Shown: positions 1 to 64,000 of the stretch, one piece after another
How the letters are laid out: the number at the start of each line of letters is the position of its first letter
Numbering within the stretch: position 1 is the first letter of the stretch
Source of the DNA: an uncultured Bacteroidota bacterium
GTDB taxonomy: Bacteria; Bacteroidota; Ignavibacteria; Ignavibacteriales; Ignavibacteriaceae
Reading direction: 5' to 3'
Assembly: GCA_963745465.1 (NCBI GenBank)
Contig: CAVUXT010000045.1
Coordinates: forward strand, 35,235 to 99,234
Length of the DNA stretch: 64,000 bases
Translations under genes and position numbers: made by a program
Notes under the pieces: generated by a model
The model's input: only the letters and a program-made list of their open reading frames with translations
Told to the model about the DNA's origin: nothing
The model's database searches: none

Positions 1-686
1 AGTCGGCATTATTTGAAAAGCTTGGTAATCTTGATGAATTGTTAAATGGAGCAAGGCTTGCATTTTTACCCAGTCAATTTGGTGTAAAACTCAGGATCAC
101 AGCGAGAGAGAAGAATGAAGGAGATGCAAAAAATAAGCTATCCGAAGTGGAGCAAAAGATTAGAGGATTAGCCGGTAGATATATTTATAGCAGGGACGAG
201 GAACTACTTGAAGAGGTCGTTGCAAGATTATTAAAAGAAAGAGGTTTAACAATTTCACTTGCTGAATCCTGCACAGGTGGCGGTTTGGCAAACGTATTAA
301 CAAATGTTAGCGGAGCCAGCGCATATTTTGAACGGGGAATTGTATCGTATAGCAATGCTTCAAAAGTTGAAATTCTTAAGGTAGTTGAAGACACTATTGT
401 GGAGCACGGAGCAGTAAGTCTTGAGGTAGCAAGGCAAATGGCTGAAGGAGTAAAGTCAATCAGTGGAACTGATCTGGGGATTTCAGTAACCGGAATCATG
501 GGGCCAACAGGCGCTACAACAGGAAAACCTGTCGGGCTGGTTTACATCGGGTTATGCGATGATAAAGTCTGCACTGCCAGAGAATTTACATTCGGCGATG
601 ATAGAATAATCAATAAGCAACGTACTATTCAGGCTGCACTTGACATGATAAGGAAACATTTACTCGGAATAGCATTAGATGGATAG
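1..686 (+). CDS. cinA: CinA-family protein, C-terminal nicotinamide-nucleotide amidohydrolase (PncC-like) domain; 5' end runs off the window
   Basis: The frame is open from nt 3, upstream of the listed TTG at 39. Motifs LAESCTGGGLA, GIVSYSNASKVEIL and GISVTGIMGP are typical of the CinA C-terminal domain. It lies just upstream of recA. Confidence 0.85.
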   Translation, partial: SALFEKLGNLDELLNGARLAFLPSQFGVKLRITAREKNEGDAKNKLSEVEQKIRGLAGRYIYSRDEELLEEVVARLLKERGLTISLAESCTGGGLANVLTNVSGASAYFERGIVSYSNASKVEILKVVEDTIVEHGAVSLEVARQMAEGVKSISGTDLGISVTGIMGPTGATTGKPVGLVYIGLCDDKVCTAREFTFGDDRIINKQRTIQAALDMIRKHLLGIALDG

Positions 687-1227
687 GCTTTTTGTATCTC
701 TTAATTTGCCTGAGAAAATTAGAGATAAGATAAATTCATTACGGTTTGATGCTGATCCCGGTGATAATAAACATAAGTGGGAGCCAAAGGACAAACTTCA
801 TTTAACCTTAAAATTTATTGGTGAAGTAGAAGAAAATTTAATTGCTCCGATAGCAAATGAATTGAATTTTATTGAAAATTACGAGGCCATTAATTGTGAT
901 ACTGTAAATTATGGATTTTTCTATTCGAAAAAACAGCCAAGAATTTTATGGTTAGGTTTGCATACTGATAAAATTATTTTTAATCTTGTAGAAGAATTAA
1001 ATTCCCGTCTTGAAAAATTATTAATCCCAAGGGAAAAGAAAGAGTTTACTTCCCACATCACTATTTTAAGGATAAGGGGAACAACCAGTGATCGTTTTAT
1101 TGAAAACTTTAAGAATTTTGAAGTGCCGGCTATTAAATTCAAAGCGGATGAAGTATCACTGATCAAGAGCGAGTTATTGCCGCTTGGTTCTGTTTACAAA
1201 GAAATTAAAAAATATAAATTAAAATGA
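679..1227 (+). CDS. thpR: RNA 2',3'-cyclic phosphodiesterase (2H phosphoesterase, LigT/ThpR family)
   Basis: Two H-x-T/S-x motifs (HLTLKF and HITILR) at the spacing typical of the 2H family. The protein is about 180 aa. Confidence 0.8.
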   Translation: MDRLFVSLNLPEKIRDKINSLRFDADPGDNKHKWEPKDKLHLTLKFIGEVEENLIAPIANELNFIENYEAINCDTVNYGFFYSKKQPRILWLGLHTDKIIFNLVEELNSRLEKLLIPREKKEFTSHITILRIRGTTSDRFIENFKNFEVPAIKFKADEVSLIKSELLPLGSVYKEIKKYKLK

Positions 1228-1239
1228 TACGGAGGAATA

Positions 1240-2298
1240 ATGGCTGATAAAGAGCAAAAATTAAAAATAATTGACGACGCTATTGCCAGCATAGAAAAGA
1301 CTTATGGCAAGGGCTCTATAATGAAGCTTGGAGACGGGGTCATAGTGCCAGTTGAATCAATTCCAACCGGGGCTTTATCTCTTGACTATGCGCTTGGGAT
1401 AGGTGGAGTACCCAGAGGCAGAGTAACTGAGATTTACGGTCCTGAGTCAAGCGGAAAAACTACTCTTTGCCTTCACATAATAGCTGAAGCTCAAAAAGCT
1501 GGAGGGCTTGCCGCTTTTATTGATGCCGAGCACGCTCTCGATGTAAATTATGCAAAAAAATTGGGTGTTGATACAGCAAATCTTCTAATTTCACAGCCTG
1601 ATTTTGGTGAACAAGCGCTTGAAATCACGGATACACTGGTTAGAAGCAATGCCCTTGACATTATTGTCATTGACTCTGTAGCTGCTCTTGTCCCACGTTC
1701 AGAAATTGAAGGTGAAATGGGCGACGCGACAATGGCTGTACAGGCGAGATTGATGTCACAGGCTTTGAGAAAACTAACAGGTGCGATTTCGAAATCTAAA
1801 ACTTCAGTAATTTTTATTAACCAGTTGAGACAAAAGATTGGTATAATGTTTGGGAATCCGGAAACAACTACAGGTGGTAACGCTCTTAAATTTTATGCCT
1901 CACTCAGAATGGATATAAGAAGAATAGCTGCAATTAAGGATGGGACTGATGTAATAGGCAACAGAACGAGAGTTAAAATAGTTAAAAGTAAGGTTGCGCC
2001 GCCTTTCAAAGAGGTTGAGTTTGATATCCTTTACAATGAAGGAATAAGTAAAACAGGTGACTTGCTGGATTTGGCAACTAATCTTGAAGTTGTAAAGAAA
2101 AGTGGTGCCTGGTTTACTTATGATGAAGATCGATTCCAGGGCAGAGAACAATTCAGGCAAAAGTTAATTGAGCTTCCTGATTTATTTACAAAGCTTAATA
2201 AAGAAGTGAGAACTAAACTTGGAATTTTAAAAGCTGAACCTGTTGCAGAAAAACCCGAAACTGAAGAGAAAACAAAAGGGAAGAAAGGTTCCAAATAA
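1240..2298 (+). CDS. recA: Recombinase RecA
   Basis: Walker [10 protein letters not shown] plus [18 protein letters not shown] and [45 protein letters not shown] lies upstream. Confidence 0.98.
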
Positions 2299-2307
2299 AT
2301 TTTAGCA

Positions 2308-2943
2308 ATGACGATAACGCGTGTAGTTAAGAAAGATGAAAACAATGTAGTTGTTTATCTCGATAATGACGAAAAGCTTTATTTAACTTATGAAGTGTTT
2401 ATGAAGAATGGTCTCAGGAAAGACTCAGAAATTCCTGAAGACCATTTTCAATTTTTAATAAGGGAGAATCAGAAATTTCATATCAGGCAAAAAGCATTTT
2501 CATTTATCGCCAGAAGATACCATTCGATTTTTGAAATTCGTACAAAACTCAGGCAGAAAAAGTATGACAAAGATCTGATTGAAGATACTATCAATAATCT
2601 AATTGCTAATAAATATCTCGATGATCTGGAATTCTCAAAGATATTTGCCGATGAAAATATCAGGCTAAAACTCTGGGGGAAAAATAAAATTAAGGCGGAA
2701 TTAATGAAACGGGGAGTCGATGCGCAAACTATATCTGAAGTAATTAACGAGAAATTTCCGGATGGTAATGACCTTGAGAATGCTATTGTGCTGGCATTAA
2801 AAAAATACAAAGCTTTAAAGAAGAGGAATCTCGAGAACCTAAAACTGAAGCAGAAAATATATGCTTTTCTTTCCTCCAGGGGATATGATTATGAGACTAG
2901 TAAGGACGCTGTTGATAAAGTGATAAACGATTTTGAAGAATAA
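2308..2943 (+). CDS. recX: RecA regulator RecX
   Basis: A 211-aa helical-repeat protein immediately downstream of recA, with RecX-like repeated Y-L/K-G patterns (NKYLDDLEFSK..., LSSRGYDYE). Confidence 0.75.
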   Translation: MTITRVVKKDENNVVVYLDNDEKLYLTYEVFMKNGLRKDSEIPEDHFQFLIRENQKFHIRQKAFSFIARRYHSIFEIRTKLRQKKYDKDLIEDTINNLIANKYLDDLEFSKIFADENIRLKLWGKNKIKAELMKRGVDAQTISEVINEKFPDGNDLENAIVLALKKYKALKKRNLENLKLKQKIYAFLSSRGYDYETSKDAVDKVINDFEE

Positions 2944-3001
2944 TTATCAGATAGGCGTTCTTAGAAGCGGCCGTGTGATTAGACTGGAAATTTTATTAAT
3001 A

Positions 3002-3415
3002 CTATTTCAATTTTTTCTGCAGGGATAATATCATTTCGGAAATTTCCGGAATTTTTACCTTTTCTGATGCTATTATTAAGTCCATCCATTTCCTTTTTCT
3101 TCTGGCTTTGTCAGGATATTCTTCATATTCCCTAATTACTTCCATAGAATATATTTTTATGAAGCATTTACCAAACGATTTTTGTACCACAAAATTTCCT
3201 AATTCAAAGGTCTCGTTGCTTCCCATTACGCCAGCTTCTTCAAAGGCTTCTTTTTTAGCAGATTCAAATGGAGTAAGATTAAATTCAACATATCCTTTTG
3301 GGATTATCCACTTACCTCTATTTACAGTAGTAATCAAAAGAATCTCAATTTTCTTCTTGCCTTTTCTACGATAAGGTACAACTCCGGATTGATGATAATT
3401 TAATTCTAGTTTCAA
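3002..3415 (-). CDS. NUDIX hydrolase
   Basis: Nudix box G-x5-E-x7-REUxEEuGU-like: GYVEFNLTPFESAKKEAFEEAGV. Confidence 0.8.
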   Translation of the reverse strand: MKLELNYHQSGVVPYRRKGKKKIEILLITTVNRGKWIIPKGYVEFNLTPFESAKKEAFEEAGVMGSNETFELGNFVVQKSFGKCFIKIYSMEVIREYEEYPDKARRKRKWMDLIIASEKVKIPEISEMILSLQKKLK

Positions 3416-3546
3416 ATTGGATTGTTAGTAAGTTAAATTAATGTTTATGCTTAAGGTAAAATAATTATTTGTCCTGCAAAAAGGAAAATTTCTTATCTGA
3501 TTATTCAATAGAAATCTGTATCTTTTCTAACAAGAAAAATCTCTTA

Positions 3547-4566
3547 ATGATGAATATTCAAAAGAACTTCTCACTAAAAAATCTTAATACTTTCGGCATA
3601 GATGTAAAGGCAAGGTTTTTTGCTGATATTAAATCCGAGGATCAACTCGGTCTTATCCTGTCTGACAATAAATTTATGGATGTCCCTAAAATAATTTTAG
3701 GTGGCGGAAGCAATATTCTATTTATTCAGGATTTTGACGGAGTGGTAATAAAAAATTCAATATCAGGAATTACAATTATTCAGGAAGACGCTGACTCAAT
3801 CTTTATTAAAGCAGGAGCAGGTGAAATCTGGCACGACATGGTTTTGTTTTGTGTTGAAAAAAATTATGGCGGCATTGAAAACCTTTCATTAATTCCGGGA
3901 ACGGTTGGCGCTGCGCCGATTCAAAACATCGGCGCTTATGGGCAGGAAATTAAAGATGTATTTGTAAGTCTTGAAGGAATTTTTATTGACACGGCTAAGA
4001 AAAAAGAGTTTTTAAATATGCAATGTGAATTTGGCTACAGGGACAGTATATTTAAGAAAGAACTAAAAAATAAATTTGTAATTACTTCAATCGTTTTGAA
4101 ACTAAGTAAAAATCCCATACCAAATTTGGAATATGGAACAATAAAAGAGGAAATTGCAAAATTAAATCTTGATAGGATTACAATTAAAAATGTAAGTGAT
4201 GTAATCTGCAACATTCGAAAAAGCAAATTACCTGATCCAAAACAGATTGGTAATGCGGGAAGTTTTTTTAAAAATCCTGAAATAGAAAGTAGAAAATATT
4301 CTGAATTAGAAATAAATTTTCCTGGTATTCCCGGTTATAAAATGCAAAATGATAAGGTAAAGATTCCTGCAGCCTGGTTGATAGAAAAATGCGGATTTAA
4401 AGGAAAAAGAGTAGGGAATACTGGAACTCATCCAAAGCAGCCCCTTGTGCTGGTAAATTATGGTAATGCAAGTGGTTCTGAAATACTTGGTTTTGCTAAT
4501 ATTATTAAATCCTCTGTGAAAGACAAATTTGGTATTTTACTGGAAGAAGAAATAAATATAGTATAA
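3547..4566 (+). CDS. murB: UDP-N-acetylenolpyruvoylglucosamine reductase
   Basis: NTFGIDVKA, ILGGGSNILF, ENLSLIPGTVGAAPIQNIGAYG, FGYRDSIFK and GSFFKNP are MurB type-I motifs. The ATG at 3547 is preferred over the upstream TTG at 3469. Confidence 0.9.
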   Translation: MMNIQKNFSLKNLNTFGIDVKARFFADIKSEDQLGLILSDNKFMDVPKIILGGGSNILFIQDFDGVVIKNSISGITIIQEDADSIFIKAGAGEIWHDMVLFCVEKNYGGIENLSLIPGTVGAAPIQNIGAYGQEIKDVFVSLEGIFIDTAKKKEFLNMQCEFGYRDSIFKKELKNKFVITSIVLKLSKNPIPNLEYGTIKEEIAKLNLDRITIKNVSDVICNIRKSKLPDPKQIGNAGSFFKNPEIESRKYSELEINFPGIPGYKMQNDKVKIPAAWLIEKCGFKGKRVGNTGTHPKQPLVLVNYGNASGSEILGFANIIKSSVKDKFGILLEEEINIV

Positions 4567-4682
4567 ACGGCTAATGCCGTTGAATTTCAGCATCCTTATT
4601 TTTAATTTATATAAATTAGTTGCCGTCCAAAAGATGGAACTTTTCCCCAAAAAACTTCTTGCAATCCAAGGAGCCTAAAAAT

Positions 4683-5501
4683 ATGAAAGATCAGAAGAAG
4701 GACGAACAAGTTTTATCCGCTTACGAGAAGGCAGCCCAGGAAGGTGTTGATCCAAGATGTATCCCGCAGAAATTGCGGGGACCAGTGCCCGAACATGATG
4801 AAATTATATATCCGAATTATCCTCAGTCAGATCACGAATCCTGGAAATATCTTTTCGACAGGCAAATGAAATACTTACCAAATAGAGCTTGTGATGAATA
4901 TATTAATGGAGTGGATAAATTAAATTTTACAAGGGATAGAATTCCGGCTTTAAAAGATTTGAGCCATGTGTTTAATCAAACTACAGGATGGAAAGTTGCA
5001 CGTGTTCCGGGATTAATCGATGTAAATGATTTTTTTGGACTTCTGCGCAGGAGAGTTTTTCCATCGACCGATTATATTCGTGGCAAAGAAGAACTTGATT
5101 ACACACCTGCTCCGGATTGCTTTCACGATATGTTTGGTCATATGCCATTGTTGACAGATAAGGATTTTGCAGAGTTTTATCAGCAATTTGGCGAAGCGGC
5201 TTTAAAAGCGGAAGGCAAGAACAGAAAATATCTTGAAACTTTTCATTGGTTTACAGTTGAATTTGGTTTGATACATAAACCTGAAGGAATGAGGATTTAT
5301 GGTGCAGGAATACTTTCATCAAAAGGTGAAGTCCAGCACGCACTTTCTGATAAAGTTGAAGTTAGAGATTTTGATCCTGAAAAAATTGTTGTGCAGGATT
5401 ATGATGTATGGCACTTGCAGCCGGTTCTTTTCGCTATCAAATCATTTGAACAGCTAAAAGACGGTTTCAAACGATGGACTAAAGAACTTGGCCTGTTATA
5501 G
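4683..5501 (+). CDS. phhA: Phenylalanine-4-hydroxylase (pterin-dependent aromatic amino acid hydroxylase)
   Basis: Iron-ligand region PDCFHDMFGHMPLL and HWFTVEFGL. AAGGAG at 4668-4673 lies 9 nt before the ATG at 4683. Confidence 0.9.
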   Translation: MKDQKKDEQVLSAYEKAAQEGVDPRCIPQKLRGPVPEHDEIIYPNYPQSDHESWKYLFDRQMKYLPNRACDEYINGVDKLNFTRDRIPALKDLSHVFNQTTGWKVARVPGLIDVNDFFGLLRRRVFPSTDYIRGKEELDYTPAPDCFHDMFGHMPLLTDKDFAEFYQQFGEAALKAEGKNRKYLETFHWFTVEFGLIHKPEGMRIYGAGILSSKGEVQHALSDKVEVRDFDPEKIVVQDYDVWHLQPVLFAIKSFEQLKDGFKRWTKELGLL

Positions 5502-5655
5502 TTAGTCTTGGATTAATTTTAAAAAGGTGATCAGCCCTAACAACTTACTTTGATTAGAGAAAATTTTCTAACTTGAAAATCCTGCCGTAAATGTCTAATT
5601 TAATTAGTCTTAAAAGCCAATAAAATTTCGAATTATATTCAAACAAGGAGTTATT

Positions 5656-6126
5656 ATGTCAGTAAAAGTAGGAGACCAGGCACCTGGATTTACATTACCT
5701 AATCAAAACAAGGAAAAAATTAGTCTCGATAATTATAAGGGCAAAAAAATTGTTCTGCTATTTTTCCCTTTTGCTGGAAGCGGTGGTTGCACAAAGGAAA
5801 TGTGCAGCTTTAGAGATGAATTAAAAAGGTACGAAGATCTTGACGCACAGGTTTTAGCTGTAAGTGTCGATAGCATTTATGCATTAAAATTATTTGAAGA
5901 AAAAAACAAGTATAATTTCCCTTTGTTAAGCGATTTTAATAAAGAGGTTATAACCAAATACGGTGTAGTTGATAATGCATTTGCTGCGGGATCTTTAGAT
6001 TATATAGGTGTAGCTAAAAGATCAGCTTTTGTAATTGGAAAAGACGGAAAAGTAAAATATGCGGAAATACTTCCATCGCCTGGTGATGAGGTAAATTACG
6101 AAGCTATTAAAAGTGCACTTAAATAA
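5656..6126 (+). CDS. Peroxiredoxin, PrxQ/BCP-like (C-x4-C)
   Basis: Thioredoxin-fold AhpC/TSA pattern LLFFPFAGSGGCTKEMCSFRD. RBS AAGGAG lies upstream. Confidence 0.8.
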   Translation: MSVKVGDQAPGFTLPNQNKEKISLDNYKGKKIVLLFFPFAGSGGCTKEMCSFRDELKRYEDLDAQVLAVSVDSIYALKLFEEKNKYNFPLLSDFNKEVITKYGVVDNAFAAGSLDYIGVAKRSAFVIGKDGKVKYAEILPSPGDEVNYEAIKSALK

Positions 6127-6128
6127 AT

Positions 6129-6449
6129 ATGATAAAACAAATTTCTCCATCAGAAGTCAAAACGCTTCTTGATTCAGGTGAAAAGTTGCGGCTTATAGAT
6201 GTACGGGAAAAATGGGAATATGATACTGCTAAAATTGAAAACTCAGAACTAATGCCCCTTAGTGAATTTAATGATCATTATGATAAATTAAATCACAATG
6301 ATAACCTTATAATTTGTTGTCACACTGGCAATAGGAGTTTTACAGTTTGCGCTTATCTCATTAAGAATGGTTTTAAGAATGTAAGTAATCTTGATGGAGG
6401 AATTACTGCCTGGTCTCAAGAAGTGGATCCATCAATACCGATATATTAA
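6129..6449 (+). CDS. Rhodanese-like sulfurtransferase domain protein
   Basis: A 106-aa single rhodanese domain with active-site loop CCHTGNRS and LDGGITAW. Confidence 0.85.
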   Translation: MIKQISPSEVKTLLDSGEKLRLIDVREKWEYDTAKIENSELMPLSEFNDHYDKLNHNDNLIICCHTGNRSFTVCAYLIKNGFKNVSNLDGGITAWSQEVDPSIPIY

Positions 6450-6487
6450 TAAAAACCGCTGGTTGATATTCAATTGGGAGAACTCAA

Positions 6488-6946
6488 ATGATTAAAGAAG
6501 GAAATAAAGCTCCTGCTTTTAAATTAAAAAATCAGGATGGCAAGATAATTTCATTAAGTGATTTTAAAGGTAAAAAAGTTGTACTTTACTTTTATCCTAA
6601 GGATGATACAAGTGGGTGTACGAAAGAAGCTTGCAGCTTCCGGGATGGATTACCAAAATTTGGAAAACTTAATGCTGAAATTCTTGGTGTAAGCGCTGAT
6701 TCAGTCGAATCACATAAAAAGTTTGCTGAAAAATATGACTTGCCATTTACCTTGCTCAGCGATGAAAGTAAAAAAATGATACAGAAGTATGGTGTCTGGA
6801 AAGAAAAAAGTATGTACGGAAGAAAATATATGGGAATTGAAAGAACAACTATTATTATTGATGAATCTGGGAAAATCAAAAAAATATTTCCTAAGGTTAA
6901 AGTTTCCGATCACGATAAAGAAGTTCTTGAAGCACTGAATAGTTAG
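6488..6946 (+). CDS. bcp: Thioredoxin-dependent thiol peroxidase (BCP/PrxQ)
   Basis: [22 protein letters not shown] and [26 protein letters not shown] are classic Bcp motifs. Confidence 0.9.
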
Positions 6947-6965
6947 TAATAACAAGAGAGCAATC

Positions 6966-7374
6966 ATGGTTTATGTAACCAGGCGCGACACTTTCAATGC
7001 AGCTCACCGCGTGTTTAATCCTAAATTATCTGATGAAGAAAATTTTAAGATTTTTGGTAATTGTAGTAATCCCAACTGGCATGGCCATAATTATATTCTG
7101 GAAGTAGTTGTTGCTGGAGAGATAAACCCTGAAACCGGGTATGTTATAGATTTGAAAGTTTTAAAGGAGATAATAAATAATCGCATTATCGAAAAAGTAG
7201 ATCATAAAAATTTGAATATCGAAGTTGAATTTATGAAAGGGGTTCAACCTTCGGCAGAAAATATTACTATTGCAGATTTGGAAACAGTTAGAGAAAAGAA
7301 TACCATCCGGAAAATTGTATTCAGTAAAGTTATATGAGACGGAGAATAATTATTTTGAATATAAAGGAGAATAA
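6966..7374 (+). pseudogene. 6-pyruvoyl-tetrahydropterin synthase / QueD-family enzyme, frameshifted as sequenced (1-nt insertion near 7275)
   Basis: The N-terminal frame has FNAAHR and the C-x5-HGH motif CSNPNWHGHNY. The listed ORF ends abnormally at 7337. The +1 frame from 7276 reads IWKQLEKRIPSGKLYSVKLYETENNYFEYKGE-stop (7372-7374), the canonical PTPS/QueD C-terminus. Confidence 0.85.
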
Positions 7375-7377
7375 AGC

Positions 7378-7944
7378 TTGAATAAGGAAAAGATTGAAAA
7401 TTTAGTCGTTGATCTTCTAAAAGAAATTGGCGAGGATCCGAACAGAGAGGGACTGAAAAAAACTCCTACAAGAGTTGCGAAGGCTTATGAGTTTTTGACA
7501 TCTGGTTATTCAAAGGATCCTGAAAAAGTATTGAATAATGCGGTGTTTAATGAAAAATATGATGAAATGGTATTGGTAAAAAATATTGATTTTTATAGCC
7601 TGTGCGAACATCACATGCTTCCGTTTTTTGGTAAGGTTCATATTGCCTACATACCAGATGGGAAAATCATTGGGCTGAGCAAAATACCCAGAATAGTTGA
7701 AATCTTTGCACGCAGATTGCAGGTTCAGGAAAGAATGACCCAGCAAATTGCGGATACTATAGAAGAATTTTTGGAACCGCAGGGTGTGGCTGTTGTATCA
7801 GAAGCCTTTCATATGTGTATGATGATGCGCGGTGTAGAAAAACAAAATTCATCTGCAACGGCCAGTGCTGTTCACGGTATTTTTAAAGAGGATGCAAGAA
7901 CCAGGGCCGAATTTATTAATCTTATATCGCAAAAGAATTTATAA
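7378..7944 (+). CDS. folE: GTP cyclohydrolase I
   Basis: [44 protein letters not shown] and HMCMMMRGV. The start codon is TTG. Confidence 0.95.
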
Positions 7945-8657
7945 TGAAAGAAAAGAGAGCCGGGGTATGGATAACCGGGGCAAGTTCAGGCATTGGAAAA
8001 GCGACTGCAAAAGAATTTGCTAAAGTTGGTTGTGATGTTTTTGTCTCTGCACGGCGTGCAACTGAATTAGAAAGACTTAAGAAGGAATTAAGCAAAGATA
8101 AACTTACAATTGAATTACACCCTTGTAATGTTGCTTCATCAGCAAATATTGACCAGGTTGTAAAAAAAATTTCGGCTAAACATAAAATCAATTGCCTGGT
8201 AAATAATGCCGGTGTAACTACTTTTAAGGATGCACTTGATAATTCAATCCAGGAAATAAATGATATTATCAATACAAACCTGCTAGGCTCTATTTATGCA
8301 ATTAAATATGTTCTTCCGCATATGATAGAAAATGGTGGCGGAACGATAATTAATATTATCTCAAGTGCAGCTAAAAAAATATTCACAGCGAGCAGCGCAT
8401 ATACAGCCTCGAAAGCAGGTTTACTTGGATATACTAATGTTTTAAGAGAAGAGGTAAGGAAACATAAGATAAGGATAATAAATATTCATCCCGGCGCTAC
8501 GGAAACTCCAATGTGGTCACAGGATGTAAGAAAAGAAAACTCTAATAGAATGATGACAAGTGAAGAAATTGGAAGGCTGATCGTGTGGGCTTTCCTTCAG
8601 GAAGGAAATGTTGTTACAGAGGATATAGATGTTAAACCCATTCAGGGAGATTTATGA
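7944..8657 (+). CDS. Short-chain dehydrogenase/reductase (candidate sepiapterin-reductase-like)
   Basis: TGASSGIGKA cofactor motif, NNAG, and catalytic S...YTASK. Confidence 0.85.
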   Translation: MKEKRAGVWITGASSGIGKATAKEFAKVGCDVFVSARRATELERLKKELSKDKLTIELHPCNVASSANIDQVVKKISAKHKINCLVNNAGVTTFKDALDNSIQEINDIINTNLLGSIYAIKYVLPHMIENGGGTIINIISSAAKKIFTASSAYTASKAGLLGYTNVLREEVRKHKIRIINIHPGATETPMWSQDVRKENSNRMMTSEEIGRLIVWAFLQEGNVVTEDIDVKPIQGDL

Positions 8658-9367
8658 TGAATAGCAAAGAACTTGCAATTGTTACAGGCGGAAACAAAGG
8701 AATAGGAAAGGCAATCGCATTAAGATTTGCGAATGAGGGTTATGACGTAATGATTTTTGGAAGGGATGTTGATACATTAAAAAATACGCAGGCAGAAATA
8801 TTAAATTCCGGAGTTGGATGTGAAATTTTTGCAGGAGATGCAGCTGATGAAAAATTCGTTTCTAATTCAGTCTCAGGTATAATTAAGAAATATGGAAAGG
8901 TTGACCATCTCGTAAATAATGCAGGTATCGGGATATTTAAAAAGCTGGTCGATTCTAATCTTCAAGATTTTAAAAAACAAGTAGATGTGAATCTCTTCGG
9001 CGTTTATAATTTCACAAAAGCTGTAGCTGGCAAAATGATTGAGCAAAAAAGCGGGTCAATAATTAATATTTCCTCGCTAGCTGGAAAGAATTCGTTTGTT
9101 AATGGTACCATGTATTCCGCAACCAAACACGCGGTTCTTGGATTTACAAGATCATTAATGCTTGAGTTAAGAGAACACAATATCCGGGTTGCTGCAATTT
9201 GTCCCGGTTCAGTTGCAACTGAATTTTTTGGTGGACCGGGCAGGCATCCGAATTATGATAAAATATTGAAACCGGAAGATGTGGCCGAATCCTTAATGGC
9301 AATCTTAAAACTTCCGGTTAGTGCCCTGATAAGCGAAATTGATCTGCGTCCGACTAATCCTAAGTAA
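8654..9367 (+). CDS. Short-chain dehydrogenase/reductase
   Basis: TGGNKGIGKA, NNAG and YSATKHA. It overlaps the previous SDR by 4 nt (ATGA). Confidence 0.85.
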   Translation: MMNSKELAIVTGGNKGIGKAIALRFANEGYDVMIFGRDVDTLKNTQAEILNSGVGCEIFAGDAADEKFVSNSVSGIIKKYGKVDHLVNNAGIGIFKKLVDSNLQDFKKQVDVNLFGVYNFTKAVAGKMIEQKSGSIINISSLAGKNSFVNGTMYSATKHAVLGFTRSLMLELREHNIRVAAICPGSVATEFFGGPGRHPNYDKILKPEDVAESLMAILKLPVSALISEIDLRPTNPK

Positions 9368-9534
9368 TTCGGAATTCAACATTAATTTTTAAACTGTTCA
9401 ATCCCAACCCACAATTTATAGGTAATGTTCTTGGATTTCCATTCTTTAAAAATAAATTGACAATACCTGAATAATTTAGTTAATTACGTCCCCTAATTTT
9501 TGATTGGGCAATTTCAATTAAAAAATGCTGTTTT

Positions 9535-9786
9535 ATGTATTTTTTAGAGATTTATATTGGGCTTTGTATTATCTTTTTTCTATTAATCGTTATATTAATA
9601 AAAATCTCGCCATCTGGCTGGGAAGATGAGAATGGCTTCCATCAATTGAGTACTAAAGAAAATACGATAACTTTTCCGCTTAAAAATAAATCTGCAATGA
9701 ACCATCTTTCGATTAATTTCAAAATAGCTCACTATCAAAACCTTGACAACAGAAGGTCAGGCCATCCTATTACTTTAGCATCTTGA
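9535..9786 (+). CDS. Hypothetical small membrane protein (weak call)
   Basis: The only ORF of 60 aa or more in an ~890-bp gap. It has one N-terminal hydrophobic helix, no obvious RBS and no recognisable motif. Confidence 0.2.
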   Translation: MYFLEIYIGLCIIFFLLIVILIKISPSGWEDENGFHQLSTKENTITFPLKNKSAMNHLSINFKIAHYQNLDNRRSGHPITLAS

Positions 9787-10255
9787 AATATATTATTTTA
9801 TTGGCAGACTCTCCCTAATCATTTTTATAAAGCCTTTTGTGGAAACTATTCGCCACTGGCAGTACATAATGTCAGCTTGGTTTAAAAAATATAGCTTATT
9901 ATTCTTTATTTAGCGATTTAGTTACCAGCTTAAACAGTATTAGAATAAATATCTTGTCCTGAAAAATTTTTCAAATCTCCTGAATATAGTTAAAACAAGT
10001 AAAGATTTTAAGTTCTAAAGATTATAAAATTTTAATTGATAAAGGGGGAGGGAAATATTCATTCTGTTATTCTGCTGGTTGCTTTCCTTCCTCTTTATCA
10101 CGATAAATAAAAATTTGGAAACGACAAAAATTTATATCATACAAAAATTTAAATCAAAATTTCAGAATCTGGAATAATAAGTAATAAAATAATTTTGTTA
10201 ATAGGGCTAATATTCCCTGGGAACGAATTTCCATAACAAACAAAAGGAGCATAGT

Positions 10256-10939
10256 ATGAAGAACTTTTTAACATTTTGGCTTTTCATTTTTTTCGCTTTT
10301 GCAGTTGATTCATTGCCTCAGGATGATCCATGCAATTGGGGCATAATATTTTCCGTCAAAAAAAATTTTACTTTGGGAAAATATGAGGTCAGTCCATTGC
10401 CGCAATATTCTACCCTCGCAACTACTATGCCTACAATGGCATCAGGTATTGCTTTTGAAAAAACTTATGATCGACATAGTTTCACTTTAGGGGTAGACCT
10501 TTCCTTGGATGATAGTAAACAAGATTTTACAGGTGGCGGTTCCCAGGAAGTAACCTCTTCTGAATATGCTTTAAGATTTGCCTATAACAACTATTTCAGA
10601 GGAATAGAAACTTCTACTAAAATTGCTCCATTTTGGGCGATGTGGGCCTCCTTTGCAAATTATTCAAATACTGTAACAGATAGAACAATACCGGGCAGTG
10701 AGACTAAAGACGAATTCAGTGGTTCGGTAATTGGTTTTGGTTTGGCTTTTGGCTTTTGGTGGTATATAATTGAATCGAATAAAGTATCTCTTGGTGCGCA
10801 GTATAACCTGGGAGGTATGTACTATCCGCAATCGACTTATACCAGTACCGGGCCAAGCGGATCTACTACCACGAATGGTCCGTCAATATTCCATTTCGGC
10901 GATTGCGGAGCTCGGCTAATGTTCAAAGCATCTTTTTAA
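10256..10939 (+). CDS. Hypothetical secreted / outer-membrane beta-barrel-like protein
   Basis: N-terminal signal peptide, alternating aromatic/Gly-rich strands and a C-terminal ...MFKASF terminal Phe. RBS AAGGAG lies upstream. Confidence 0.6.
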   Translation: MKNFLTFWLFIFFAFAVDSLPQDDPCNWGIIFSVKKNFTLGKYEVSPLPQYSTLATTMPTMASGIAFEKTYDRHSFTLGVDLSLDDSKQDFTGGGSQEVTSSEYALRFAYNNYFRGIETSTKIAPFWAMWASFANYSNTVTDRTIPGSETKDEFSGSVIGFGLAFGFWWYIIESNKVSLGAQYNLGGMYYPQSTYTSTGPSGSTTTNGPSIFHFGDCGARLMFKASF

Positions 10940-11004
10940 TTTTGTTATTAATGAATAGAATACGGAATAATTTTTCTAATTTGCAACTTAAATAAGAAAA
11001 ACAA

Positions 11005-11029
11005 AAAGCCCCGAACAAGTCGGGGCTTT
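11005..11029. terminator. Bidirectional stem-loop between convergent genes
   Basis: AAAGCCCCGA / TCGGGGCTTT is a perfect 10-bp stem with a 5-nt loop, flanked by A-run and T-rich sequence. Confidence 0.6.
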
Positions 11030-11040
11030 ATAACACCGGT

Positions 11041-11550
11041 TTATTTATTCCCTGGTCCGTTCCAGCCAAAGTTCCTCATCGATCTATGCTTTCTCATACT
11101 ATTCATTATCTCCGGCAAGTACTTCTTAGCTATCTTTCTTTGATCCGGTGTGAATATTTCTCTAATATCCATTAAATGATTTGCAGTTGCTAACGCCATT
11201 GCATTTTTATCTTTATTTAGGGCTTCGACTGATGTTACAACTTCATCTCTTGTTATATCATCTTTATTTCGCAAAGCCTTAAGGTTAATCATATCTTTCT
11301 GAAGGTTTGCTTTTAGGTCTACCATCTTTGTCTGAAAATCGGTTCTTAGTTTTGAAATCTGGTCTTTTTGTGCATCTGTTAGGTTAAGTTTTTCAAATAT
11401 TTTACCCTGCATCATATTGCGACCCATCATATGATCTTTCATCATTCCTTTCCTATTCATATCACCTTTAGGCGTCTGGGCATAAATACCTGCTGTTGCA
11501 AATGTCATAAACATTAAGGCCATAATTGCAGCAATTATTCTGGATTTCAT
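11041..11550 (-). CDS. Periplasmic Spy/CpxP-family (LTxxQ-motif) protein
   Basis: Signal peptide MKSRIIAAIMALMFMTFATAGIYAQ and LNLTDAQKDQISKL (LTxxQ). AAGGAG (minus strand, 11559-11564) lies 8 nt before the ATG at 11550, so the longer ORF start at 11598 is unlikely. Confidence 0.7.
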   Translation of the reverse strand: MKSRIIAAIMALMFMTFATAGIYAQTPKGDMNRKGMMKDHMMGRNMMQGKIFEKLNLTDAQKDQISKLRTDFQTKMVDLKANLQKDMINLKALRNKDDITRDEVVTSVEALNKDKNAMALATANHLMDIREIFTPDQRKIAKKYLPEIMNSMRKHRSMRNFGWNGPGNK

Positions 11551-11694
11551 CGTAAATTCTCCTTTTAGTTTTTGATCAATGTCTTGATGATTTGACATTA
11601 AATATTTTACAATGGTTTAAATCTATTTTCTTTGTAATTTAGCTTAAACCTTTTAAGCTCGCATTTTGTCCAATTATCGCATAAATAAGGTATA

Positions 11695-12246
11695 ATGCCT
11701 GAAAGTACTAATGATTTTGACCTGATTAAGGATTTTACCAATGGTAATGAAAGTGCATTCAATAAAATTGTGCTGAAATATCAACATAAGATTTATTGGC
11801 ATGCAAGAAGAATGACAGGTAATCATCTTGATGCTGATGAAATTGTTCAGGAAGTTCTTTTGGTAATGTATAATAAGTTACGAGACTTTAAATTTCAATC
11901 TTCTCTTTACACCTGGATTTATAGGATAACTTCTACAAGAAGTATAAATTTTATAAAGAGGAGAAAATTAAAGCAGGTGTTTTCCTTTGAAGATCATCCG
12001 GAAATTCCTGTTAGAATAGATGAAGACATTATTAATAATATAGAAATAAAGGAAAAACTCGAAAAGGTGGAAAAATATTTGGAAAAAATACCACCGAAAC
12101 AAAGAGAAATCTTTATTCTAAAAAATTATGAACAGATGACATACGAAGAAATTGCTGAAATAACAGGAAAGAGTGTTGGCGGCTTAAAGTCGAATTATTT
12201 TCAGGCAATGAAAAAAATTATGGAAATGGTGAAAAACAATGAATGA
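11695..12246 (+). CDS. ECF-type RNA polymerase sigma-70 factor
   Basis: Region 2 (DADEIVQEVLLVMY, YTWIYRIT) and region 4 (QREIFILKNYEQMTYEEIAEITGKSVGGLKSNYFQAMKKI). Confidence 0.9.
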   Translation: MPESTNDFDLIKDFTNGNESAFNKIVLKYQHKIYWHARRMTGNHLDADEIVQEVLLVMYNKLRDFKFQSSLYTWIYRITSTRSINFIKRRKLKQVFSFEDHPEIPVRIDEDIINNIEIKEKLEKVEKYLEKIPPKQREIFILKNYEQMTYEEIAEITGKSVGGLKSNYFQAMKKIMEMVKNNE

Positions 12247-12835
12247 AAAATTAATCAAATATATTGCTGAGGAAATGAATTCTTCAGAGAAGGAAGAGTT
12301 TGAAAAATTAGTAGGCAATTCTCCGGAATTGCTAAAAGAGGTTCAAAAGTACCGGGAGTTTTTTTCTAATATTAAGGAAACTAACAATCCTGAAATTAAC
12401 GAAAGTTATTTTATAAATTTATTGCCTAATTTCAGAAATAAACTTGAGTTTGTAAAAAGGAAAAAGTATCATCCTGTATATTCATTCGCTTCAGCTGTAA
12501 TTACAGTGATAGTAATATTAATGTTTATCCCGCGTTCAGAGAATATTATTAAAGAAGAAAATAGTATTACTGGAAATTATAGTACTGGGGAGATTACGGA
12601 TTATTTAACCATGAATTCAGAACAACCTTTGGTAACTAATTTGCCAGCTGACGTAGAGGCAAACTATGATTCGCTTCTTGATGGGATGATCTATAGTGAA
12701 CTGGATATTAATGATCAGAATTTAGCCACAACTGAACTAATTGATAAACTCGATTATAATGCTCTGATCCAATCTGTTAACCCGAATGAAGCTTCGGTTA
12801 TTTACGAACAACTGAAAAATAAGAAAATTTTTTAG
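12239..12835 (+). CDS. Putative anti-sigma factor (single-pass membrane protein)
   Basis: It overlaps the sigma gene by 8 nt. It has one TM helix (YSFASAVITVIVILMFI). The position is typical of a cognate anti-sigma, but no zinc-finger motif was seen. Confidence 0.5.
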   Translation: MNEKLIKYIAEEMNSSEKEEFEKLVGNSPELLKEVQKYREFFSNIKETNNPEINESYFINLLPNFRNKLEFVKRKKYHPVYSFASAVITVIVILMFIPRSENIIKEENSITGNYSTGEITDYLTMNSEQPLVTNLPADVEANYDSLLDGMIYSELDINDQNLATTELIDKLDYNALIQSVNPNEASVIYEQLKNKKIF

Positions 12836-12845
12836 AAGGAGTTAT

Positions 12846-13313
12846 ATGAAAACATTCTTTACTATATTTTTTGCATTAGCATTGATCTTTCCGGCACTGG
12901 CACAGGGAAACGGCCAACAGAGAAACAGAAGAGGTCAGGGGAAAATAGAAGAATTGGAAAAAATTAAATTGATTGATGCTTTGCAAATGAATGAAGAAAC
13001 GACTCTAAAATTTTTTGCACGCAGAAATGAATATCAAAATAAAGTTAAAGATTTAATGGCAGATGCTGATACTCAATTAAATAAAATATCTGATTTTGTA
13101 AAAAATAACGGCGATAAAAACTCAACAGAAATGAAAAAAATGATAAATGAATATTTGACTTTTAATGAGGATATAGCCAAAGAAAAGACTAATTTTATTA
13201 ATTCATTAAGTGACATACTTTCCTATGAGCAAATTTCCAAATTGCTAGTATTTGAAAAGCACTTCAGGGAAGAGCTGCGCAAATTATTATTCAGACCGAG
13301 GGCAGATCATTAA
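12846..13313 (+). CDS. Hypothetical periplasmic helical protein, third gene of the ECF operon
   Basis: Signal peptide ending ALAQG, a helical Lys/Glu-rich body and RBS AGGAG upstream. Confidence 0.5.
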   Translation: MKTFFTIFFALALIFPALAQGNGQQRNRRGQGKIEELEKIKLIDALQMNEETTLKFFARRNEYQNKVKDLMADADTQLNKISDFVKNNGDKNSTEMKKMINEYLTFNEDIAKEKTNFINSLSDILSYEQISKLLVFEKHFREELRKLLFRPRADH

Positions 13314-13419
13314 AAATTGACCATATACTTCGGAACTATAACATTAAAATTGTTGTATAATACTGCAGAATAAGGGTTGATTTTATAATTCAACGGAGGT
13401 ATTTTTTCACCACACTTTT

Positions 13420-13503
13420 GCGGAAGTGGTGAAATTGGTATACACGCTATCTTGAGGGGGTAGTGCCTTAATTGGCGTACGGGTTCAAGTCCCGTCTTCC
13501 GCA
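13420..13503 (+). tRNA. tRNA-Leu (anticodon GAG)
   Basis: Acceptor GCGGAAG/CTTCCGC, anticodon stem CTATC/GGTAG with loop TTGAGGG, a long variable arm, T-arm GGGTTCAAGTCCC and discriminator A. Confidence 0.9.
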
Positions 13504-13535
13504 CTTTTTCCAACCACAAATAAAGGAAGATACAA

Positions 13536-14300
13536 ATGAAAATATTGTCAAGTGTATCTTATTGCCTGTTACTAATTCTTTTTTTCGCCAATTCAGCTTT
13601 TTCACAAGAGATGAATCCAGAGGCTGGTAAGCTATATAATGCAGGTAATAAGATGCTAAAATCAGGAAACTACATGGGAGCGGTTCAGGAGTATGATAAA
13701 GCTCTTGCAATCGATAAAGATTATAGGACCTATTATCAGAAAGGTATGGCATTAAAAAAAGCTAACAAATATGATGAAGCCAGAGATGCATTTGAAAGCT
13801 GCTTAAAAGTAAATCCAGGTTTTGATGCTGCATATAATGCTTTAGGAGGAGTTTATTTCTCGCTAGGGAAATACCAGGAAGCGGCAGATAATTTTGAAAA
13901 AGTTATTGAAATTTCAAAAAACAATAGTGTAAAAAAAATGGTTCAGTCGAATCTTGCTTTAGCGTATACAAAGTTAGGCACTATTGCTATGTCCGATGGT
14001 AATAGCACTAAAGCAATTGATTTTTTACAGAAGGCAGTTAATAACAGTAATTACGATGCAGCCTATTTGGCATTAGCTAAAATTTATAGTGAAACCGGCA
14101 GCTATGATAAATCAATTGAAGCTGCTGAAAAAGCACTTAAGTATCGAAAGACAATTTCTAAAGGAGGTCCTTATTATTATATGGGAGTAGCATATAAATC
14201 AAAGGGCGATCTTACAAAAGCTAAAGAAATGTTTACAGAAGCAAGGCAGGATGCGACCTACAGAAAAACTGCAGAATACGAATTAACGGCTTTGAAATAA
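13536..14300 (+). CDS. Tetratricopeptide-repeat protein with signal peptide
   Basis: Repeated TPR consensus (AxxxYxKALxxDP/N...); the N-terminal signal ends FSQE. Confidence 0.8.
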   Translation: MKILSSVSYCLLLILFFANSAFSQEMNPEAGKLYNAGNKMLKSGNYMGAVQEYDKALAIDKDYRTYYQKGMALKKANKYDEARDAFESCLKVNPGFDAAYNALGGVYFSLGKYQEAADNFEKVIEISKNNSVKKMVQSNLALAYTKLGTIAMSDGNSTKAIDFLQKAVNNSNYDAAYLALAKIYSETGSYDKSIEAAEKALKYRKTISKGGPYYYMGVAYKSKGDLTKAKEMFTEARQDATYRKTAEYELTALK

Positions 14301-14316
14301 TCATTACTATTTCTGA

Positions 14317-14343
14317 AAACCCCCTCAAAGAGGGGGCTTTTAT
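14317..14343 (+). terminator. Rho-independent terminator
   Basis: CCCCCTC-AAA-GAGGGGG stem-loop followed by CTTTTAT. Confidence 0.6.
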
Positions 14344-14344
14344 A

Positions 14345-14992
14345 TTGACAGCAATGCAAAAACATTTCGTTAAGAACCTCAAAAACGACAATAAAAAATT
14401 TAGATTACTTATCCTGCCTTTTATCAGTTCTGCTGCTGTTTTAAGAAAAAATAAATTATTAAAGAAACTTTTATTATCCGCAAAAGAGAATAATATTAAG
14501 CCCAATAAAATCTATGAAGCATTGCTTCAGACTTATTTATTTGCGGGATTTCCATCGGCACTAGTTTCATTAAAGTTATCATCTGAAGTTTTCCCATTCA
14601 AAGGCGCAAAATCTGGGGGAGCAAATTCTTACAAAAAAAATGGTGAAGTAAATTGCAAAAGAATCTACGGTAATAAATTTGAAAAGTTGATGAATAATGT
14701 GCAAGAATTTTCTCCTGAATTATCTGAATGGTTAATATCGGAAGGCTATGGCAAAGTATTAAGCAGAAAGGGGCTTTCATTGAAGGAAAGGGAAATGAGC
14801 ATTGTTGCTGTACTTTGTTCGATGAAATATGAAAGCCAACTTTATTCCCACATAAATGGAGCTTTTCGATTAGCTAATTCCCTCGATGAAATTAAAGAAC
14901 TTATAACAAACCTGGAACAGATTGGAGGAAAGGGGGTATCAAATTTTGGTCTAAAGGTGTTTAACTCATATCTTAATAGTAAGAAATGGTAA
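14345..14992 (+). CDS. Carboxymuconolactone decarboxylase (AhpD-like) family protein
   Basis: The C-terminal half LSLKEREMSIVAVLCSMKYESQLYSHINGAFRLANSLDEIKELI fits the CMD-family pattern. The start is ambiguous (TTG 14345 or ATG 14354). Confidence 0.6.
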   Translation: MTAMQKHFVKNLKNDNKKFRLLILPFISSAAVLRKNKLLKKLLLSAKENNIKPNKIYEALLQTYLFAGFPSALVSLKLSSEVFPFKGAKSGGANSYKKNGEVNCKRIYGNKFEKLMNNVQEFSPELSEWLISEGYGKVLSRKGLSLKEREMSIVAVLCSMKYESQLYSHINGAFRLANSLDEIKELITNLEQIGGKGVSNFGLKVFNSYLNSKKW

Positions 14993-15261
14993 TATGATTA
15001 ATATTTTCCTTCCTTTAGATCGATTGGAATTAAACGAGCGCATTCGTTAAAAATTGAAAGGGCAAAATGAAATAATCAGTAGTATTACTTTTGGCCACAA
15101 TCCTACCTAATATTTTTCTTTAAGTAAACTATTTATTCTATTCAATGACTTGATTTTATGAGGGCTAAAAACCTATATTGGTATTAAAGGTTTTGATTTA
15201 TAAAACTATTAAATGTTATTTAGCTTCAGAGCAATATCATAGCTCAACTTTATTTGTAGCG

Positions 15262-15288
15262 TTGACAAAAATCAGGATTCGATATAAT
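15262..15288 (+). promoter_or_regulatory. Sigma-70-like promoter candidate upstream of the TPR/Ton block
   Basis: TTGACA (15262-15267) and TATAAT (15283-15288) about 30 nt upstream of the ATG at 15319. The spacer is only 15 nt, so this is tentative. Confidence 0.3.
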
Positions 15289-15318
15289 AAAACAATAACA
15301 ATTAACTATTTGTGTTAA

Positions 15319-18294
15319 ATGAGAAAAACAGCCTCTCTGATAATAATATTATTTCTTCTATCAAATTATTTAAATGCTCAGAGTACTTCGGAAATTTATT
15401 CATCTGCAATGAAGGCATATAATTCAGCCGATTATGTAAAAGCAGATAAAATATTTGAAGAGTTTTTTAAAAGCCACTCTACTTTAGATGAATTATTCGC
15501 GACAGCTAAATATTATTCATCGGATGCTCTTTTAAAATTGGGTGAGCAGACTGCAGCTTCCAACGGGTTTGAATATCTTGTTAATAATTTCAAATGGTCT
15601 GCATTCAGAGATCAATCAATGTATAAACTAGGGTTGATATACTATAATGAAGAATCATATTCAAAGTGCAGATACTATTTAATTTTATTGCTGGATGAAT
15701 ATCCGGGAAGCGAATATGATGGATCAGCACTTTATTGGATCGGTGAATCTTTTTCAAAAGAAAATCGTCTCAATGATGCAGTCTCATTTTTGAAACAGGC
15801 AATTGAAAGCCCGAAAAACAATGGTTTTGTGGATTATTCCATTTACACTTTGGGCAGGGTTTATGAAAAACTGGGTGACTATAAAAATGCGGTAAAATAT
15901 TATGACCAATTATTATCTTTCCACCGCGATAGTAAACTTGTACCAGATGCGCAAATAAGAATTGGGATGGCTTACTTCAAACTAAAAGATTATCAATCAT
16001 CAATTCTGGAATTAAATAATCCACTCGTAAATACATTGCCAAAAGATCAGTATGCTCAAAGCCTTTATCTTTTAGCTAATTCCTATTACAGAGTTAAGGA
16101 TTACAGTAACGCCGAGAAAACATATAAAACTATTATCAGTGATTTCCCATCCAATAATATTTTGCCTGAAGTTAAATTCGGACTGGCCTGGTGTTATTTT
16201 CAACAGAAAAGATACAATGAGGCTTATAATGAATTTAACGCATTGTCTGCCGGAAATGATACCTTAGCAATCAAATCATTTTTCTGGAAAGCTGAATCAA
16301 AAAGATATTCTGGGCAGGAAGCGGAGGCTTTTAATATTTACAAAGAGTTTCTGCTAAAATACCCCGGCAGCGATCTTGGATACGGCGTTCAGTATCAGAT
16401 TGCAGTAGTCTATTATAATGATAAAAAATATGATTTGGCAGAAAAATTTATAAGAACCGCTATGGGTTCAGATGATCTAACTATTAAAGCAAAAGCTTAT
16501 ACTTTGATGGGCGAAATTGAAGTTGAGCAAAAGAAGTATAGCGAAGCAATAAATAATTTTAAGTCTGTATTAGAATTACAGAGTATTCCAGATGATCTTC
16601 GCAACAGATCTTTGCTTGGACTGGGTGCTGCTTCATATTATTCGAAAAATTACAATGACGGCATCTCAAATTTACTTACACTTAATCAGGCAGATAAAGA
16701 TTATGATAGTGATAAAGCAAATTTCTTCCTTGCCGAAAACTATTTTGGCCTTGGTAAATATGCAGATGCGTTGAAAAGATATAATTTCGTTTCTAATTCA
16801 AATGCTGTATTATATGCTTTGGCGCTTTACGGAATAGGTTATTGTTATTATGACTTAGGTGACTATGAAAATGCTGCTATTAAATTCTCTGATTTCATAA
16901 AGAAATTCCCAAATGATTCGCGAATTATTGATGCAAAATTAAGATTAGCAGACAGTTATTACGGGACCAAAAATTTTGCCTCTGCCAGTAAAATATATAA
17001 GAATCTTTTTAATTTTAATAAATCATCCTTAAACGATCCGAATACATATTACCAGTATGCTCAAACATTGTACAAATCAGGCAATACCACTGATGCCATA
17101 AATGAATTCCAAAATCTTCAAAGAAGATACCCTGGATCAGAATATGCGGACAAATCACTTTATATAGTAGGGTGGATTTATTTTCAGCAAAATGATTATA
17201 ATAAAGCAATAGATAATTACCGAAATGTGCTTCAACAATATCCCGGTTCCTCATTAGGACCAATTATTTATTATTCAATTGGCGATGCATATTTTAATCT
17301 TGCTGAATACGATTCCGCAATTGCAAGTTATCAAAAAGTAATGGTTGACTACCCGACTTCGCCTCATGTATTTGATGCAGTAAACGGAATTCAGTACAGT
17401 TACATTGCAAAGAATCAACCTGAAAAAGCTGTGGGTTTGATTGATCAATTTGTAAATCAAAATCCTGGTTTAAGTTTTGCGGATCAGATTTACTTTAAAA
17501 AAGGTGAAATTTATTATGGACTCCGCGAATATGCCAAAGCTGAAGCAAGTTATAAAGATTTCATAACTAAGTTTCCAACAAGCAAATCATTACCGGAAGC
17601 TTATTACTGGGTCGGCAAAAGTGCACAAAATTTAAATCAAAATGAAGAAGCAATATTTAATTTTAATTATGTATTTAATAATTATCCCAAAAGTGAATCT
17701 GCCGCAGCCGCAGTAATTGAAATGGGAAATATTTATAATAGCACTAAGAATTATGATGAAGCTTTAAACATACTTAACAATGCTGTTGGCAAGTTAGCTC
17801 AATCTTCCCGAATTCCTGAAATATTGTTTTTAAAAGGTGTAACACTTTCAAATAAGGGCGACCTAACCAACGCTTACGCGGCCTTTAATGAAGTTGTTGA
17901 AAGTTACGGTACTACAATCTTTGCGCAAAAAGCAAAATTCGAACTTGGATTAATAGAACTTGCGGCAAAAAGATATGACAATGCTGTAATATATTTTCAG
18001 GAACTCGCTACTAACCGGACGGATGATATTGGCGCCAAAGCTCAATATTATCTCGGAGAAACATTATTCGAACAGAACAAAATTACAGATGCGATCAGTG
18101 CTTTTGTAAGAGTGAGAACTATTTTTTCAGCTTATGATGAATGGCTTACAAGATCATTTCTAGGGCTTGGCGATTGTTACGCAAAACTGAAGGATAATAG
18201 ACAGGCTAAGGAAATGTACAGAACAGTAATTTCAAAACACAGGCAGGATGAATTTGGTAAAGAAGCTGAATCCAAATTGAGGAAATTAAAATGA
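15319..18294 (+). CDS. Large tetratricopeptide-repeat protein (991 aa), secreted
   Basis: Signal peptide, then more than 20 YbgF-type TPR units (YxxGxxYxxxxxYxxAxxxFxxxxxxYPxS). Confidence 0.85.
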   Translation: MRKTASLIIILFLLSNYLNAQSTSEIYSSAMKAYNSADYVKADKIFEEFFKSHSTLDELFATAKYYSSDALLKLGEQTAASNGFEYLVNNFKWSAFRDQSMYKLGLIYYNEESYSKCRYYLILLLDEYPGSEYDGSALYWIGESFSKENRLNDAVSFLKQAIESPKNNGFVDYSIYTLGRVYEKLGDYKNAVKYYDQLLSFHRDSKLVPDAQIRIGMAYFKLKDYQSSILELNNPLVNTLPKDQYAQSLYLLANSYYRVKDYSNAEKTYKTIISDFPSNNILPEVKFGLAWCYFQQKRYNEAYNEFNALSAGNDTLAIKSFFWKAESKRYSGQEAEAFNIYKEFLLKYPGSDLGYGVQYQIAVVYYNDKKYDLAEKFIRTAMGSDDLTIKAKAYTLMGEIEVEQKKYSEAINNFKSVLELQSIPDDLRNRSLLGLGAASYYSKNYNDGISNLLTLNQADKDYDSDKANFFLAENYFGLGKYADALKRYNFVSNSNAVLYALALYGIGYCYYDLGDYENAAIKFSDFIKKFPNDSRIIDAKLRLADSYYGTKNFASASKIYKNLFNFNKSSLNDPNTYYQYAQTLYKSGNTTDAINEFQNLQRRYPGSEYADKSLYIVGWIYFQQNDYNKAIDNYRNVLQQYPGSSLGPIIYYSIGDAYFNLAEYDSAIASYQKVMVDYPTSPHVFDAVNGIQYSYIAKNQPEKAVGLIDQFVNQNPGLSFADQIYFKKGEIYYGLREYAKAEASYKDFITKFPTSKSLPEAYYWVGKSAQNLNQNEEAIFNFNYVFNNYPKSESAAAAVIEMGNIYNSTKNYDEALNILNNAVGKLAQSSRIPEILFLKGVTLSNKGDLTNAYAAFNEVVESYGTTIFAQKAKFELGLIELAAKRYDNAVIYFQELATNRTDDIGAKAQYYLGETLFEQNKITDAISAFVRVRTIFSAYDEWLTRSFLGLGDCYAKLKDNRQAKEMYRTVISKHRQDEFGKEAESKLRKLK

Positions 18295-19886
18295 GAAAAC
18301 TTTTAATAATTAGTATCGTACTGATCTTTTCTTTATCTATTTATTCTCAAGAAAACGATAAGAAAAATCCTAATGTGGAATTACCGGACTTCGTAATTAC
18401 CGGTAAGGATGTAATATCATTGCAGAAAGCAAACAAACTTGATCCTGGCTTTATATCAATAATATCTGAAGAGTTTATTCAGCCGCTTTATTCCCCTGAA
18501 AATCTTGGCATATCTGATCTGGCCAATCCAATAAAAGATCAGTTAAATTTAACTGATACACTTAATTTATATAGCACAAGATTGACTATAGGTACAGGAA
18601 TTTATGCTTCACCCGAAGGAAATTTATCATTTGCTCAGCCTTTTAATAATGTTATTATCGGAGCGGTTCTTAATGGTGAAAATCAAAGAGCTTATATTGA
18701 TAACAGTGATAGGTATAAAATTAATGGGGAATTAAGCCTTGCTTATTTTGTCCCGGATGATGCTTCATTAAGTGGAACTCAGTTTAAGTTTAGAGGAGGC
18801 TACGGATTAAACAGTTATAGATTTTATGCTTCTAATAACCCCACTCAAAAAAGAAATTATTATAATGGCAATTATTCTCTGGATGTTAGTAATCTTGTTG
18901 CAAGATATTTTAATTTTGATTTAAGTGCCAAGGATAAATATACATTTCTTAGTGATGAAAATCTTACAGAAAATTTATTTAGGGTAGATGGTTACCTTAA
19001 AGGAAGTTTCCCATTTTTTAACCTTGCTGGTAATTTTAATTATACAAGACAATTACTAACAAACAATATAATAAACAAGGGAGACTTTGATTATATTTTT
19101 GTCCGTCCTTATATCCAGTTTATTTTGCAGAATGCATTTATTATCTCAGGTGGAATAAGCTATTCAAAGTCAGGTAGTTTAAATTACACTGCACCATATG
19201 CATCGGTTGCATTTAAAGTAAATGATTTTGTTTCTTTATATGGCGAATTTAATCCTTCAGCTGAATTCCTCGGGCAAGGCGATTTTCTTGTCCAGAACAT
19301 GTATTATAATCCTCAGGTTTTTCCAAATGCATTTATTAAAAAAACTTCGGCCTTTACCGGTTCGTTAAAATTTCAATATTTTAAATATTACGAGATTGAT
19401 GCAGGCATAAAATATTTTAAAGCCGATAATCTACCGTTTTTCATGAATTCTGCTTCATCAGGAATGTTTGATGTAAACTTTACCGGCGCTACTAATTATT
19501 CAGTGTACGCTAATTTCCTTTTTCATAATGGACCTTACGGAGTTTTTTATGCAACTGCAGATTATAATGATTTAAAAGATAATTCGGGAAATACAATCCC
19601 ATATTCACCTAAAATGAAAACAACCGTGGCATATGGCTATAACTTTGATTTTGGATTTTCCGTCCAACCTAAGCTCGATTTTTATTCGCAGAGTTATGCC
19701 GATTTAGATAACCTCATAAAACTGGACCCTTATATTGATTTAGGTGTTAAAATTGCTTATAAATTTGGTAGTAATTTTTCATTGAATGTGGAGTTATCTA
19801 ACTTAGTAGATAGAAAAAATTATAAATGGTACGGATATAGAGAAGCCCCGCTGGATCTTGTTGCAGGCTTTACTTATAAGTGGTAA
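18291..19886 (+). CDS. Hypothetical outer-membrane beta-barrel protein
   Basis: Signal peptide, alternating-strand composition and C-terminal GFTYKW aromatic terminus. It overlaps the TPR gene by 4 nt. Confidence 0.6.
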   Translation: MRKLLIISIVLIFSLSIYSQENDKKNPNVELPDFVITGKDVISLQKANKLDPGFISIISEEFIQPLYSPENLGISDLANPIKDQLNLTDTLNLYSTRLTIGTGIYASPEGNLSFAQPFNNVIIGAVLNGENQRAYIDNSDRYKINGELSLAYFVPDDASLSGTQFKFRGGYGLNSYRFYASNNPTQKRNYYNGNYSLDVSNLVARYFNFDLSAKDKYTFLSDENLTENLFRVDGYLKGSFPFFNLAGNFNYTRQLLTNNIINKGDFDYIFVRPYIQFILQNAFIISGGISYSKSGSLNYTAPYASVAFKVNDFVSLYGEFNPSAEFLGQGDFLVQNMYYNPQVFPNAFIKKTSAFTGSLKFQYFKYYEIDAGIKYFKADNLPFFMNSASSGMFDVNFTGATNYSVYANFLFHNGPYGVFYATADYNDLKDNSGNTIPYSPKMKTTVAYGYNFDFGFSVQPKLDFYSQSYADLDNLIKLDPYIDLGVKIAYKFGSNFSLNVELSNLVDRKNYKWYGYREAPLDLVAGFTYKW

Positions 19887-19904
19887 TTAAAACAATCTGG
19901 TAAA

Positions 19905-21839
19905 ATGACTAAAGCAGAATTAATAAGAAAAATTTCTAACAGAGCCGGAGTTCCAGATTCAGAAGCAAAGGTTTTTTTTGAAATATTTTTAAAAAAATCA
20001 TCTGAACTTTTAAGCCCGGGTGAAGCGATTTTTCTTAAAGGATTTGGGCATTTTCAATTAAGAAAGGGAATGATTAAAAGCAGTGATCAGGATATGGAAA
20101 ATCTACCTAAGGATTCTATCTTCCTTGAACTAATGGTCTATTATCCTACAACGCTTCGAGAAGAAGAAGTAAAAGAAGAAATAGTTTTTAATGTACCAGC
20201 TGCACAGTATGGGAAGTATAACCCCATTGATTCACATTTTAGTTTAAGTATAGGTAAGCCAATAATTCCGATCAAAGGTATAAGCACCCAGGATTTTTTT
20301 ATACCTTTAACCGGGCAAGAACTCAGAAAGCTGGTTGAAGACAGAGTAGATAAACTACTGTCAAATATTGAACTGGTTAAGTCATATACAAAAGGTAATG
20401 AAATCTTAATCATTGATACTGATTCAATTAAATCTCATCAATTGGAGTTTAACTGGGGTGAGGTTCCTTCTAAAAATATTTCTGACAGTAAGCTTATAGC
20501 AAAATCAAAAGAAGTCCTGACATCGACAAAAGATATAGCGGAACAGGAAATAACATGGGATTTCGGGGAGGATATTTCTAAAGAAATTGTTGAACAGTCA
20601 ATTCTAGATGTAGATAAAGAAGAAACTTCTATTATTGAAGATCAATTTGATAAAGAGATTGAGGAAGATAGGACAGATTGGAATTTTGGTATTAATAGTA
20701 TTGAAGAACCTCCGGAAGATAAACCGGAAAAAATGGAAAAAGCTGATAACTCTGGCGAATCAAACGCAGTTATTAAAAAAGATACTTTTGAAGAAATGAT
20801 GGCTGAAGAACCCGACACAAAAATTGAGGAAGAAAATAATATTGATAGGAAATTTGAAAGAGTAAGATCTTTTTCATCATATTTTGATAAAGATGATGAT
20901 AATGTTCTTCCTGATCCTGATTCCTATAAAAAATTAAGAAAGTCCGATACAGTTTCATTTGATGATTACGAACCTGACTCTCAAATAAATAATGAGAATA
21001 ATCTGTTGAATGTTGAAGGTTTAGAAGAAGCGTTACAATTTGAAAAAAAGAATGATTTAGATAATAGTGTTAAAGATGATATAAATTTTATTGGAGATAA
21101 GAACTTATTAAATGAAGAGGAAGGGAAATCATTAGCCGGAAATACAGATAATGAGACAATAAGTAAGAATAATATGGACCTGCAAAATGATTTTAAAGAT
21201 TCAACAAATGATGAAGATAAAAAAGAAAAACCACGCAAAAGCAGAATTATTACGCGAATAGAAGAACGAGGGTCTTATCATTCCAGGGAGGGATTGACAC
21301 CGGTCTTTATAATAGCATTAATAATTATAATTGCTATTGTGATTGCCATGTATTTTTATTTTACTCATGCATTTGCCAGTAGTAAAAATCCAGATTCTCA
21401 AAAACTAGCTCAATCAAAAACCATTGAATCAAGTATTGTTGGCAGAGATTATACTTTACCAGTAACTAATTCTTATAATAAAAAAGAATCTGATTCAAAA
21501 GGAGAAAAAAATAATAAAGTAACTGTAGAAAACGGTGAATTGCATAATGAAAAGGATAATGCTACATCAATTTCATTTAATAATCTACCATCACAAGTTG
21601 ACACTGCAAAGCTTCACGAAAATATTTCCATGGAGGATGGAAATTATGTAGTTCAGGTATCTTCATGGAAATCAAGAGCAATTGCTAATCAACAAGTCGC
21701 AAAATATCTAGCAAAAGGTTATGATGCATATGCTGAGAAAGCTAATGTTCCCGGAAAGGGAGCCTGGTATCGCGTAAAGTTAAAAAATTTTAAATCAATG
21801 AGGGAAGCAGAAGATTTTCTGTTAAGCAAACACAAATGA
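19905..21839 (+). CDS. HU/IHF-like N-terminal domain, acidic linker, TM helix, C-terminal SPOR domain protein
   Basis: The N-terminus MTKAELIRKISNRAGVPDSEAKVFFEIF...GFGHFQL resembles the HU fold. The TM helix is VFIIALIIIIAIVIAMYFYF. The C-terminus YVVQVSSWKSRAIANQQVAKYLAKGYDAY...GAWYRVKLKNFKSMREAEDF is SPOR-like. Confidence 0.7.
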   Translation: MTKAELIRKISNRAGVPDSEAKVFFEIFLKKSSELLSPGEAIFLKGFGHFQLRKGMIKSSDQDMENLPKDSIFLELMVYYPTTLREEEVKEEIVFNVPAAQYGKYNPIDSHFSLSIGKPIIPIKGISTQDFFIPLTGQELRKLVEDRVDKLLSNIELVKSYTKGNEILIIDTDSIKSHQLEFNWGEVPSKNISDSKLIAKSKEVLTSTKDIAEQEITWDFGEDISKEIVEQSILDVDKEETSIIEDQFDKEIEEDRTDWNFGINSIEEPPEDKPEKMEKADNSGESNAVIKKDTFEEMMAEEPDTKIEEENNIDRKFERVRSFSSYFDKDDDNVLPDPDSYKKLRKSDTVSFDDYEPDSQINNENNLLNVEGLEEALQFEKKNDLDNSVKDDINFIGDKNLLNEEEGKSLAGNTDNETISKNNMDLQNDFKDSTNDEDKKEKPRKSRIITRIEERGSYHSREGLTPVFIIALIIIIAIVIAMYFYFTHAFASSKNPDSQKLAQSKTIESSIVGRDYTLPVTNSYNKKESDSKGEKNNKVTVENGELHNEKDNATSISFNNLPSQVDTAKLHENISMEDGNYVVQVSSWKSRAIANQQVAKYLAKGYDAYAEKANVPGKGAWYRVKLKNFKSMREAEDFLLSKHK

Positions 21840-21864
21840 AAAATAATTTTCAAAAAGGTAAAAG

Positions 21865-22524
21865 ATGAATCTACTCTCAATATTTTTAAAAGGCGGATTA
21901 ATAATGTGGCCAATCCTGCTTTGTTCAATTCTCGGATTGGTAATTATTATTGACAGGTATATTGTTTTGAGAAAATCCAGAACAAACATCCCTGCATTTA
22001 TGGTAAGAGTCAGAGGTTTACTTAAGAAGAAAGATATTCCCGGTGCAATTAGCTATTGTCTTGAGGATAAATCACCTGTTGCAAATATTATTCGGAAAGG
22101 CCTTAAAAAATATCATTTAGGACATGAACGTGTAAAAGAATCCATTGAAAATGCTGGTGCACAGGAAATTAGTAAATTAGAAAAAGGTTTGCCTTTTTTG
22201 GCAACTATTGCAGGAATCGCTCCACTACTCGGATTTTTAGGTACTGTTACCGGAATGATCTCAGCTTTTATGACTATACAGGACCTCGCAGGTGCAGCCA
22301 ATCCCAGCGATTTGGCAGGCGGTATCTGGGAAGCTTTGATTACAACAGCCTTTGGTCTTATGGTGGGAATACCTGCACTCGCTTTCTATAACCATTTTGT
22401 AAGCCGGGTTAAAAAATTAGTTGGTGATATTGAAACAGTGGCTAACGATGTTATTGATGTTATACAGGATACTTCAGATAACTATCCTGAATCAGAAAAC
22501 GAAGAAATTGAAATTGATATTTAA
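21865..22524 (+). CDS. exbB: MotA/TolQ/ExbB proton-channel protein
   Basis: Three TM helices; the LLGFLGTVTGMISAF and ALITTAFGLMVGIPAL motifs are present. Confidence 0.9.
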   Translation: MNLLSIFLKGGLIMWPILLCSILGLVIIIDRYIVLRKSRTNIPAFMVRVRGLLKKKDIPGAISYCLEDKSPVANIIRKGLKKYHLGHERVKESIENAGAQEISKLEKGLPFLATIAGIAPLLGFLGTVTGMISAFMTIQDLAGAANPSDLAGGIWEALITTAFGLMVGIPALAFYNHFVSRVKKLVGDIETVANDVIDVIQDTSDNYPESENEEIEIDI

Positions 22525-22619
22525 AGTTAAATAATACTTTATTGATAAAGTCCTATATCTGAAATTTAAATAATAGAAGTTATGAATTGAAAAAGATCAT
22601 AACTTTTTAAGGTTACAAA

Positions 22620-23024
22620 ATGAGATTTAAAACTTCAAACGAACCGCTTGCAGCATTCAGCTATTCTTCCTTAACCGATATTGTTATGCTTCTTCTGATT
22701 TTCTTTTTGCTTACGTCCCAATTTGTTATTCAAACGGGAGTAAAAGTTAAGTTGCCCGGATCTAAGATGAATGAAAAATCTGCTCCTGCAAACTTGATTG
22801 TAACAATAACCTCCGCAGGAGAAGTTTATCTTGCCCAGGAACAAGTTGGTATTGATCAATTGCCTGCTAAACTTAGCATCATTAAAGCCAAATTACCAGA
22901 AGATAATCTTATTATTCGTGCAGATAAGACGGTTGCTCTGGATCTGGTAATTAAAGTCATTGATGCTGCCAAAGCAAGCGGGATTGATAAATTTACTATC
23001 CAGACACAGAAAGAAAAACTTTGA
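22620..23024 (+). CDS. exbD: Biopolymer transport protein ExbD/TolR
   Basis: N-terminal TM helix with LTDIVMLLLIFFL and a periplasmic domain ...IRADKTVALDLVIKVIDAAKASG. Confidence 0.9.
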   Translation: MRFKTSNEPLAAFSYSSLTDIVMLLLIFFLLTSQFVIQTGVKVKLPGSKMNEKSAPANLIVTITSAGEVYLAQEQVGIDQLPAKLSIIKAKLPEDNLIIRADKTVALDLVIKVIDAAKASGIDKFTIQTQKEKL

Positions 23025-23060
23025 TTATTGAATTTAGTTGTTGTGAAATATTGAGTAAAA

Positions 23061-23765
23061 ATGAAGTTTAATTATAAATCAATTAAGAATATTTCCGTAT
23101 CGCTTTCGCTGTTGTTTCACATATTATTATTTGTGGCTCTGTTTTTCTTGAATTTTACGATTGACTATCCAGCGAAGGAATATGTGGAACTATCTTTTGG
23201 AACTTCAGGTCAGCCCGGTTCTTCTGGTAATATTGGTACGCAGGTAAACCAGGTGGAAGAACAATCAAAGCAGCAAAACAAAAATGTTACAAAAAATAAT
23301 ACCGATGTAGTTAAAGAAGTAAAGTTGCCGGAAGCTAAAAATACTTCGGAAGAAAATATCATTAAACCTGCCGATAAAGAGAAAAAAAAATCTGATACGA
23401 ATGAGAAAGAAAGCAAAGTTCAAACAAATGCCAGGGAAACTGCTGAAGGGCAGGGGAATAAGGCAAACGGCAGTGGAAGTTTTGGTTATGATATTGATTG
23501 GGGAGGCCAGGGTCAGCGAAAAATTTATAGTTTTAGTTTACCGGAATATCCTGAAGGCGTAGAAAAAGAAATTGACATCAGACTGAGATTTACTATCTTG
23601 CCCGACGGAACTGTCGGTAATATTTTCCCTCTTATAAAAGCGGACACTCGCCTGGAAAATGCAGCAATAAATTCGTTACGGCAATGGAGATTTGAGGCTC
23701 TTGATCCGACGCAAAAGCAAACTGAACAAGTGGCTGTTATTGTTTTCCCATATCGTTTGAAATAG
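23061..23765 (+). CDS. tonB: Energy transducer TonB-family protein
   Basis: N-terminal TM helix, a Lys/Glu/Asn-rich linker, and a C-terminal TonB_C-like YPEGVEKEIDIRLRFTILPDGTV...NSLRQWRFE. Confidence 0.8.
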   Translation: MKFNYKSIKNISVSLSLLFHILLFVALFFLNFTIDYPAKEYVELSFGTSGQPGSSGNIGTQVNQVEEQSKQQNKNVTKNNTDVVKEVKLPEAKNTSEENIIKPADKEKKKSDTNEKESKVQTNARETAEGQGNKANGSGSFGYDIDWGGQGQRKIYSFSLPEYPEGVEKEIDIRLRFTILPDGTVGNIFPLIKADTRLENAAINSLRQWRFEALDPTQKQTEQVAVIVFPYRLK

Positions 23766-24036
23766 ATTCTTCTTTATAATAGAACTTGTAAAAGAAGTAT
23801 TCTGCAATAGATAGTATAGTTAAAGAGAAAGTATCCCGATCATAGTAAATCCCAAAACCTTCTGGTTTCATAATAAGTTTAGAAATAATTCCGGATATTG
23901 ACCATCCAACTGCAAACAAAACTCCAATTAACGAAAGATTAATAAACCCTGATTTTAAACTTTCGTCCTGCCATTTTTTTGTAAAAATTATTAATGCAAA
24001 AATAATATGTGCTGCAAATATAATAGCAGTAATCAT
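23737..24036 (-). CDS. Hypothetical small integral membrane protein
   Basis: 99 aa with 3 predicted TM helices. Its 3' end overlaps the tonB 3' end by 29 nt (convergent). Confidence 0.45.
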   Translation of the reverse strand: MITAIIFAAHIIFALIIFTKKWQDESLKSGFINLSLIGVLFAVGWSISGIISKLIMKPEGFGIYYDRDTFSLTILSIAEYFFYKFYYKEESISNDMGKQ

Positions 24037-24038
24037 TC

Positions 24039-24542
24039 TTAATAATTTTTCCTTTTATTTTGAACTGACATTCCAATAAGGCCGCCTATCATACCGAATA
24101 GAGAATCTATAAATATGTTGCTTATTAAAATTACAAAAGTATACAATAATGAAAATCCACTTGTTTGAATATCTAATGACATTTTGTGAAGCAAAGCAGA
24201 TGTTTGAGTCCAGAGTTCTCCAAGATTCCATCCTCTTATCAAGGATTCCGTTTGAGGAAGGCTTTGTACGAAATCGTTCGTGTGCATTATTGAAGTGATT
24301 AATATCTCAAATCCGGTAGAAAAAATAGCCGCAAATAATCCAGTGGCCAATCCGAAAAAAAAAGCATTCTGAAGACTAACAGGTGGCCGGATTTTATTTA
24401 TCTTTTCATTTAAGATTAATGATAACCAGGCTGCTATTGGAATGACTAAACAACATCCTAAGCTTTTAATCCCGGGTATAGTAGATAAAACTGCTGCTCC
24501 AAAACCACAAACAAGTGGCGGCATAAATTTATGTGTATTCAT
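24039..24542 (-). CDS. Hypothetical integral membrane protein (DUF4199-like topology)
   Basis: 167 aa with 4 or more TM helices, tightly packed with its neighbours. Confidence 0.45.
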   Translation of the reverse strand: MNTHKFMPPLVCGFGAAVLSTIPGIKSLGCCLVIPIAAWLSLILNEKINKIRPPVSLQNAFFFGLATGLFAAIFSTGFEILITSIMHTNDFVQSLPQTESLIRGWNLGELWTQTSALLHKMSLDIQTSGFSLLYTFVILISNIFIDSLFGMIGGLIGMSVQNKRKNY

Positions 24543-25066
24543 TAGGCCTTACTTTTTTCTTTTAATAAGAAGTTATCAACTGTTAACAAAATAATACCGG
24601 CAGTAACCGATCCAAATAAAAATCCTGTAATTAATGCTATAACTTTTGAATATGGATATACTCCGGAAGAATAAAGTATAACATCAACAAACATCGGGCT
24701 AGCTGCTATGAACAAGTATTTTATTTTCAATATAATTCCCGCCCGTAAGAATAAAAATATTAGGGAAGTAATAAGCCCCCCAAAATAAATTCCGGTGCAT
24801 CGGGCACAAACCAGAAAATGGCTTCCATTTAATTCGAAGCTTTTGTAATCCATCTGATGACAAACTGTCGAATAAAATTGTTTTAATAAAGGATATAAAA
24901 TTATTGCTTCACTTTTAGGGAAAAGAGATGCAAAGGTAAATCCAAAACACCAGGTCATTAGAGATAAAAAGAACACTATCCTGAATTGTGTTCTCTCAAT
25001 TCTTATCTGCGGGTTATAATTAATCGTGACTTGATTCATATTAATTAAGCTTTTGTGAAAATCCAT
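24542..25066 (-). CDS. DUF2085-family membrane protein
   Basis: CHQ...CARCTGIYFG metal-binding-like pattern embedded in TM helices. The start is ambiguous (25066 or Met at 25039). Confidence 0.6.
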   Translation of the reverse strand: MDFHKSLINMNQVTINYNPQIRIERTQFRIVFFLSLMTWCFGFTFASLFPKSEAIILYPLLKQFYSTVCHQMDYKSFELNGSHFLVCARCTGIYFGGLITSLIFLFLRAGIILKIKYLFIAASPMFVDVILYSSGVYPYSKVIALITGFLFGSVTAGIILLTVDNFLLKEKSKA

Positions 25067-25890
25067 ATTTCACTTTTTGTCAGCACGTATAATTTACTAC
25101 CAAATATCAATGAACTTACAAATACATCTTTTTGATTACCAATTAGATCAGCTTTTTTTAATTCTAAGTCAGGATTTGTGAAATTTGTAATATAGACATC
25201 CTGATCAGAATTTAATGACATGCTATAACTTACAATATTCACGCTTGTAAAATTTTCATTAAGATTAATAATTTTGATTCCGTTTCCGTACTGGTCGAAT
25301 ACAATTAACTTTTTATCATCTAGGACATAAATATTATTATCAGGGGAAACAGCCAGTTTTTTGGGATCAGAAAGAGAAAATGAGCCTGCGTCAAAGCCTC
25401 CAAAATTCTGAACAAACTGACCAAATGTATTGAATTTTATTATCCTTTTGTTTTCGGAATCTAATATATACATATCACCCTGATTTGAAGTTACGCAGCT
25501 AAGTGGAAAACCAAATTGTTCGGCCGGATCCTGACTATCTCTTGTATAAAGCTGTGAAATAAAATTTAAATTTTTATCAAATCTTTGAATCCTGTGATTG
25601 TTTCTATCTGATACATAGACATTCAAAGGCGTTGCAAAAACATCAGATGGTTGGTCAAATGTTGATTCAGTCCAGCCATATCCTCCTGCGTCTTTCAATT
25701 TATTGCCAAGTGTATCTAGCTTAAATACCTCATCTGAATTTTTATCGGTTACATAAAATATTCCTGAGGAAGTAATGCAAAATGCAGACGCATTCCTAAA
25801 GCTTCCTATCGAACCCTGGAAAATATAATTTTGAGGACGAGCAGTGAAAATAATAAGTATGGTAAATAATATAGAAAGTTTAAGCTTCAT
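25045..25890 (-). CDS. NHL-repeat beta-propeller protein, secreted
   Basis: Signal peptide plus repeated P.g.a......iYV.D..N.RI..F units (YVSDRNNHRIQRFD, YILDSENKRIIKFN). Confidence 0.75.
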   Translation of the reverse strand: MKLKLSILFTILIIFTARPQNYIFQGSIGSFRNASAFCITSSGIFYVTDKNSDEVFKLDTLGNKLKDAGGYGWTESTFDQPSDVFATPLNVYVSDRNNHRIQRFDKNLNFISQLYTRDSQDPAEQFGFPLSCVTSNQGDMYILDSENKRIIKFNTFGQFVQNFGGFDAGSFSLSDPKKLAVSPDNNIYVLDDKKLIVFDQYGNGIKIINLNENFTSVNIVSYSMSLNSDQDVYITNFTNPDLELKKADLIGNQKDVFVSSLIFGSKLYVLTKSEIWIFTKA

Positions 25891-26020
25891 TTTTACCAGT
25901 AATGATAATAATTTGATTTAAAATATACGGAAAGCATATGATTTAAAGTAATTGGTGGCCAAAACAAGTACAAAGATTTTGAAGTTTAACAATTGATCTT
26001 TAATTTTAACATATAAACAT

Positions 26021-26096
26021 TGCCCCGTGGTGTAATTGGCAACACGTCTGACTCTGGATCAGAAGAGTTCAGGTTCGAGCCCTGACGGGGCAACCA
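26021..26096 (+). tRNA. tRNA-Gln (anticodon CUG), CCA encoded
   Basis: Acceptor TGCCCCG/CGGGGCA (U1-A72), anticodon stem TCTGA/TCAGA with loop CTCTGGA, T-arm TCAGGTTCGAGCCCTGA, then ACCA. Confidence 0.9.
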
Positions 26097-26179
26097 AAAA
26101 ATGGATGATGGAAGATGTGAAATTGTTGATTTAATTTGCGTTTTTCGAAATTCATTAATTATGTGCAATATTTTACGCA

Positions 26180-26253
26180 GGCGCGTTCGTCTAGTGGCTT
26201 AGGACGCCGCCCTCTCAAGGCGGAGATCACGGGTTCGAATCCCGTACGCGCTA
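26180..26253 (+). tRNA. tRNA-Glu (anticodon CUC)
   Basis: Acceptor GGCGCGT/ACGCGCT, D-arm GTCTAGTGGCTTAGGAC, anticodon stem CCGCC/GGCGG with loop CTCTCAA, T-arm ACGGGTTCGAATCCCGT. Confidence 0.9.
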
Positions 26254-26334
26254 CTAAATCCTGCCTATTATTTCGTCAAATTTTTATTATTTTAAAATTC
26301 TCTAATTATTCTTTTACTATTTCTTAATAATTAT

Positions 26335-26679
26335 ATGAAAAGATTTGAAAAACATATATTCGTTTGTGAAAATAAACGCCCTGATGGTCATCCCAAAGGT
26401 TGCTGCCAGGATAAAGGTAGTCTGGAAATAAGAGCACTATTTAAAAAGAGATTAAAAGAAGTTGGATTGAGTCCGAATGTTCGCGCAAATGCTTCAGGCT
26501 GCCTGGATGCGTGTGAGTTTGGAGTTACGGTTCTGGTTTATCCAGAGCAAATCTGGTATGGAGGAGTAAAACTTGAAGATGTTGAAGAAATAATTCAAAG
26601 TCACATTCTAAATAACAGACCTGTTGAAAGGCTTCTAATAAAGGATAATCGATTTCATAAAGATGACGTTAAAATCTGA
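26335..26679 (+). CDS. Thioredoxin-like [2Fe-2S] ferredoxin domain protein
   Basis: HIFVCEN...GCCQDKG...SGCLDACEFGVTVLVYPEQIWYG is the cysteine pattern of the (2Fe-2S) ferredoxin family. Confidence 0.8.
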   Translation: MKRFEKHIFVCENKRPDGHPKGCCQDKGSLEIRALFKKRLKEVGLSPNVRANASGCLDACEFGVTVLVYPEQIWYGGVKLEDVEEIIQSHILNNRPVERLLIKDNRFHKDDVKI

Positions 26680-27304
26680 TACGATACATGCAAAAAAAAT
26701 ATTTGATCTCTTAAAGAAAGAATATCCAGAAGTCAAAACTGCATTAACTTATAATAATCCATTTCAGCTTTTGATTTCAACTATTCTTTCAGCTCAATGT
26801 ACAGATGAAAGAGTAAATATTGTAACTAAGATTCTTTATAAAAAATATAAAAATCCGGCTGACTTTGTAAATGTACCGATTCGTGAACTTGAGAAGGATA
26901 TTTATTCAACCGGTTTTTATCATAATAAAGCGAAGAATATAAAAAATTGTTGTAAAATATTAATCAGGGATTATGATGGTAATGTTCCTGCTGATTTTGA
27001 AAAGTTGATAAAGTTGCCAGGTGTTGGTAGAAAAACTGCATCGGTAGTTGCAGGGAACGGATTTGGAATACCTGCGATAGCTGTTGATACCCACGTTAAG
27101 CGCTTATCAAATTTGCTTGGATTTATTAAATCGACTGACCCTGAAAGAATTGAATTCAGATTGAAGGAACTTTTACCGGAAAAAGACTGGATAAATTCGT
27201 CTCATTATCTTGCAACTCATGGAAGAAATATTTGCATTGCTAATCGGCCAAAATGTTTGAATTGTGTTGTAGGTGACCTTTGTCCATCTTTTAACCCGTC
27301 GTAA
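26663..27304 (+). CDS. nth: Endonuclease III
   Basis: HhH-GPD LPGVGRKTASVV, AVDTHVKR and the C-terminal 4Fe-4S loop C-x6-C-x2-C-x5-C (CIANRPKCLNCVVGDLC). Confidence 0.95.
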   Translation: MTLKSDTIHAKKIFDLLKKEYPEVKTALTYNNPFQLLISTILSAQCTDERVNIVTKILYKKYKNPADFVNVPIRELEKDIYSTGFYHNKAKNIKNCCKILIRDYDGNVPADFEKLIKLPGVGRKTASVVAGNGFGIPAIAVDTHVKRLSNLLGFIKSTDPERIEFRLKELLPEKDWINSSHYLATHGRNICIANRPKCLNCVVGDLCPSFNPS

Positions 27305-27326
27305 TATAAATTAAGCAGAGAATGAA

Positions 27327-27893
27327 ATGGAAGATAATTCAAGAAACAGGGAATATTGTTTGTCAATACTTAAGGAGTATACTAAAAGCGATAGTCTTTT
27401 AAAACATGCTTATGCAGTTGAGACGTGCGTTAAGGCTTATGCAAAAAAGTTTAATGAAGATGAACAATATTGGGGAAATGTGGCATTGCTTCATGATTTT
27501 GATTATGAAATGTATCCGACTGAAAAAGAACATCCGTTTAAAGGTTCCGAGATATTAACAGAAAAAGGATTTGATGAAAACTTTCGAAAATCAATATTGT
27601 CTCATGCTAATTATTCTGGCGAACCAAGAGATACGAAATTAAAAAAGGTACTATTTGCGTGTGATGAATTGGCGGGATTTATTACTGCTGTTACATATGT
27701 ACGACCAAGCAAGTCAATTGATGAAGTTGAGGTAAAATCAGTAAAGAAAAAGTTAAAGGATAAAGCATTTGCAAGATCAGTTAGCAGGGAAGACATAACA
27801 AATGGTGCTGAAGTACTAGGCGTTCCAATAGATGAACATATCCAGTTTTGTATTGAAGCCATGAAAATTAACAAAGACTCACTGGGATTATAG
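27327..27893 (+). CDS. HD-domain phosphohydrolase (HDIG-like)
   Basis: HAYAVE...LLHDFDY...H.FKGSEIL...SHANYSG pattern. Confidence 0.75.
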   Translation: MEDNSRNREYCLSILKEYTKSDSLLKHAYAVETCVKAYAKKFNEDEQYWGNVALLHDFDYEMYPTEKEHPFKGSEILTEKGFDENFRKSILSHANYSGEPRDTKLKKVLFACDELAGFITAVTYVRPSKSIDEVEVKSVKKKLKDKAFARSVSREDITNGAEVLGVPIDEHIQFCIEAMKINKDSLGL

Positions 27894-28348
27894 TGGTAAG
27901 TAAAGTGGTAGATAATTTTAGACTAAAAGATCAGAATGGTAAAATTTTTGACTTATACGAAAATTTAAATAATAATATACTGCTGGTATTCTATCCACTG
28001 GATAATTCAAGAGTTTGCACAGAGCAATTAAAAAACTATTCGCAGCAGGAATATCTATTCCTAAATAATAACATAAAAGTAATTGGTATAAATATAGGTA
28101 GAGTAGAATCTCACAAAAGGTTTTGCGAAAATAAAAATATAGAAATACCTTTGCTTTATGACAAAAGCAAAATTGTAAGTCGAAAATTTAGGGCAATTAA
28201 CTTCCTTGGTATAAACAAAAGGAAGTTAGTACTGATAAATATGAATAAGGAAGTCGTTTTAGATCAAGATGTTGGGTATTTTGAATTTCCAACAGTCGAA
28301 GAAATAATGCAAAAAATCGAAAAGTTAAAAAAATTGCAAAAAACTTGA
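27893..28348 (+). CDS. Redoxin/peroxiredoxin-like thioredoxin-fold protein
   Basis: LLVFYPLDNSRVCTEQL resembles the Prx active site and GINIGRVESHKRF resembles AhpC/TSA. The start is GTG, sharing 1 nt with the upstream stop. Confidence 0.55.
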   Translation: MVSKVVDNFRLKDQNGKIFDLYENLNNNILLVFYPLDNSRVCTEQLKNYSQQEYLFLNNNIKVIGINIGRVESHKRFCENKNIEIPLLYDKSKIVSRKFRAINFLGINKRKLVLINMNKEVVLDQDVGYFEFPTVEEIMQKIEKLKKLQKT

Positions 28349-28506
28349 CTATATAGGCAAGAACTGACTAAATTTAACATAATCGTTTGGAGGAATTACA
28401 GAGATTTTTGCTACAAATAAAGAATTTGTTACAGATTTAACAATAGGTTTGTAATTTCAATGTTATTTTCTGTATAAATTTTATTCGGTTCATAATTTAG
28501 GGCTAA

Positions 28507-31500
28507 ATGAAAAGCAAAATCTCGGTAATATTAGTTTTATTACTTACCGTTTCACTTTATTCACAAAGTGATATTAAAATTGTCAGTTCAGATAGAAACT
28601 CACTTATAATTGAATATACACCCAGCTATTCTGATTCATCTGTATTAGCAATAAATAATGAAAATTACATAAATGTTGGTCTGGTTAATGGCTACATTCA
28701 AAATTAAGACCAATGGGGAACACCGGCTGTGCCTGTACGGTTAATGAATGTTGGCGTACCTTCTGAATTCGGAAACACAATCCAGATACTTAGTTCAACT
28801 TTTAAAGAAATAAATGGAAAGATAATACCGATTCCCAAACCAGACAAATACAAAGGGGTAGACAATGTTTTCTATGAGATAAATGATAAGTATCTGAAAT
28901 AGCAGCAATGCAGAAGATCTGGTTTCATTTGGAAAGTATGGGCTTTCTAGTAATGTGCCTACACAGCAAATTATTATTTCACCCGTTAAGTTTTTTGCCT
29001 CGCAAAATAAAATTCAGATATATACAAAAATTGTTTTCAGAATAAATTTTTCTCTTCTCAAACATTTTCAAATAAACCTGCAAGTGACCTGCTGAAAGGT
29101 GCGCTGGTTAATTATTACCGTTGCAAAATACTGGACAAATAGTAATGTTAAGCTTTAAAAAAGGGAGTATTCAACAGCGTACTTGCTTCCGGAAATTGGG
29201 TGCGAATTGAGGCTACAGATGAGGGTATTTATAAAATTACAAAGATCAATGATGAGCTCTTATGGCTTTGATGTAAATAATCTGGATCCAAGGACTATTA
29301 AAATTTATAATAACGGTGGGAAGGTACTATCTGAAGATTTCAATGCAGCCGAGGCCTTCAGACCTGCAGGAAAATGCGATAATTGTTGTAGGTGAGGATG
29401 ATGGTAAATTTGATGATACTGATTATATTTTGTTTTATGGAAGAGGTAATAGTTTCTGGGATTATGATCCAGTCAGTAAAACGATAAAAAGATATTTCCA
29501 TCCTTACTCTACAAAAAATTATTATTGGATTACTGTTGGCGGTTCTAATGGGAAAAGAATCCAAAATAAGCCGGGCTTAAATTCGTCATCACCATATGTG
29601 CAAACATCAACCAAGGCATTTGCAAGTATCGAAGATGACAAACAAAAGGTCGCTCCTTCCGGAAGAGAGTATGTTGGTGATGCCTTTACTTCATCCAGTC
29701 AGACAATGACATATACAAATAAACTTGACGGAAGACTTTCCTCTTCGCCGATCAATTATAAGATCAGGTTTATAAATGCTTCGCCTGAAAATCTAGGTTT
29801 GCAGGTTAAAGAGAGTTCATCTTCAATTTTATCACAGTTTATGTACGGTTACGGAACCGCCCAGTATGTTTTCGGTTATGCATATATTTATACGCCCAGT
29901 TTTAACGGTTCCCTTACTGACAGCAGGAGTGTTCTGCAGTTTAATGTGACTCCTGGCTCCTCCACTTCTACAGGGTATCTTGACTATGTGGAAATTTATT
30001 ATGAAAGAAATTTCACTGCTGCAAATGACTACTTATCATTTTTTTCTAAAGACACCACTTCAACCATCGAATATGATCTCGGTGGATTTTCTTCTTCCAA
30101 CATAAGAGTTTTCGATGTTACCGATTATGCAAATGTTAAAGTTATTACTAATCCTACCTTGCTTAGCGGTGGCAATTTTTCATTTCAATCTTCTGAGTCG
30201 TCGGGTAATGTATCTCATTATATAGCTGTGGGTAGCGATAATTTTAAAACGCCTGTTAATCCTGTTTCCGAGCCTAATTCGAATTTACATGGAATATCAA
30301 CAGGTGCTAAATTTATTATAATTACGTACAAGGATTTTATTCCGGCGGCTAACAGGTTAAAGTCATATAGGGAAAATCAATCCAAAATTAAAATTTCAAC
30401 AATAGTAGTGGATGTACAGCAAATATTTAATGAATTTTCAGGCGGATTAGAGGATGTTTCCGCAATAAGAGATTTTATTAAATATGCATATGATAACTGG
30501 CAGACTAAACCGGAATATGTATTGTTCTTTGGTAAGGGTACTTACGATTACAAAAATGTTGAAGGTTATAATAATAATTTTGTGCCGCCCTATGAAACGC
30601 AGGAATCGCTGGATGAAATCAATTCATATCCTACGGACGATTTTTTCGTTAGTGTAAGCGGGAATGATTCATTCATTGATTTGGCATACGGCAGGATAAC
30701 GGTGCAAACTCCCGATGATGCTAACAGCATTGTAGATAAAATTATAGGTTATGAAACGAACAGTGAGCGTGGAAGCTGGAGAAATCTGATTACACTTGTT
30801 GCTGATGACGGTTACACTGGTGCAACTCACTATTATGAAGGCCCTGATCATACTGATGCATCTGAGACTCTTGCTAATTCATTTATCCCACAATCATATG
30901 ATCTTAATAAAATTTATATGGCAGCATATCCAATGGTAGTGACAGCCAGTGGAATTACTATGCCTACAGTTAATACAGCAATTATTAACGCGATAAATGA
31001 AGGGACGCTTATACTTAATTTTATTGGACATGGTAGTCCAACTCAATGGGCGCAGGAAAATGTATTTAATGTATCATCTTCTTTCCCTCAACTTCATAAC
31101 AGCAAACTCTTCTTCCTTACAACTGCGACCTGCGATTTCGGATACTATGATGAAACAGATAACCAGAGTGCAGCTGAAGATTTATTATTTATGAAAAATT
31201 CAGGAGCTATAGCGTCATATACTTCATCAAGGCTTGTCTACTCTTCGCAGAATCATACTCTTATGTATCAATATTTCTATGATTTGCTGCAATCGCAAAG
31301 AGATACATTGAATCTAAATATTTCTGTGGGTCAGGCTCTCTTTCTTACAAAACAAATTTACAACAGCGTAAATGATCAGAAGTATTTTATTTTAGGAGAC
31401 CCTACATTAAGAATACTATTGCCTGAATATTCGGCGAATATCGATTCAGTTGATGGGCAAATTATTTCACCATATTCTGGAAATGTTCAGGTTAAAGCAT

Positions 31501-32499
31501 TGAGCAATACTAAAATTAACGGTACAATAGCAAATCCCGATAATTCACCCTGGAGTGATTTTACTGGTGAAGGGATTCTTTCTGTGTATGATTCGCAGAG
31601 CATTGTTCCGCTCCCTGCGCTTCAAAATTATCCAATGGTAGTTCAGGGCGGAGTAATTTTCAGGGGCACTATCTCTGTGACTAATGGTAAATTCGCTACA
31701 AATTTTGTTGTTCCAAAGGATATCTCTTATGATAATCACAATGGCAAAGTAATATTTTATTTTTATAATAATAATGCTGATGGTCTTGGTTTTACTAACA
31801 AGATTATAGTTGGCGGTTCAGATACGACTACTGTAAACGATGGCCAGGGTCCTTCAATTGAGATATTTTTTGATAACATAGCTTATGGCAAATCTGCAAT
31901 TAATTAATCCAAATTCCACATTGATTGTTAAATTATCTGATGAGACAGGACTGAATACTACCGGAACGGGAGTGGGTCATAAATTGGTAGGTATACTAAA
32001 CGGTGATGAAAACAACCCGATTGATTTTACAAATTATTTTACCAGCGATATTAATTCAAGTGGTAAGTCAGGCGAAATAACTTATCCGTTTAGTAATTTG
32101 TCGTCGGGCAATTATAGTCTTGAAGTAAAAGCCTGGGATGTTTTTAATAATTTTTCCAGCGCGGAAACAAATTTTACAGTGGTATCAGATAGTGAACTGG
32201 TCATTCAGGATGTGTACAACTATCCTAATCCATTCACTTCAAACACAACATTTACATTTCAGCAAAATCTGAACAAACTGCTGGATGTGCGTATAAAAGT
32301 TTATACTGTTGCAGGAAGATTAATTAGAAATATTGAAAAAATGAATGTTAGTGAAAAATTTGTAAAAATCCCCTGGGATGGCAGAGACCAGGATGGTTCA
32401 TATATTGCTAATGGGACTTATTTATATCAGATATCTGTACAGACTGTCGATGGAAGTTATAGCAAAAGTGTTCTTGGTAAATTAGCTATTGTCAGGTAA
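28507..32499 (+). pseudogene. porU: Type IX secretion system sortase PorU (peptidase C25 family) with T9SS C-terminal sorting domain; disrupted by 1 in-frame stop and 7 frameshifts as sequenced
   Basis: PorU-like sequence can be followed across frames: signal peptide (28507), in-frame TAA at 28705, then shifts near 28897, 29053, 29115, 29153, 29255, 29350 and 31885. Segments include SVLASGNWVRIEATDEGIYKIT, DLQENAIIVVGEDDGKFDDTDYILFYGRG and LNFIGHGSPTQW (C25 catalytic His region). The C-terminal CTD is YNYPNPFTSNTTFTF...GTYLYQI. It lies directly upstream of porV. Confidence 0.8.
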
Positions 32500-32576
32500 T
32501 AATTTGGGACCTTATTCATTTTTTAGTGAAATGACTTAAAATTTATTTAAATTTAATATATCGGAGGATAAATAAT

Positions 32577-33728
32577 ATGAAAATAATCTTAAGGCTGATT
32601 CTTATCAGCGCGCTTTTTGGAGTTTTCCAGAAAGCTGCATTTGCCCAGGGTGGTGAATCAGCAGTGCCTTTCTTGTTGTTGGCGCCTGATTCCAGAGCTG
32701 GAGGTATAGGTGAATCAGGAGTTGGACTTGCCGACAATTCTGCTGCAATTTTTTGGAATCCTGCAGGAATTGCATTCCTTACTGGCGGAGAAGTTAGCAT
32801 TACGCACAGTAACTGGTTGCCGCAATTCAATTTGGATTTATTTTATGACTATTTTACTTACAGACAATATATTGAAAGCCTAAGTGGCAGTGTAACAGCT
32901 AGCGTTACATTTATGAATTATGGTGAATTTGTTCGAACTGGTCCCGATAATGATACACCATTGGGAGTTTTCAAATCTTATGATTTTGCAGCTACTGTAG
33001 GATATGCAACGAAGGTAAGTAATGACTGGGGTCTCGGCATGAATTTCAGATTAATTCATAGTAGGCTTTCAGATCAACCGACTGCTAACGAGCAGGGTAG
33101 CGGCGTTGCTACTTCCGTCAGTTTTGATATTGCAACTATGTGGCGTCCTTCAACTTTGGATATACCTATGTTGGGCGATTTGGGAAATAAATTTAGCTTC
33201 GGTGCAAATTTAAGCAACCTGGGTCCAAAGATATATTATATAGATCAGGCACAGGCAGATCCTATACCTACAAACTTAAGGTTTGGTTTTGCATATGAAA
33301 TATTAAAGGACGATTACAATTCTTTAATGTATACTTTTGATATCAGCAAACTTCTTGTTGATAAGAAGGATAGCACTACGTCTAAGGAATTTTACCAGGC
33401 TATTTTTACAGCCTGGGGTGCTCACCCGTTTTTTAGATCTATGGATTATTCAATGGGGGTTGAGTACTGGTATGGCCAACCAGGCGATTTTCTCTTTGCT
33501 TTAAGAACTGGATTTTTCTATGAAGATCCTGCATATGGCAACAGGAAGTTTGTCACTTTCGGTGCAGGAATAAGATATGATATTTATGGTTTTGATTTCA
33601 GTTATCTAACGACATCCATTTTCCCAAATGGGGCTAGTAATCCATTATCAGATACTCTCAGATTTAGCGTTTCTATTGGTTGGGGAGGCGCTGCTGATCA
33701 ATCAAGAGGGTTACCCAGAGGAATTTAA
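32577..33728 (+). CDS. porV: Type IX secretion system outer-membrane shuttle protein PorV (LptO)
   Basis: AVPFLLLAPDSRAGGIGESGVGLADNSAAIFWNPAGIAF is the characteristic PorV N-terminal motif. It is about 380 aa with FadL-like barrel composition and sits in the conserved position after porU. Confidence 0.85.
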   Translation: MKIILRLILISALFGVFQKAAFAQGGESAVPFLLLAPDSRAGGIGESGVGLADNSAAIFWNPAGIAFLTGGEVSITHSNWLPQFNLDLFYDYFTYRQYIESLSGSVTASVTFMNYGEFVRTGPDNDTPLGVFKSYDFAATVGYATKVSNDWGLGMNFRLIHSRLSDQPTANEQGSGVATSVSFDIATMWRPSTLDIPMLGDLGNKFSFGANLSNLGPKIYYIDQAQADPIPTNLRFGFAYEILKDDYNSLMYTFDISKLLVDKKDSTTSKEFYQAIFTAWGAHPFFRSMDYSMGVEYWYGQPGDFLFALRTGFFYEDPAYGNRKFVTFGAGIRYDIYGFDFSYLTTSIFPNGASNPLSDTLRFSVSIGWGGAADQSRGLPRGI

Positions 33729-33733
33729 GATTA

Positions 33734-36724
33734 ATGAAGTATTTTCTTGTTGTTCTTAATTTACTTTTTGTTTTGGGCAGTTCTTCTGCCCAAAATTTTA
33801 TACAGAAAGTGCGCCCTTTTTCTTCTACCGTTGTTTCCAGGTTATCAGCTCAGATTGACACTTTAAAAATTCTCGCGGTAATGGTGGAATTTCAGGCGGA
33901 CAAAGATGAAACCACTTTCGGTAATGGCAAATTTGGGACAATATACTCACAGGATTATGGACAAGGAATACTGGATCCATTACCGCATGACAAAGCCTAC
34001 TTTGAATCACATTTACTCTTTGCGAAAAATTATTTTAATAAGGTTTCGAATGGAAAGCTTGTAATTCAATATACAGTTCTTCCTGGAATTCTTACCGTAT
34101 CCAAAACAATGCGAAATTATTCTCCGCCAAGTAATTCTACTGATTATACTTTGCTTGCAAACTTTTGTAAAGAAGTTTGGCAATTGGCAGACTCAGCAAA
34201 CCCCGGTTTTAATTTTTCAAAGTTTAATGTTTTTACAATATTCCACGCCGGTGCGGGAAGAGATGTTGTTTTACCAGGAACTCTCGGAAATGAACATAAC
34301 ATTCCTTCACTTTATTTGAGTGATGAAGCCTTTAAGAATATTTACGGCAATTCATTCAGCGGATTTACGGTAAATAACAATTTTAACATAACTAATACGA
34401 TTGTTATGCCGGAGACTGAGAGCAGAGAAGTTTCAAATGGACTAACAACTTCATTCCTTCAGCTTACAATCAATGGTTTGATGGCGGCAAATATTGGAAG
34501 CGCAATTGGTTTGCCGGATTTATATAATACCAAAACAGGTGAAAGTGCTATCGGGCGTTTTGGTTTAATGGATGGACAATCATTCTTTGCATTTGGTGGA
34601 TTGTTTCCACCAGAGCCCACACCTTGGACAAAAATTTATATGGGATGGGCTGACCCGGTGACTGTTAGCCCGGGTAATTATAATGATATAAAATTATTTA
34701 CCAGACTAGCGGCTTCAGTATCCGATACTGTAATTCTTAAAATCCCGATTAACTCAAAAGAATATTTTCTTGTCGAAAACAGAAACCGTGATGTTCACAA
34801 AGATGGGGCAAAACTAACATACGTCTCAAATGGAATAACATTAAACAAAACATTTCCTGGAGATGAAGATAATTTTAATAATTATAATGTTAGTGCTATT
34901 AATGGAGTTGTTACAGACGTTGATGAATTTGATTATGCAGTACCCGGAAATGGAATTGTAATCTGGCATATAGATGAAAATGTAATTGACAATAACATTG
35001 CTACCAACTCAATAAATTCCGGAACAACGCGCGGAATTTTTGTAGAAGAAGCTGATGGAGTGCAGGATATCGGACAACAGTTTGCGGACATTTTCGGAGA
35101 TGTGATAGTAGGCGAAGGAACCCCCGAAGATTTTTGGTTCAAATCAAATCCTTCTCAGTTTTTTACAAATAAGTTCTCTAAAGACACAAGGCCAAACACA
35201 AATTCCAATACCGGAGCAAACAGTTTAATAACAGTTTCAGATTTTTCGGATACATCTATTGCTATGACATTTAATGTTGCCTTCGGCGATTCAATAATAA
35301 AACCAATCTTTGTAAAGAAACCATCCTTAAATTCATCAATAGATAGGTTAAGTTCATTAACATATTTGAATAGATTTGAATTGGGAACCTTGTCAAACTC
35401 GACCCTAAATATATTGGATAGTAACGGGAATGTGATTTATACACAAAACAATTTTTCATCATTCGAACCTGTATCGACAGCTTTGGGAAGTGGTTCCATT
35501 TACATAGGTGCATTTTCTTCATTCATAAATATTATTTATAGAGATTATATTACAAATCCTTTTTCAACACAAGTTTCAGTTTCTTCAGATATTACAGCAC
35601 CTTTAGTTTACTTTTTAGGATTGAATGGAGCCTATAGATTACTGATTGGTACTCAATCCGGGAAAATATATACTTATGATACTTCAGTTTCGCTGGCCGG
35701 CGTAACAGATAGTACTGTGGCAGCTCCCTCGGCTATTAAAAAGATAGCGGCTAATAATGATTATTATTCGGCTATCGCAGGCAATTATTTTTTTGATTCT
35801 AATGGTAAGAGTTTAAGCTTTGCAGACTCACTTCAAAATTTGATTCTAACGCAAAATTCATCAGGAGATTATTTATCTATTGTTGAAACAAAAAGCCAGA
35901 TTTCGGTTATCAAAAACGGGGTAATAATTTTTTCTCAATTGGTTGATGGAAACCCGGCTGAAAATAATTATGGTCTTGCTTTAGCTGATTTAAAACAGGA
36001 TGGTCAGAATTATATAATTTATAACAATGGACTCCAAATCAGGGCAATGAATATTAGCGGCGCTTCAGCTGATAATTTTTCATTTAGTGATCCGCTAAAT
36101 ATTGGATTTGTAGGTACTCCGGTTGCTCTTGATTTTGCCGGGGATTCAAAATCAGAAATAATTGCTGCAACAAAAGACGGAAGAATTTATGCAATCGATG
36201 GAGGCACAGGAAAGGTGGTCGATGGTTTCCCTTTAAAAGTCGGGACAGCTTTGAGCACGTCACCGGTTGTATTTGATAATAATGGGAAAGCTTCATTAGC
36301 AGTAGTATCAGATTCTAACACTGTCTCTTCCTGGATTATTGGTGCTGGTAGTGGAAAGTATTTTTGGGCCTCAGAAAACGGAGACAATTATAATTCATCC
36401 TTTGTAAAAGCTGCATCTCAGGTAAACTATGTTAGTGATTATTTCCCATCATCCCGGGCATATAACTATCCAAATCCTGTTTATGGAAATACAACCAATA
36501 TAAGATATTATGTTTCTCAGGATTCAAAAATCAATATTAAAATTTTTGATATTGCAGGCAGTTTTGTGGATGAACTAAACGATTTTGCCCATGGCGGTTT
36601 AGATCATGAAACAATTTGGAATGTGAGCAAAATCCAAAGTGGAATTTATCTCGCAAGAATCGAGGTCACGAGTGCAAGCGGACAAACAGAGAGTAAAATT
36701 ATTAAGATTGCTGTAGTGAAATAA
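33734..36724 (+). CDS. T9SS cargo protein: M6 (immune inhibitor A)-like metalloprotease domain lacking the HExxH zinc site, FG-GAP/beta-propeller-like repeats, T9SS C-terminal sorting domain
   Basis: M6-domain landmarks are ILAVMVEFQADKD, IFHAGAGRD and IGLPDLYNT. The expected HEFGH is AANIGS (34484-34501). The C-terminal CTD is YNYPNPVYGNTTNIRYYV...GIYLARIEV...IKIAVVK. Confidence 0.75.
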   Translation: MKYFLVVLNLLFVLGSSSAQNFIQKVRPFSSTVVSRLSAQIDTLKILAVMVEFQADKDETTFGNGKFGTIYSQDYGQGILDPLPHDKAYFESHLLFAKNYFNKVSNGKLVIQYTVLPGILTVSKTMRNYSPPSNSTDYTLLANFCKEVWQLADSANPGFNFSKFNVFTIFHAGAGRDVVLPGTLGNEHNIPSLYLSDEAFKNIYGNSFSGFTVNNNFNITNTIVMPETESREVSNGLTTSFLQLTINGLMAANIGSAIGLPDLYNTKTGESAIGRFGLMDGQSFFAFGGLFPPEPTPWTKIYMGWADPVTVSPGNYNDIKLFTRLAASVSDTVILKIPINSKEYFLVENRNRDVHKDGAKLTYVSNGITLNKTFPGDEDNFNNYNVSAINGVVTDVDEFDYAVPGNGIVIWHIDENVIDNNIATNSINSGTTRGIFVEEADGVQDIGQQFADIFGDVIVGEGTPEDFWFKSNPSQFFTNKFSKDTRPNTNSNTGANSLITVSDFSDTSIAMTFNVAFGDSIIKPIFVKKPSLNSSIDRLSSLTYLNRFELGTLSNSTLNILDSNGNVIYTQNNFSSFEPVSTALGSGSIYIGAFSSFINIIYRDYITNPFSTQVSVSSDITAPLVYFLGLNGAYRLLIGTQSGKIYTYDTSVSLAGVTDSTVAAPSAIKKIAANNDYYSAIAGNYFFDSNGKSLSFADSLQNLILTQNSSGDYLSIVETKSQISVIKNGVIIFSQLVDGNPAENNYGLALADLKQDGQNYIIYNNGLQIRAMNISGASADNFSFSDPLNIGFVGTPVALDFAGDSKSEIIAATKDGRIYAIDGGTGKVVDGFPLKVGTALSTSPVVFDNNGKASLAVVSDSNTVSSWIIGAGSGKYFWASENGDNYNSSFVKAASQVNYVSDYFPSSRAYNYPNPVYGNTTNIRYYVSQDSKINIKIFDIAGSFVDELNDFAHGGLDHETIWNVSKIQSGIYLARIEVTSASGQTESKIIKIAVVK

Positions 36725-36750
36725 AATATTCCTTCATTATCGGATAAAGA

Positions 36751-39700
36751 ATGCCTCTCAATAAAAATATACTAATCTTGAAGTTAGTTCTATTATTGCT
36801 TGTACTTAATATTAATTCTGCTTTTGCGCAGTTCACTGATTTTCATCCGGAACTTGAATGGTACACGATTAAAGGGGAACATGTAGTTGTGCACTTTCAC
36901 GAAGGTGCAGAAAGAACCGCAAGAGTAGTGGCTAAAATTGCTGATGAAGTTTGGGGACCCCTTACTTCTCTTTACCATTATGAACCAGAAACCGTTCATT
37001 TTGTTATAAAAGATATTGACGATTATTCAAATGGTGCTACTTACTTCTTCGATAATAAAATCGAAATCTGGACGAGCGCTCTCGATTTTGATTTGCGCGG
37101 AACTCACAACTGGCTGAGAAATGTAATCTCACATGAATTCACTCACATGGTTCAGATACAGGCATCGATGAAAATGTCGAGAACAATTCCAGCATTTTAT
37201 ATCCAGGCATTAAATTATGAAGATGAAAGACGCCCGGATATACTTTACGGTTTTCCTAATTTTATCTTGTCTTATCCGATTGCTACAGTAAATGTACCGG
37301 CCTGGTTTGCTGAAGGTACTGCACAATACATGCGTAAAGAATTCCATTATGATGATTGGGATACTCACCGTGATATGATTTTACGATCCTATGCACTTGA
37401 TGGAAATATGCTGACGTGGAATCAAATGGGGGTGTTTGAAAAAACCAGTTTAGGAAATGAATCAGTTTATAATTCCGGGTTTGCTTTAACAAGATATATT
37501 TCTCAAAAATATGGTGAGGACAAACTTAGAAAAATTAGTGAAGCGTTGACTAAATTTGGTAATGTGACAATTGATCAGGCGTTCGAAGATGTACTTAATA
37601 AAGATGGATTCGATGTATATGACGAATGGAAAAAATATGTAACCGAAAGCTATAAAGAAAGAAGCAGGGAAGTGCTTTCAAATCTCACCGAAGGGAATAA
37701 AATATCCGCAGAAGGATTTGGCAATTTTTATCCTGCTTTCTCGGAGGATAGTAATAAATTTGTTTATATCTCAAATAAATCCAGTGATTATTTTTCGCCT
37801 GCCGGAGTTTACCTTTTTGATTTAAAAACAAAAACTGAAAAATTATTAGTGAATAATGTTAGATCCACAGTCGCCTGGGTTCACGGAACCAATAAAATTG
37901 TATATTCTAAACTAGAGGATAATAACCCAAATTTTTACAATGTACACGATCTGTATATTTATGATATTGACAAAGACTCGGAAACAAGGCTGACCCATGA
38001 TCTTCGTGCTAATCAACCTGATGTTTCGCATAACAGGTTCAAAAATAGTTTTTCTTTTTGAAAGGGACGGCACAACCAATCTTGGTTCAGTGGATATAGA
38101 CGGAAACAATTTCAAGCAATTAACATTTTTTCAGAATGGGGAACAGGTTTATAACCCGAAATTTTCAAATGATGATTCTTATGTAATTTTCGGATATTCC
38201 GATAAAGACAGCCGGGATATTATGAGAGTTGATGTTGATGGTTCGCATCTGGCAAAAGTGCTTGCGACTAAAGATGATGAAAGGAATCCGGTTATTGACA
38301 AGAACGGAAACATGATTTATTCAAGCGATGAATCGGGTATATTTAATATCTATTCTTTAAACCTAAATACAAACGAAAGGAAGCAATTAACTAACGTTAT
38401 TGGCGGTGCATTTATGCCTTCAATTTCATCTGATGGAAATATCTTATATGCTGGATATACTTCTACTGGTTATAAAATATTTGAGATTTCACCAGAAGAA
38501 CAGGATAAAGTTAATCCCAACAAAAAATATGTCTGGAAAAATGATCCGCCAGTTGGTGAAGATAAACCAAACGGGGACATTTCTAATTTTGATTTAAAAC
38601 ATTTACAAAATTTTGATGATTCAGTAACTCCGGATTATCAAAAGGAAAAATATAGCGGTTCATTTTCAAAATTATCTTTTTATCCGATTTTAAGATTGGA
38701 TAATTATAATACTACGAATTCATTCATTGAAAAATTAAAACCAGGATTAATCGTCAGCTCCATGGATATGCTTAACCGCTATTCATTATTTGCCGGTGGT
38801 TCAATAAATACACGCGGCGAAAGGGATCTTTTTCTAACTTTTGAATACAGAAACAAAATACCTGGATTGTTCGACCTCGGACTTAAACCGGAAATGACGC
38901 TTGAACTTTATAACATTACAAGGAAATCCAATGTTAATGTTTATTTCGGCGCTGATACTGTCGGTAATACAGTCAATTATGATTTTATAATCCCTACTAT
39001 TGTTACATACAATCTTTTTGAAGTGGATCTTGCGGCTAATTATAAAATATTTACGAGAAATCAGGACCTGGAATTCAGGTTTATTTTCAGTCAGTATACA
39101 GCAAACTTAAGCAGTTTCCTTTTACCCGATAAAGTTACTCTTTATCCGTCAACCAATGATACTTATTTGATTGGTAGAAATCTTCAAATAAAATATTCGC
39201 TGGATGCTATCGCTCCGACCATTGATTCAGATATAAATCCGATAGGTGCTCATCTTGAATTACAATATAATTATGAATTCAATAAATTTAATCCAAATGG
39301 CAAATATACTGTTGTAGATGGAATACTGCAGCCTGATTACACTAACTTTGATTTTCACCGTCTTGAGTTAAATATGCAGACGCATTTCCCAACATTTCAC
39401 GATCATACAGTCTCTGCCAGGATTCGTGCAGGGGCGATATTAGGTCCAACTCAGCCTGATTTTTTCGATTATTTCCTCGGTGGATTGATAGGAATGAGGG
39501 AGTACCCATTCTATGCTATTTCGGGTAACAAGGTGGCCTGGGTCAATTTGACATACCGGTTTCCAATTGCCAAAAATATCGACACAAGAATCGGGCAATT
39601 ATATGTTGACAAAGCTTTTATCTCGTTTTTTGGAGATTTGGGAAATGCCTGGGATGGAAACGCTACATCTCTGAGCCAGTTTAAGAAAGGAGTTGGTTCT

Positions 39701-39865
39701 GAAATAAGAGTTATGATGAATTCATTTTACATTTTTCCAACAGCTGTGTTCTTTAGTGCGGCTTATGGCTTTGACAAATTTACCAGAATAGTCAATGACG
39801 AAGCGATAACCTATGGAAAGCAGTGGCTCTTTTATGGAGGCATAGCCTTTGGGTTCGATTTTTAA
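36751..39865 (+). pseudogene. Outer-membrane protein with HExxH metalloprotease-like N-domain, PD40/TolB-like beta-propeller repeats and C-terminal beta-barrel; single frameshift near 38035 as sequenced
   Basis: ISHEFTHMVQ (HExxH) and PD40-like repeats (PAFSEDSNKFVYISN, NPKFSNDDSYVIFGY, MPSISSDGNILYAG). The two ORFs (36751-38061 and 37997-39865) join as ...PDVSHN/GSKIVFLFERDG after removal of 1 nt at about 38035. The C-terminus is GIAFGFDF. Confidence 0.7.
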
Positions 39866-39897
39866 TTAAAATTTTTATTTATAAAAAATAAATCACA

Positions 39898-40770
39898 ATG
39901 AAAAAAATAATATTATTTCTGCTGATTATACTTTTTTTTGTTTCCGGAATTAATATGAGTTACGGACAATCAAGGAAAGAGAATTTAGTTCTGACCGGTA
40001 ATCTTAATTTAGATTCTAAAAATGTTCTGAATAAATATGACAAGGAAAATATGATTATAAGTTATCAGACCTCTGAGAGAAAGTCACCAATTAAATCCGC
40101 TTTATTTTCACTTGCTATACCGGGAGCAGGACAGTTTTACAACGGCGATTATTTGCTGTCAGCAATATTTATTGTAGCTGAAGCCGCTTTTATAACAACT
40201 GCAGTAATTTATAATAATAAAGGCAATAACCAGACTAATGATTTTCAGAATTTCGCAGATCAGCACTGGAGTGTTAAAACATATGCGACCTGGACTATAG
40301 ATCACTTAAATAATCTTAATCCAAATCTGGATCCAAGTAATTACCATCTTTTTGATAATAGCGGAAATGTAATCTGGAGTGAATTAAACAGATTGGAAAC
40401 GGATATTGGAGATGGTTACTCGCACAATCTTCCCCCGCATGGAGAACAGCAATATTACGAACTGATCGGAAAATATCCTCAATATAGTCATGGCTGGGAC
40501 GATGCAAATCAAAATGATACCGATTTTCATATTCTTTCGCCTGAATTTTTAAACTACTCTGATCAACGTGGAGAAGCAAATAATCTTTACCAGGTTTCCG
40601 CAAGGGCAGTAGCTGGGATTTATATAAATCATGTACTCAGCGCCATAGAGGCGGCGTGGGGTGCGTCCAGGTTTAATAAAAATTTATCTGTAAATATGCG
40701 AATAAAGACTTTAAACTTGGCGGACAGAGTCGAATATGTACCAACCATGAATATTCAGTTTACTTTTTGA
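39898..40770 (+). CDS. Hypothetical secreted/outer-membrane protein (DUF5683-like N-region)
   Basis: Signal peptide, the SALFSLAIPGAGQFYNGDY motif typical of DUF5683-type proteins, and a C-terminal ...NIQFTF. Confidence 0.5.
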   Translation: MKKIILFLLIILFFVSGINMSYGQSRKENLVLTGNLNLDSKNVLNKYDKENMIISYQTSERKSPIKSALFSLAIPGAGQFYNGDYLLSAIFIVAEAAFITTAVIYNNKGNNQTNDFQNFADQHWSVKTYATWTIDHLNNLNPNLDPSNYHLFDNSGNVIWSELNRLETDIGDGYSHNLPPHGEQQYYELIGKYPQYSHGWDDANQNDTDFHILSPEFLNYSDQRGEANNLYQVSARAVAGIYINHVLSAIEAAWGASRFNKNLSVNMRIKTLNLADRVEYVPTMNIQFTF

Positions 40771-40794
40771 TTTTAATCCTTTACCATAAAGAGA

Positions 40795-40827
40795 ACGGTA
40801 CTGCTTTTTGGCAGTATCGTTTTTTTA
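40795..40827 (+). terminator. Rho-independent terminator
   Basis: ACGGTACTGC / GCAGTATCGT stem (9 of 10 bp) with a 6-nt loop, followed by TTTTTTT. Confidence 0.65.
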
Positions 40828-40906
40828 TGAGCTTATGGTTATTCTATTTTAGAAGTATTCTGCTTTTCATCTAAATGATTCTGGTATTTAATTAGTATTT
40901 TTAGAT

Positions 40907-42220
40907 ATGAAAAAACCACTTGTAGTAATAATTGGCAGACCGAACGTAGGAAAATCAACGCTATTTAACAGGCTAATTGGTCAAAAAGATGCGATTGTTG
41001 ATAATATTAGCGGGGTTACTCGTGACAGAAATTACGGCGAGGCGGAATGGACCGGGAAAGAATTCAGGTTGATCGATACAGGGGGATATGTGCCGGATTC
41101 TCCAGACCTGTTTGAAACTGCAATCAGAGATCAGGTAGAAATTGCTATCGATGAGGCAGATAAGATAATATTCCTGGTTGATGTGCGTGACGGTATAAAT
41201 CCAATGGATGCCGAAATCATTAAGATGCTGAGAAGTGCTGGTAAGGAGTTTTTCTTAACAGTAAATAAAGTTGATTCCGAAAAATATGAAGCAGCTGTAA
41301 ATGAATTTTATTCACTCGGAGTTGACCAGGTACATGACATTTCAGCATTAATGGGGAGAAAGATAGGAGATTTTTTAGATATAGTGACTAAAGACTTTCC
41401 ACAAAAAGATACTATTAATGAAAATGATAATATATTAAAAATTGCAATAGTTGGAAGGCCAAATGTTGGTAAGTCATCTCTTACAAATGCATTACTTGGG
41501 GTTGACAGAAGTATCGTAACCGATATTCCGGGAACAACCCGTGATAGCCTTGATTCAATTTTAAAATATTATGGCGAAGAAATTATTCTTATTGATACAG
41601 CTGGTTTGAGAAAAAAGAAAAGAGTTGATGAGAGCATAGAATTTTATTCAAACCTTCGTTCTCTCAAAGCAATTGGAGAGTGCGAAGTTGCAATTGTGAT
41701 GATTGATGCTAAATCGGGATTGGAAAATCAGGATCAGAAAATTATTGATGAAGCTGTAAGATGGAGGAAGGGAATTATCATTGCGGTTAATAAATGGGAT
41801 TTAGTTGAAAAAGAAACTAACACAGCAAAAAAGATGGAAAATGAAATAAAACAAAGATTGGGAGCAATTGATTATATCCCTGTTTTATTTGTATCAGCCC
41901 TGACGAAGCAAAGAATCTTTAAACTGGTAGAATTAAGCAAAAAAATACACGCGGAAAGAAAAAAGAAAATTACTACAAGCGAATTAAATGAAATCCTTTT
42001 GCCTGAAATTGAAAATATTCCGCCTCCTACAACTCATACAGGAAAAGAGGTGAAGATTAAATATATCACACAAGTCGGGGACCATTATCCTATTTTTCTT
42101 TTTTTTGCTAATTACCCTAAAAATATCCCGGATCATTATAAGAGATTTTTAGAAAAACTAATCAGAAAACATTTTGGATTTGAAGGCGTCCCTTTTACGT
42201 TAAGTTTTAAAGATAAATGA
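40907..42220 (+). CDS. der: Ribosome-biogenesis GTPase Der (EngA)
   Basis: Two tandem GTPase domains (GRPNVGKST...DTGG...NKVD and GRPNVGKSS...DTAG...NKWD) plus a KH-like C-terminus. Confidence 0.95.
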   Translation: MKKPLVVIIGRPNVGKSTLFNRLIGQKDAIVDNISGVTRDRNYGEAEWTGKEFRLIDTGGYVPDSPDLFETAIRDQVEIAIDEADKIIFLVDVRDGINPMDAEIIKMLRSAGKEFFLTVNKVDSEKYEAAVNEFYSLGVDQVHDISALMGRKIGDFLDIVTKDFPQKDTINENDNILKIAIVGRPNVGKSSLTNALLGVDRSIVTDIPGTTRDSLDSILKYYGEEIILIDTAGLRKKKRVDESIEFYSNLRSLKAIGECEVAIVMIDAKSGLENQDQKIIDEAVRWRKGIIIAVNKWDLVEKETNTAKKMENEIKQRLGAIDYIPVLFVSALTKQRIFKLVELSKKIHAERKKKITTSELNEILLPEIENIPPPTTHTGKEVKIKYITQVGDHYPIFLFFANYPKNIPDHYKRFLEKLIRKHFGFEGVPFTLSFKDK

Positions 42221-43566
42221 TCAAGCCTAAAAAAATAATAGTTGTAGGGGGAAATGCAGCGGGTCCGGCTGCTGCGGCTAAAGCTAAGAGATTTAACACG
42301 GATGCTGAAGTTATTCTTATTGAAGCAAGTGAGTTTATTTCAACCGGAACGTGTGAGATCCCGTATGTTATCTCAGGCGATATAGACGATTATAACAAAA
42401 TCCTATTCTTTACACCTGAAGTATTTCGCATCCAAAAAGGAGTTAAGGTTTATACAAATCACGAAGTTGTATCAATTAACAGGAAAGAAAAAAAAATACA
42501 AGCAAGGGATCTTAGGAGTAATAGCTCGGTTGAGTTCAGTTATGACAAACTAGTTCTTGCAACTGGCTCCGTCTCAAAAAAACTCAATCAATTTCCGACA
42601 GCTTTCAAAAATGTATATAATTTAAAAAATGTTAGTGACCTGGTAAATATTCTTGAACTGAAAAAAGAAAAAAAACTATCAAAAATTGTTATAATCGGCT
42701 CAGGCTATATTGGCCTTGAAGCAGCTGAGGCGTTCAGTAGACTGGGGATTTCTGTCACGATTCTTGAAAAAAATAAATATCCACTTCCTTCAGTTGAATC
42801 AGAAATACAATACTTGATTTATGAATTGCTGGCACAAAATGACATATCATTTTATGCTAATGCTGAAAAATTTAAAACTACATCCACAGATGCATATTTA
42901 AAAAGTATAAATCTTGACAGCAGATTGCTCGAGTTTGATATTATTCTTGTTGCCACCGGGTTTTTGCCAAATGTTGAACTTGCTAAAAATTGTGGGTTGG
43001 AGATCGGAATAAAAGGAGGAATCAAAGTTGACACAAAACTGCGCACTTCCTGCCAGGACATTTACGCAGCTGGTGATAACATTGAAGTTATTAATGCAGT
43101 TACAAACCGCTCTGATTATATTCCACTGGCAACTATTGCTCACGATTATGGTCATATTGCAGGGGAAAATGCTGCAGGTGGTAACAAAAGGGCGGAAGCG
43201 GTAGTAAAAAATCTTGCAGTAAAAATATTCGATAAATATTTAGTTCAGGTAGGACTAAGTTCTGTTGAAGCCAAAGCTGAAAATTATTTATTTAGTACAG
43301 TTCAGAAGGTTGCGCCTAATTTAGTTGAAGTTATGCCGGGAAGTGAAAAGGTATTTGGGAAAATTATTTATGAAAAAGACAGCAAGAGAATTCTTGGAGC
43401 ATCCTTTTTTGGCGGAAGGGAAGTCTCAGGATATGGCGATATAATTTCAACCCTGATTAAAACAAAACAAAATGCCGGGGTCTTAGCTTCAATTAATTAT
43501 AATTATACTCCGCCACTTTCACCATTTGTTAATTTGCTGTCAGTGCTTGGAAGAGAAATTATTTAA
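42217..43566 (+). CDS. FAD-dependent pyridine nucleotide-disulfide oxidoreductase (CoA-disulfide reductase / NADH oxidase family)
   Basis: GGNAAGPAAAAKAKR FAD motif, single redox Cys in STGTCEIPY, second Rossmann IIGSGYIGLEAAE, and AAGD. Confidence 0.85.
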   Translation: MIKPKKIIVVGGNAAGPAAAAKAKRFNTDAEVILIEASEFISTGTCEIPYVISGDIDDYNKILFFTPEVFRIQKGVKVYTNHEVVSINRKEKKIQARDLRSNSSVEFSYDKLVLATGSVSKKLNQFPTAFKNVYNLKNVSDLVNILELKKEKKLSKIVIIGSGYIGLEAAEAFSRLGISVTILEKNKYPLPSVESEIQYLIYELLAQNDISFYANAEKFKTTSTDAYLKSINLDSRLLEFDIILVATGFLPNVELAKNCGLEIGIKGGIKVDTKLRTSCQDIYAAGDNIEVINAVTNRSDYIPLATIAHDYGHIAGENAAGGNKRAEAVVKNLAVKIFDKYLVQVGLSSVEAKAENYLFSTVQKVAPNLVEVMPGSEKVFGKIIYEKDSKRILGASFFGGREVSGYGDIISTLIKTKQNAGVLASINYNYTPPLSPFVNLLSVLGREII

Positions 43567-43582
43567 TCTTTGGAGATTTTAA

Positions 43583-44221
43583 ATGAAAAGCGGATTTAAA
43601 AATTTTACAGTATTAGATCATCCGATGATAAAAAGGGATGTAACTTTGCTGCGTGACAAGCTCACGGAACCTGAAGCATTCAGAGCGGCAGTGAAAAGAA
43701 TATCAACCGTTTTGTCTGTAGAAATTAGCAGAAGTTTTAAATTAATTTCTTTTAAAGTTGAAACTCCTCTTGAAATAACTGAGGGGTACAAGACTTCTCA
43801 GGATGTTGTACTTGTCCCGGTATTAAGAGCCGGACTTGGAATGGTCAGTGGTTTTCTTGCCATACTGCCTGATGCACGAGTGGGGCACATAGGATTGCAG
43901 AGAGATGAAAGCACTTTGAAACCCATAGAGTATTATTATAAAACGCCAAAAAATATTAATGTTGCTACTGTCATATTGATAGATCCTATGCTTGCTACCG
44001 GTGGCAGCGCATCAGAGGCCATTAAATTTCTGAAAAAAAGGGGAGCAAAAAATATTATGTTCGCTTGTTTAGTCGCGGCGCCGGAAGGAATAAAAAGGTT
44101 AGAGAAAGATCATCCTGATGTTAAAATATTTGGAGCGGCGCTCGATAGAGAATTAAATGATAGGGGGTACATACTTCCGGGACTCGGGGATGCAGGAGAC
44201 AGGACTTTTGGTACATTATAA
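43583..44221 (+). CDS. upp: Uracil phosphoribosyltransferase
   Basis: VPVLRAGLGM, the PRPP loop LIDPMLATGGSA and YILPGLGDAGDR. Confidence 0.95.
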   Translation: MKSGFKNFTVLDHPMIKRDVTLLRDKLTEPEAFRAAVKRISTVLSVEISRSFKLISFKVETPLEITEGYKTSQDVVLVPVLRAGLGMVSGFLAILPDARVGHIGLQRDESTLKPIEYYYKTPKNINVATVILIDPMLATGGSASEAIKFLKKRGAKNIMFACLVAAPEGIKRLEKDHPDVKIFGAALDRELNDRGYILPGLGDAGDRTFGTL

Positions 44222-45230
44222 AAAAATTATAGTTCTCATATTTTTTATATTCGCATTTAGAAATTATGCACAAACCTATCCTGATCCTGTTGTTGATTCC
44301 CTTTTAAAGTGCGGTACAAGTGATATAATAATGCAGAATTATAAGCATGCAAAATCCACTTTTGAATATCTGAATAATACTTACAGCAAACTGCCGCTTG
44401 GAAATATTTATCTTGTAGCTACTGAAATTGCGAGGGCTTACGATTTTGAAGAGCCTTTTAACACAGACTACATAACTGCCAATCTGGATACGGCTGAGTC
44501 GAAAACAAAGAGTCTTTTAGACAAAGATGAAAATAGTCTTTGGAATATTTATTTCCGGGCACTGGATGAAGGATATTATGCATATTTTCAAGTGCTCCGT
44601 AAAAACTGGTTGTCTGCCTTATCTAATGGTTTCGATGCTGTGCGTGATTTCCAAAAGTGTCTTAACATAGACCCGGATTTTTATGAAGCTAATCTGGCAA
44701 TCGGCAGTTACCAATACTGGCGGAGCAGGAAAACCGAATTTCTGAAGTGGATTCCTTTTGTTAAAGATGAAACGGAATTAGGAATAAAAAATCTGCAAAT
44801 TGCAGTTGACCATGCTTCCTACCACAGGTATTCAGCAATTAATTCTCTTCTTTGGATTTATATTGATCAGAAAAAATTCCGGGCGGCTATTGATCTGGCT
44901 GAAAAGACATTAAAGCAATTTCCCGGGAGCAGATTTTTTATATGGCCGCTGGCTCGGGCGTATGAGGCGGTCGATATTCAAAAATCAATCGATGAATATA
45001 ACAAACTATTGGACTATTATTCGGGTCTTCCGGATTCAAATTTTTATAATATAATTGTCATAAAACATATTCTTGCGCAACAATATGTGAAATTGGGAAA
45101 TAAGAAAACTGCGTTGGAGCTGTGTGACCAAATCCTCTCGATTAAAGGCCTCTCAGATTATGTAAGGGATCGATTGGGAGACAGGCTTGACCGCGTAAGA
45201 GACCTGAAAGAGGAACTTTCCGGCAATTAG
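44190..45230 (+). CDS. Hypothetical TPR-like secreted protein
   Basis: N-terminal hydrophobic signal KKIIVLIFFIFAFRNYAQ and a helical-repeat body. The start is uncertain: the ORF overlaps the upp 3' end, with candidates ATG 44190 and TTG about 44208. Confidence 0.5.
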   Translation: MQETGLLVHYKKIIVLIFFIFAFRNYAQTYPDPVVDSLLKCGTSDIIMQNYKHAKSTFEYLNNTYSKLPLGNIYLVATEIARAYDFEEPFNTDYITANLDTAESKTKSLLDKDENSLWNIYFRALDEGYYAYFQVLRKNWLSALSNGFDAVRDFQKCLNIDPDFYEANLAIGSYQYWRSRKTEFLKWIPFVKDETELGIKNLQIAVDHASYHRYSAINSLLWIYIDQKKFRAAIDLAEKTLKQFPGSRFFIWPLARAYEAVDIQKSIDEYNKLLDYYSGLPDSNFYNIIVIKHILAQQYVKLGNKKTALELCDQILSIKGLSDYVRDRLGDRLDRVRDLKEELSGN

Positions 45231-45304
45231 ATAGCTATTCCCCCTTTTTTAAGCTATTTAACTATTCCCAAAAATAAAGTAAATTACAACACATTGTAAT
45301 TAAA

Positions 45305-47497
45305 ATGCATTATGCAAGTAATATGAGTATAGCTAATACAAAAGATAAAAAGATGCTTGATGATCTCATTGCGACCTGCAGAAAAAATCTGCCGAGCGTA
45401 AATGAACCACTTATTGCAAAAGCATTCGAATTTTGTATCGAAGCTCATAAAAATGACCTGCGTGCTTCGGGCGAACCTTATTTTACGCATCCTTACGAAG
45501 TAGCTATGATAGTAGCAAAAGAATTTCCGCTTGATGACATTACAGTTGTCAGCACTCTTTTGCATGATGTTGTGGAAGACACTGAATTTAATCTTGATAT
45601 GCTGGCAAGGGAATTCGGAAAGGAAGTAGCTGAGATAGTGGACGGAGTAACAAAAATCAGCGGGATATTTAAAGGACAGGAAATCACTCAGGCTGAAAAT
45701 TACAGGAAACTCCTCCTCTCAATGGTAAAAGATATAAGGGTTATTCTTGTGAAATTTGCCGACCGTCTTCATAATATGAGAACGCTTGAATTTGTTAGCC
45801 CGGATAAGCAAAGAAGAATTGCACAGGAAACCTTGGAAATTTATGCTCCTTTTGCAAATCGTTTTGGTTTGGGAAGAGTAAAATGGGAACTAGAAGATCT
45901 TTCATTTAAATATTTAAACAAGGAAGCCTACGAAGAAATAGCTAAAAAGATTAAAAGCAAAAGACGTGAAAGAGAATCTTATATTAAAAAATTCAGTGAA
46001 CCGATCAAAGACAAGCTGGATGAGTATTCTTTAAAATATGATATAAGCGGAAGGGCAAAACATCTTTACAGTATTTACAGAAAAATGGTAAGACGAAATA
46101 AACCATTCGAAGAAATTTATGATCTTTTTGCAATCAGAATAATTCTGGATACTCCAAATACAAATGATTGTTATACTACTCTTGGTATCGTTAATCAAAT
46201 TTATCTTCCTGTGCCTGACAGGTTCAAAGATTATATCTCTATTCCCAAGACCAATAACTATCAGTCAATCCACACAACCGTAGTGGGTCCTGAGGGAAGG
46301 CTTGTAGAAGTTCAAATAAGAACCACTAAAATGCATGAAGTAGCAGAAAAAGGTGTTGCTGCCCATTGGAGATATAAAGAAGATAAAGCAGCTTCTGATA
46401 AAGATATGGAAACGTGGGTAAACTGGATAAGGGAGATTTTTGAAAATGCTTCTAAAGATGAAGCACGAAAAGAACTATTGGAAAGTTTTAAGCTTAATCT
46501 TTATCAGTATGAAATTTATGTCTTTACTCCAAAGGGTGAACTGAGAAGGCTGCCAGCCAATTCAACTCCGGTTGATTTTGCATTTGCCATTCACAGTAAT
46601 GTGGGATTTCATTGCATCGGGGCAAAGGTAAATGGAAAGATCGTTCCACTCGATACTCTACTGCATAGCGGGGACCAGGTGGAAATTATTACTTCAAAGA
46701 ATCAGCATCCAAATAAAAGCTGGGCAAAATTTGTTATTACTCACAAAGCTAAATCTGCTATAAGAAAATGGATAAACAAGGAAGATGAAGAGATTGTCGA
46801 AACAGGAAAAGATTTGTGGGAAAAGAAAACCAAAAAAATGAAATTATCTTTTAACCAGGCAGATGTTGAAAAGATAGCTTTGAATCTTAAATTTGATAAT
46901 TCCAAACAATTTTATCGATCGATAGCTCAAGGTAAAATAAATCTTGAAGAAGTACTCTCTGCTACCCGGGAGCAGGATAATAAATCTAAAGAAGCCCATC
47001 AAATTGCCTTTGATAGTTTTGCTGCATCGGCCAGGCAGGATATTGGTGGAGTGCTAATCGAAGGGAAAAAATCTGATATTCTTTATTCTTATGCTAAATG
47101 TTGTAACCCGATTCCTGGTGATCCGGTAGTAGGATATATTACTGTTGGAGAAGGTATAAAGATACATAGAAAAACGTGCAGCACACTTTTAAATATTTCA
47201 GAAAAAGATAATTCTAAACTTGTTCCCGTTCAATGGCCGGTGACAGACAGTTCATTATTTGTGGCAGGGCTGAGCGTAACCGGTGATGATTCTCCGGGCA
47301 TCCTAAATGAAATTTCTCATGCAATTGTTTCGTATCAAAACACTAACATCAAATCCATAAACATTAATACAAGTAATTCTGCTTTTGAAGGTAGTGTATC
47401 ATTGTATGTTCACAACATCGATCACCTGACCAGGATCATGGACAGGTTAAAAAAATTAAAAGGAATTTATTCAGTTGAAAGATTTGAAAGCCTTTAG
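45305..47497 (+). CDS. spoT: Bifunctional (p)ppGpp synthetase/hydrolase RelA/SpoT (RSH)
   Basis: HD hydrolase domain (HPYEVA...LLHDVVEDT), synthetase domain (RAKHLYSIYRKM...DLFAIRIIL...YQSIHTTV), TGS (VFTPKGELRRLPANSTPVDFAFAIHS) and a C-terminal ACT. Confidence 0.95.
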   Translation: MHYASNMSIANTKDKKMLDDLIATCRKNLPSVNEPLIAKAFEFCIEAHKNDLRASGEPYFTHPYEVAMIVAKEFPLDDITVVSTLLHDVVEDTEFNLDMLAREFGKEVAEIVDGVTKISGIFKGQEITQAENYRKLLLSMVKDIRVILVKFADRLHNMRTLEFVSPDKQRRIAQETLEIYAPFANRFGLGRVKWELEDLSFKYLNKEAYEEIAKKIKSKRRERESYIKKFSEPIKDKLDEYSLKYDISGRAKHLYSIYRKMVRRNKPFEEIYDLFAIRIILDTPNTNDCYTTLGIVNQIYLPVPDRFKDYISIPKTNNYQSIHTTVVGPEGRLVEVQIRTTKMHEVAEKGVAAHWRYKEDKAASDKDMETWVNWIREIFENASKDEARKELLESFKLNLYQYEIYVFTPKGELRRLPANSTPVDFAFAIHSNVGFHCIGAKVNGKIVPLDTLLHSGDQVEIITSKNQHPNKSWAKFVITHKAKSAIRKWINKEDEEIVETGKDLWEKKTKKMKLSFNQADVEKIALNLKFDNSKQFYRSIAQGKINLEEVLSATREQDNKSKEAHQIAFDSFAASARQDIGGVLIEGKKSDILYSYAKCCNPIPGDPVVGYITVGEGIKIHRKTCSTLLNISEKDNSKLVPVQWPVTDSSLFVAGLSVTGDDSPGILNEISHAIVSYQNTNIKSININTSNSAFEGSVSLYVHNIDHLTRIMDRLKKLKGIYSVERFESL

Positions 47498-47940
47498 TGC
47501 TAATGACTGAAGAAAACTTTAAGAGAATTTTGGCACTTGACTACGGAGCAAAAAGAATAGGAGTTGCTCTTAGTGATCCGCTTATGACTTTTGCCTACCC
47601 TCATTCTACAATTTATAACGATACTAAAATCTGGAAAGAAATTAGTAAATTAATTACTGAAAAAAATATTATCAGAATCATCCTTGGTTATCCTTTCAGG
47701 GAAGATGGGAAACTATCCTCGCTTGGATCAGATATTACTAAATTTAAATCAGAGCTTGAAAAAAAGTACAAGATGGAAGTAATATTATGGGACGAAAGAT
47801 ACACTTCGTCGATTGCTTCGGAAATGATGCTCGAGAGTACACAGAAAAAGAGCAAAAGAAGAGATAAAGGCATAATTGACAGAAATGCTGCGGCAATTAT
47901 TTTGCAGGAATATCTCAATGAACTAAAGCTTAAAGGTTAA
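47497..47940 (+). CDS. ruvX: Holliday-junction-resolvase-like pre-16S rRNA nuclease YqgF/RuvX
   Basis: ILALDYGAKRIGVALSD, a 3' region DERYTS and IDRNAAAIILQEYL. Confidence 0.9.
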   Translation: MLMTEENFKRILALDYGAKRIGVALSDPLMTFAYPHSTIYNDTKIWKEISKLITEKNIIRIILGYPFREDGKLSSLGSDITKFKSELEKKYKMEVILWDERYTSSIASEMMLESTQKKSKRRDKGIIDRNAAAIILQEYLNELKLKG

Positions 47941-47971
47941 ATTGAGGTGGCAGTAATAAAAAACTTTATAA

Positions 47972-48000
47972 TTGACATTTAAGTACCTATAAAGTATTTT
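47972..48000 (+). promoter_or_regulatory. Sigma-70-like promoter candidate for the BMC shell operon
   Basis: TTGACA (47972-47977), a 17-nt spacer and TATTTT (47995-48000). A GGAG RBS lies 7 nt before the ATG at 48035. Confidence 0.3.
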
Positions 48001-48034
48001 TCTAAAAGCAATTCAAATAAATTGGAGCATATCA

Positions 48035-48313
48035 ATGGCACTAGACGCACTAGGAATGATAGAAACAAAAGGCCTGGTCGGTTCGATCGAAGCAGCTGAT
48101 GCGATGGTAAAAGCAGCTAAAGTTGAACTACTGGGTAAAGAAACCATCGGTGGTGGTTATGTAACTGTTATGGTTCGTGGAGATGTAGGTGCTGTAAAAG
48201 CAGCAACTGATGCCGGTGCAGCAGCAGCTCAAAGAGTTGGTGAATTAGTGTCAGTTCACGTTATTCCCCGTCCACACGCTGAAGTTGAACAAATTCTTCC
48301 AAAAAGAAAATAA
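48035..48313 (+). CDS. Bacterial microcompartment shell protein, BMC-H (Pfam00936 single-domain hexamer type)
   Basis: [77 protein letters not shown] is near-canonical PduA/EutM/CcmK-like sequence. Confidence 0.9.
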
Positions 48314-48319
48314 TAGCTT

Positions 48320-48877
48320 ATGTCACAGGCGTTAGGACTAATCGAAACTAAGGGATTAGTGGCTGCCATAGAAGCAGCGGATGCGATGCTCAAGGCCGCT
48401 AATGTTACTTTTGCTGGGAAGACGGTTACGAATCCTGCATTGATAACAATTAAGGTTGTCGGAGAAACTGCTGCGGTTAAATCAGCAGTAGATGCAGGGG
48501 CAGCAGCAGCTGCGAGAATCGGCCAGGTAGTATCAACTCACATTATCCCTCAACCCGATGAGCAGCTTATTTCAATGCTCCCTGAAATAAAAGATTCAAA
48601 ACCAGAACCTGTACGACCCGGTAAAAAAGAAAAACAAATTAATGAAAATATCTTATCGGAGGAAGTAGAATCTTCCGAAACTATTTCAAGGTTGAAACAG
48701 GAAGCTCTCGGAAAAAAGGAAAAAGACGGAGCAGTAAACGATAATGATATTGAATCAATGAATGTTCATCAACTAAGGCATTTGGCAAGAAGCATCTCTG
48801 AATTTCCGATTAAAGGCAGAGAGATTTCGCGTGCAAACAGGGATGAATTGCTAAAGTATTTCAGAAATTTAGGTTAA
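48320..48877 (+). CDS. BMC-H shell protein paralogue with ~100-aa C-terminal extension ending in a HeH/Rho_N-like helix-extension-helix motif
   Basis: N-terminal ALGLIETKGLVAAIEAADAMLKAANVTFAGKTVTNPALITIKVVGETAAVKSAVDAGAAAAARIGQVVSTHIIPQP. This is followed by a Lys/Glu/Pro-rich linker and MNVHQLRHLARSISEFPIKGREISRANRDELLKYF. Confidence 0.85.
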   Translation: MSQALGLIETKGLVAAIEAADAMLKAANVTFAGKTVTNPALITIKVVGETAAVKSAVDAGAAAAARIGQVVSTHIIPQPDEQLISMLPEIKDSKPEPVRPGKKEKQINENILSEEVESSETISRLKQEALGKKEKDGAVNDNDIESMNVHQLRHLARSISEFPIKGREISRANRDELLKYFRNLG

Positions 48878-48902
48878 AAGCAAAAAAAATTTAAATTAAA
48901 TA

Positions 48903-48929
48903 AAACTCCACATATAGTGGAGTTTTTTT
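48903..48929 (+). terminator. Rho-independent terminator after the BMC shell operon
   Basis: AAACTCCAC-ATATA-GTGGAGTTT is a perfect 9-bp stem followed by a T-run. Confidence 0.7.
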
Positions 48930-48957
48930 ATGCCTGTTTTCGTTTTATATTTGCACA

Positions 48958-49872
48958 ATGAAGAACAACCTGCACATAATAATAATATCATTTCTTTTTT
49001 CCGTAATTCTATGGATTTCTATTTCGCTTTCAAACGATTATTATTCAACTTTTAGTATTCCATTAAAGTTGGTTGATTTCCAGCAGGGTTTGACCAGCGG
49101 ATCCAGGATCCCGAGGAAAATATCCGTAAAGGTAAAGGGAAAAGGCTGGAAATTAATCTCAGCAAGCATTGGCGCTGAACCAGATTTTGTAGTTTCTGCG
49201 ATCGGCGATACGGGCAAAAAATATATAAATCTTTATAATTACCTTAGCGAAAACCAGTGGCTCTCTTCAGACCTTGAGGTAATTGATATTAACCCTGATA
49301 CTTTAACTTTGAACATTGAAAAAGTCTCCAGTAAAAAACTAAAAATAGACCCTGACATTGATCTTAATTTCAGGGAAGGCTATGGAATTGCTTCACAAAT
49401 TTCTGTAATTCCCGATTCAGTTGTCGTTTACGGCCCATTGAGCGATTTAAAAAAAATGAATTCCATTCCGACTGAAAAAATCAGCCTCAATGATTTAAGT
49501 GATAAATTTGCAACAAGGGTTAATTTAAAAAATCTTCCGGGAATGTCATACGAAGAGAACAACGCATTTATATCCATTGACATTCAAAGAATTGTTGATA
49601 GAAATATTGACGGAATTAATGTTGCGGTAATGGAAGTGCCTAAAGACAGGGAAGTTGTTTTGCTGCCAAATAAAATCTCAATTAATGTTAAAGGAGGGAT
49701 CGATATTTTAGGCAAATTGACGACTGATCAATTTAAAGCTTATGTAAATTACAGGGATGTTGTGATGGATACACTGGGAGGTGTTATTCCGAAGATTGAA
49801 TCACCTGCTGATGTTACAATTCAATATATTAAACCTGATTTGCTCAGGTATGTAATTAAAAAATTTAATTAA
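48958..49872 (+). CDS. YbbR-like domain protein (CdaR-like)
   Basis: N-terminal TM helix followed by repeated beta-rich ~80-aa modules (V.V.G...L..I....I.), typical of YbbR repeats. Confidence 0.6.
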   Translation: MKNNLHIIIISFLFSVILWISISLSNDYYSTFSIPLKLVDFQQGLTSGSRIPRKISVKVKGKGWKLISASIGAEPDFVVSAIGDTGKKYINLYNYLSENQWLSSDLEVIDINPDTLTLNIEKVSSKKLKIDPDIDLNFREGYGIASQISVIPDSVVVYGPLSDLKKMNSIPTEKISLNDLSDKFATRVNLKNLPGMSYEENNAFISIDIQRIVDRNIDGINVAVMEVPKDREVVLLPNKISINVKGGIDILGKLTTDQFKAYVNYRDVVMDTLGGVIPKIESPADVTIQYIKPDLLRYVIKKFN

Positions 49873-49898
49873 CTATTATTCCTATTATTTAGAAAAAA

Positions 49899-50525
49899 AT
49901 GTTTATAACTTTTGAAGGCATAGATTTTTGCGGCAAATCCACCCAGGTAAGTCTTCTTAAAAAATATTTAATTTCCCAAGGCAAAACTGTCGAAATAATA
50001 CGGGAACCGGGCGGTACAGATATATCTGAAATTGTCAGGTCCGTACTGCTGGATAAAAAACATAACCATATGCAGATGGAAACTGAAATATTCCTGTTTT
50101 CTGCTTCACGTGCGCAGTTAGTAAGGGAAAAAATTCAGCCCTCAATTAATAAAGGGGTTTATGTAATTTCCGACCGGTTTCATGATTCAACTACGGCTTA
50201 CCAGGGATATGGCAGAGGTATTGATCTTGAAACTGTCAATCATATAAACAAACTGGCAATTGATGGAGCAGTTCCCGATATTACTTTTTTTATCGATATA
50301 CCGGTTTCAGTTGCGGCTGAAAGAAAAATTACTAAAGGTGAATCGAAACTTGACAGGATGGAACTTTCAGATAATAATTTTTTTGAACGCGTGAGAAAGG
50401 GTTATCTTGCAATAGCTGAAAAGGAAAGCAGGTTCCGCATAATAAATGGTACAAAATCGATTGAAGAAATAAATAAAAAAATTGTTGAAGAAATTAACTT
50501 ATTAGAGAGGAAAGAAGTAGGATGA
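49899..50525 (+). CDS. tmk: Thymidylate kinase
   Basis: FITFEGIDFCGKSTQ P-loop, REPGGT, DRFHDSTTAYQGYGRG. Confidence 0.95.
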   Translation: MFITFEGIDFCGKSTQVSLLKKYLISQGKTVEIIREPGGTDISEIVRSVLLDKKHNHMQMETEIFLFSASRAQLVREKIQPSINKGVYVISDRFHDSTTAYQGYGRGIDLETVNHINKLAIDGAVPDITFFIDIPVSVAAERKITKGESKLDRMELSDNNFFERVRKGYLAIAEKESRFRIINGTKSIEEINKKIVEEINLLERKEVG

Positions 50526-52168
50526 AAATGAAGAACATTAAAAAGTTTGTGCTTGCCGCATTTGTAATATTGCTATTCTCAGGCTTTTTTACGGGATCGA
50601 ATGATATCTATTTTGAAATTTCAAAAAACATCGACCTGTTTGGAAAAGTTTATAAAGAGGTATCCTTCAATTACGTTGAACCGATAGACCCCGAACAATT
50701 TATGAGAGCCGGAATTCAGGGAATGCTGGATGCTCTCGATCCATACACAATGTTTATGGATGAAAATCAAAAACAGGATATTGATCTTATTACAAATGGC
50801 AAGTACGGTGGTATAGGAATTTCAATCGGCGTGCGTGGAGATAAGGTAACCATTATTGAGGTAATGGATGGCTACTCATCTCAAAGACAGGGACTTAGAA
50901 TAGGTGATGTTCTGCTGCAAGCAGACAGCATAAAAATTACGCCGGAAAATTTAGATCAGCTTTCATCTTTAGTTAAAGGAGATCCCGGCACAACTGTTCA
51001 TTTGAAGATTCTCAGAAATGAAGAAAAAGATACCCTAAATTTTAATGTTGTTAGGGAAGAAATAATTGTAAAGAGTTTAACTTATTACGGATTTTATCCT
51101 GCTAACAGTAACAATGTATATCTTAAATTAACAAACTTCAGCAGGTCGGCAGGAGATGAAGTTAAGAAAGCATTACTAGAACTTAAAGCGCAAAAAGAAA
51201 TCAAGTCTATTGTTCTTGATCTGCGCGGAAACCCCGGTGGTTTACTGGACGTTGCAGTTGATATATGCAATAGATTCCTGAAAAAAGGCGATCTTATAGT
51301 AACCACGCGTGGCCGTGATCAAACAGATGAGAAAAAATATTTTGCTGAACAGGAGCCGATTGTCGGGAATTCGAAATTAATTGTACTGATAAACGGAGGA
51401 TCGGCTTCAGCTTCTGAAATATTAGCCGGAGCAATTCAGGATCATGATCGGGGAGTAATACTCGGAACTAAATCATATGGTAAGGGATTGGTGCAAACAA
51501 TTACACCGCTGGATTACAATACTTCTCTAAAAATAACAACAGCAAAATATTATACTCCCAGTGGAAGGTGTATCCAGAAAATCGATTACACTAAAAGCAA
51601 TAAAGTTTTTACGCAACCTGATTCAATTATCAAATCTTCATTTATGACCGATAACAAGCGAACTGTTTTTAGCGGCGGCGGAATCACTCCTGACACTACA
51701 ATTGATTACGTAATTGAGGGAAATATTACAAAAGACCTTCTAGCAAAAGGAATGTTCTTCACTTTTGCGGATTATTATTATTACCAGAACCAAAACCAGG
51801 ATTTTAGTAAAATCGATGATGCAATTATTTTTGATCAATTTGAAAAATATCTAAAAGAACAAAAATATGTTTATCATTCAGATGCTGAAAAGCAGGTGGA
51901 CAAAATGATAGCCGATGTGAGCAAAAGGAAAGATAACGGCGCTTTATCTGCTGATCTCGAGCGAATTAAAAATGAATTTGACAAGCTTGATCAGACTGAA
52001 CTAAAAATCTATAACGATGAAATCTTAAGAGAAATCAAAGGAGAATTAGCAGCGCGCTATCTCGGCAATAATGGAAGGACAGAAGTATATCTTAAATATG
52101 ACAGGCAATTCCAGGCTGCATTGAATATACTTAATGACAGTACGGATTATAACAACTTATTGAAGTGA
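50522..52168 (+). CDS. S41 family carboxy-terminal processing peptidase
   Basis: PDZ segment (GGIGISIG...GDVLLQAD), catalytic region DLRGNPGGLL...INGGSASASEILAGA...GTKSYGKGLVQ. Confidence 0.9.
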   Translation: MKMKNIKKFVLAAFVILLFSGFFTGSNDIYFEISKNIDLFGKVYKEVSFNYVEPIDPEQFMRAGIQGMLDALDPYTMFMDENQKQDIDLITNGKYGGIGISIGVRGDKVTIIEVMDGYSSQRQGLRIGDVLLQADSIKITPENLDQLSSLVKGDPGTTVHLKILRNEEKDTLNFNVVREEIIVKSLTYYGFYPANSNNVYLKLTNFSRSAGDEVKKALLELKAQKEIKSIVLDLRGNPGGLLDVAVDICNRFLKKGDLIVTTRGRDQTDEKKYFAEQEPIVGNSKLIVLINGGSASASEILAGAIQDHDRGVILGTKSYGKGLVQTITPLDYNTSLKITTAKYYTPSGRCIQKIDYTKSNKVFTQPDSIIKSSFMTDNKRTVFSGGGITPDTTIDYVIEGNITKDLLAKGMFFTFADYYYYQNQNQDFSKIDDAIIFDQFEKYLKEQKYVYHSDAEKQVDKMIADVSKRKDNGALSADLERIKNEFDKLDQTELKIYNDEILREIKGELAARYLGNNGRTEVYLKYDRQFQAALNILNDSTDYNNLLK

Positions 52169-52273
52169 TTAGCAGGATTAATACAATAGCAATTATTTTG
52201 GCGTTGCGCCTAACACGCCTGCAAAATTAATTAATAGCAATAGGTGCTGAGCATCCTGTAAGGCCGAAATCGA

Positions 52274-52732
52274 TCACTCCCGTTCAACTACGGTTTTAAT
52301 ATCGTTTAGATCCTGCAGTAGGGCCTTCCTCACCATACGCTTGAACAGAGGCATTGGGATCGATTTTATTTTTGCAACTATACCCTGGGGCTTAGAGTCA
52401 TGAGAACTGGTCAGAGGAACGACTCCACTACTCTCTGAAATACTCATTGTGGACAAGAATACAAATCCATCGCTTTCTGCTCTGGTTTTGTAGAACTCAT
52501 TCTCAGAAGCATCCGTTATCCTCTTTTCCACTGTAGCAGGTTTCCCGAAATACATTCGGGTTTCTTTCCACCTTAGACCCACGAGCCCGTTTGTCGGTTT
52601 TTCGATAACTTCAATCTTTTCAATTCCGCTTATGATTTCCGGCGCGTTCCCGATGTTTGTAATTGCGGCCCAGACACCCGCCCTGGATCCGTTGATTTTT
52701 ACCTGTGCTTCGACGGTCATAGTATCCCTCAT
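52274..52732 (-). CDS. SRPBCC (START/polyketide-cyclase-like) family protein
   Basis: About 150 aa with an Activator-of-Hsp90/SRPBCC-like pattern (V.INGSRAGVWAAITN...W.ETRMYFGK...). It is visibly more GC-rich than its surroundings. Confidence 0.6.
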   Translation of the reverse strand: MRDTMTVEAQVKINGSRAGVWAAITNIGNAPEIISGIEKIEVIEKPTNGLVGLRWKETRMYFGKPATVEKRITDASENEFYKTRAESDGFVFLSTMSISESSGVVPLTSSHDSKPQGIVAKIKSIPMPLFKRMVRKALLQDLNDIKTVVERE

Positions 52733-52831
52733 AAGGTTTTAGTGATTGTCTGTACAATGAAACTTATTTTTTCCATTTTATAAGCAGTAATTTAGCAGGA
52801 TAATTTCTCATTAATTTCTAATAGATTATTT

Positions 52832-53182
52832 TTATTTCCTCAAAATCTTTTCCATTGTTTTACCTTTAGCTAACTCATCAATCAGTTTATCCAGATAGCG
52901 AATTTTCTGCATAGTCGGCTCTTTAATTTCCTCCACTCTTATACCGCAGACAACACCTTTAATCAACTTCCGGTTTGGATTCAGTTTAGGGGCTTTTGAA
53001 AAAAAGATTTCAAAGTCAATTCGTTTTTTAATTTGATCTTCTAACTCTCTCTGGCTGTATCCTGTCAGCCAGCAGATAATTTTATCTACTTCAAATTTCG
53101 TTCGTCCTTTTTTCTCCGCCTTATTAATATAATGAGGATAGACACTGGCAACACTCATTGCGTAAACCCGATTTTTTCCCAT
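52832..53182 (-). CDS. DUF2200-family protein
   Basis: [37 protein letters not shown]...[19 protein letters not shown] matches my recollection of the DUF2200 family signature. Confidence 0.6.
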
Positions 53183-53346
53183 ATTAAATTCATCCTATTA
53201 TAAAGCTTAGTTATTTTGAACAAGCTAGCCAAAACGGAACGGTCAACTTAAAAATTACAAAATCGCCGAGTGCGAAATATCTGTCACTTTGAGCCGCTTG
53301 TTATACGCTTTTTAGAATTATTTGAGTACAATTTAAATTATATCGT

Positions 53347-53862
53347 TTATTCTTTTTTGGATTTTAATCTTTTTTCTAAATCTTGAAGCATCCTATGAAC
53401 AACGGGGCGAGCAATGGCTTTACAAAGTCCGCCCGAAGTTTTTACGTAAATTTTATATTTATTATTTGAGGTTAGTTCACCGTTTACCAAAGGAATAATA
53501 TAGCTTTGCTCTTTCTCAACAATAGTCTTTCTAAAAAGAGGATTCTCAGTATTTATTGGATGTTCCCAACCTTTCTTGAATCTGAATTTTCTTGAGGGAA
53601 TAAAACCCAAATAGATTACTCTATAATATATTTTTAATACAGTGATAGGATAGTTCCTATGATTTGCAATTACAAAACTTAATGTACTTGCAGAACTTTC
53701 ATTTAAATGTGCATCATTAATGCGAGGCTTTGTTTCATCACGAAAGACTTTGTATTTAATTATATAAAACAGTAAAAGGAACAGACTAATGAGAACGACT
53801 GGGGAATACCAGGCATTTAACCAAGAAAGAAAATTTGAAATATGTGTTGAATCAATTTGCAT
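53347..53862 (-). CDS. Hypothetical protein with one N-terminal TM helix
   Basis: An ORF of 171 aa flanked by long non-coding AT-rich spacers. No recognisable motif. Confidence 0.4.
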   Translation of the reverse strand: MQIDSTHISNFLSWLNAWYSPVVLISLFLLLFYIIKYKVFRDETKPRINDAHLNESSASTLSFVIANHRNYPITVLKIYYRVIYLGFIPSRKFRFKKGWEHPINTENPLFRKTIVEKEQSYIIPLVNGELTSNNKYKIYVKTSGGLCKAIARPVVHRMLQDLEKRLKSKKE

Positions 53863-54348
53863 TAAAACAACCTATTAAATAGTTTAAGCGTATAAGTATT
53901 ACTTATACCGCACTTTTTAAGTATATAATTTGCAGGTTATGCTACACTTTTTGCAGCAATAACACGCTGTTAAATTATTGGGTTCACTGTAATTTACTTT
54001 GCTTAAATAAGTTGCAAAACAATTAATTTATTTCCTTTGAGTTATTAGTGCAAAATCTGCATAAATAACATTTTTTAGTCCAACTGACCTTTTATAGTAA
54101 TACCAAGGCTCAATACACTGATATATATTTACAATTGTTCTAACTTAATTACTCTACAAGCTTCCCTTACAAGTAATGTATACAGATTGGATCCCGCAGA
54201 AGAGTAACCGTGGTTAAATTAAGAAACAGCAGGTACTTAAGCAATACTTATTTGTTGGTTAAAAGCCGGACCCACTGTTTCCGGAGGTCATACTTTTATA
54301 TTTAAAAAAGAATAGTAATTTAAGCTAATCAATTAGAAAGCTTTTATA

Positions 54349-55784
54349 ATGAACACCGCGATCAAAGAGAAAATTAAAACAATAACCGGCTCAAAAAATT
54401 TTTTCGATTCGGAAGAAGACAGGCTGTGTTATTCTTTCGATGCAACTCCTTTATTAAAGCAATTACCCGAAGCAGTTGTCTTTCCTGAAAATGAAGAACA
54501 GATATCTAAAATTTTAAAACTGGCCAACCAGGAATCTTTAACGTTGTGCCCAGAGGAGCGGGCACAGGCTTAAGCGGCGGCGCAATTCCGGTTGAGAACT
54601 GCGTTGTGCTGGTAATGACAAAGTGGAATAAAATTCTTGAGATAGACAACAGCAATTTAACTGCAACTGTTCAGCCGGGAGTTGTAACCGGGCATTTACA
54701 AAATGAAGTGGAAAAACTCGGACTCTTTTATCCACCTGATCCGGGGAGTATGAGCGTATGTACAATTGGCGGCAACGTTGCAAACAATGCCGGCGGACTT
54801 CGCGGATTAAAATACGGAGTAACAAAAAATTATGTGCTCGGCACAGAAATGATTCTACCAAACGGTGACCTGTTAAAAACCGGCGGCAAGAATATGAAAG
54901 ACACGGCAGGGTATAACCTCAGGGATTTTATTGTCGGAAGCGAAGGCACGCTTGGCATCATCACTAAAATATTGCTTAAACTTATTCCCAAACCAACTGA
55001 ATCAATTACAATTCTTGCTTACTTCGATAAGCTTTCATTTTCGGCAAAAGCCGTTTCTGATATTATCGCTTCACACATAACCCCTTCAATGATGGAATTT
55101 CTTGATAACACTACGATCAATTGTGTTGAAGATTACACGAAGGTCGGACTTCCGCGAAACAGTGAAGCTATCTTATTAATAGAGGTTGACGGAAGGGGAA
55201 GTATTGTTTACGAAGATGCTGAAACAATAAAAAATATTCTGAAAAAAAATAATGCTTCGATGGTAAAAACGGCTTCGGATATAAGTGAGGCATTAACTTT
55301 AAAATCAGCGCGAAGAAGTGCGTTCAGCGCGCTTGCGAGAGTTCGTCCAACCACGATACTGGAAGATGCAACAGTACCGAGAAGCGAACTTCCTGTAATG
55401 ATTGAAAAAGTAACCGAAGCTGGAAAGAAATTCGATGTAACTTTCGGAAATTTCGGCCACGCAGGAGACGGCAATCTTCATCCAACCTGCCTGACTGACG
55501 AAAGAGATGCTTACGAAATTGACCGCGCGCATAAAGCTTTCGATTTTATTTTTAACGAAGCTATAAAACTCGGCGGAACAATTACAGGCGAACACGGAAC
55601 AGGACTTGCGAAAAAACAATTCCTTGAGAAAGTTGCAGGAATCCCAGGAGTTGAAATGATGAAAAAAATAAAATCAGCAATTGATGAAAATAATATTCTG
55701 AACCCCGGAAAAATATTTTCAATCTCGCCCCGTTGCGAAAGTCCCTTGCCTTACCACAGAGAACAAATCTCAAATTATAAATGA
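54349..55784 (+). pseudogene. glcD: FAD-linked oxidase, glycolate oxidase subunit GlcD / D-lactate dehydrogenase-like; frameshift near 54535 as sequenced
   Basis: ORFs 54349-54573 and 54546-55784 join as ...KLANQE/(I)FNVVPRGAGTGLSGGAIP, the FAD-binding PCMH motif. The C-terminus has GEHGTGLAKKQFL...ILNPGKIF. Confidence 0.85.
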
Positions 55785-57098
55785 ATCCGGACTTCATAAA
55801 AAATATTCCCGCAGATATTCTTCCATCCGATGATGTTTTATCCCAATGCATTCACTGCGGAATGTGCCTGTCTGTTTGTCCCACTTACGAACTTACAAAA
55901 AATGAAAGATCTTCTCCGCGGGGAAGAATAAAAATGATAAAGTCTGTTACGAAAGGCGAGTTGGCTATCTCGAATTTATTTGCTGATGAAATGAACTTTT
56001 GTCTGGATTGCCAGGCTTGCGAAACTGCTTGTCCTGCAGGAGTTAAGTATGGCAAACTTGTTGAATCTGCAAGAGTGATCGTCGATGAGAGTTTCATAAA
56101 TTTTTCATTAAAAATTCGGATTAAAAGATTTCTGCTTAGAAAAATAATCGGAGATAAACATAACCTAAAAATTGCCGCAAAGATACTAAGGTTTTATCAA
56201 AGATCATTTTTAAAAAACTTATTTGAAAAGTCTGGTATCCTGAAATTGTTTTTAAAAATCCTTCCTGAAATTTCAAAATTAGTCTCCGAAGATTTCCAAG
56301 TTTTTCAGCGATGAAAGAATACCTGCGAATGTAAAACCTGAAACTGAAGCAAAATACAAAACCGCATTTCATTTTGGATGCATAATGAATGTTGCTTTTG
56401 CTGACATAAACCTGGATACTGTTGATGTTCTCAAAGCATTTTCGTGTGAAGTTTTCACTCCGCGAAACCAGGATTGCTGCGGGTCACTGCATGCACATAA
56501 CGGTGATATGGAATTCGCAAAAGACTTAGCCCGCAAAAATATCGATGCTTTCGGGAAAACGCATTTTGATTTTTTAATTTCTAACTCTGCTGGATGCGGA
56601 GCGTTTATGAAAGAATACGGTTTTGTCCTGAAGGATGATCCGGAATATTCTGAAAAAGCAAAGAATTTTTCGGACAAAGTAAAGGATATTTCGGAGTTTT
56701 TATTTGATAAAACACCAGCTTTAAAAATCGGCAGCTTAAATATCCGTGCAACCTATCACGATGCATGTCATTTAGCACATTCTCAAAAAATTAAGATTGA
56801 GCCCAGGGAACTATTAAAATCCATTCCCGGTTTAGATTTAGTAGAAATGAAAGCTTCTGATGCCTGCTGTGGAAGCGCAGGAATTTATAATGTATTAAGG
56901 CACAATGACTCATTGCATTTCCTGGAAAATAAAATCTTAAGTGCAAAGGAAACCAGGGTTCCGATTTTGATCACAGGAAATCCGGGCTGTATATCACAGC
57001 TTGTATACGGAGCTGATAAATATAAATGCGATATTAAAATAATGCATCCTGTTACGCTTATTAAAGAAGCCATGTATAAAGATATTTCTCAAAAGTGA
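55781..57098 (+). pseudogene. glcF: (Fe-S)-binding oxidoreductase, GlcF-like (two 4Fe-4S motifs plus two CCG domains); frameshift near 56280 as sequenced
   Basis: CIHCGMCLSVCP and CLDCQACETACP in ORF 55781-56314. The second frame is open from 56283 (…IPANVKPETEAKYKTAFHFGCIMNV…) and carries CCG motifs QDCCGS and DACCGSAG. Confidence 0.8.
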
Positions 57099-57430
57099 AA
57101 AATTTAAGCTGATATAAAATGGAAATTTCTGTTAAAAAATTCTACAACAATGGCTTGACCGAAGAGTTCAAAAAAATAAAAAATAGCATTAAATTTTCTT
57201 TTGTTATTCTTTGTTTTAATAATGTAATTCTTTAGTTTTGACAACTAAGATTTGTTAAATTTTTTAATATTTAATTAATCAATTGCGGGCTCAGCCTTAT
57301 AGCCGCATCAAATTTATTCATAACAATACCACAATTAGTTTTAGACGATATTTTGATTTTCTGGCATATTTTTATTGTTGTTATGAACAAGTTTTCTTCT
57401 AAAAATATTGCTTGTAACTCTAATAGGTAA

Positions 57431-58003
57431 ATGATGAAAAAATCTTTTTTGGATTATGTACTGAGAGTCCGGGTACCCATAACTATTTTTGTCATATTAG
57501 CTTCATTTACACTTACTTACTTTGCTTCGCGTGCCGAAAGAGACGGTGTAGGATACACTCCTGTTCAGCCGATAAATTTTTCCCATAAACTTCACGCAGG
57601 TTTAATGAAAATCGATTGCCAGTATTGTCACACGGGAGTTGAAAAATCCCGTCACGCAATGGTGCCCGCTGTATCAACCTGCATGAACTGCCACACTATC
57701 GCTAAGAAAGATTCACCTGAAATTATAAAACTAACTAAATATTACAACGAGGGAATAGCTCTTCCCTGGAAGAGAATTCACAGGGTACCTGAATTTGCTT
57801 ACTTCAATCATAGTGTGCACGTTAATTCAGGGATAGATTGTTCGAGCTGTCACGGTGATGTAAGAAATATGGACCATATTGGACAGATGAATTCCTTTAC
57901 TATGGGAGCCTGTCTGGACTGTCACAGGAATGCAAAAGAAAGATTGCCTTATTTAAAGAACATAAAAAACGGACCAGATGATTGCTGGGCATGTCACCGA
58001 TAA
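57431..58003 (+). CDS. actA: Alternative complex III subunit ActA, pentaheme cytochrome c
   Basis: N-terminal TM helix and five CxxCH motifs (CQYCH, CMNCH, CSSCH, CLDCH, CWACH). It is the first gene of the act operon. Confidence 0.9.
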   Translation: MMKKSFLDYVLRVRVPITIFVILASFTLTYFASRAERDGVGYTPVQPINFSHKLHAGLMKIDCQYCHTGVEKSRHAMVPAVSTCMNCHTIAKKDSPEIIKLTKYYNEGIALPWKRIHRVPEFAYFNHSVHVNSGIDCSSCHGDVRNMDHIGQMNSFTMGACLDCHRNAKERLPYLKNIKNGPDDCWACHR

Positions 58004-58015
58004 CCCGGAGTTAAA

Positions 58016-58237
58016 ATGGAGTTAAAAAACATAAATTTGAATAAAAAGATTAAGAGAAAAAATTTCTTTATTAGTCTGGGCGCGGGCGTTGCAGGTTATT
58101 TTGCTCTCAGGTCGGTTCCATTTAAATTATTTTTTAAGAAAAACGATTCAGCTAAAGCAGAAGATAAAAACGGCAGAAGAGTGAAGATTAATCCACTTGC
58201 CGTAAGCAGAAAAAATATAGGTGGTAATAATGTCTGA
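58016..58237 (+). CDS. Small hypothetical protein with Tat-like/TM N-region between actA and actB
   Basis: A GGAG RBS lies 8 nt before the ATG. The sequence KRKNFFISLGAGVAGYFALRSV has a hydrophobic helix. The stop TGA (58235-58237) overlaps the actB ATG at 58230 (ATGTCTGA). Confidence 0.5.
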   Translation: MELKNINLNKKIKRKNFFISLGAGVAGYFALRSVPFKLFFKKNDSAKAEDKNGRRVKINPLAVSRKNIGGNNV

Positions 58238-61200
58238 AGTTAAGGACGGACTAAACAACGAGGAAGTTCCACAGGAAAAGGATCAGAATTACTGGCGCAG
58301 TTTTGCGGAGTTGCACAAAGATCCAGCTTTAATTGAAGCCAGCCATCATGAGTTTCAGGAAGGCGCTACAGATGAATTTGATCCGTCTAAATTATCAAAA
58401 GTTTCAAGACGTAAATTTCTGGCACTTGTCGGCGCATCTGCAGCATTGGCAGGCGCCGGTTGTTCGAATTACCGTGATAAAGGAGAAATAATTCCTTACA
58501 CTAAGATGCCGGAGGATACTGTTGTCGGCAAGCCGAAATATTATGCTTCTACATTAAATTATGGATCTTTGTCTCAGGGAATTTTAATAAAGACCAGAGA
58601 AGGAAGGCCGATTAAGGTTGATGGTAATCCGGACCACCCGGTAAGCAAAGGAAAAATAAATGCCATAGGTCAGGCTAGCATACTGAATTTGTATGATCCT
58701 GACAGGTTGCAGAATCCAATGAAGAAAGCAAGAAGCGGTGAATTTTTGAAATCAACCTGGCAGCAGGTAGATTCGGAAATTGTAGGCGCTTTAACTTCAA
58801 ATGCGGGGAAAAGCATTGCTATCGTAACCGGAAAAATACTTTCGCCTACTACAAAAAAAGTTCTTGATGATTTTGCCTCAAAATATTCCGGCACAAAAAT
58901 TTATTCGTATGAATTATTTAACGATGAAAACAGGAATTCCGCATGGAAGAAATGTTACGGAACAGATTCATATCCGCTTGTAAAATGGAATGAAGCTAAG
59001 GTTATAGTTGCGCTGGAATCCGACTTCCTTGGAAACGATGGAAACAAAGTTGAAAACTCCAGGCTGTTTACGGAAGGAAGAGATGTTAATGATGCTAAAA
59101 ACTTTAACAGACTTTATGTAGTTGAAGGGAATATGTCGCAGACAGGAATGAACGCAGACTACAGGCTAAAGCTAAGACCTGATGCCCAGAACGAATTTGT
59201 AATGAGCCTTTTGAAAGAAGTAGCAAGAAGAACAGGAACCGAACTTTCTGTTAATCTTTCAGATTATTCACTTGATAATTTTTCCAAAACTTACTCGCTT
59301 AATACTAAAAAATTAAAATATCTTGTCGATGACCTTATCAATAATAAAGGCAATGCGATAGTTTATGGCGGCAGAACTTTATCTGAGGCAACTCACATTG
59401 CAGTTAATCTTATAAATGAAATTTTAGGCAACGCGAAATTATACAGAACTGATTCTGCAGTATATTCTTTGCAACCATTGAGCACAAAGGAAGAGCTGGA
59501 ATCGCTTGTCTCTGATATGAATTCAGGTAAAGTCGGCGTTGTAATTCATTTTGATTCAGATCCTGTTTATTTATTACCAAATGATTTAGGATATGCAGAA
59601 GCTTTAAAGAATGTTCCTACAATAGTATCATTGACTGAAAGCGATAATGATTCATCATCCGCTGGTAATTATACATTGCCAATCAATCATCCTTTTGAAT
59701 CCTGGGGTGATGCAAAAGCAAGAACAGGATTTTCATCACTTCAACAGCCTGTTATTTCTGCAATTTATAATACGAGGCAAAAAGAAGCCGTACTTCTTAA
59801 CTGGATAAACGGAGCCAATGGAAAATTTAGTGATACTATGTATCACGAATATCTTATGAAGAATTGGGAGGCAAATATTTATCCTGCATTAAAATCAAAA
59901 TTAAGTTTTAAAGAATTTTGGTATGGGGCATTGCAGGATGGAGTTGTTTTAACAATTGATTCTCCAAAGAGTTTCGGTAAGTTTAATTCATCAGCATTAA
60001 ATGATCTTAATAAATCAATAAACAAGCTATCAGGCTATGCAATTATTTTAAGTGAAAGCTATTCTCTTGGTGATGGCAAATTCTTAAATAACGGATGGCT
60101 TCAGGAGCTTCCACATCCCGTAAGCAAAATGACCTGGGATAATTATGCGGCTATTTCACAGAATACTGCAAAAGAATTGGGTTTAAAAAATAATGACAAG
60201 ATTTCTGTTACAGTAGGTAAAAGAACACTGGAAATACCGGTTCTGATTCAGCCGGGATGCGCGGATAATACAATTGCAATTGAAACCGGCTGGGGAAGAA
60301 CAGTTGTTGGTGAAGTAGGTAAAGGTACAGGTTTTAATGCAAATATTTTATTGTCAAAAGACTCTACTGGTTCATCCTGGATGTTTACTTCCAGTGATAT
60401 TAAAAAAGGCAACGGTTCATATAAATTAGTTTCTGCCCAGGAACATCATTTGTTTGATACATTCACCTGACGAAAATTTACTTGGCGAAAGACATATAAT
60501 TAAGGAAGGAACAGTAAAGGAATATTTAAAAAATCCGAAATTCATTTCTGAAATGCATGAAGAAGAACGCGTTGACGAAATTTACCCGAAACATCCTGAT
60601 TGGTTTACAGGTGTTAAATGGGCAATGTCAATCGACCTGAATAAATGCACAGGCTGCAGTGATTGTGTTGTTGCCTGCGTTGCGGAAAATAATATTCCGG
60701 TTGTTGGTAAGGATCAGGTTGCAGTCGGTAGAGAAATGCAATGGCTCAGAATTGATGCATATTATTCTGGTTCGGAAGACGATCCGATAGTAAGTACTCA
60801 GCCTATGTTATGCCAGCAATGTGATAATGCACCTTGCGAAAATGTTTGTCCGGTTGCTGCTACTACTCACAGTAAAGACGGACTGAACCAGATGGTTTAT
60901 AACCGTTGTGTAGGAACAAGATATTGTTCGAACAACTGTCCTTATAAAGTTCGAAGATTTAACTTCTTTAATTTCAGGGATCATTTCAGAGATGGATTCC
61001 AACAGAAAGAATTATTAGATCTTGTTTACAATCCTGAAGTAACCGTAAGATCCAGAGGAGTAATGGAAAAATGTACTTTCTGTATCCAGAGAATTGCTAC
61101 TGAACGTGAAAATGCTATTCGGGAAAACAGGAACATTATTGGATCAAATGTTCATACTGCCTGCCAGGATGCATGCAATACTAATGCAATTAATTTTGGT

Positions 61201-61338
61201 GATATGAATGACAAGAACAGCGAATTTTATAAATACAGAAATCATGAATTAGGTTATTACGTTCTCGAAAATTTGAATGTAAGACCAAATGTTACCTATC
61301 TCGCTAAATTAAGAAATACCCATTCGGAGGAAGCATAG
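58221..61338 (+). pseudogene. actB: Alternative complex III subunit ActB (molybdopterin-oxidoreductase-like B1 plus 4-cluster Fe-S B2 module); frameshift near 60460 as sequenced
   Basis: Tat signal SRRKFLALVGASAALAGAGC. ORFs 58221-60470 and 60454-61338 join as ...QEHHLFDT/SPDENLLGERHIIKEG. B2 has CTGCSDCVVAC, CQQCDNAPCENVCP, CVGTRYCSNNCPYKVRRFN and CTFCIQR. Confidence 0.9.
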
Positions 61339-62715
61339 TGAGTTTAGATTATAGTAAAGAATTAACTCTGGTACAGGGCAACCTGACAATGGCAGATCTA
61401 GATAATGCCATTGCAAAACCTATGGATACAAAGCCCGGTAAAAAATATTTTATTGCCCTGTTATTTACAACATCACTCTTGCTGCTTGGTGTTTTAGGGG
61501 TATCTCTTACTTTCTTTTACGGCATTGGAGAGTGGGGAAATAATCAACCGGTTGCGTGGGGCTTGGGGTATTACAAATTTCGTTTTTTGGGTTGGTATTG
61601 CGCACGCAGGTACATTGATTTCTGCAATTCTTTATTTGTTAAGACAAAAATGGAGAACCGGCATTTCGAGATTTGCTGAGGCAATGACGATCTTTGCTGT
61701 AATTTGTGCCGGAATATTTCCAATAATTCATACCGGTCGTCCCTGGCTTGCAGGTTATTTGATACCGTATCCGAACTCGCATCACTTATGGCCGAATTTT
61801 ATTTCGCCGCTGGTATGGGATGTGTTTGCCGTTTCGACATATTTTATAGTTTCACTGATGTTCTGGTATGTTGGTCTGATTCCAGATTTTGCAACTTTAA
61901 GGGACAGGGCCAGTTCCAAAATTAAAAAAACTATTTATTCATTATTTAGTCTTGGCTGGAAACATTCAAACAGGGACTGGAGACATTACGAAAAAGTTTA
62001 TATGATTCTTGCTGGCCTAGCCACACCTCTTGTACTTTCTGTTCACTCTGTTGTGAGCTTTGACTTTGCCGTTGCAGTATTGCCGGGATGGCATTCAACA
62101 ATATTTCCTCCTTACTTTGTTGCCGGAGCTATCTTTTCAGGATTTGCAATGGTGGTTACTGCTCTGCTGTTTGTGAGAAAAGTATTCGATCTTGAAAATG
62201 TAATTACTATGGATCACCTTGAAAGAATGAATAAGATCATTCTTCTTACAGGCTCTATGGTTGGTTATGCTTATCTAATGGAATTTTTCATTTCGTGGTA
62301 CAGCGGCGTGCCGACAGAACAATATGCTGCCATCAACCGGGCTTTCGGTGATTATGCCTGGGGTTACTGGATTATGGTTGCCTGTAACTCGCTTTTCCCT
62401 CAATTATTCTGGTTCAAGAAATTCAGAAGATCGATCCCTGTTATGTTTATTGTTGTAATATTAGTGAATGTAGGTATGTGGTTTGAAAGATTTATAATTA
62501 TTGCTTCCTCTCTGCAAAGAGATTTTCTGCCCTCAAGCTGGGGTTATTTCACTCCAACCTGGGTTGATTTCTCAATCTTAATTGGAAGCTTTGGATTATT
62601 CTTTACACTCGTGCTTTTGTTTGCGAGAACATTGCCTGTTGTTACTATGTCAGAAATTAAAGGAGTTGTTGAAGGTGCACAGCCCTCGCACCATGGAGGC
62701 GATCATAATGGCTAA
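61338..62715 (+). pseudogene. actC: Alternative complex III subunit ActC (NrfD/PsrC-like quinol-interacting membrane subunit); frameshift in the G-rich tract 61557-61568 as sequenced
   Basis: ORFs 61338-61679 and 61525-62715 join as ...[33 protein letters not shown]. There are about 10 TM helices. Confidence 0.9.
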
Positions 62716-63871
62716 TAAAAAACTACATTCTTTAGCGGCTCTGTTTAATACTCCGGATGAAATATTAAATGCCGCGAAGAAAACTACTGAAGCTGGTTAT
62801 AAAAAGTTTGATGTAAATACTCCATACCCGATGCATGGAATGGATCGTGCAATGGGAATGGGCCAGTCCAAAATTGGTTTTGTAACATTATTCTTTGGTT
62901 TGTCAGGTGCAACTTTTATTTTCTTGTTTATGTGGTGGTCATATGCGGTCAGCTATAATATCGTTGTTGGAGGAAAACCATTCTTTTCAATTCCAGCTTT
63001 TATTCCTATTACTTTTGAAACAACTGTATTGTTTGCTGCTATCTCAACTGTATTGGGAATGATTGCCGTTTATTTTAAGCTACCCAATAATGCACATCCG
63101 TTACACGATACAGATTATATGAAAGCAGTTTCCGGAGATAAATACGGATTGGTAATTGAAGCGGATGATGAAAAATTTGATAAAGCTGAAGTGGCTGAAT
63201 TTTTAAAAAAACTTGGTGCTTATAAAATTGAAAGTGTATTCTTTCCTGAAGAAGAGAAATACAGAATGTTTGCACCAAAATTTCTTTTATTTCTTGCGGT
63301 TGTAGCGATTGTCACTTCAGGCGCAACCTATGTAACTTTAAATAAATTAATGTACATAACTCCTTTTGACTGGATGGATGTACAAAGCAAATTAGCTGCC
63401 CAGGAAAAAAGCGATATCTTTGCTAACGGAGAAGGTATGCGTCCTCCTGTTGAAGGTACAGTAGCCAGAGGATATTTACCTTATCCATATGAAGGAGAAA
63501 CTAATCCGACCCTGGTGCTAACAAACCCGACAATCCCTACTAAGCAGATTTTGGATCTCGGGAAAAGAAAATTTTTAACTTTTTGCAGCCCATGCCATGG
63601 AAATTATGCAGACGGGAACAGCAGGTTGCAGGGGCAGTTCCCTAATGGTCCAACTTTGCATTCGGATAAAATCATAAATTATCCTGATGGAATGATCTAT
63701 CATATAATTACGAATGGCCAGAATGCTATGCCTTCTTATGCAAGACAAATTACGAGAAACGAAAGATGGGCTATTGTTGATTACATCAGAGTATTACAGA
63801 GAGCACAAAATGCAAAAGAATCTGATTTAGAATCAGTAAATAAGGAGTCTGTTTCAAATGTCCAAAATTGA
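62708..63871 (+). CDS. actD: ActD (DUF3341 membrane subunit) fused in frame to ActE (monoheme cytochrome c)
   Basis: The ATG at 62708 overlaps the actC stop (ATGGCTAA). The N-half [38 protein letters not shown] plus 2 TM helices is ActD-like. The C-half [13 protein letters not shown]...CSPCHG...MPSYA is ActE-like. No stop codon separates them. Confidence 0.8.
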
Positions 63872-64000
63872 ATCCGGTTACGTTAAAAAGAATTTACCAC
63901 AATCAGTTCAAAAAATCGGAATGACGCTAGCGGGCATTGGTTTGTTGCTGGGCATTGCAGGCTTTGCATTTAACAGTTATCGTGCGTCTTACGCATACCT
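63858..64000 (+). CDS. actF: Alternative complex III subunit ActF (NrfD-like), N-terminal fragment; 3' end runs off the window
   Basis: AAGGAG at 63842-63847 precedes the ATG at 63858, and the first TM helix MTLAGIGLLLGIAGFAF is present. The assignment is by operon position after actE, and only 47 codons are visible. Confidence 0.55.
   Translation, partial: MSKIESGYVKKNLPQSVQKIGMTLAGIGLLLGIAGFAFNSYRASYAY

What the first reader, a model, noticed from the sequence alone, without database searches (positions are those of the whole stretch)
47972..48929. Orphan two-gene BMC shell-protein operon with no cargo, pentamer or trimer genes in the window
Two Pfam00936-type BMC-H genes (48035-48313 and 48320-48877) lie 6 nt apart. 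They are bracketed by a TTGACA/17 nt/TATTTT promoter-like element and a perfect 9-bp stem plus T-run terminator, so they look like an autonomous bicistronic unit. The neighbours are pure housekeeping genes: relA/spoT and ruvX upstream, and a YbbR-like gene, tmk and an S41 peptidase downstream. Nowhere in the 64 kb did I see a BMC-P (EutN/CcmL) vertex protein, a tandem BMC-T, an aldehyde dehydrogenase, a phosphotransacylase, RuBisCO/carbonic anhydrase, a glycyl-radical enzyme or any other signature BMC enzyme. Characterised BMC loci normally co-encode shell and cargo. Hexamers alone form sheets or tubes rather than closed icosahedral shells. The second paralogue also replaces the usual pore loop (K-x-IGGGY in gene 1) with KTVTNPAL, which suggests a different or occluded pore. 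Together this points to a BMC-fold protein pair used for something other than a classical metabolosome (scaffold, sheet or tube), or to a satellite shell locus whose main locus lies elsewhere.
Basis: partly seen in the sequence, partly recalled or inferred. Interest (0 to 1): 0.8.

Follow-up and report, generated by a model that had tools for sequence, protein, structure and literature searches.

The report
Fragmented microcompartment shell-gene pair (FRAG1)
These two genes are real microcompartment shell proteins, and they match the "FRAG1" scattered shell-gene type already catalogued in Ignavibacteria in 2021, so the locus is a known but still unexplained kind rather than a new one.

Summary
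ORFs 48035-48313 (92 aa) and 48320-48877 (185 aa) are both PF00936 BMC-H proteins. They have their own TTGACA-17-TATTTT promoter-like site and a hairpin/T-run terminator, and both signals are conserved in related genomes. The 64 kb window holds no pentamer, tandem BMC-T, AldDH, PTAC, PduS or glycyl-radical enzyme.

The pair matches "FRAG1" (Sutter et al. 2021), a shell-only, scattered BMC type prominent in Ignavibacteria. [quoted passage not shown] Gene 1 is 72% identical to the Haliangium shell hexamer. Gene 2 has a changed pore loop and edge motif, a disordered tail, and a 43-aa basic helical end domain found mostly (perhaps only) on BMC-H proteins.

The same extended hexamer sits inside glycyl-radical metabolosome loci in Firmicutes. 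In Gemmatimonadaceae it lies directly before AldDH-PTAC. This argues for a metabolosome shell origin.

I could not test for pentamers in this genome, because only 64 kb of it is available here. Verdict: already known as a kind, function still unknown, modest interest.

The parts
47972..48000 (+). Sigma-70-type promoter-like site: -35 TTGACA (47972-47977), 17-nt spacer, -10 TATTTT (47995-48000)
   Evidence: Consensus scan, 10 of 12 matches. Both hexamers and their spacing are conserved in 13 Ignavibacteria loci, including three where the upstream gene is not ruvX (MAFFT). Transcription start not shown.
48024..48027 (+). GGAG Shine-Dalgarno-like box 8 nt before the gene 1 start codon
   Evidence: Read from the sequence. 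The (G)GGAGCA block is conserved in the upstream alignment of 13 loci.
48035..48313 (+). Gene 1: standard ('basal') BMC-H hexamer, 92 aa. It has the KAAK and PRPH edge motifs and a GGG pore loop.
   Evidence: PF00936 E 4e-30. NCBIfam EutM 137.4 bits, above the 133 cut-off. 63/87 = 72% identical to the H. ochraceum shell BMC-H (6NER/5DJB). The exact sequence occurs on many Ignavibacteriaceae contigs, and its 90% cluster has 1459 members.
48320..48589 (+). Gene 2, BMC domain (aa 1-90). The KAAN motif is kept. PRPH is replaced by PQPD, and the pore loop is TNPA instead of GGG.
   Evidence: PF00936 E 7.7e-24. AF2 pLDDT 85-96 with a BMC-like beta-alpha pattern. Motifs and invariant columns K25, N28, Q78, P79, D80 come from a 45-sequence alignment. 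53% identical to gene 1.
48590..48673 (+). Gene 2, linker 1 (aa 91-118): charged, variable in length, predicted disordered
   Evidence: pLDDT below 50 for residues 95-118. Length varies from about 10 to more than 300 residues across homologues.
48674..48712 (+). Gene 2, conserved short amphipathic helix (aa 119-131; family consensus DTISRLRxEALG)
   Evidence: Invariant T121, L125, E128, A129. Helix 120-129 in the AF2 model. The likeness to an encapsulation peptide is my inference only.
48713..48745 (+). Gene 2, linker 2 (aa 132-142): variable, predicted disordered
   Evidence: pLDDT below 50 for residues 131-138. Variable in the alignment.
48746..48877 (+). Gene 2, C-terminal 43-aa helical domain (aa 143-185, net charge +2, 16 invariant residues including R153, R157, R167), plus the stop codon
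   Evidence: pLDDT 83-91. The profile finds 571 clusters at E <= 1e-3 among 1.84 billion representatives. In the 150 listed it is at the C-terminal end in nearly all; 108 of the 144 new ones carry an N-terminal BMC domain and most of the rest are short, fragment-like sequences. Weak, convergent likeness to SAP/Rho_N helix-extended-helix domains.
48902..48929 (+). Intrinsic-terminator-like hairpin (AAAACTCCAC-ATATA-GTGGAGTTTT) followed by more T
   Evidence: -13.3 kcal/mol, z = -4.2. Reported by the terminator scan. An ACTCCAC...GTGGAG+T-run hairpin is conserved downstream of gene 2 in about 8 of 14 relatives.

Best explanation
This is the conserved two-hexamer operon of a FRAG1-type ('fragmented') bacterial microcompartment in an Ignavibacteriaceae genome.

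Shown:
- Both genes encode BMC-H proteins.
- They form a unit with its own conserved promoter-like site and terminator-like hairpin.
- The unit sits in a housekeeping block (der-upp-relA-ruvX | pair | ybbR-tmk-S41) that is conserved across Ignavibacteria.

Inferred:
- Gene 1 makes the bulk facet hexamer.
- Gene 2 makes a specialised, probably minor hexamer with a different pore lining (TNPA in place of GGG) and a changed edge motif (PQPD in place of PRPH).
- The long disordered tail of gene 2 leaves the concave face. That face points to the cytosol in solved shells (my recollection of Sutter et al. 2017). The tail would therefore present a small basic helical domain on the outside of the shell.
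- I think this domain most likely binds nucleic acid or a positioning partner, as proposed for EutK.
- The vertex pentamers (a BMC-P triplet), and in some genomes a PduS/PduT pair, are supplied from other places in the genome.
- The cargo is unknown. Because the same extended hexamer is followed by AldDH-PTAC in glycyl-radical loci of Firmicutes and in Gemmatimonadaceae, an aldehyde-oxidising metabolosome core is the best guess.
- Placement behind a dedicated promoter among housekeeping genes suggests expression that does not depend on a substrate-induced catabolic operon.
For: Published description: the FRAG1 text matches point for point. It is a shell-only type, most prominent in Ignavibacteria. 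[quoted passage not shown]

Taxon: gene 1 is named in an Ignavibacteriaceae MAG. The full-length gene-2 relatives that carry a source name are all from Ignavibacteria.

Co-occurrence with pentamers: gene-2 homologue P0036 is A2057_00090 of Ignavibacteria bacterium GWA2_35_9. The same genome carries the FRAG1 BMC-P A2057_13845 in Sutter's tree. The cultured ignavibacterium Melioribacter roseus has 7 BMC-P genes in 5 loci, 4 of them satellite or satellite-like (PMC4207490). Melioribacteraceae MAGs carry the pair (L011, L015).

Conserved arrangement: short BMC-H plus extended BMC-H are adjacent in 25 loci of Ignavibacteria, Rhodothermales, Cytophagia, Chlorobi and Gemmatimonadaceae. None of these has a BMC-P within 10 kb, whereas 57 of 58 other loci (mostly Firmicutes) do. 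Synteny is shown. Promoter and terminator conservation is shown.

Shell character: gene 1 is 72% identical to the Haliangium shell hexamer.

Link to metabolosomes: the C-terminal domain profile also hits BMC-H proteins in five Firmicute glycyl-radical loci with the order EutQ-Hext-AldDH-PTAC-BMC-H, alongside GRE, activase and BMC-P, and PduS/PduT in two of the five. It also hits Gemmatimonadaceae loci with BMC-H, Hext, AldDH, PTAC.

Domain architecture.
Against: No pentamer, PduS/T or enzyme gene of this genome was seen. Only 64 kb of a 397,290-bp contig was available, and three attempts to reach Ignavibacteria BMC-P genes failed. The 'shell closed by pentamers encoded elsewhere' step therefore rests on the literature and on other genomes.

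FRAG1 has never been studied experimentally. Sutter et al. found neither enzymes nor encapsulation peptides in FRAG genomes, so an assembled organelle is itself an assumption.

The fold and ligand of the C-terminal domain are unresolved. Every match to SAP or Rho_N is non-significant (E 0.018 to 9), and hhalign against the E. coli Rho N-terminus found nothing.

The outward orientation of the tail is taken from other shells, not tested here.
Confidence: 0.7

Rival explanations
1. Hexamer-only assembly. In this lineage the two BMC-H proteins work without pentamers or cargo. They would form sheets, tubes or a scaffold, perhaps tethered to nucleic acid or to the neighbouring membrane-anchored YbbR-like protein.
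For: No BMC-P or enzyme lies within 64 kb of the pair here, or within 10 kb in 25 related loci. The pair sits in a housekeeping block with its own promoter and terminator. A YbbR-like gene directly follows it in Ignavibacteria and in Rhodothermales. FRAG genomes gave no enzyme or encapsulation-peptide hits in the published survey. The tail ends in a basic domain with weak SAP/Rho_N likeness.
Against: The published FRAG1 type includes a BMC-P triplet in the same genomes, and one genome with a gene-2 orthologue is shown to have one. M. roseus has 7 BMC-P genes. Gene 1 is a near-standard shell hexamer. The same extended hexamer is a component of canonical metabolosome loci.
Confidence: 0.12
2. 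Ordinary satellite. The genome has a complete main BMC locus with enzymes, for example the MIC4 or PVM-like type known from Melioribacter roseus. These two genes would simply add hexamers to it.
For: M. roseus carries both a MIC4 main locus and FRAG1 satellites ('2loci_inTaxon'; PVM-like locus). Satellite loci that tune shell permeability are known.
Against: The pair is conserved at one syntenic place across many Ignavibacteria genomes, regardless of any main locus. It defines its own catalogued type. FRAG1 is described as shell-only in 57 genomes. No main locus was seen here, but the genome could not be searched.
Confidence: 0.15
3. Decaying remnant. The pair would be left over from a lost metabolosome operon and no longer functional.
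For: The AldDH-PTAC genes that follow the extended hexamer in Gemmatimonadaceae and Firmicutes are missing here. One assembly (L098) has the gene-2 orthologue split into two ORFs.
Against: Both ORFs are intact. The gene 1 protein is identical on dozens of contigs. The gene-2 family has 53 invariant columns over 45 sequences that go down to 56% identity. The C-terminal domain is conserved in 571 clusters. Promoter and terminator are conserved.
Confidence: 0.03

Closest known systems
FRAG1 fragmented BMC type (Sutter, Melnicki, Schulz, Woyke, Kerfeld 2021, Nat Commun 12:3809)
   Same: [quoted passage not shown] Shell genes lie away from any enzyme gene. Function is unknown.
   Different: Nothing tested here differs. 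The BMC-P triplet and the optional PduS/T pair of the type could not be looked for in this genome. The conserved ruvX | pair | ybbR synteny, the dedicated promoter and terminator, and the sharing of the C-terminal domain with glycyl-radical loci do not appear in the parts of the paper I read.
Haliangium ochraceum (HO) shell hexamer, PDB 5DJB/5V74/6NER
   Same: Gene 1 is 72% identical over 87 residues and shares the KAAK, GGGY and PRPH motifs. In Sutter's tree the FRAG1 Ignavibacteria BMC-P falls in the same 'viridian' clade as the HO pentamers.
   Different: HO loci are compact (BMC-Tdp, BMC-H, BMC-P, AldDH, BMC-T). Here there is no adjacent pentamer, trimer or AldDH, and there is a second, extended hexamer.
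EutK (BMC-H with a C-terminal nucleic-acid-binding helix-turn-helix domain)
   Same: Same idea: a BMC-H domain followed by a small ordered C-terminal domain thought to face the cytosol. Sutter et al. call the FRAG1 domain 'analogous to EutK'.
   Different: Not homologous beyond the BMC domain. The NCBIfam EutK profile aligns only residues 1-100 and scores 86 bits against a cut-off of 218. Here a long disordered linker with a conserved helix separates the two domains.
Extended BMC-H of glycyl-radical (GRM) metabolosome loci in Firmicutes (Desulfosporosinus, Clostridium, Lacrimispora)
   Same: Full-length homologues (35-42% identity) with the same C-terminal domain (profile E 5e-13 to 7.5e-6).
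   Different: These sit in complete loci: GRE, activase, PduV, EutJ, BMC-P, PduS (in two of the five), EutQ, Hext, AldDH, PTAC, BMC-H. The window pair has none of these neighbours.
Cyanobacterial CcmK3/K4 satellite loci
   Same: Two adjacent BMC-H paralogues are encoded away from the other shell genes and regulated separately.
   Different: Those serve a known main locus (the beta-carboxysome) and have no extension domain.

Membership tests
FRAG1 BMC type (Sutter 2021) | [quoted passage not shown] | tested here: met
   Gene 1 has KAAK and PRPH. Gene 2 is 185 aa, with a 95-aa extension whose last 43 aa are predicted ordered (pLDDT 83-91) and are highly conserved.
FRAG1 BMC type (Sutter 2021) | Taxonomic range: mainly Ignavibacteria, also Kryptonia, Bacteroidetes, Chlorobi, Rhodothermaeota | tested here: met
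   Gene 1 is named in an Ignavibacteriaceae MAG. Full-length gene-2 relatives occur in Ignavibacteria, Melioribacteraceae, Rhodothermales, Cytophagia and Chlorobiales, and also in Gemmatimonadaceae.
FRAG1 BMC type (Sutter 2021) | Shell genes not clustered with enzymes (shell-only, fragmented organisation) | tested here: met
   No AldDH, PTAC, PduS, GRE or other BMC enzyme in 64 kb. The same holds within 10 kb in the related Ignavibacteria loci.
FRAG1 BMC type (Sutter 2021) | BMC-P triplet (green/grey/orange clades) elsewhere in the same genome | not testable with these tools
   None in the window (best HMM E 4.4). A search seeded with the HO BMC-P returned only HO-type loci. A degenerate DNA scan returned SPU-type loci. 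Indirect support comes from GWA2_35_9 and M. roseus.
FRAG1 BMC type (Sutter 2021) | PduS/PduT pair (present in 24 of 57 loci, so optional) | not testable with these tools
   Absent from the window: phmmer with Pfam-checked PduS/PduT seeds gives only cross-hits to the BMC domain. The rest of the genome was not seen.
BMC-H (PF00936 hexamer) | Single, non-permuted PF00936 domain with the conserved edge lysine | tested here: met
   Full-length Pfam matches 1-75/75 in both proteins. K in KAAK/KAAN is invariant in the gene-2 family. The AF2 BMC domain has pLDDT 85-96. Closest solved structures are all BMC-H.
BMC-H (PF00936 hexamer) | Forms hexamers that tile into facets | not testable with these tools
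   Only monomer models were made. For gene 1 this is inferred from 72% identity to the HO hexamer. For gene 2 it is uncertain, because PRPH is replaced by PQPD.
Satellite locus (Axen 2014 definition) | Insufficient shell complement (only PF00936), with shell genes contiguous | tested here: met
   Two adjacent PF00936 genes and no PF03319 in the window.
Satellite locus (Axen 2014 definition) | At least one non-satellite BMC locus elsewhere in the genome | not testable with these tools
EutK | Match to the whole EutK profile, including its C-terminal helix-turn-helix domain | tested here: not met
   NCBIfam PRK15466 scores 86.1 bits against a cut-off of 218. The alignment covers profile positions 1-100 of 166 only.
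SAP / Rho_N / helix-extended-helix domains | Significant sequence or fold match of the C-terminal 43 aa | tested here: inconclusive
   Pfam Rho_N matches 2 of 25 family members, best E 0.018. The profile against PDB gives the SIZ1 SAP domain at E 0.9. Foldseek against BFVD has 6 Rho_N and 2 SAP proteins in the top 40, with rmsd about 2 A over 42-47 columns but E 0.4-3. Foldseek against PDB has nothing below E 3. hhalign against the E. coli Rho N-terminus gives probability 0.2%.

The most novel reading that the evidence does not exclude
In Ignavibacteria the FRAG1 hexamer pair is expressed constitutively. It would build a cargo-less or non-metabolic protein shell or sheet that is tethered to DNA or RNA through the SAP-like C-terminal domain of gene 2. 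That would make it a nucleic-acid-associated BMC-fold structure rather than a catabolic organelle, possibly working with the adjacent membrane-anchored YbbR-like protein.
Probability: 0.1. Interest if true: 0.8.

Novelty: already known. Interest (0 to 1): 0.3.

Why it matters
FRAG-type microcompartments are catalogued but unexplained. Nobody knows their cargo, whether they close into shells, or why their genes are scattered. This locus adds no new kind.

The comparison made here does give testable leads:
- The pair is an autonomous operon, fixed in a housekeeping block across Ignavibacteria, which fits expression independent of a substrate operon.
- Its extended hexamer carries a 43-aa end domain found mostly, perhaps only, on BMC-H proteins and shared with glycyl-radical metabolosome shells.
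- In two other lineages that hexamer is immediately followed by AldDH and PTAC, which points to an aldehyde-oxidising ancestry.

If the end domain proves to bind nucleic acid on the outside of the shell, it would bear on how microcompartments are positioned and inherited.

Tried and rejected
1. Reaching the rest of the genome. An exact-protein look-up of gene 2 read only a 4-kb Logan contig, not the 397-kb contig. The YbbR-like protein is not on record. A look-up of gene 1 gave ten places with the same synteny and no pentamer.

- A search seeded with the H. ochraceum BMC-P returned 120 hits, all at least 73% identical. The four whose gene contexts I looked up were HO-type.
- A degenerate, AT-biased DNA pattern for the GSSARQT...PVDATIMAIVD motifs found two JGI contigs. 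The longer one, the only one whose neighbours I annotated, is a low-GC SPU-type locus (PduS-PduT-H-H-DeoC-P-RpiB-P-P-Pta), not FRAG1.
- I left the third homologue search unused, because without an Ignavibacteria seed the top-120 limit makes success unlikely.

3. Naming the C-terminal domain. Single-sequence Pfam, profile against PDB, Foldseek against PDB and hhalign against the Rho N-terminus gave nothing significant. Only weak, convergent SAP/Rho_N hints remain.

4. Considered and rejected.
- EutK orthology: the profile covers only the BMC domain.
- BMC-T: each protein has one domain.
- Carboxysome CsoS1/CcmO: scores are far below the cut-offs.
- Chance ORFs: the Pfam E-values and family conservation rule this out.

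5. The supplementary trees of Sutter 2021 are truncated in the held copy. I therefore could not confirm that the gene-1 and gene-2 orthologues themselves carry the FRAG1 label in the BMC-H tree.
Full report
**Observation**

The window carries two forward-strand ORFs at 48035-48313 (92 aa) and 48320-48877 (185 aa), 6 nt apart.
- Both match Pfam PF00936 over the whole 75-position model (E 4e-30 and 7.7e-24).
- Gene 1 also passes the NCBIfam EutM cut-off (137.4 vs 133 bits). Gene 2 reaches no equivalog cut-off.
- Upstream lie relA/spoT and ruvX (PF03652). Downstream lie a YbbR-like membrane protein, tmk and an S41 peptidase.

The promoter-like site TTGACA-17-TATTTT at 47972-48000 is present. On its own it is weak evidence in 35% GC DNA, where 14 sites were found against 7.3 +/- 2.5 in shuffles. 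An alignment of the 120 nt upstream of gene 1 from 13 Ignavibacteria loci shows both hexamers, their spacing and a GGAG box conserved. This holds even in three loci where the upstream gene is not ruvX.

The hairpin at 48902-48926 folds at -13.3 kcal/mol (z = -4.2). The same ACTCCAC...GTGGAG+T-run element follows gene 2 in about 8 of 14 relatives.

**Absence of other BMC genes**

I built a BMC-P HMM from sequences checked against PDB entries (EutN 2HD3, HO BMC-P 5V74, three CcmL), later enlarged to 72 sequences.
- It found nothing in the window (best E 4.4).
- It found nothing in 25 loci of Ignavibacteria, Rhodothermales, Cytophagia, Chlorobi and Gemmatimonadaceae.
- Only two BMC domains exist in the window.

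Pfam scans of the window ORFs show housekeeping and respiratory genes only. These include cinA, recA, recX, murB, a pterin/phenylalanine hydroxylase cluster, an ECF sigma factor, TolQ/R, type IX secretion PorU/PorV, glycolate-oxidase-like genes and alternative complex III. The 38-45 kb stretch was read from the annotated relative L002. Pfam-checked AldDH, PTAC, PduS, PduT, GRE and EutQ seeds also found nothing in the window.

**What it is**

Sutter et al. 2021 (PMC8217296) define 'FRAG' microcompartments as shell genes scattered over up to six genomic places and remote from enzymes, found in Ignavibacteriae among others. Their Supplementary Data 2 describes FRAG1 (57 loci) as follows:
- It is a shell-protein-only type, most prominent in Ignavibacteria.
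- It has a BMC-P triplet.
- A PduS/T pair is present in 24 of the 57 loci.

This is the window pair. Gene 1 is annotated in an Ignavibacteriaceae MAG. The full-length gene-2 relatives that carry a source name are all from Ignavibacteria.

One of those relatives, P0036, is A2057_00090 of Ignavibacteria bacterium GWA2_35_9. The BMC-P A2057_13845 of that genome is labelled FRAG1 in the published pentamer tree. Axen et al. 2014 (PMC4207490) report that Melioribacter roseus has seven BMC-P genes in five loci, four of them satellite or satellite-like. Melioribacteraceae MAGs carry the pair.

**Anatomy**

Gene 1 is 63/87 (72%) identical to the H. ochraceum shell hexamer. It shares the KAAK, GGGY and PRPH motifs. 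Its 90% cluster holds 1459 members across phyla. It is a 'basal' facet hexamer.

Gene 2 is 53% identical to gene 1 in the BMC domain.
- It keeps KAAN.
- It has PQPD instead of PRPH, and TNPA instead of the GGG pore loop. Both changes are conserved in its family.

Its AlphaFold model has these parts:
- a confident BMC domain (residues 1-90)
- a disordered stretch (95-118)
- a short helix (120-129) over the conserved motif DTISRLRxEALG
- a second disordered stretch (131-138)
- a confident helical end domain (141-184, pLDDT 83-91)

A profile of the last 43 residues finds 571 clusters at E <= 1e-3 among 1.84 billion representatives. In the 150 best hits the match lies at the C-terminal end in nearly all. 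Of the 144 new proteins among them, 108 carry an N-terminal BMC domain, and most of the remainder are short, fragment-like sequences. I did not inspect hits below the top 150. Linkers range from about 10 to more than 300 residues.

The domain's fold is unresolved.
- Pfam Rho_N: E 0.018 in 2 of 25 members.
- SIZ1 SAP domain: E 0.9.
- Foldseek against viral models: six Rho_N and two SAP proteins in the top 40 (rmsd about 2 A, E 0.4-3). This points to a helix-extended-helix fold.
- Foldseek against PDB and hhalign against E. coli Rho gave nothing.
- It is not homologous to the EutK C-terminal domain by the NCBIfam profile.

**Comparative context**

Within Ignavibacteria the order der-pyr_redox-upp-TPR-relA-ruvX | BMC-H, BMC-Hext | ybbR-tmk-S41 is kept in more than a dozen species-level genomes, and in all ten places that carry the identical gene 1. 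A YbbR-like gene also directly follows the pair in two Rhodothermales genomes. In Chlorobi and Cytophagia the neighbours differ.

Two observations tie the pair to metabolosomes.
- In Gemmatimonadaceae (L022, L024) the pair is followed at once by an aldehyde dehydrogenase (PF00171) and a PduL-type phosphotransacylase (PF06130).
- Five Firmicute loci (Desulfosporosinus, Clostridium, Lacrimispora) hold a full-length gene-2 homologue with the same end domain, in the fixed order EutQ-Hext-AldDH-PTAC-BMC-H. These are complete glycyl-radical loci with GRE, activase, PduV, EutJ and BMC-P, and with PduS/PduT in two of the five.

The extended hexamer is therefore a regular shell component that elsewhere sits directly before AldDH and PTAC. 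In Ignavibacteria it has lost that neighbourhood.

**Mechanism (inferred)**

- Gene 1 supplies facet hexamers.
- Gene 2 supplies a specialised hexamer with a different pore and edge.
- The termini of BMC-H lie on the concave face (PMC5534457). That face points outward in the solved Haliangium shell (my recollection of Sutter et al. 2017, Science 356:1293; not checked here).
- The tail would therefore carry the basic end domain into the cytosol. I think it most likely binds nucleic acid or a positioning partner.
- The conserved amphipathic helix resembles an encapsulation peptide in size and pattern, but I have no test for that.
- Pentamers are expected from other loci.
- Cargo is unknown. An AldDH/PTAC core is the best guess from the comparative data.

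**What could not be done**

I could not search the rest of this genome.
- Look-ups by exact protein gave only the same 20-kb neighbourhood.
- A homologue search seeded with the Haliangium pentamer was saturated by high-identity hits; the four contexts I checked were HO-type loci.
- A degenerate DNA scan of metagenomes returned two low-GC contigs; the one I annotated is an SPU-type locus.
- The FRAG1 pentamers fall in the same 'viridian' clade as the HO pentamers, but I obtained no Ignavibacteria sequence to use as a seed.

**Verdict**

The feature is real and the description accurate. It is a member of a catalogued type (FRAG1), so it is already known as a kind. Its function remains open. The most novel reading, a pentamer-less, nucleic-acid-tethered BMC-fold assembly, is not excluded, but I put it at about 10%.

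Noticed in passing
window 48958-49872; L016 10823-11833; L020 3346-4326: A membrane-anchored YbbR-like gene directly follows the BMC-H pair in Ignavibacteria. It also does so in two Rhodothermales genomes whose other neighbours differ. This could be ancient synteny or a functional link.
   Followed up: partly
L022 4447-7827; L024 9989-13368: In Gemmatimonadaceae the same BMC-H / extended BMC-H pair is followed immediately by an aldehyde dehydrogenase and a PduL-type PTAC. The PTAC carries an N-terminal extension of about 130 aa, which might hold an encapsulation signal.
   Followed up: partly
L026 783-13147 (also L018, L027, L028, L037): Firmicute glycyl-radical microcompartment loci contain a gene-2 homologue with the same 43-aa end domain, always in the order EutQ-Hext-AldDH-PTAC-BMC-H.
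   Followed up: partly
window 4620-9367: A cluster of phenylalanine-hydroxylase-like (PF00351), two peroxiredoxins, rhodanese, 6-pyruvoyl-tetrahydropterin synthase, GTP cyclohydrolase I and two short-chain dehydrogenases. It looks like a tetrahydropterin synthesis and use module.
   Followed up: no
window 19905-21839: A 644-aa protein with an N-terminal HU-type DNA-binding domain (PF00216) and a C-terminal SPOR peptidoglycan-binding domain, which is an unusual combination. It lies before the tolQ/tolR-like genes.
   Followed up: no
window 29316-36724: A type IX secretion block: a PorU-like C25 peptidase, a FlgD_ig protein, PorV and a 996-aa protein with a Por_Secre_tail sorting domain. This fits an Ignavibacteria/FCB-group origin.
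   Followed up: no
window 54546-63871: Glycolate-oxidase-like FAD/Fe-S/CCG genes are followed by an alternative complex III operon (multihaem cytochrome, molybdopterin-like, Fe-S, NrfD-like and ActD subunits). The same order follows S41 in relatives L095, L099 and L100.
   Followed up: no
L098 10286-10835: In one ENA assembly the gene-2 orthologue is called as two ORFs (96 and 93 aa). This is a frameshift, caused either by an assembly error or by a pseudogene.
   Followed up: no
L092 8684-13525 (JGI Ga0255336_101256): A low-GC (34%) SPU-type microcompartment locus: PduS, PduT, two BMC-H, DeoC aldolase, BMC-P, RpiB, two more BMC-P, Pta. It was found by the degenerate pentamer DNA pattern.
   Followed up: partly
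window 13420-13504, 26021-26096, 26180-26254: Three tRNA genes: Leu-GAG, Gln-CTG and Glu-CTC.
   Followed up: no

Follow-up and report, generated by a model that had tools for sequence, protein, structure and literature searches.

The closest described relatives of the protein analysed here belong to the FRAG compartments, the shell genes of which lie dispersed across as many as six loci, in most cases with no enzymes (Sutter et al. 2021, Nat Commun 12:3809, PMC8217296). [quoted passage not shown] 2021 Supplementary Data 2, PMC8217296). C-terminal extensions of BMC-H proteins reach 200 residues (Sutter et al. 2021 main text, PMC8217296), and Melioribacter roseus has seven BMC-P genes distributed over five loci (Axen et al. 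2014). The FRAG1 entry of the catalogue is a single sentence with no analysis, and in the literature that appeared after Sutter et al. 2021 we found no paper on FRAG1.

Two other BMC-H proteins with C-terminal extensions are relevant for the comparison. EutK is described as a BMC-H protein with a positively charged C-terminal domain, which is proposed to bind nucleotides (as cited in PMC12487888). According to the same source, Eut compartments in Salmonella no longer move from the poles of the cell when eutK is deleted, and the C-terminal extension of PduK likewise governs the location of the Pdu compartment (PMC12487888).

The window, i.e. the whole 64,000-nucleotide stretch of DNA that was analysed, contains a plain BMC-H gene and, directly behind it, a gene in which the BMC-H domain is followed by a C-terminal extension. 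The pair has the traits of the FRAG1 tailed BMC-H: an Ignavibacteria-type host, shell genes that stand apart from enzymes, a standard BMC-H as partner, and an ordered extension. The canonical IPRPH of the first protein and the non-canonical IPQPD of the second agree with the catalogue entry as well. The tailed BMC-H architecture is already catalogued and the window protein belongs to it. An earlier note, made from the letters of the DNA, had not recognised such a fusion as a described BMC architecture; the FRAG1 entry and EutK show that it had been described. Its description of an intact BMC-H domain, a charged low-complexity linker and a small C-terminal module was borne out. New relative to the catalogue are the two-module anatomy of the extension, its predicted HeH-like topology, its basic charge and, among the matches listed, its restriction to the C-termini of BMC-H proteins, and also the IPQPD edge, a tail that is more conserved than the shell domain, and the fixed relA-ruvX / ybbR-tmk neighbourhood. 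The features of the locus are the following.

47497-47940, + strand: ruvX, the upstream neighbour of the BMC-H pair
47972..48000, + strand: sigma-70-like promoter-like site (TTGACA, 17 nt, TATTTT), a consensus match only (10/12 matches in a consensus scan that does not cover the promoter types of this lineage)
48035..48313, + strand: plain BMC-H gene, 92 aa (Pfam BMC 104.1 bits), with the canonical edge motif IPRPH
48320..48877, + strand: tailed BMC-H gene, 185 aa plus stop codon, an ORF with full-length homologues
48329..48556, + strand: BMC domain of the tailed protein, residues 4-79 (Pfam PF00936)
48542-48556: IPQPD edge region of the tailed protein, residues 75-79, where facet-forming BMC-H proteins have IPRPH
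48590..48676, + strand: linker 1, residues 91-119, a Glu/Lys/Ser/Pro polyampholyte (pLDDT 47-68)
48677..48712, + strand: module 1, residues 120-131, a short helix, ETISRLKQEALG, with the family consensus (D)TISRLRxEALG
48713..48745, + strand: linker 2, residues 132-142, poorly conserved (pLDDT <50 at 132-137)
48746..48874, + strand: module 2, residues 143-185, a basic domain predicted to be three-helix and HeH-like, with the conserved core from M147 (48758)
48903..48929, + strand: intrinsic-terminator-like hairpin (9-bp stem, 5-nt loop, then a U-run), 26 nt past the stop of the tailed gene
48958-49872: membrane-anchored ybbR-like gene, the downstream neighbour of the BMC-H pair

The tailed gene starts 6 nt beyond the stop of the plain BMC-H gene and its own stop codon is at 48875-48877. 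All coordinates and peptides quoted in the earlier note were found in this ORF: 48575 is the codon of M86, right behind IIPQPDEQLIS, and 48758 is that of M147 in MNVHQLRH. The promoter-like site falls inside the 94-nt gap between ruvX and the plain BMC-H gene, and the RNA fold of the region around the hairpin (48870-48945) has an energy of -14.9 kcal/mol (z = -2.77 vs shuffles). With a promoter-like site before it and a hairpin followed by a U-run after it, the pair looks like a two-gene unit of its own. Its upstream member scored 137.4 bits with the NCBIfam EutM model (cut-off 133). The ORF list has no ORF of at least 40 aa on the opposite strand of the tail region, and neither tandem repeats nor any relevant RNA family or tRNA was found at the locus. 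There are no BMC-H genes in the 64-kb window besides the pair, and a tblastn search of the window with two approximate BMC-P queries gave no match, which is consistent with dispersal of the shell genes and is no proof of it.

The BMC domain of the tailed protein aligned with positions 1-75 of the 75 positions of PF00936 at 83.9 bits (E 7.7e-24), far above the gathering cut-off of 24.5 for single-domain BMC-H proteins, and in the full-length AlphaFold2 model its pLDDT is 94-98. The KAAN motif is kept (K25-N28), but at the edge the canonical IPRPH is replaced by IPQPD. In 34 homologues P77, P79 and D80 are invariant and Q78 is nearly invariant, thus the IPQPD edge is a family-wide trait. The combination of KAAN with this edge identifies the tailed protein as a specialised, not a basal, BMC-H, and the altered edge motif suggests that it makes up a small share of the shell, scattered between standard hexamers. 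The pore loop, too, is peculiar: it reads TVTNPAL (48422-48442), a family-conserved sequence, vs the Gly-rich TIGGGY of the plain BMC-H.

Behind the BMC domain two conserved modules alternate with two variable linkers. Across the family linker 1 is 18-160 aa and linker 2 is 10-63 aa long, the window protein being among the shortest members. Both linkers are rich in Glu, Lys, Ser and Pro, their charge is slightly acidic to neutral, and their mean pairwise identity is 13% (129 homologues). Module 1, the TISRLRxEALG helix, is a second conserved element, which was absent from the earlier note. Its residues T121, L125, E128 and A129 are invariant and R124, R126 and L130 nearly so (34 homologues), its mean pairwise identity is 56% (129 homologues), and in the AlphaFold2 model the helix spans residues 120-129, with low-confidence linkers on either side. 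Module 2 has a consensus of about 40 residues, NVHQLRxLARSxxxFPI(K/Q)GR(E/Q)IS(R/K)ANRxxLxxxF, with 15 invariant columns; the invariant polar residues are H150, R153, R157, R167, S170, N173 and R174, and invariant Arg, Asn and Ser stand at the starts of helices. The module is basic, with a family median net charge of +4 and a pI of about 10.8. In the 129 homologues the mean pairwise identity of the tail block (70%) exceeds that of the BMC domain (61%), and no part of the protein is better conserved than the tail. A variant subfamily (P0238, P0241, P0264 and P0265; locus L082) has the short helix HLxKLRxEAxSELK and tails ending in LLDYLKxL. Judged from these motifs both modules seem to change together, which could reflect mutual interaction or merely shared descent.

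A search of a 5.8-billion-protein collection with the tailed protein gave 7464 matches at E <=0.001, most of them via the BMC domain. The best 120 of the 7464 are 173-275 aa long and 43-76% identical to the query, nearly all cover 98-100% of it including the tail, and their named sources are Ignavibacteria. An exhaustive HMMER search of 1.84 billion cluster representatives with a tail profile gave 603 matches at E <=0.001 (289 at <=1e-10). In all 150 matches listed (the best 150 of the 603) the tail module is at the extreme C-terminus, and 110 of the 141 not-seen-before matches among those listed have the N-terminal BMC domain (residues 1-90), while the remaining 31 are mostly N-terminally shortened, beginning within the linker or within the BMC domain. 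We therefore rejected the idea of a free-standing or widely shared domain: among the matches listed the module occurs only at BMC-H C-termini, so its function cannot be inferred from other domain contexts. In two of the 31, P0211 (136 aa) and P0264 (258 aa), the tail stands behind an unrelated N-terminal sequence, which in P0264 includes a metallo-beta-lactamase-like HxHxDH segment; either chimeras of gene calling or uncommon architectures of another kind may lie behind them.

The fold of the tail was predicted with AlphaFold2 from a 44-residue construct and 56 aligned tails. A prediction of disorder would have counted against the reading of the earlier note; the construct folds at a mean pLDDT of 94.7 (pTM 0.74), with a helix at construct positions 8-17, an extended segment at 18-25 (S-I-x-x-F-P-I-K-G), a one-turn helix at 26-30 and a last helix at 33-43. 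The full-length AlphaFold2 model likewise has a confident BMC domain and tail, with disorder at 91-119 and 132-137, and its pTM of 0.53 indicates that the domains have no fixed arrangement. The tail resembles Rho_N (PF07498) and SAP (PF02037) in its length of about 40 residues, in the modelled succession of a helix, an extended linker with Gly and a helix, and in the hxxLRxhA pattern of the leading helix. Unlike these domains, the tail has an insertion of about five residues (the FPIxG region) and, between the outer helices, an additional short one.

In profile comparisons the likeness was weak. The window tail itself matched neither Rho_N nor SAP in Pfam. When the 56 tails were scanned singly, Rho_N was the weak family that matched the most members (9/56, E 0.007-0.17), the best tail reaching 16.7 bits, below the curated cut-off of 24.9. 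The longest Rho_N alignment pairs tail residues 2-37 with positions 1-31 of 43, which implies the five-residue insertion in the tail, and the other alignments cover the first helix only. SAP was matched by 1/56 tails, at 12.4 bits (cut-off 23.9) and in the first helix only. Weak matches to DUF5835, SAM_KIDINS220 and CdiA_C_tRNase were rejected as inconsistent across members. No significant match of the tail was found in Pfam, NCBIfam or the PDB sequences; the best hit of the tail profile against all PDB sequences was a short motif of fumarase (E 0.24). A comparison of the tail profile by hhalign with residues 1-53 of E. coli Rho, used as a single-sequence template, gave a probability of 0.14 and no alignment, and when phage genomes were searched by tblastn with the consensus of the tail, the matches were at chance level only, in glycosyltransferases.

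Comparison of structures pointed in the same direction as the Rho_N alignments. Foldseek found 31 matches of the tail model in the PDB, none below E 1.8, four of which are Rho chains with TM values up to about 0.5. Among the predicted viral structures of BFVD the top match is a [quoted passage not shown] of Gordonia phage GMA6 (probability 0.85, TM 0.68, rmsd 2.0 A over 40 columns, 30% identity, E 0.6), and behind it are many matches with 40-42 columns and TM 0.6-0.8. The agreement of three weak lines (Pfam, Foldseek against the PDB and Foldseek against BFVD) makes a helix-extended-helix fold, the class named in the earlier note, likely. Membership of the tail in the Rho_N or SAP family is not established. 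The HeH/Rho_N likeness put forward in the earlier note thus stands as far as the modelled topology and weak Rho_N and Foldseek matches are concerned, and falls short of a significant profile match, all matches being below threshold.

It is worth comparing the tailed protein with EutK and PduK at this point. EutK has the same layout: a linker joins its one BMC-H domain to a C-terminal domain that is small, ordered and positively charged. Its C-terminal domain reportedly is of helix-turn-helix type, a finding ascribed to Tanaka and co-workers in 2010. We looked for homology between the two tails in NCBIfam and, by Foldseek, in the PDB, and did not find it: the EutK equivalog model NF012010 aligns with residues 1-100 only (model positions 1-100 of 166) at 86.1 bits vs a cut-off of 218, and there are no EutK structures among the 31 Foldseek matches. 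Unlike the window gene, eutK is encoded within the enzyme-rich eut operon. The extension of PduK differs in another respect, it is described as disordered and has no counterpart of the 40-residue module. If the functions of the EutK tail and the window tail match, this would be convergence of non-homologous tails on one design.

To see how widely the fusion occurs among relatives, as the earlier note had proposed, one-genome-per-species contigs were scanned twice, with 80 loci displayed per scan. The tail is encoded in 337 (first scan) and 344 (second scan) species genomes, about 340 in either case. All 80 loci displayed for each scan are Ignavibacteria-type. Ignavibacteriaceae and Melioribacteraceae are among them, as are the isolate Stygiobacter electus, Melioribacter sp. 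Ez-97 and complete MAG chromosomes; the generic labels 'Bacteroidetes' or 'Chlorobiota' are found on a few tail-bearing MAGs. Among the loci listed, including those of the second scan, which was seeded with the most divergent tails, the tail was not found outside Ignavibacteria-type genomes.

The gene order, followed by tblastn with the window neighbours, is der, upp, (TPR), relA/spoT, ruvX, BMC-H, tailed BMC-H, ybbR-like, tmk, S41 peptidase. It was found in every locus that was long enough, with the exception of L046, where the upstream genes and the tail alone were matched, and the locus of the divergent tail variant P0238 (L082) has the same downstream genes. The block from der to the S41 peptidase (42217-52168 in the window) keeps its order and strand in essentially all loci examined (L001-L082). 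Microcompartment genes are normally accessory and mobile, and it is unusual to find shell genes set into an invariable array of housekeeping genes in which nucleotide metabolism is well represented. The neighbours (relA, ruvX, the ybbR-like gene, tmk and the S41 peptidase gene) are not BMC enzymes. In the same block of the window the upp ORF (43583-44221) and the ORF of the TPR protein (44157-45230) share 65 nt, read in different frames (43583-45230), and the true start of the TPR protein is probably further downstream than 44157. Most related loci have a plain BMC-H directly upstream of the tailed gene, whereas about six (L020, L023, L028, L054, L056 and L080) have a single BMC gene at this position. 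In L020 (9446-10135) the BMC domain has kept neither the lysine of KAAN nor the IPQPD edge, and both tail modules are almost unchanged, which suggests that the function of the tail can outlive normal shell tiling.

What could the tail do? To our knowledge, the concave face of the hexamers is directed towards the cytosol in all solved shells; in the HO shell structure, said to have been published in Science by Sutter and co-workers in 2017, the concave side reportedly faces outward. Both termini of BMC-H proteins are on the concave face (PMC5534457). The tailed gene most likely codes for the second, specialised hexamer protein of the FRAG1 compartment, apparently co-transcribed with the canonical BMC-H. 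If the same orientation holds here, each hexamer would, by the geometry of the BMC-H fold, hold six tethered modules outside the shell. It must be noted that FRAG1 compartments are known from genes alone, and that the outward orientation of the tail is carried over from other shells. Module 2 with its basic charge, perhaps aided by the short helix of module 1, might then bind a cytosolic polyanion, most likely nucleoid DNA or RNA, or otherwise an acidic protein partner. By this binding the compartments would be anchored or distributed within the cell, a role that EutK and PduK have for the Eut and Pdu compartments. By analogy with these two proteins we tentatively favour the view that the tailed BMC-H is an outward-facing tethered adaptor, which positions the shell through predicted polyanion or protein binding. 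That the modules are invariant while the length of their tethers differs about ten-fold is what a 'fishing line' for reaching a partner would show, not a structural element. Two considerations count against the nucleic acid side of this proposal: a charge of +4 is not high for 39 residues and the linkers next to the module are acidic, which speaks against polyanion binding, and HeH-type domains bind proteins as well as nucleic acids.

The main alternative is that the tail is an outside adaptor between proteins, whose module 2 and/or TISRLRxEALG helix recruits a specific cytosolic protein, such as a positioning ATPase of the ParA/McdA type, an element of the cytoskeleton or a membrane protein, without nucleic acid binding. 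Some domains of the HeH class, e.g. LEM, are established protein binders, and the many invariant polar residues, together with charged invariant residues in the second helix, typify a specific interface, not generic polyanion binding. Among inclusions with dedicated positioning factors, PHB granules are tied to the nucleoid by PhaM. In carboxysomes the task falls to McdAB, a shell-binding adaptor with a ParA-type ATPase (cited in PMC12487888). The likeness to McdAB and PhaM is one of function only, a surface factor that ties an inclusion to the nucleoid for distribution at cell division; in both cases the adaptor is a separate protein and not a shell subunit, and no ParA-type partner was identified here, so the comparison is offered as a proposal on how the tail might work and not as an assignment to a family. 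No candidate partner gene adjoins the pair, the neighbours forming a housekeeping block, and among the matches listed no other protein family carries the module, thus no partner can be deduced from domain architectures. On balance, we regard a tail that acts purely between proteins as somewhat unlikely.

A more far-reaching version of the favoured adaptor reading would make the FRAG1 shells vertically inherited core-genome organelles with a partition device of their own, in which six HeH-like tails tether the compartment to the nucleoid or to RNA, either replacing a ParA/McdAB-type system or linking an enzyme-poor compartment to nucleic acids. We hold this to be doubtful; were it true, the position of the genes among upp, relA/spoT, ruvX and tmk would be more than coincidence.

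It could also be argued that the extension works inside the compartment, as a scaffold carried by the shell, on which cargo is recruited or nucleated, the short amphipathic helix serving as an encapsulation peptide in reverse. As encapsulation-peptide HMMs found no matches and FRAG1 loci are shell-only, recruitment of cargo would need some other device, and module 1 has the layout of an encapsulation peptide, a modelled short helix (120-129) between low-confidence linkers, but it is carried by a shell protein and not by a cargo enzyme. A place inside the compartment is hard to reconcile with the position of the BMC-H termini on the face that is outward in solved shells, with the external role indicated by EutK and PduK, and with the size of the tethers, which at up to roughly 300 residues (members of the family reach 467 aa) and six per hexamer would crowd the lumen. 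We consider a luminal role improbable.

Tail-only 'proteins' of 40-75 aa are present in the database. In L001, a long-read MAG contig, a 257-aa BMC gene (5253-6026) overlaps at its 3' end with a 53-aa tail ORF (6001-6162), and within 4470-6162 of this contig ruvX is split in two ORFs, one of which is fused to a BMC domain; the broken genes at this locus indicate that the tail-only entries are frameshift fragments. An artefactual origin of the extension itself (frameshift, assembly error or read-through into non-coding DNA), which the earlier note had allowed for and in favour of which the tail-only entries and the broken genes of L001 might be cited, is next to impossible and was rejected, since these short ORFs are fragments themselves, more than 100 protein clusters align end to end with the window protein, tail included, the tail is found in about 340 genomes, and its constraint is stronger than that of the BMC domain.

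The adaptor proposed above concerns the least understood class of the BMC catalogue, as FRAG compartments have no signature enzyme and no recognisable encapsulation peptides. The tailed hexamer is the most distinctive part of FRAG1, and its tail is more conserved than its shell domain, thus it offers a concrete handle on the system. If the tail anchors the compartment to the nucleoid or to another partner, the positioning by tailed BMC-H proteins known from EutK and PduK would extend to a distant phylum and to an unrelated domain, and engineered shells would gain, in the tailed protein, a natural scaffold of small size for 'display'. If, instead, the tail binds only some protein, that partner may give the first clue to the role of the FRAG1 compartment.
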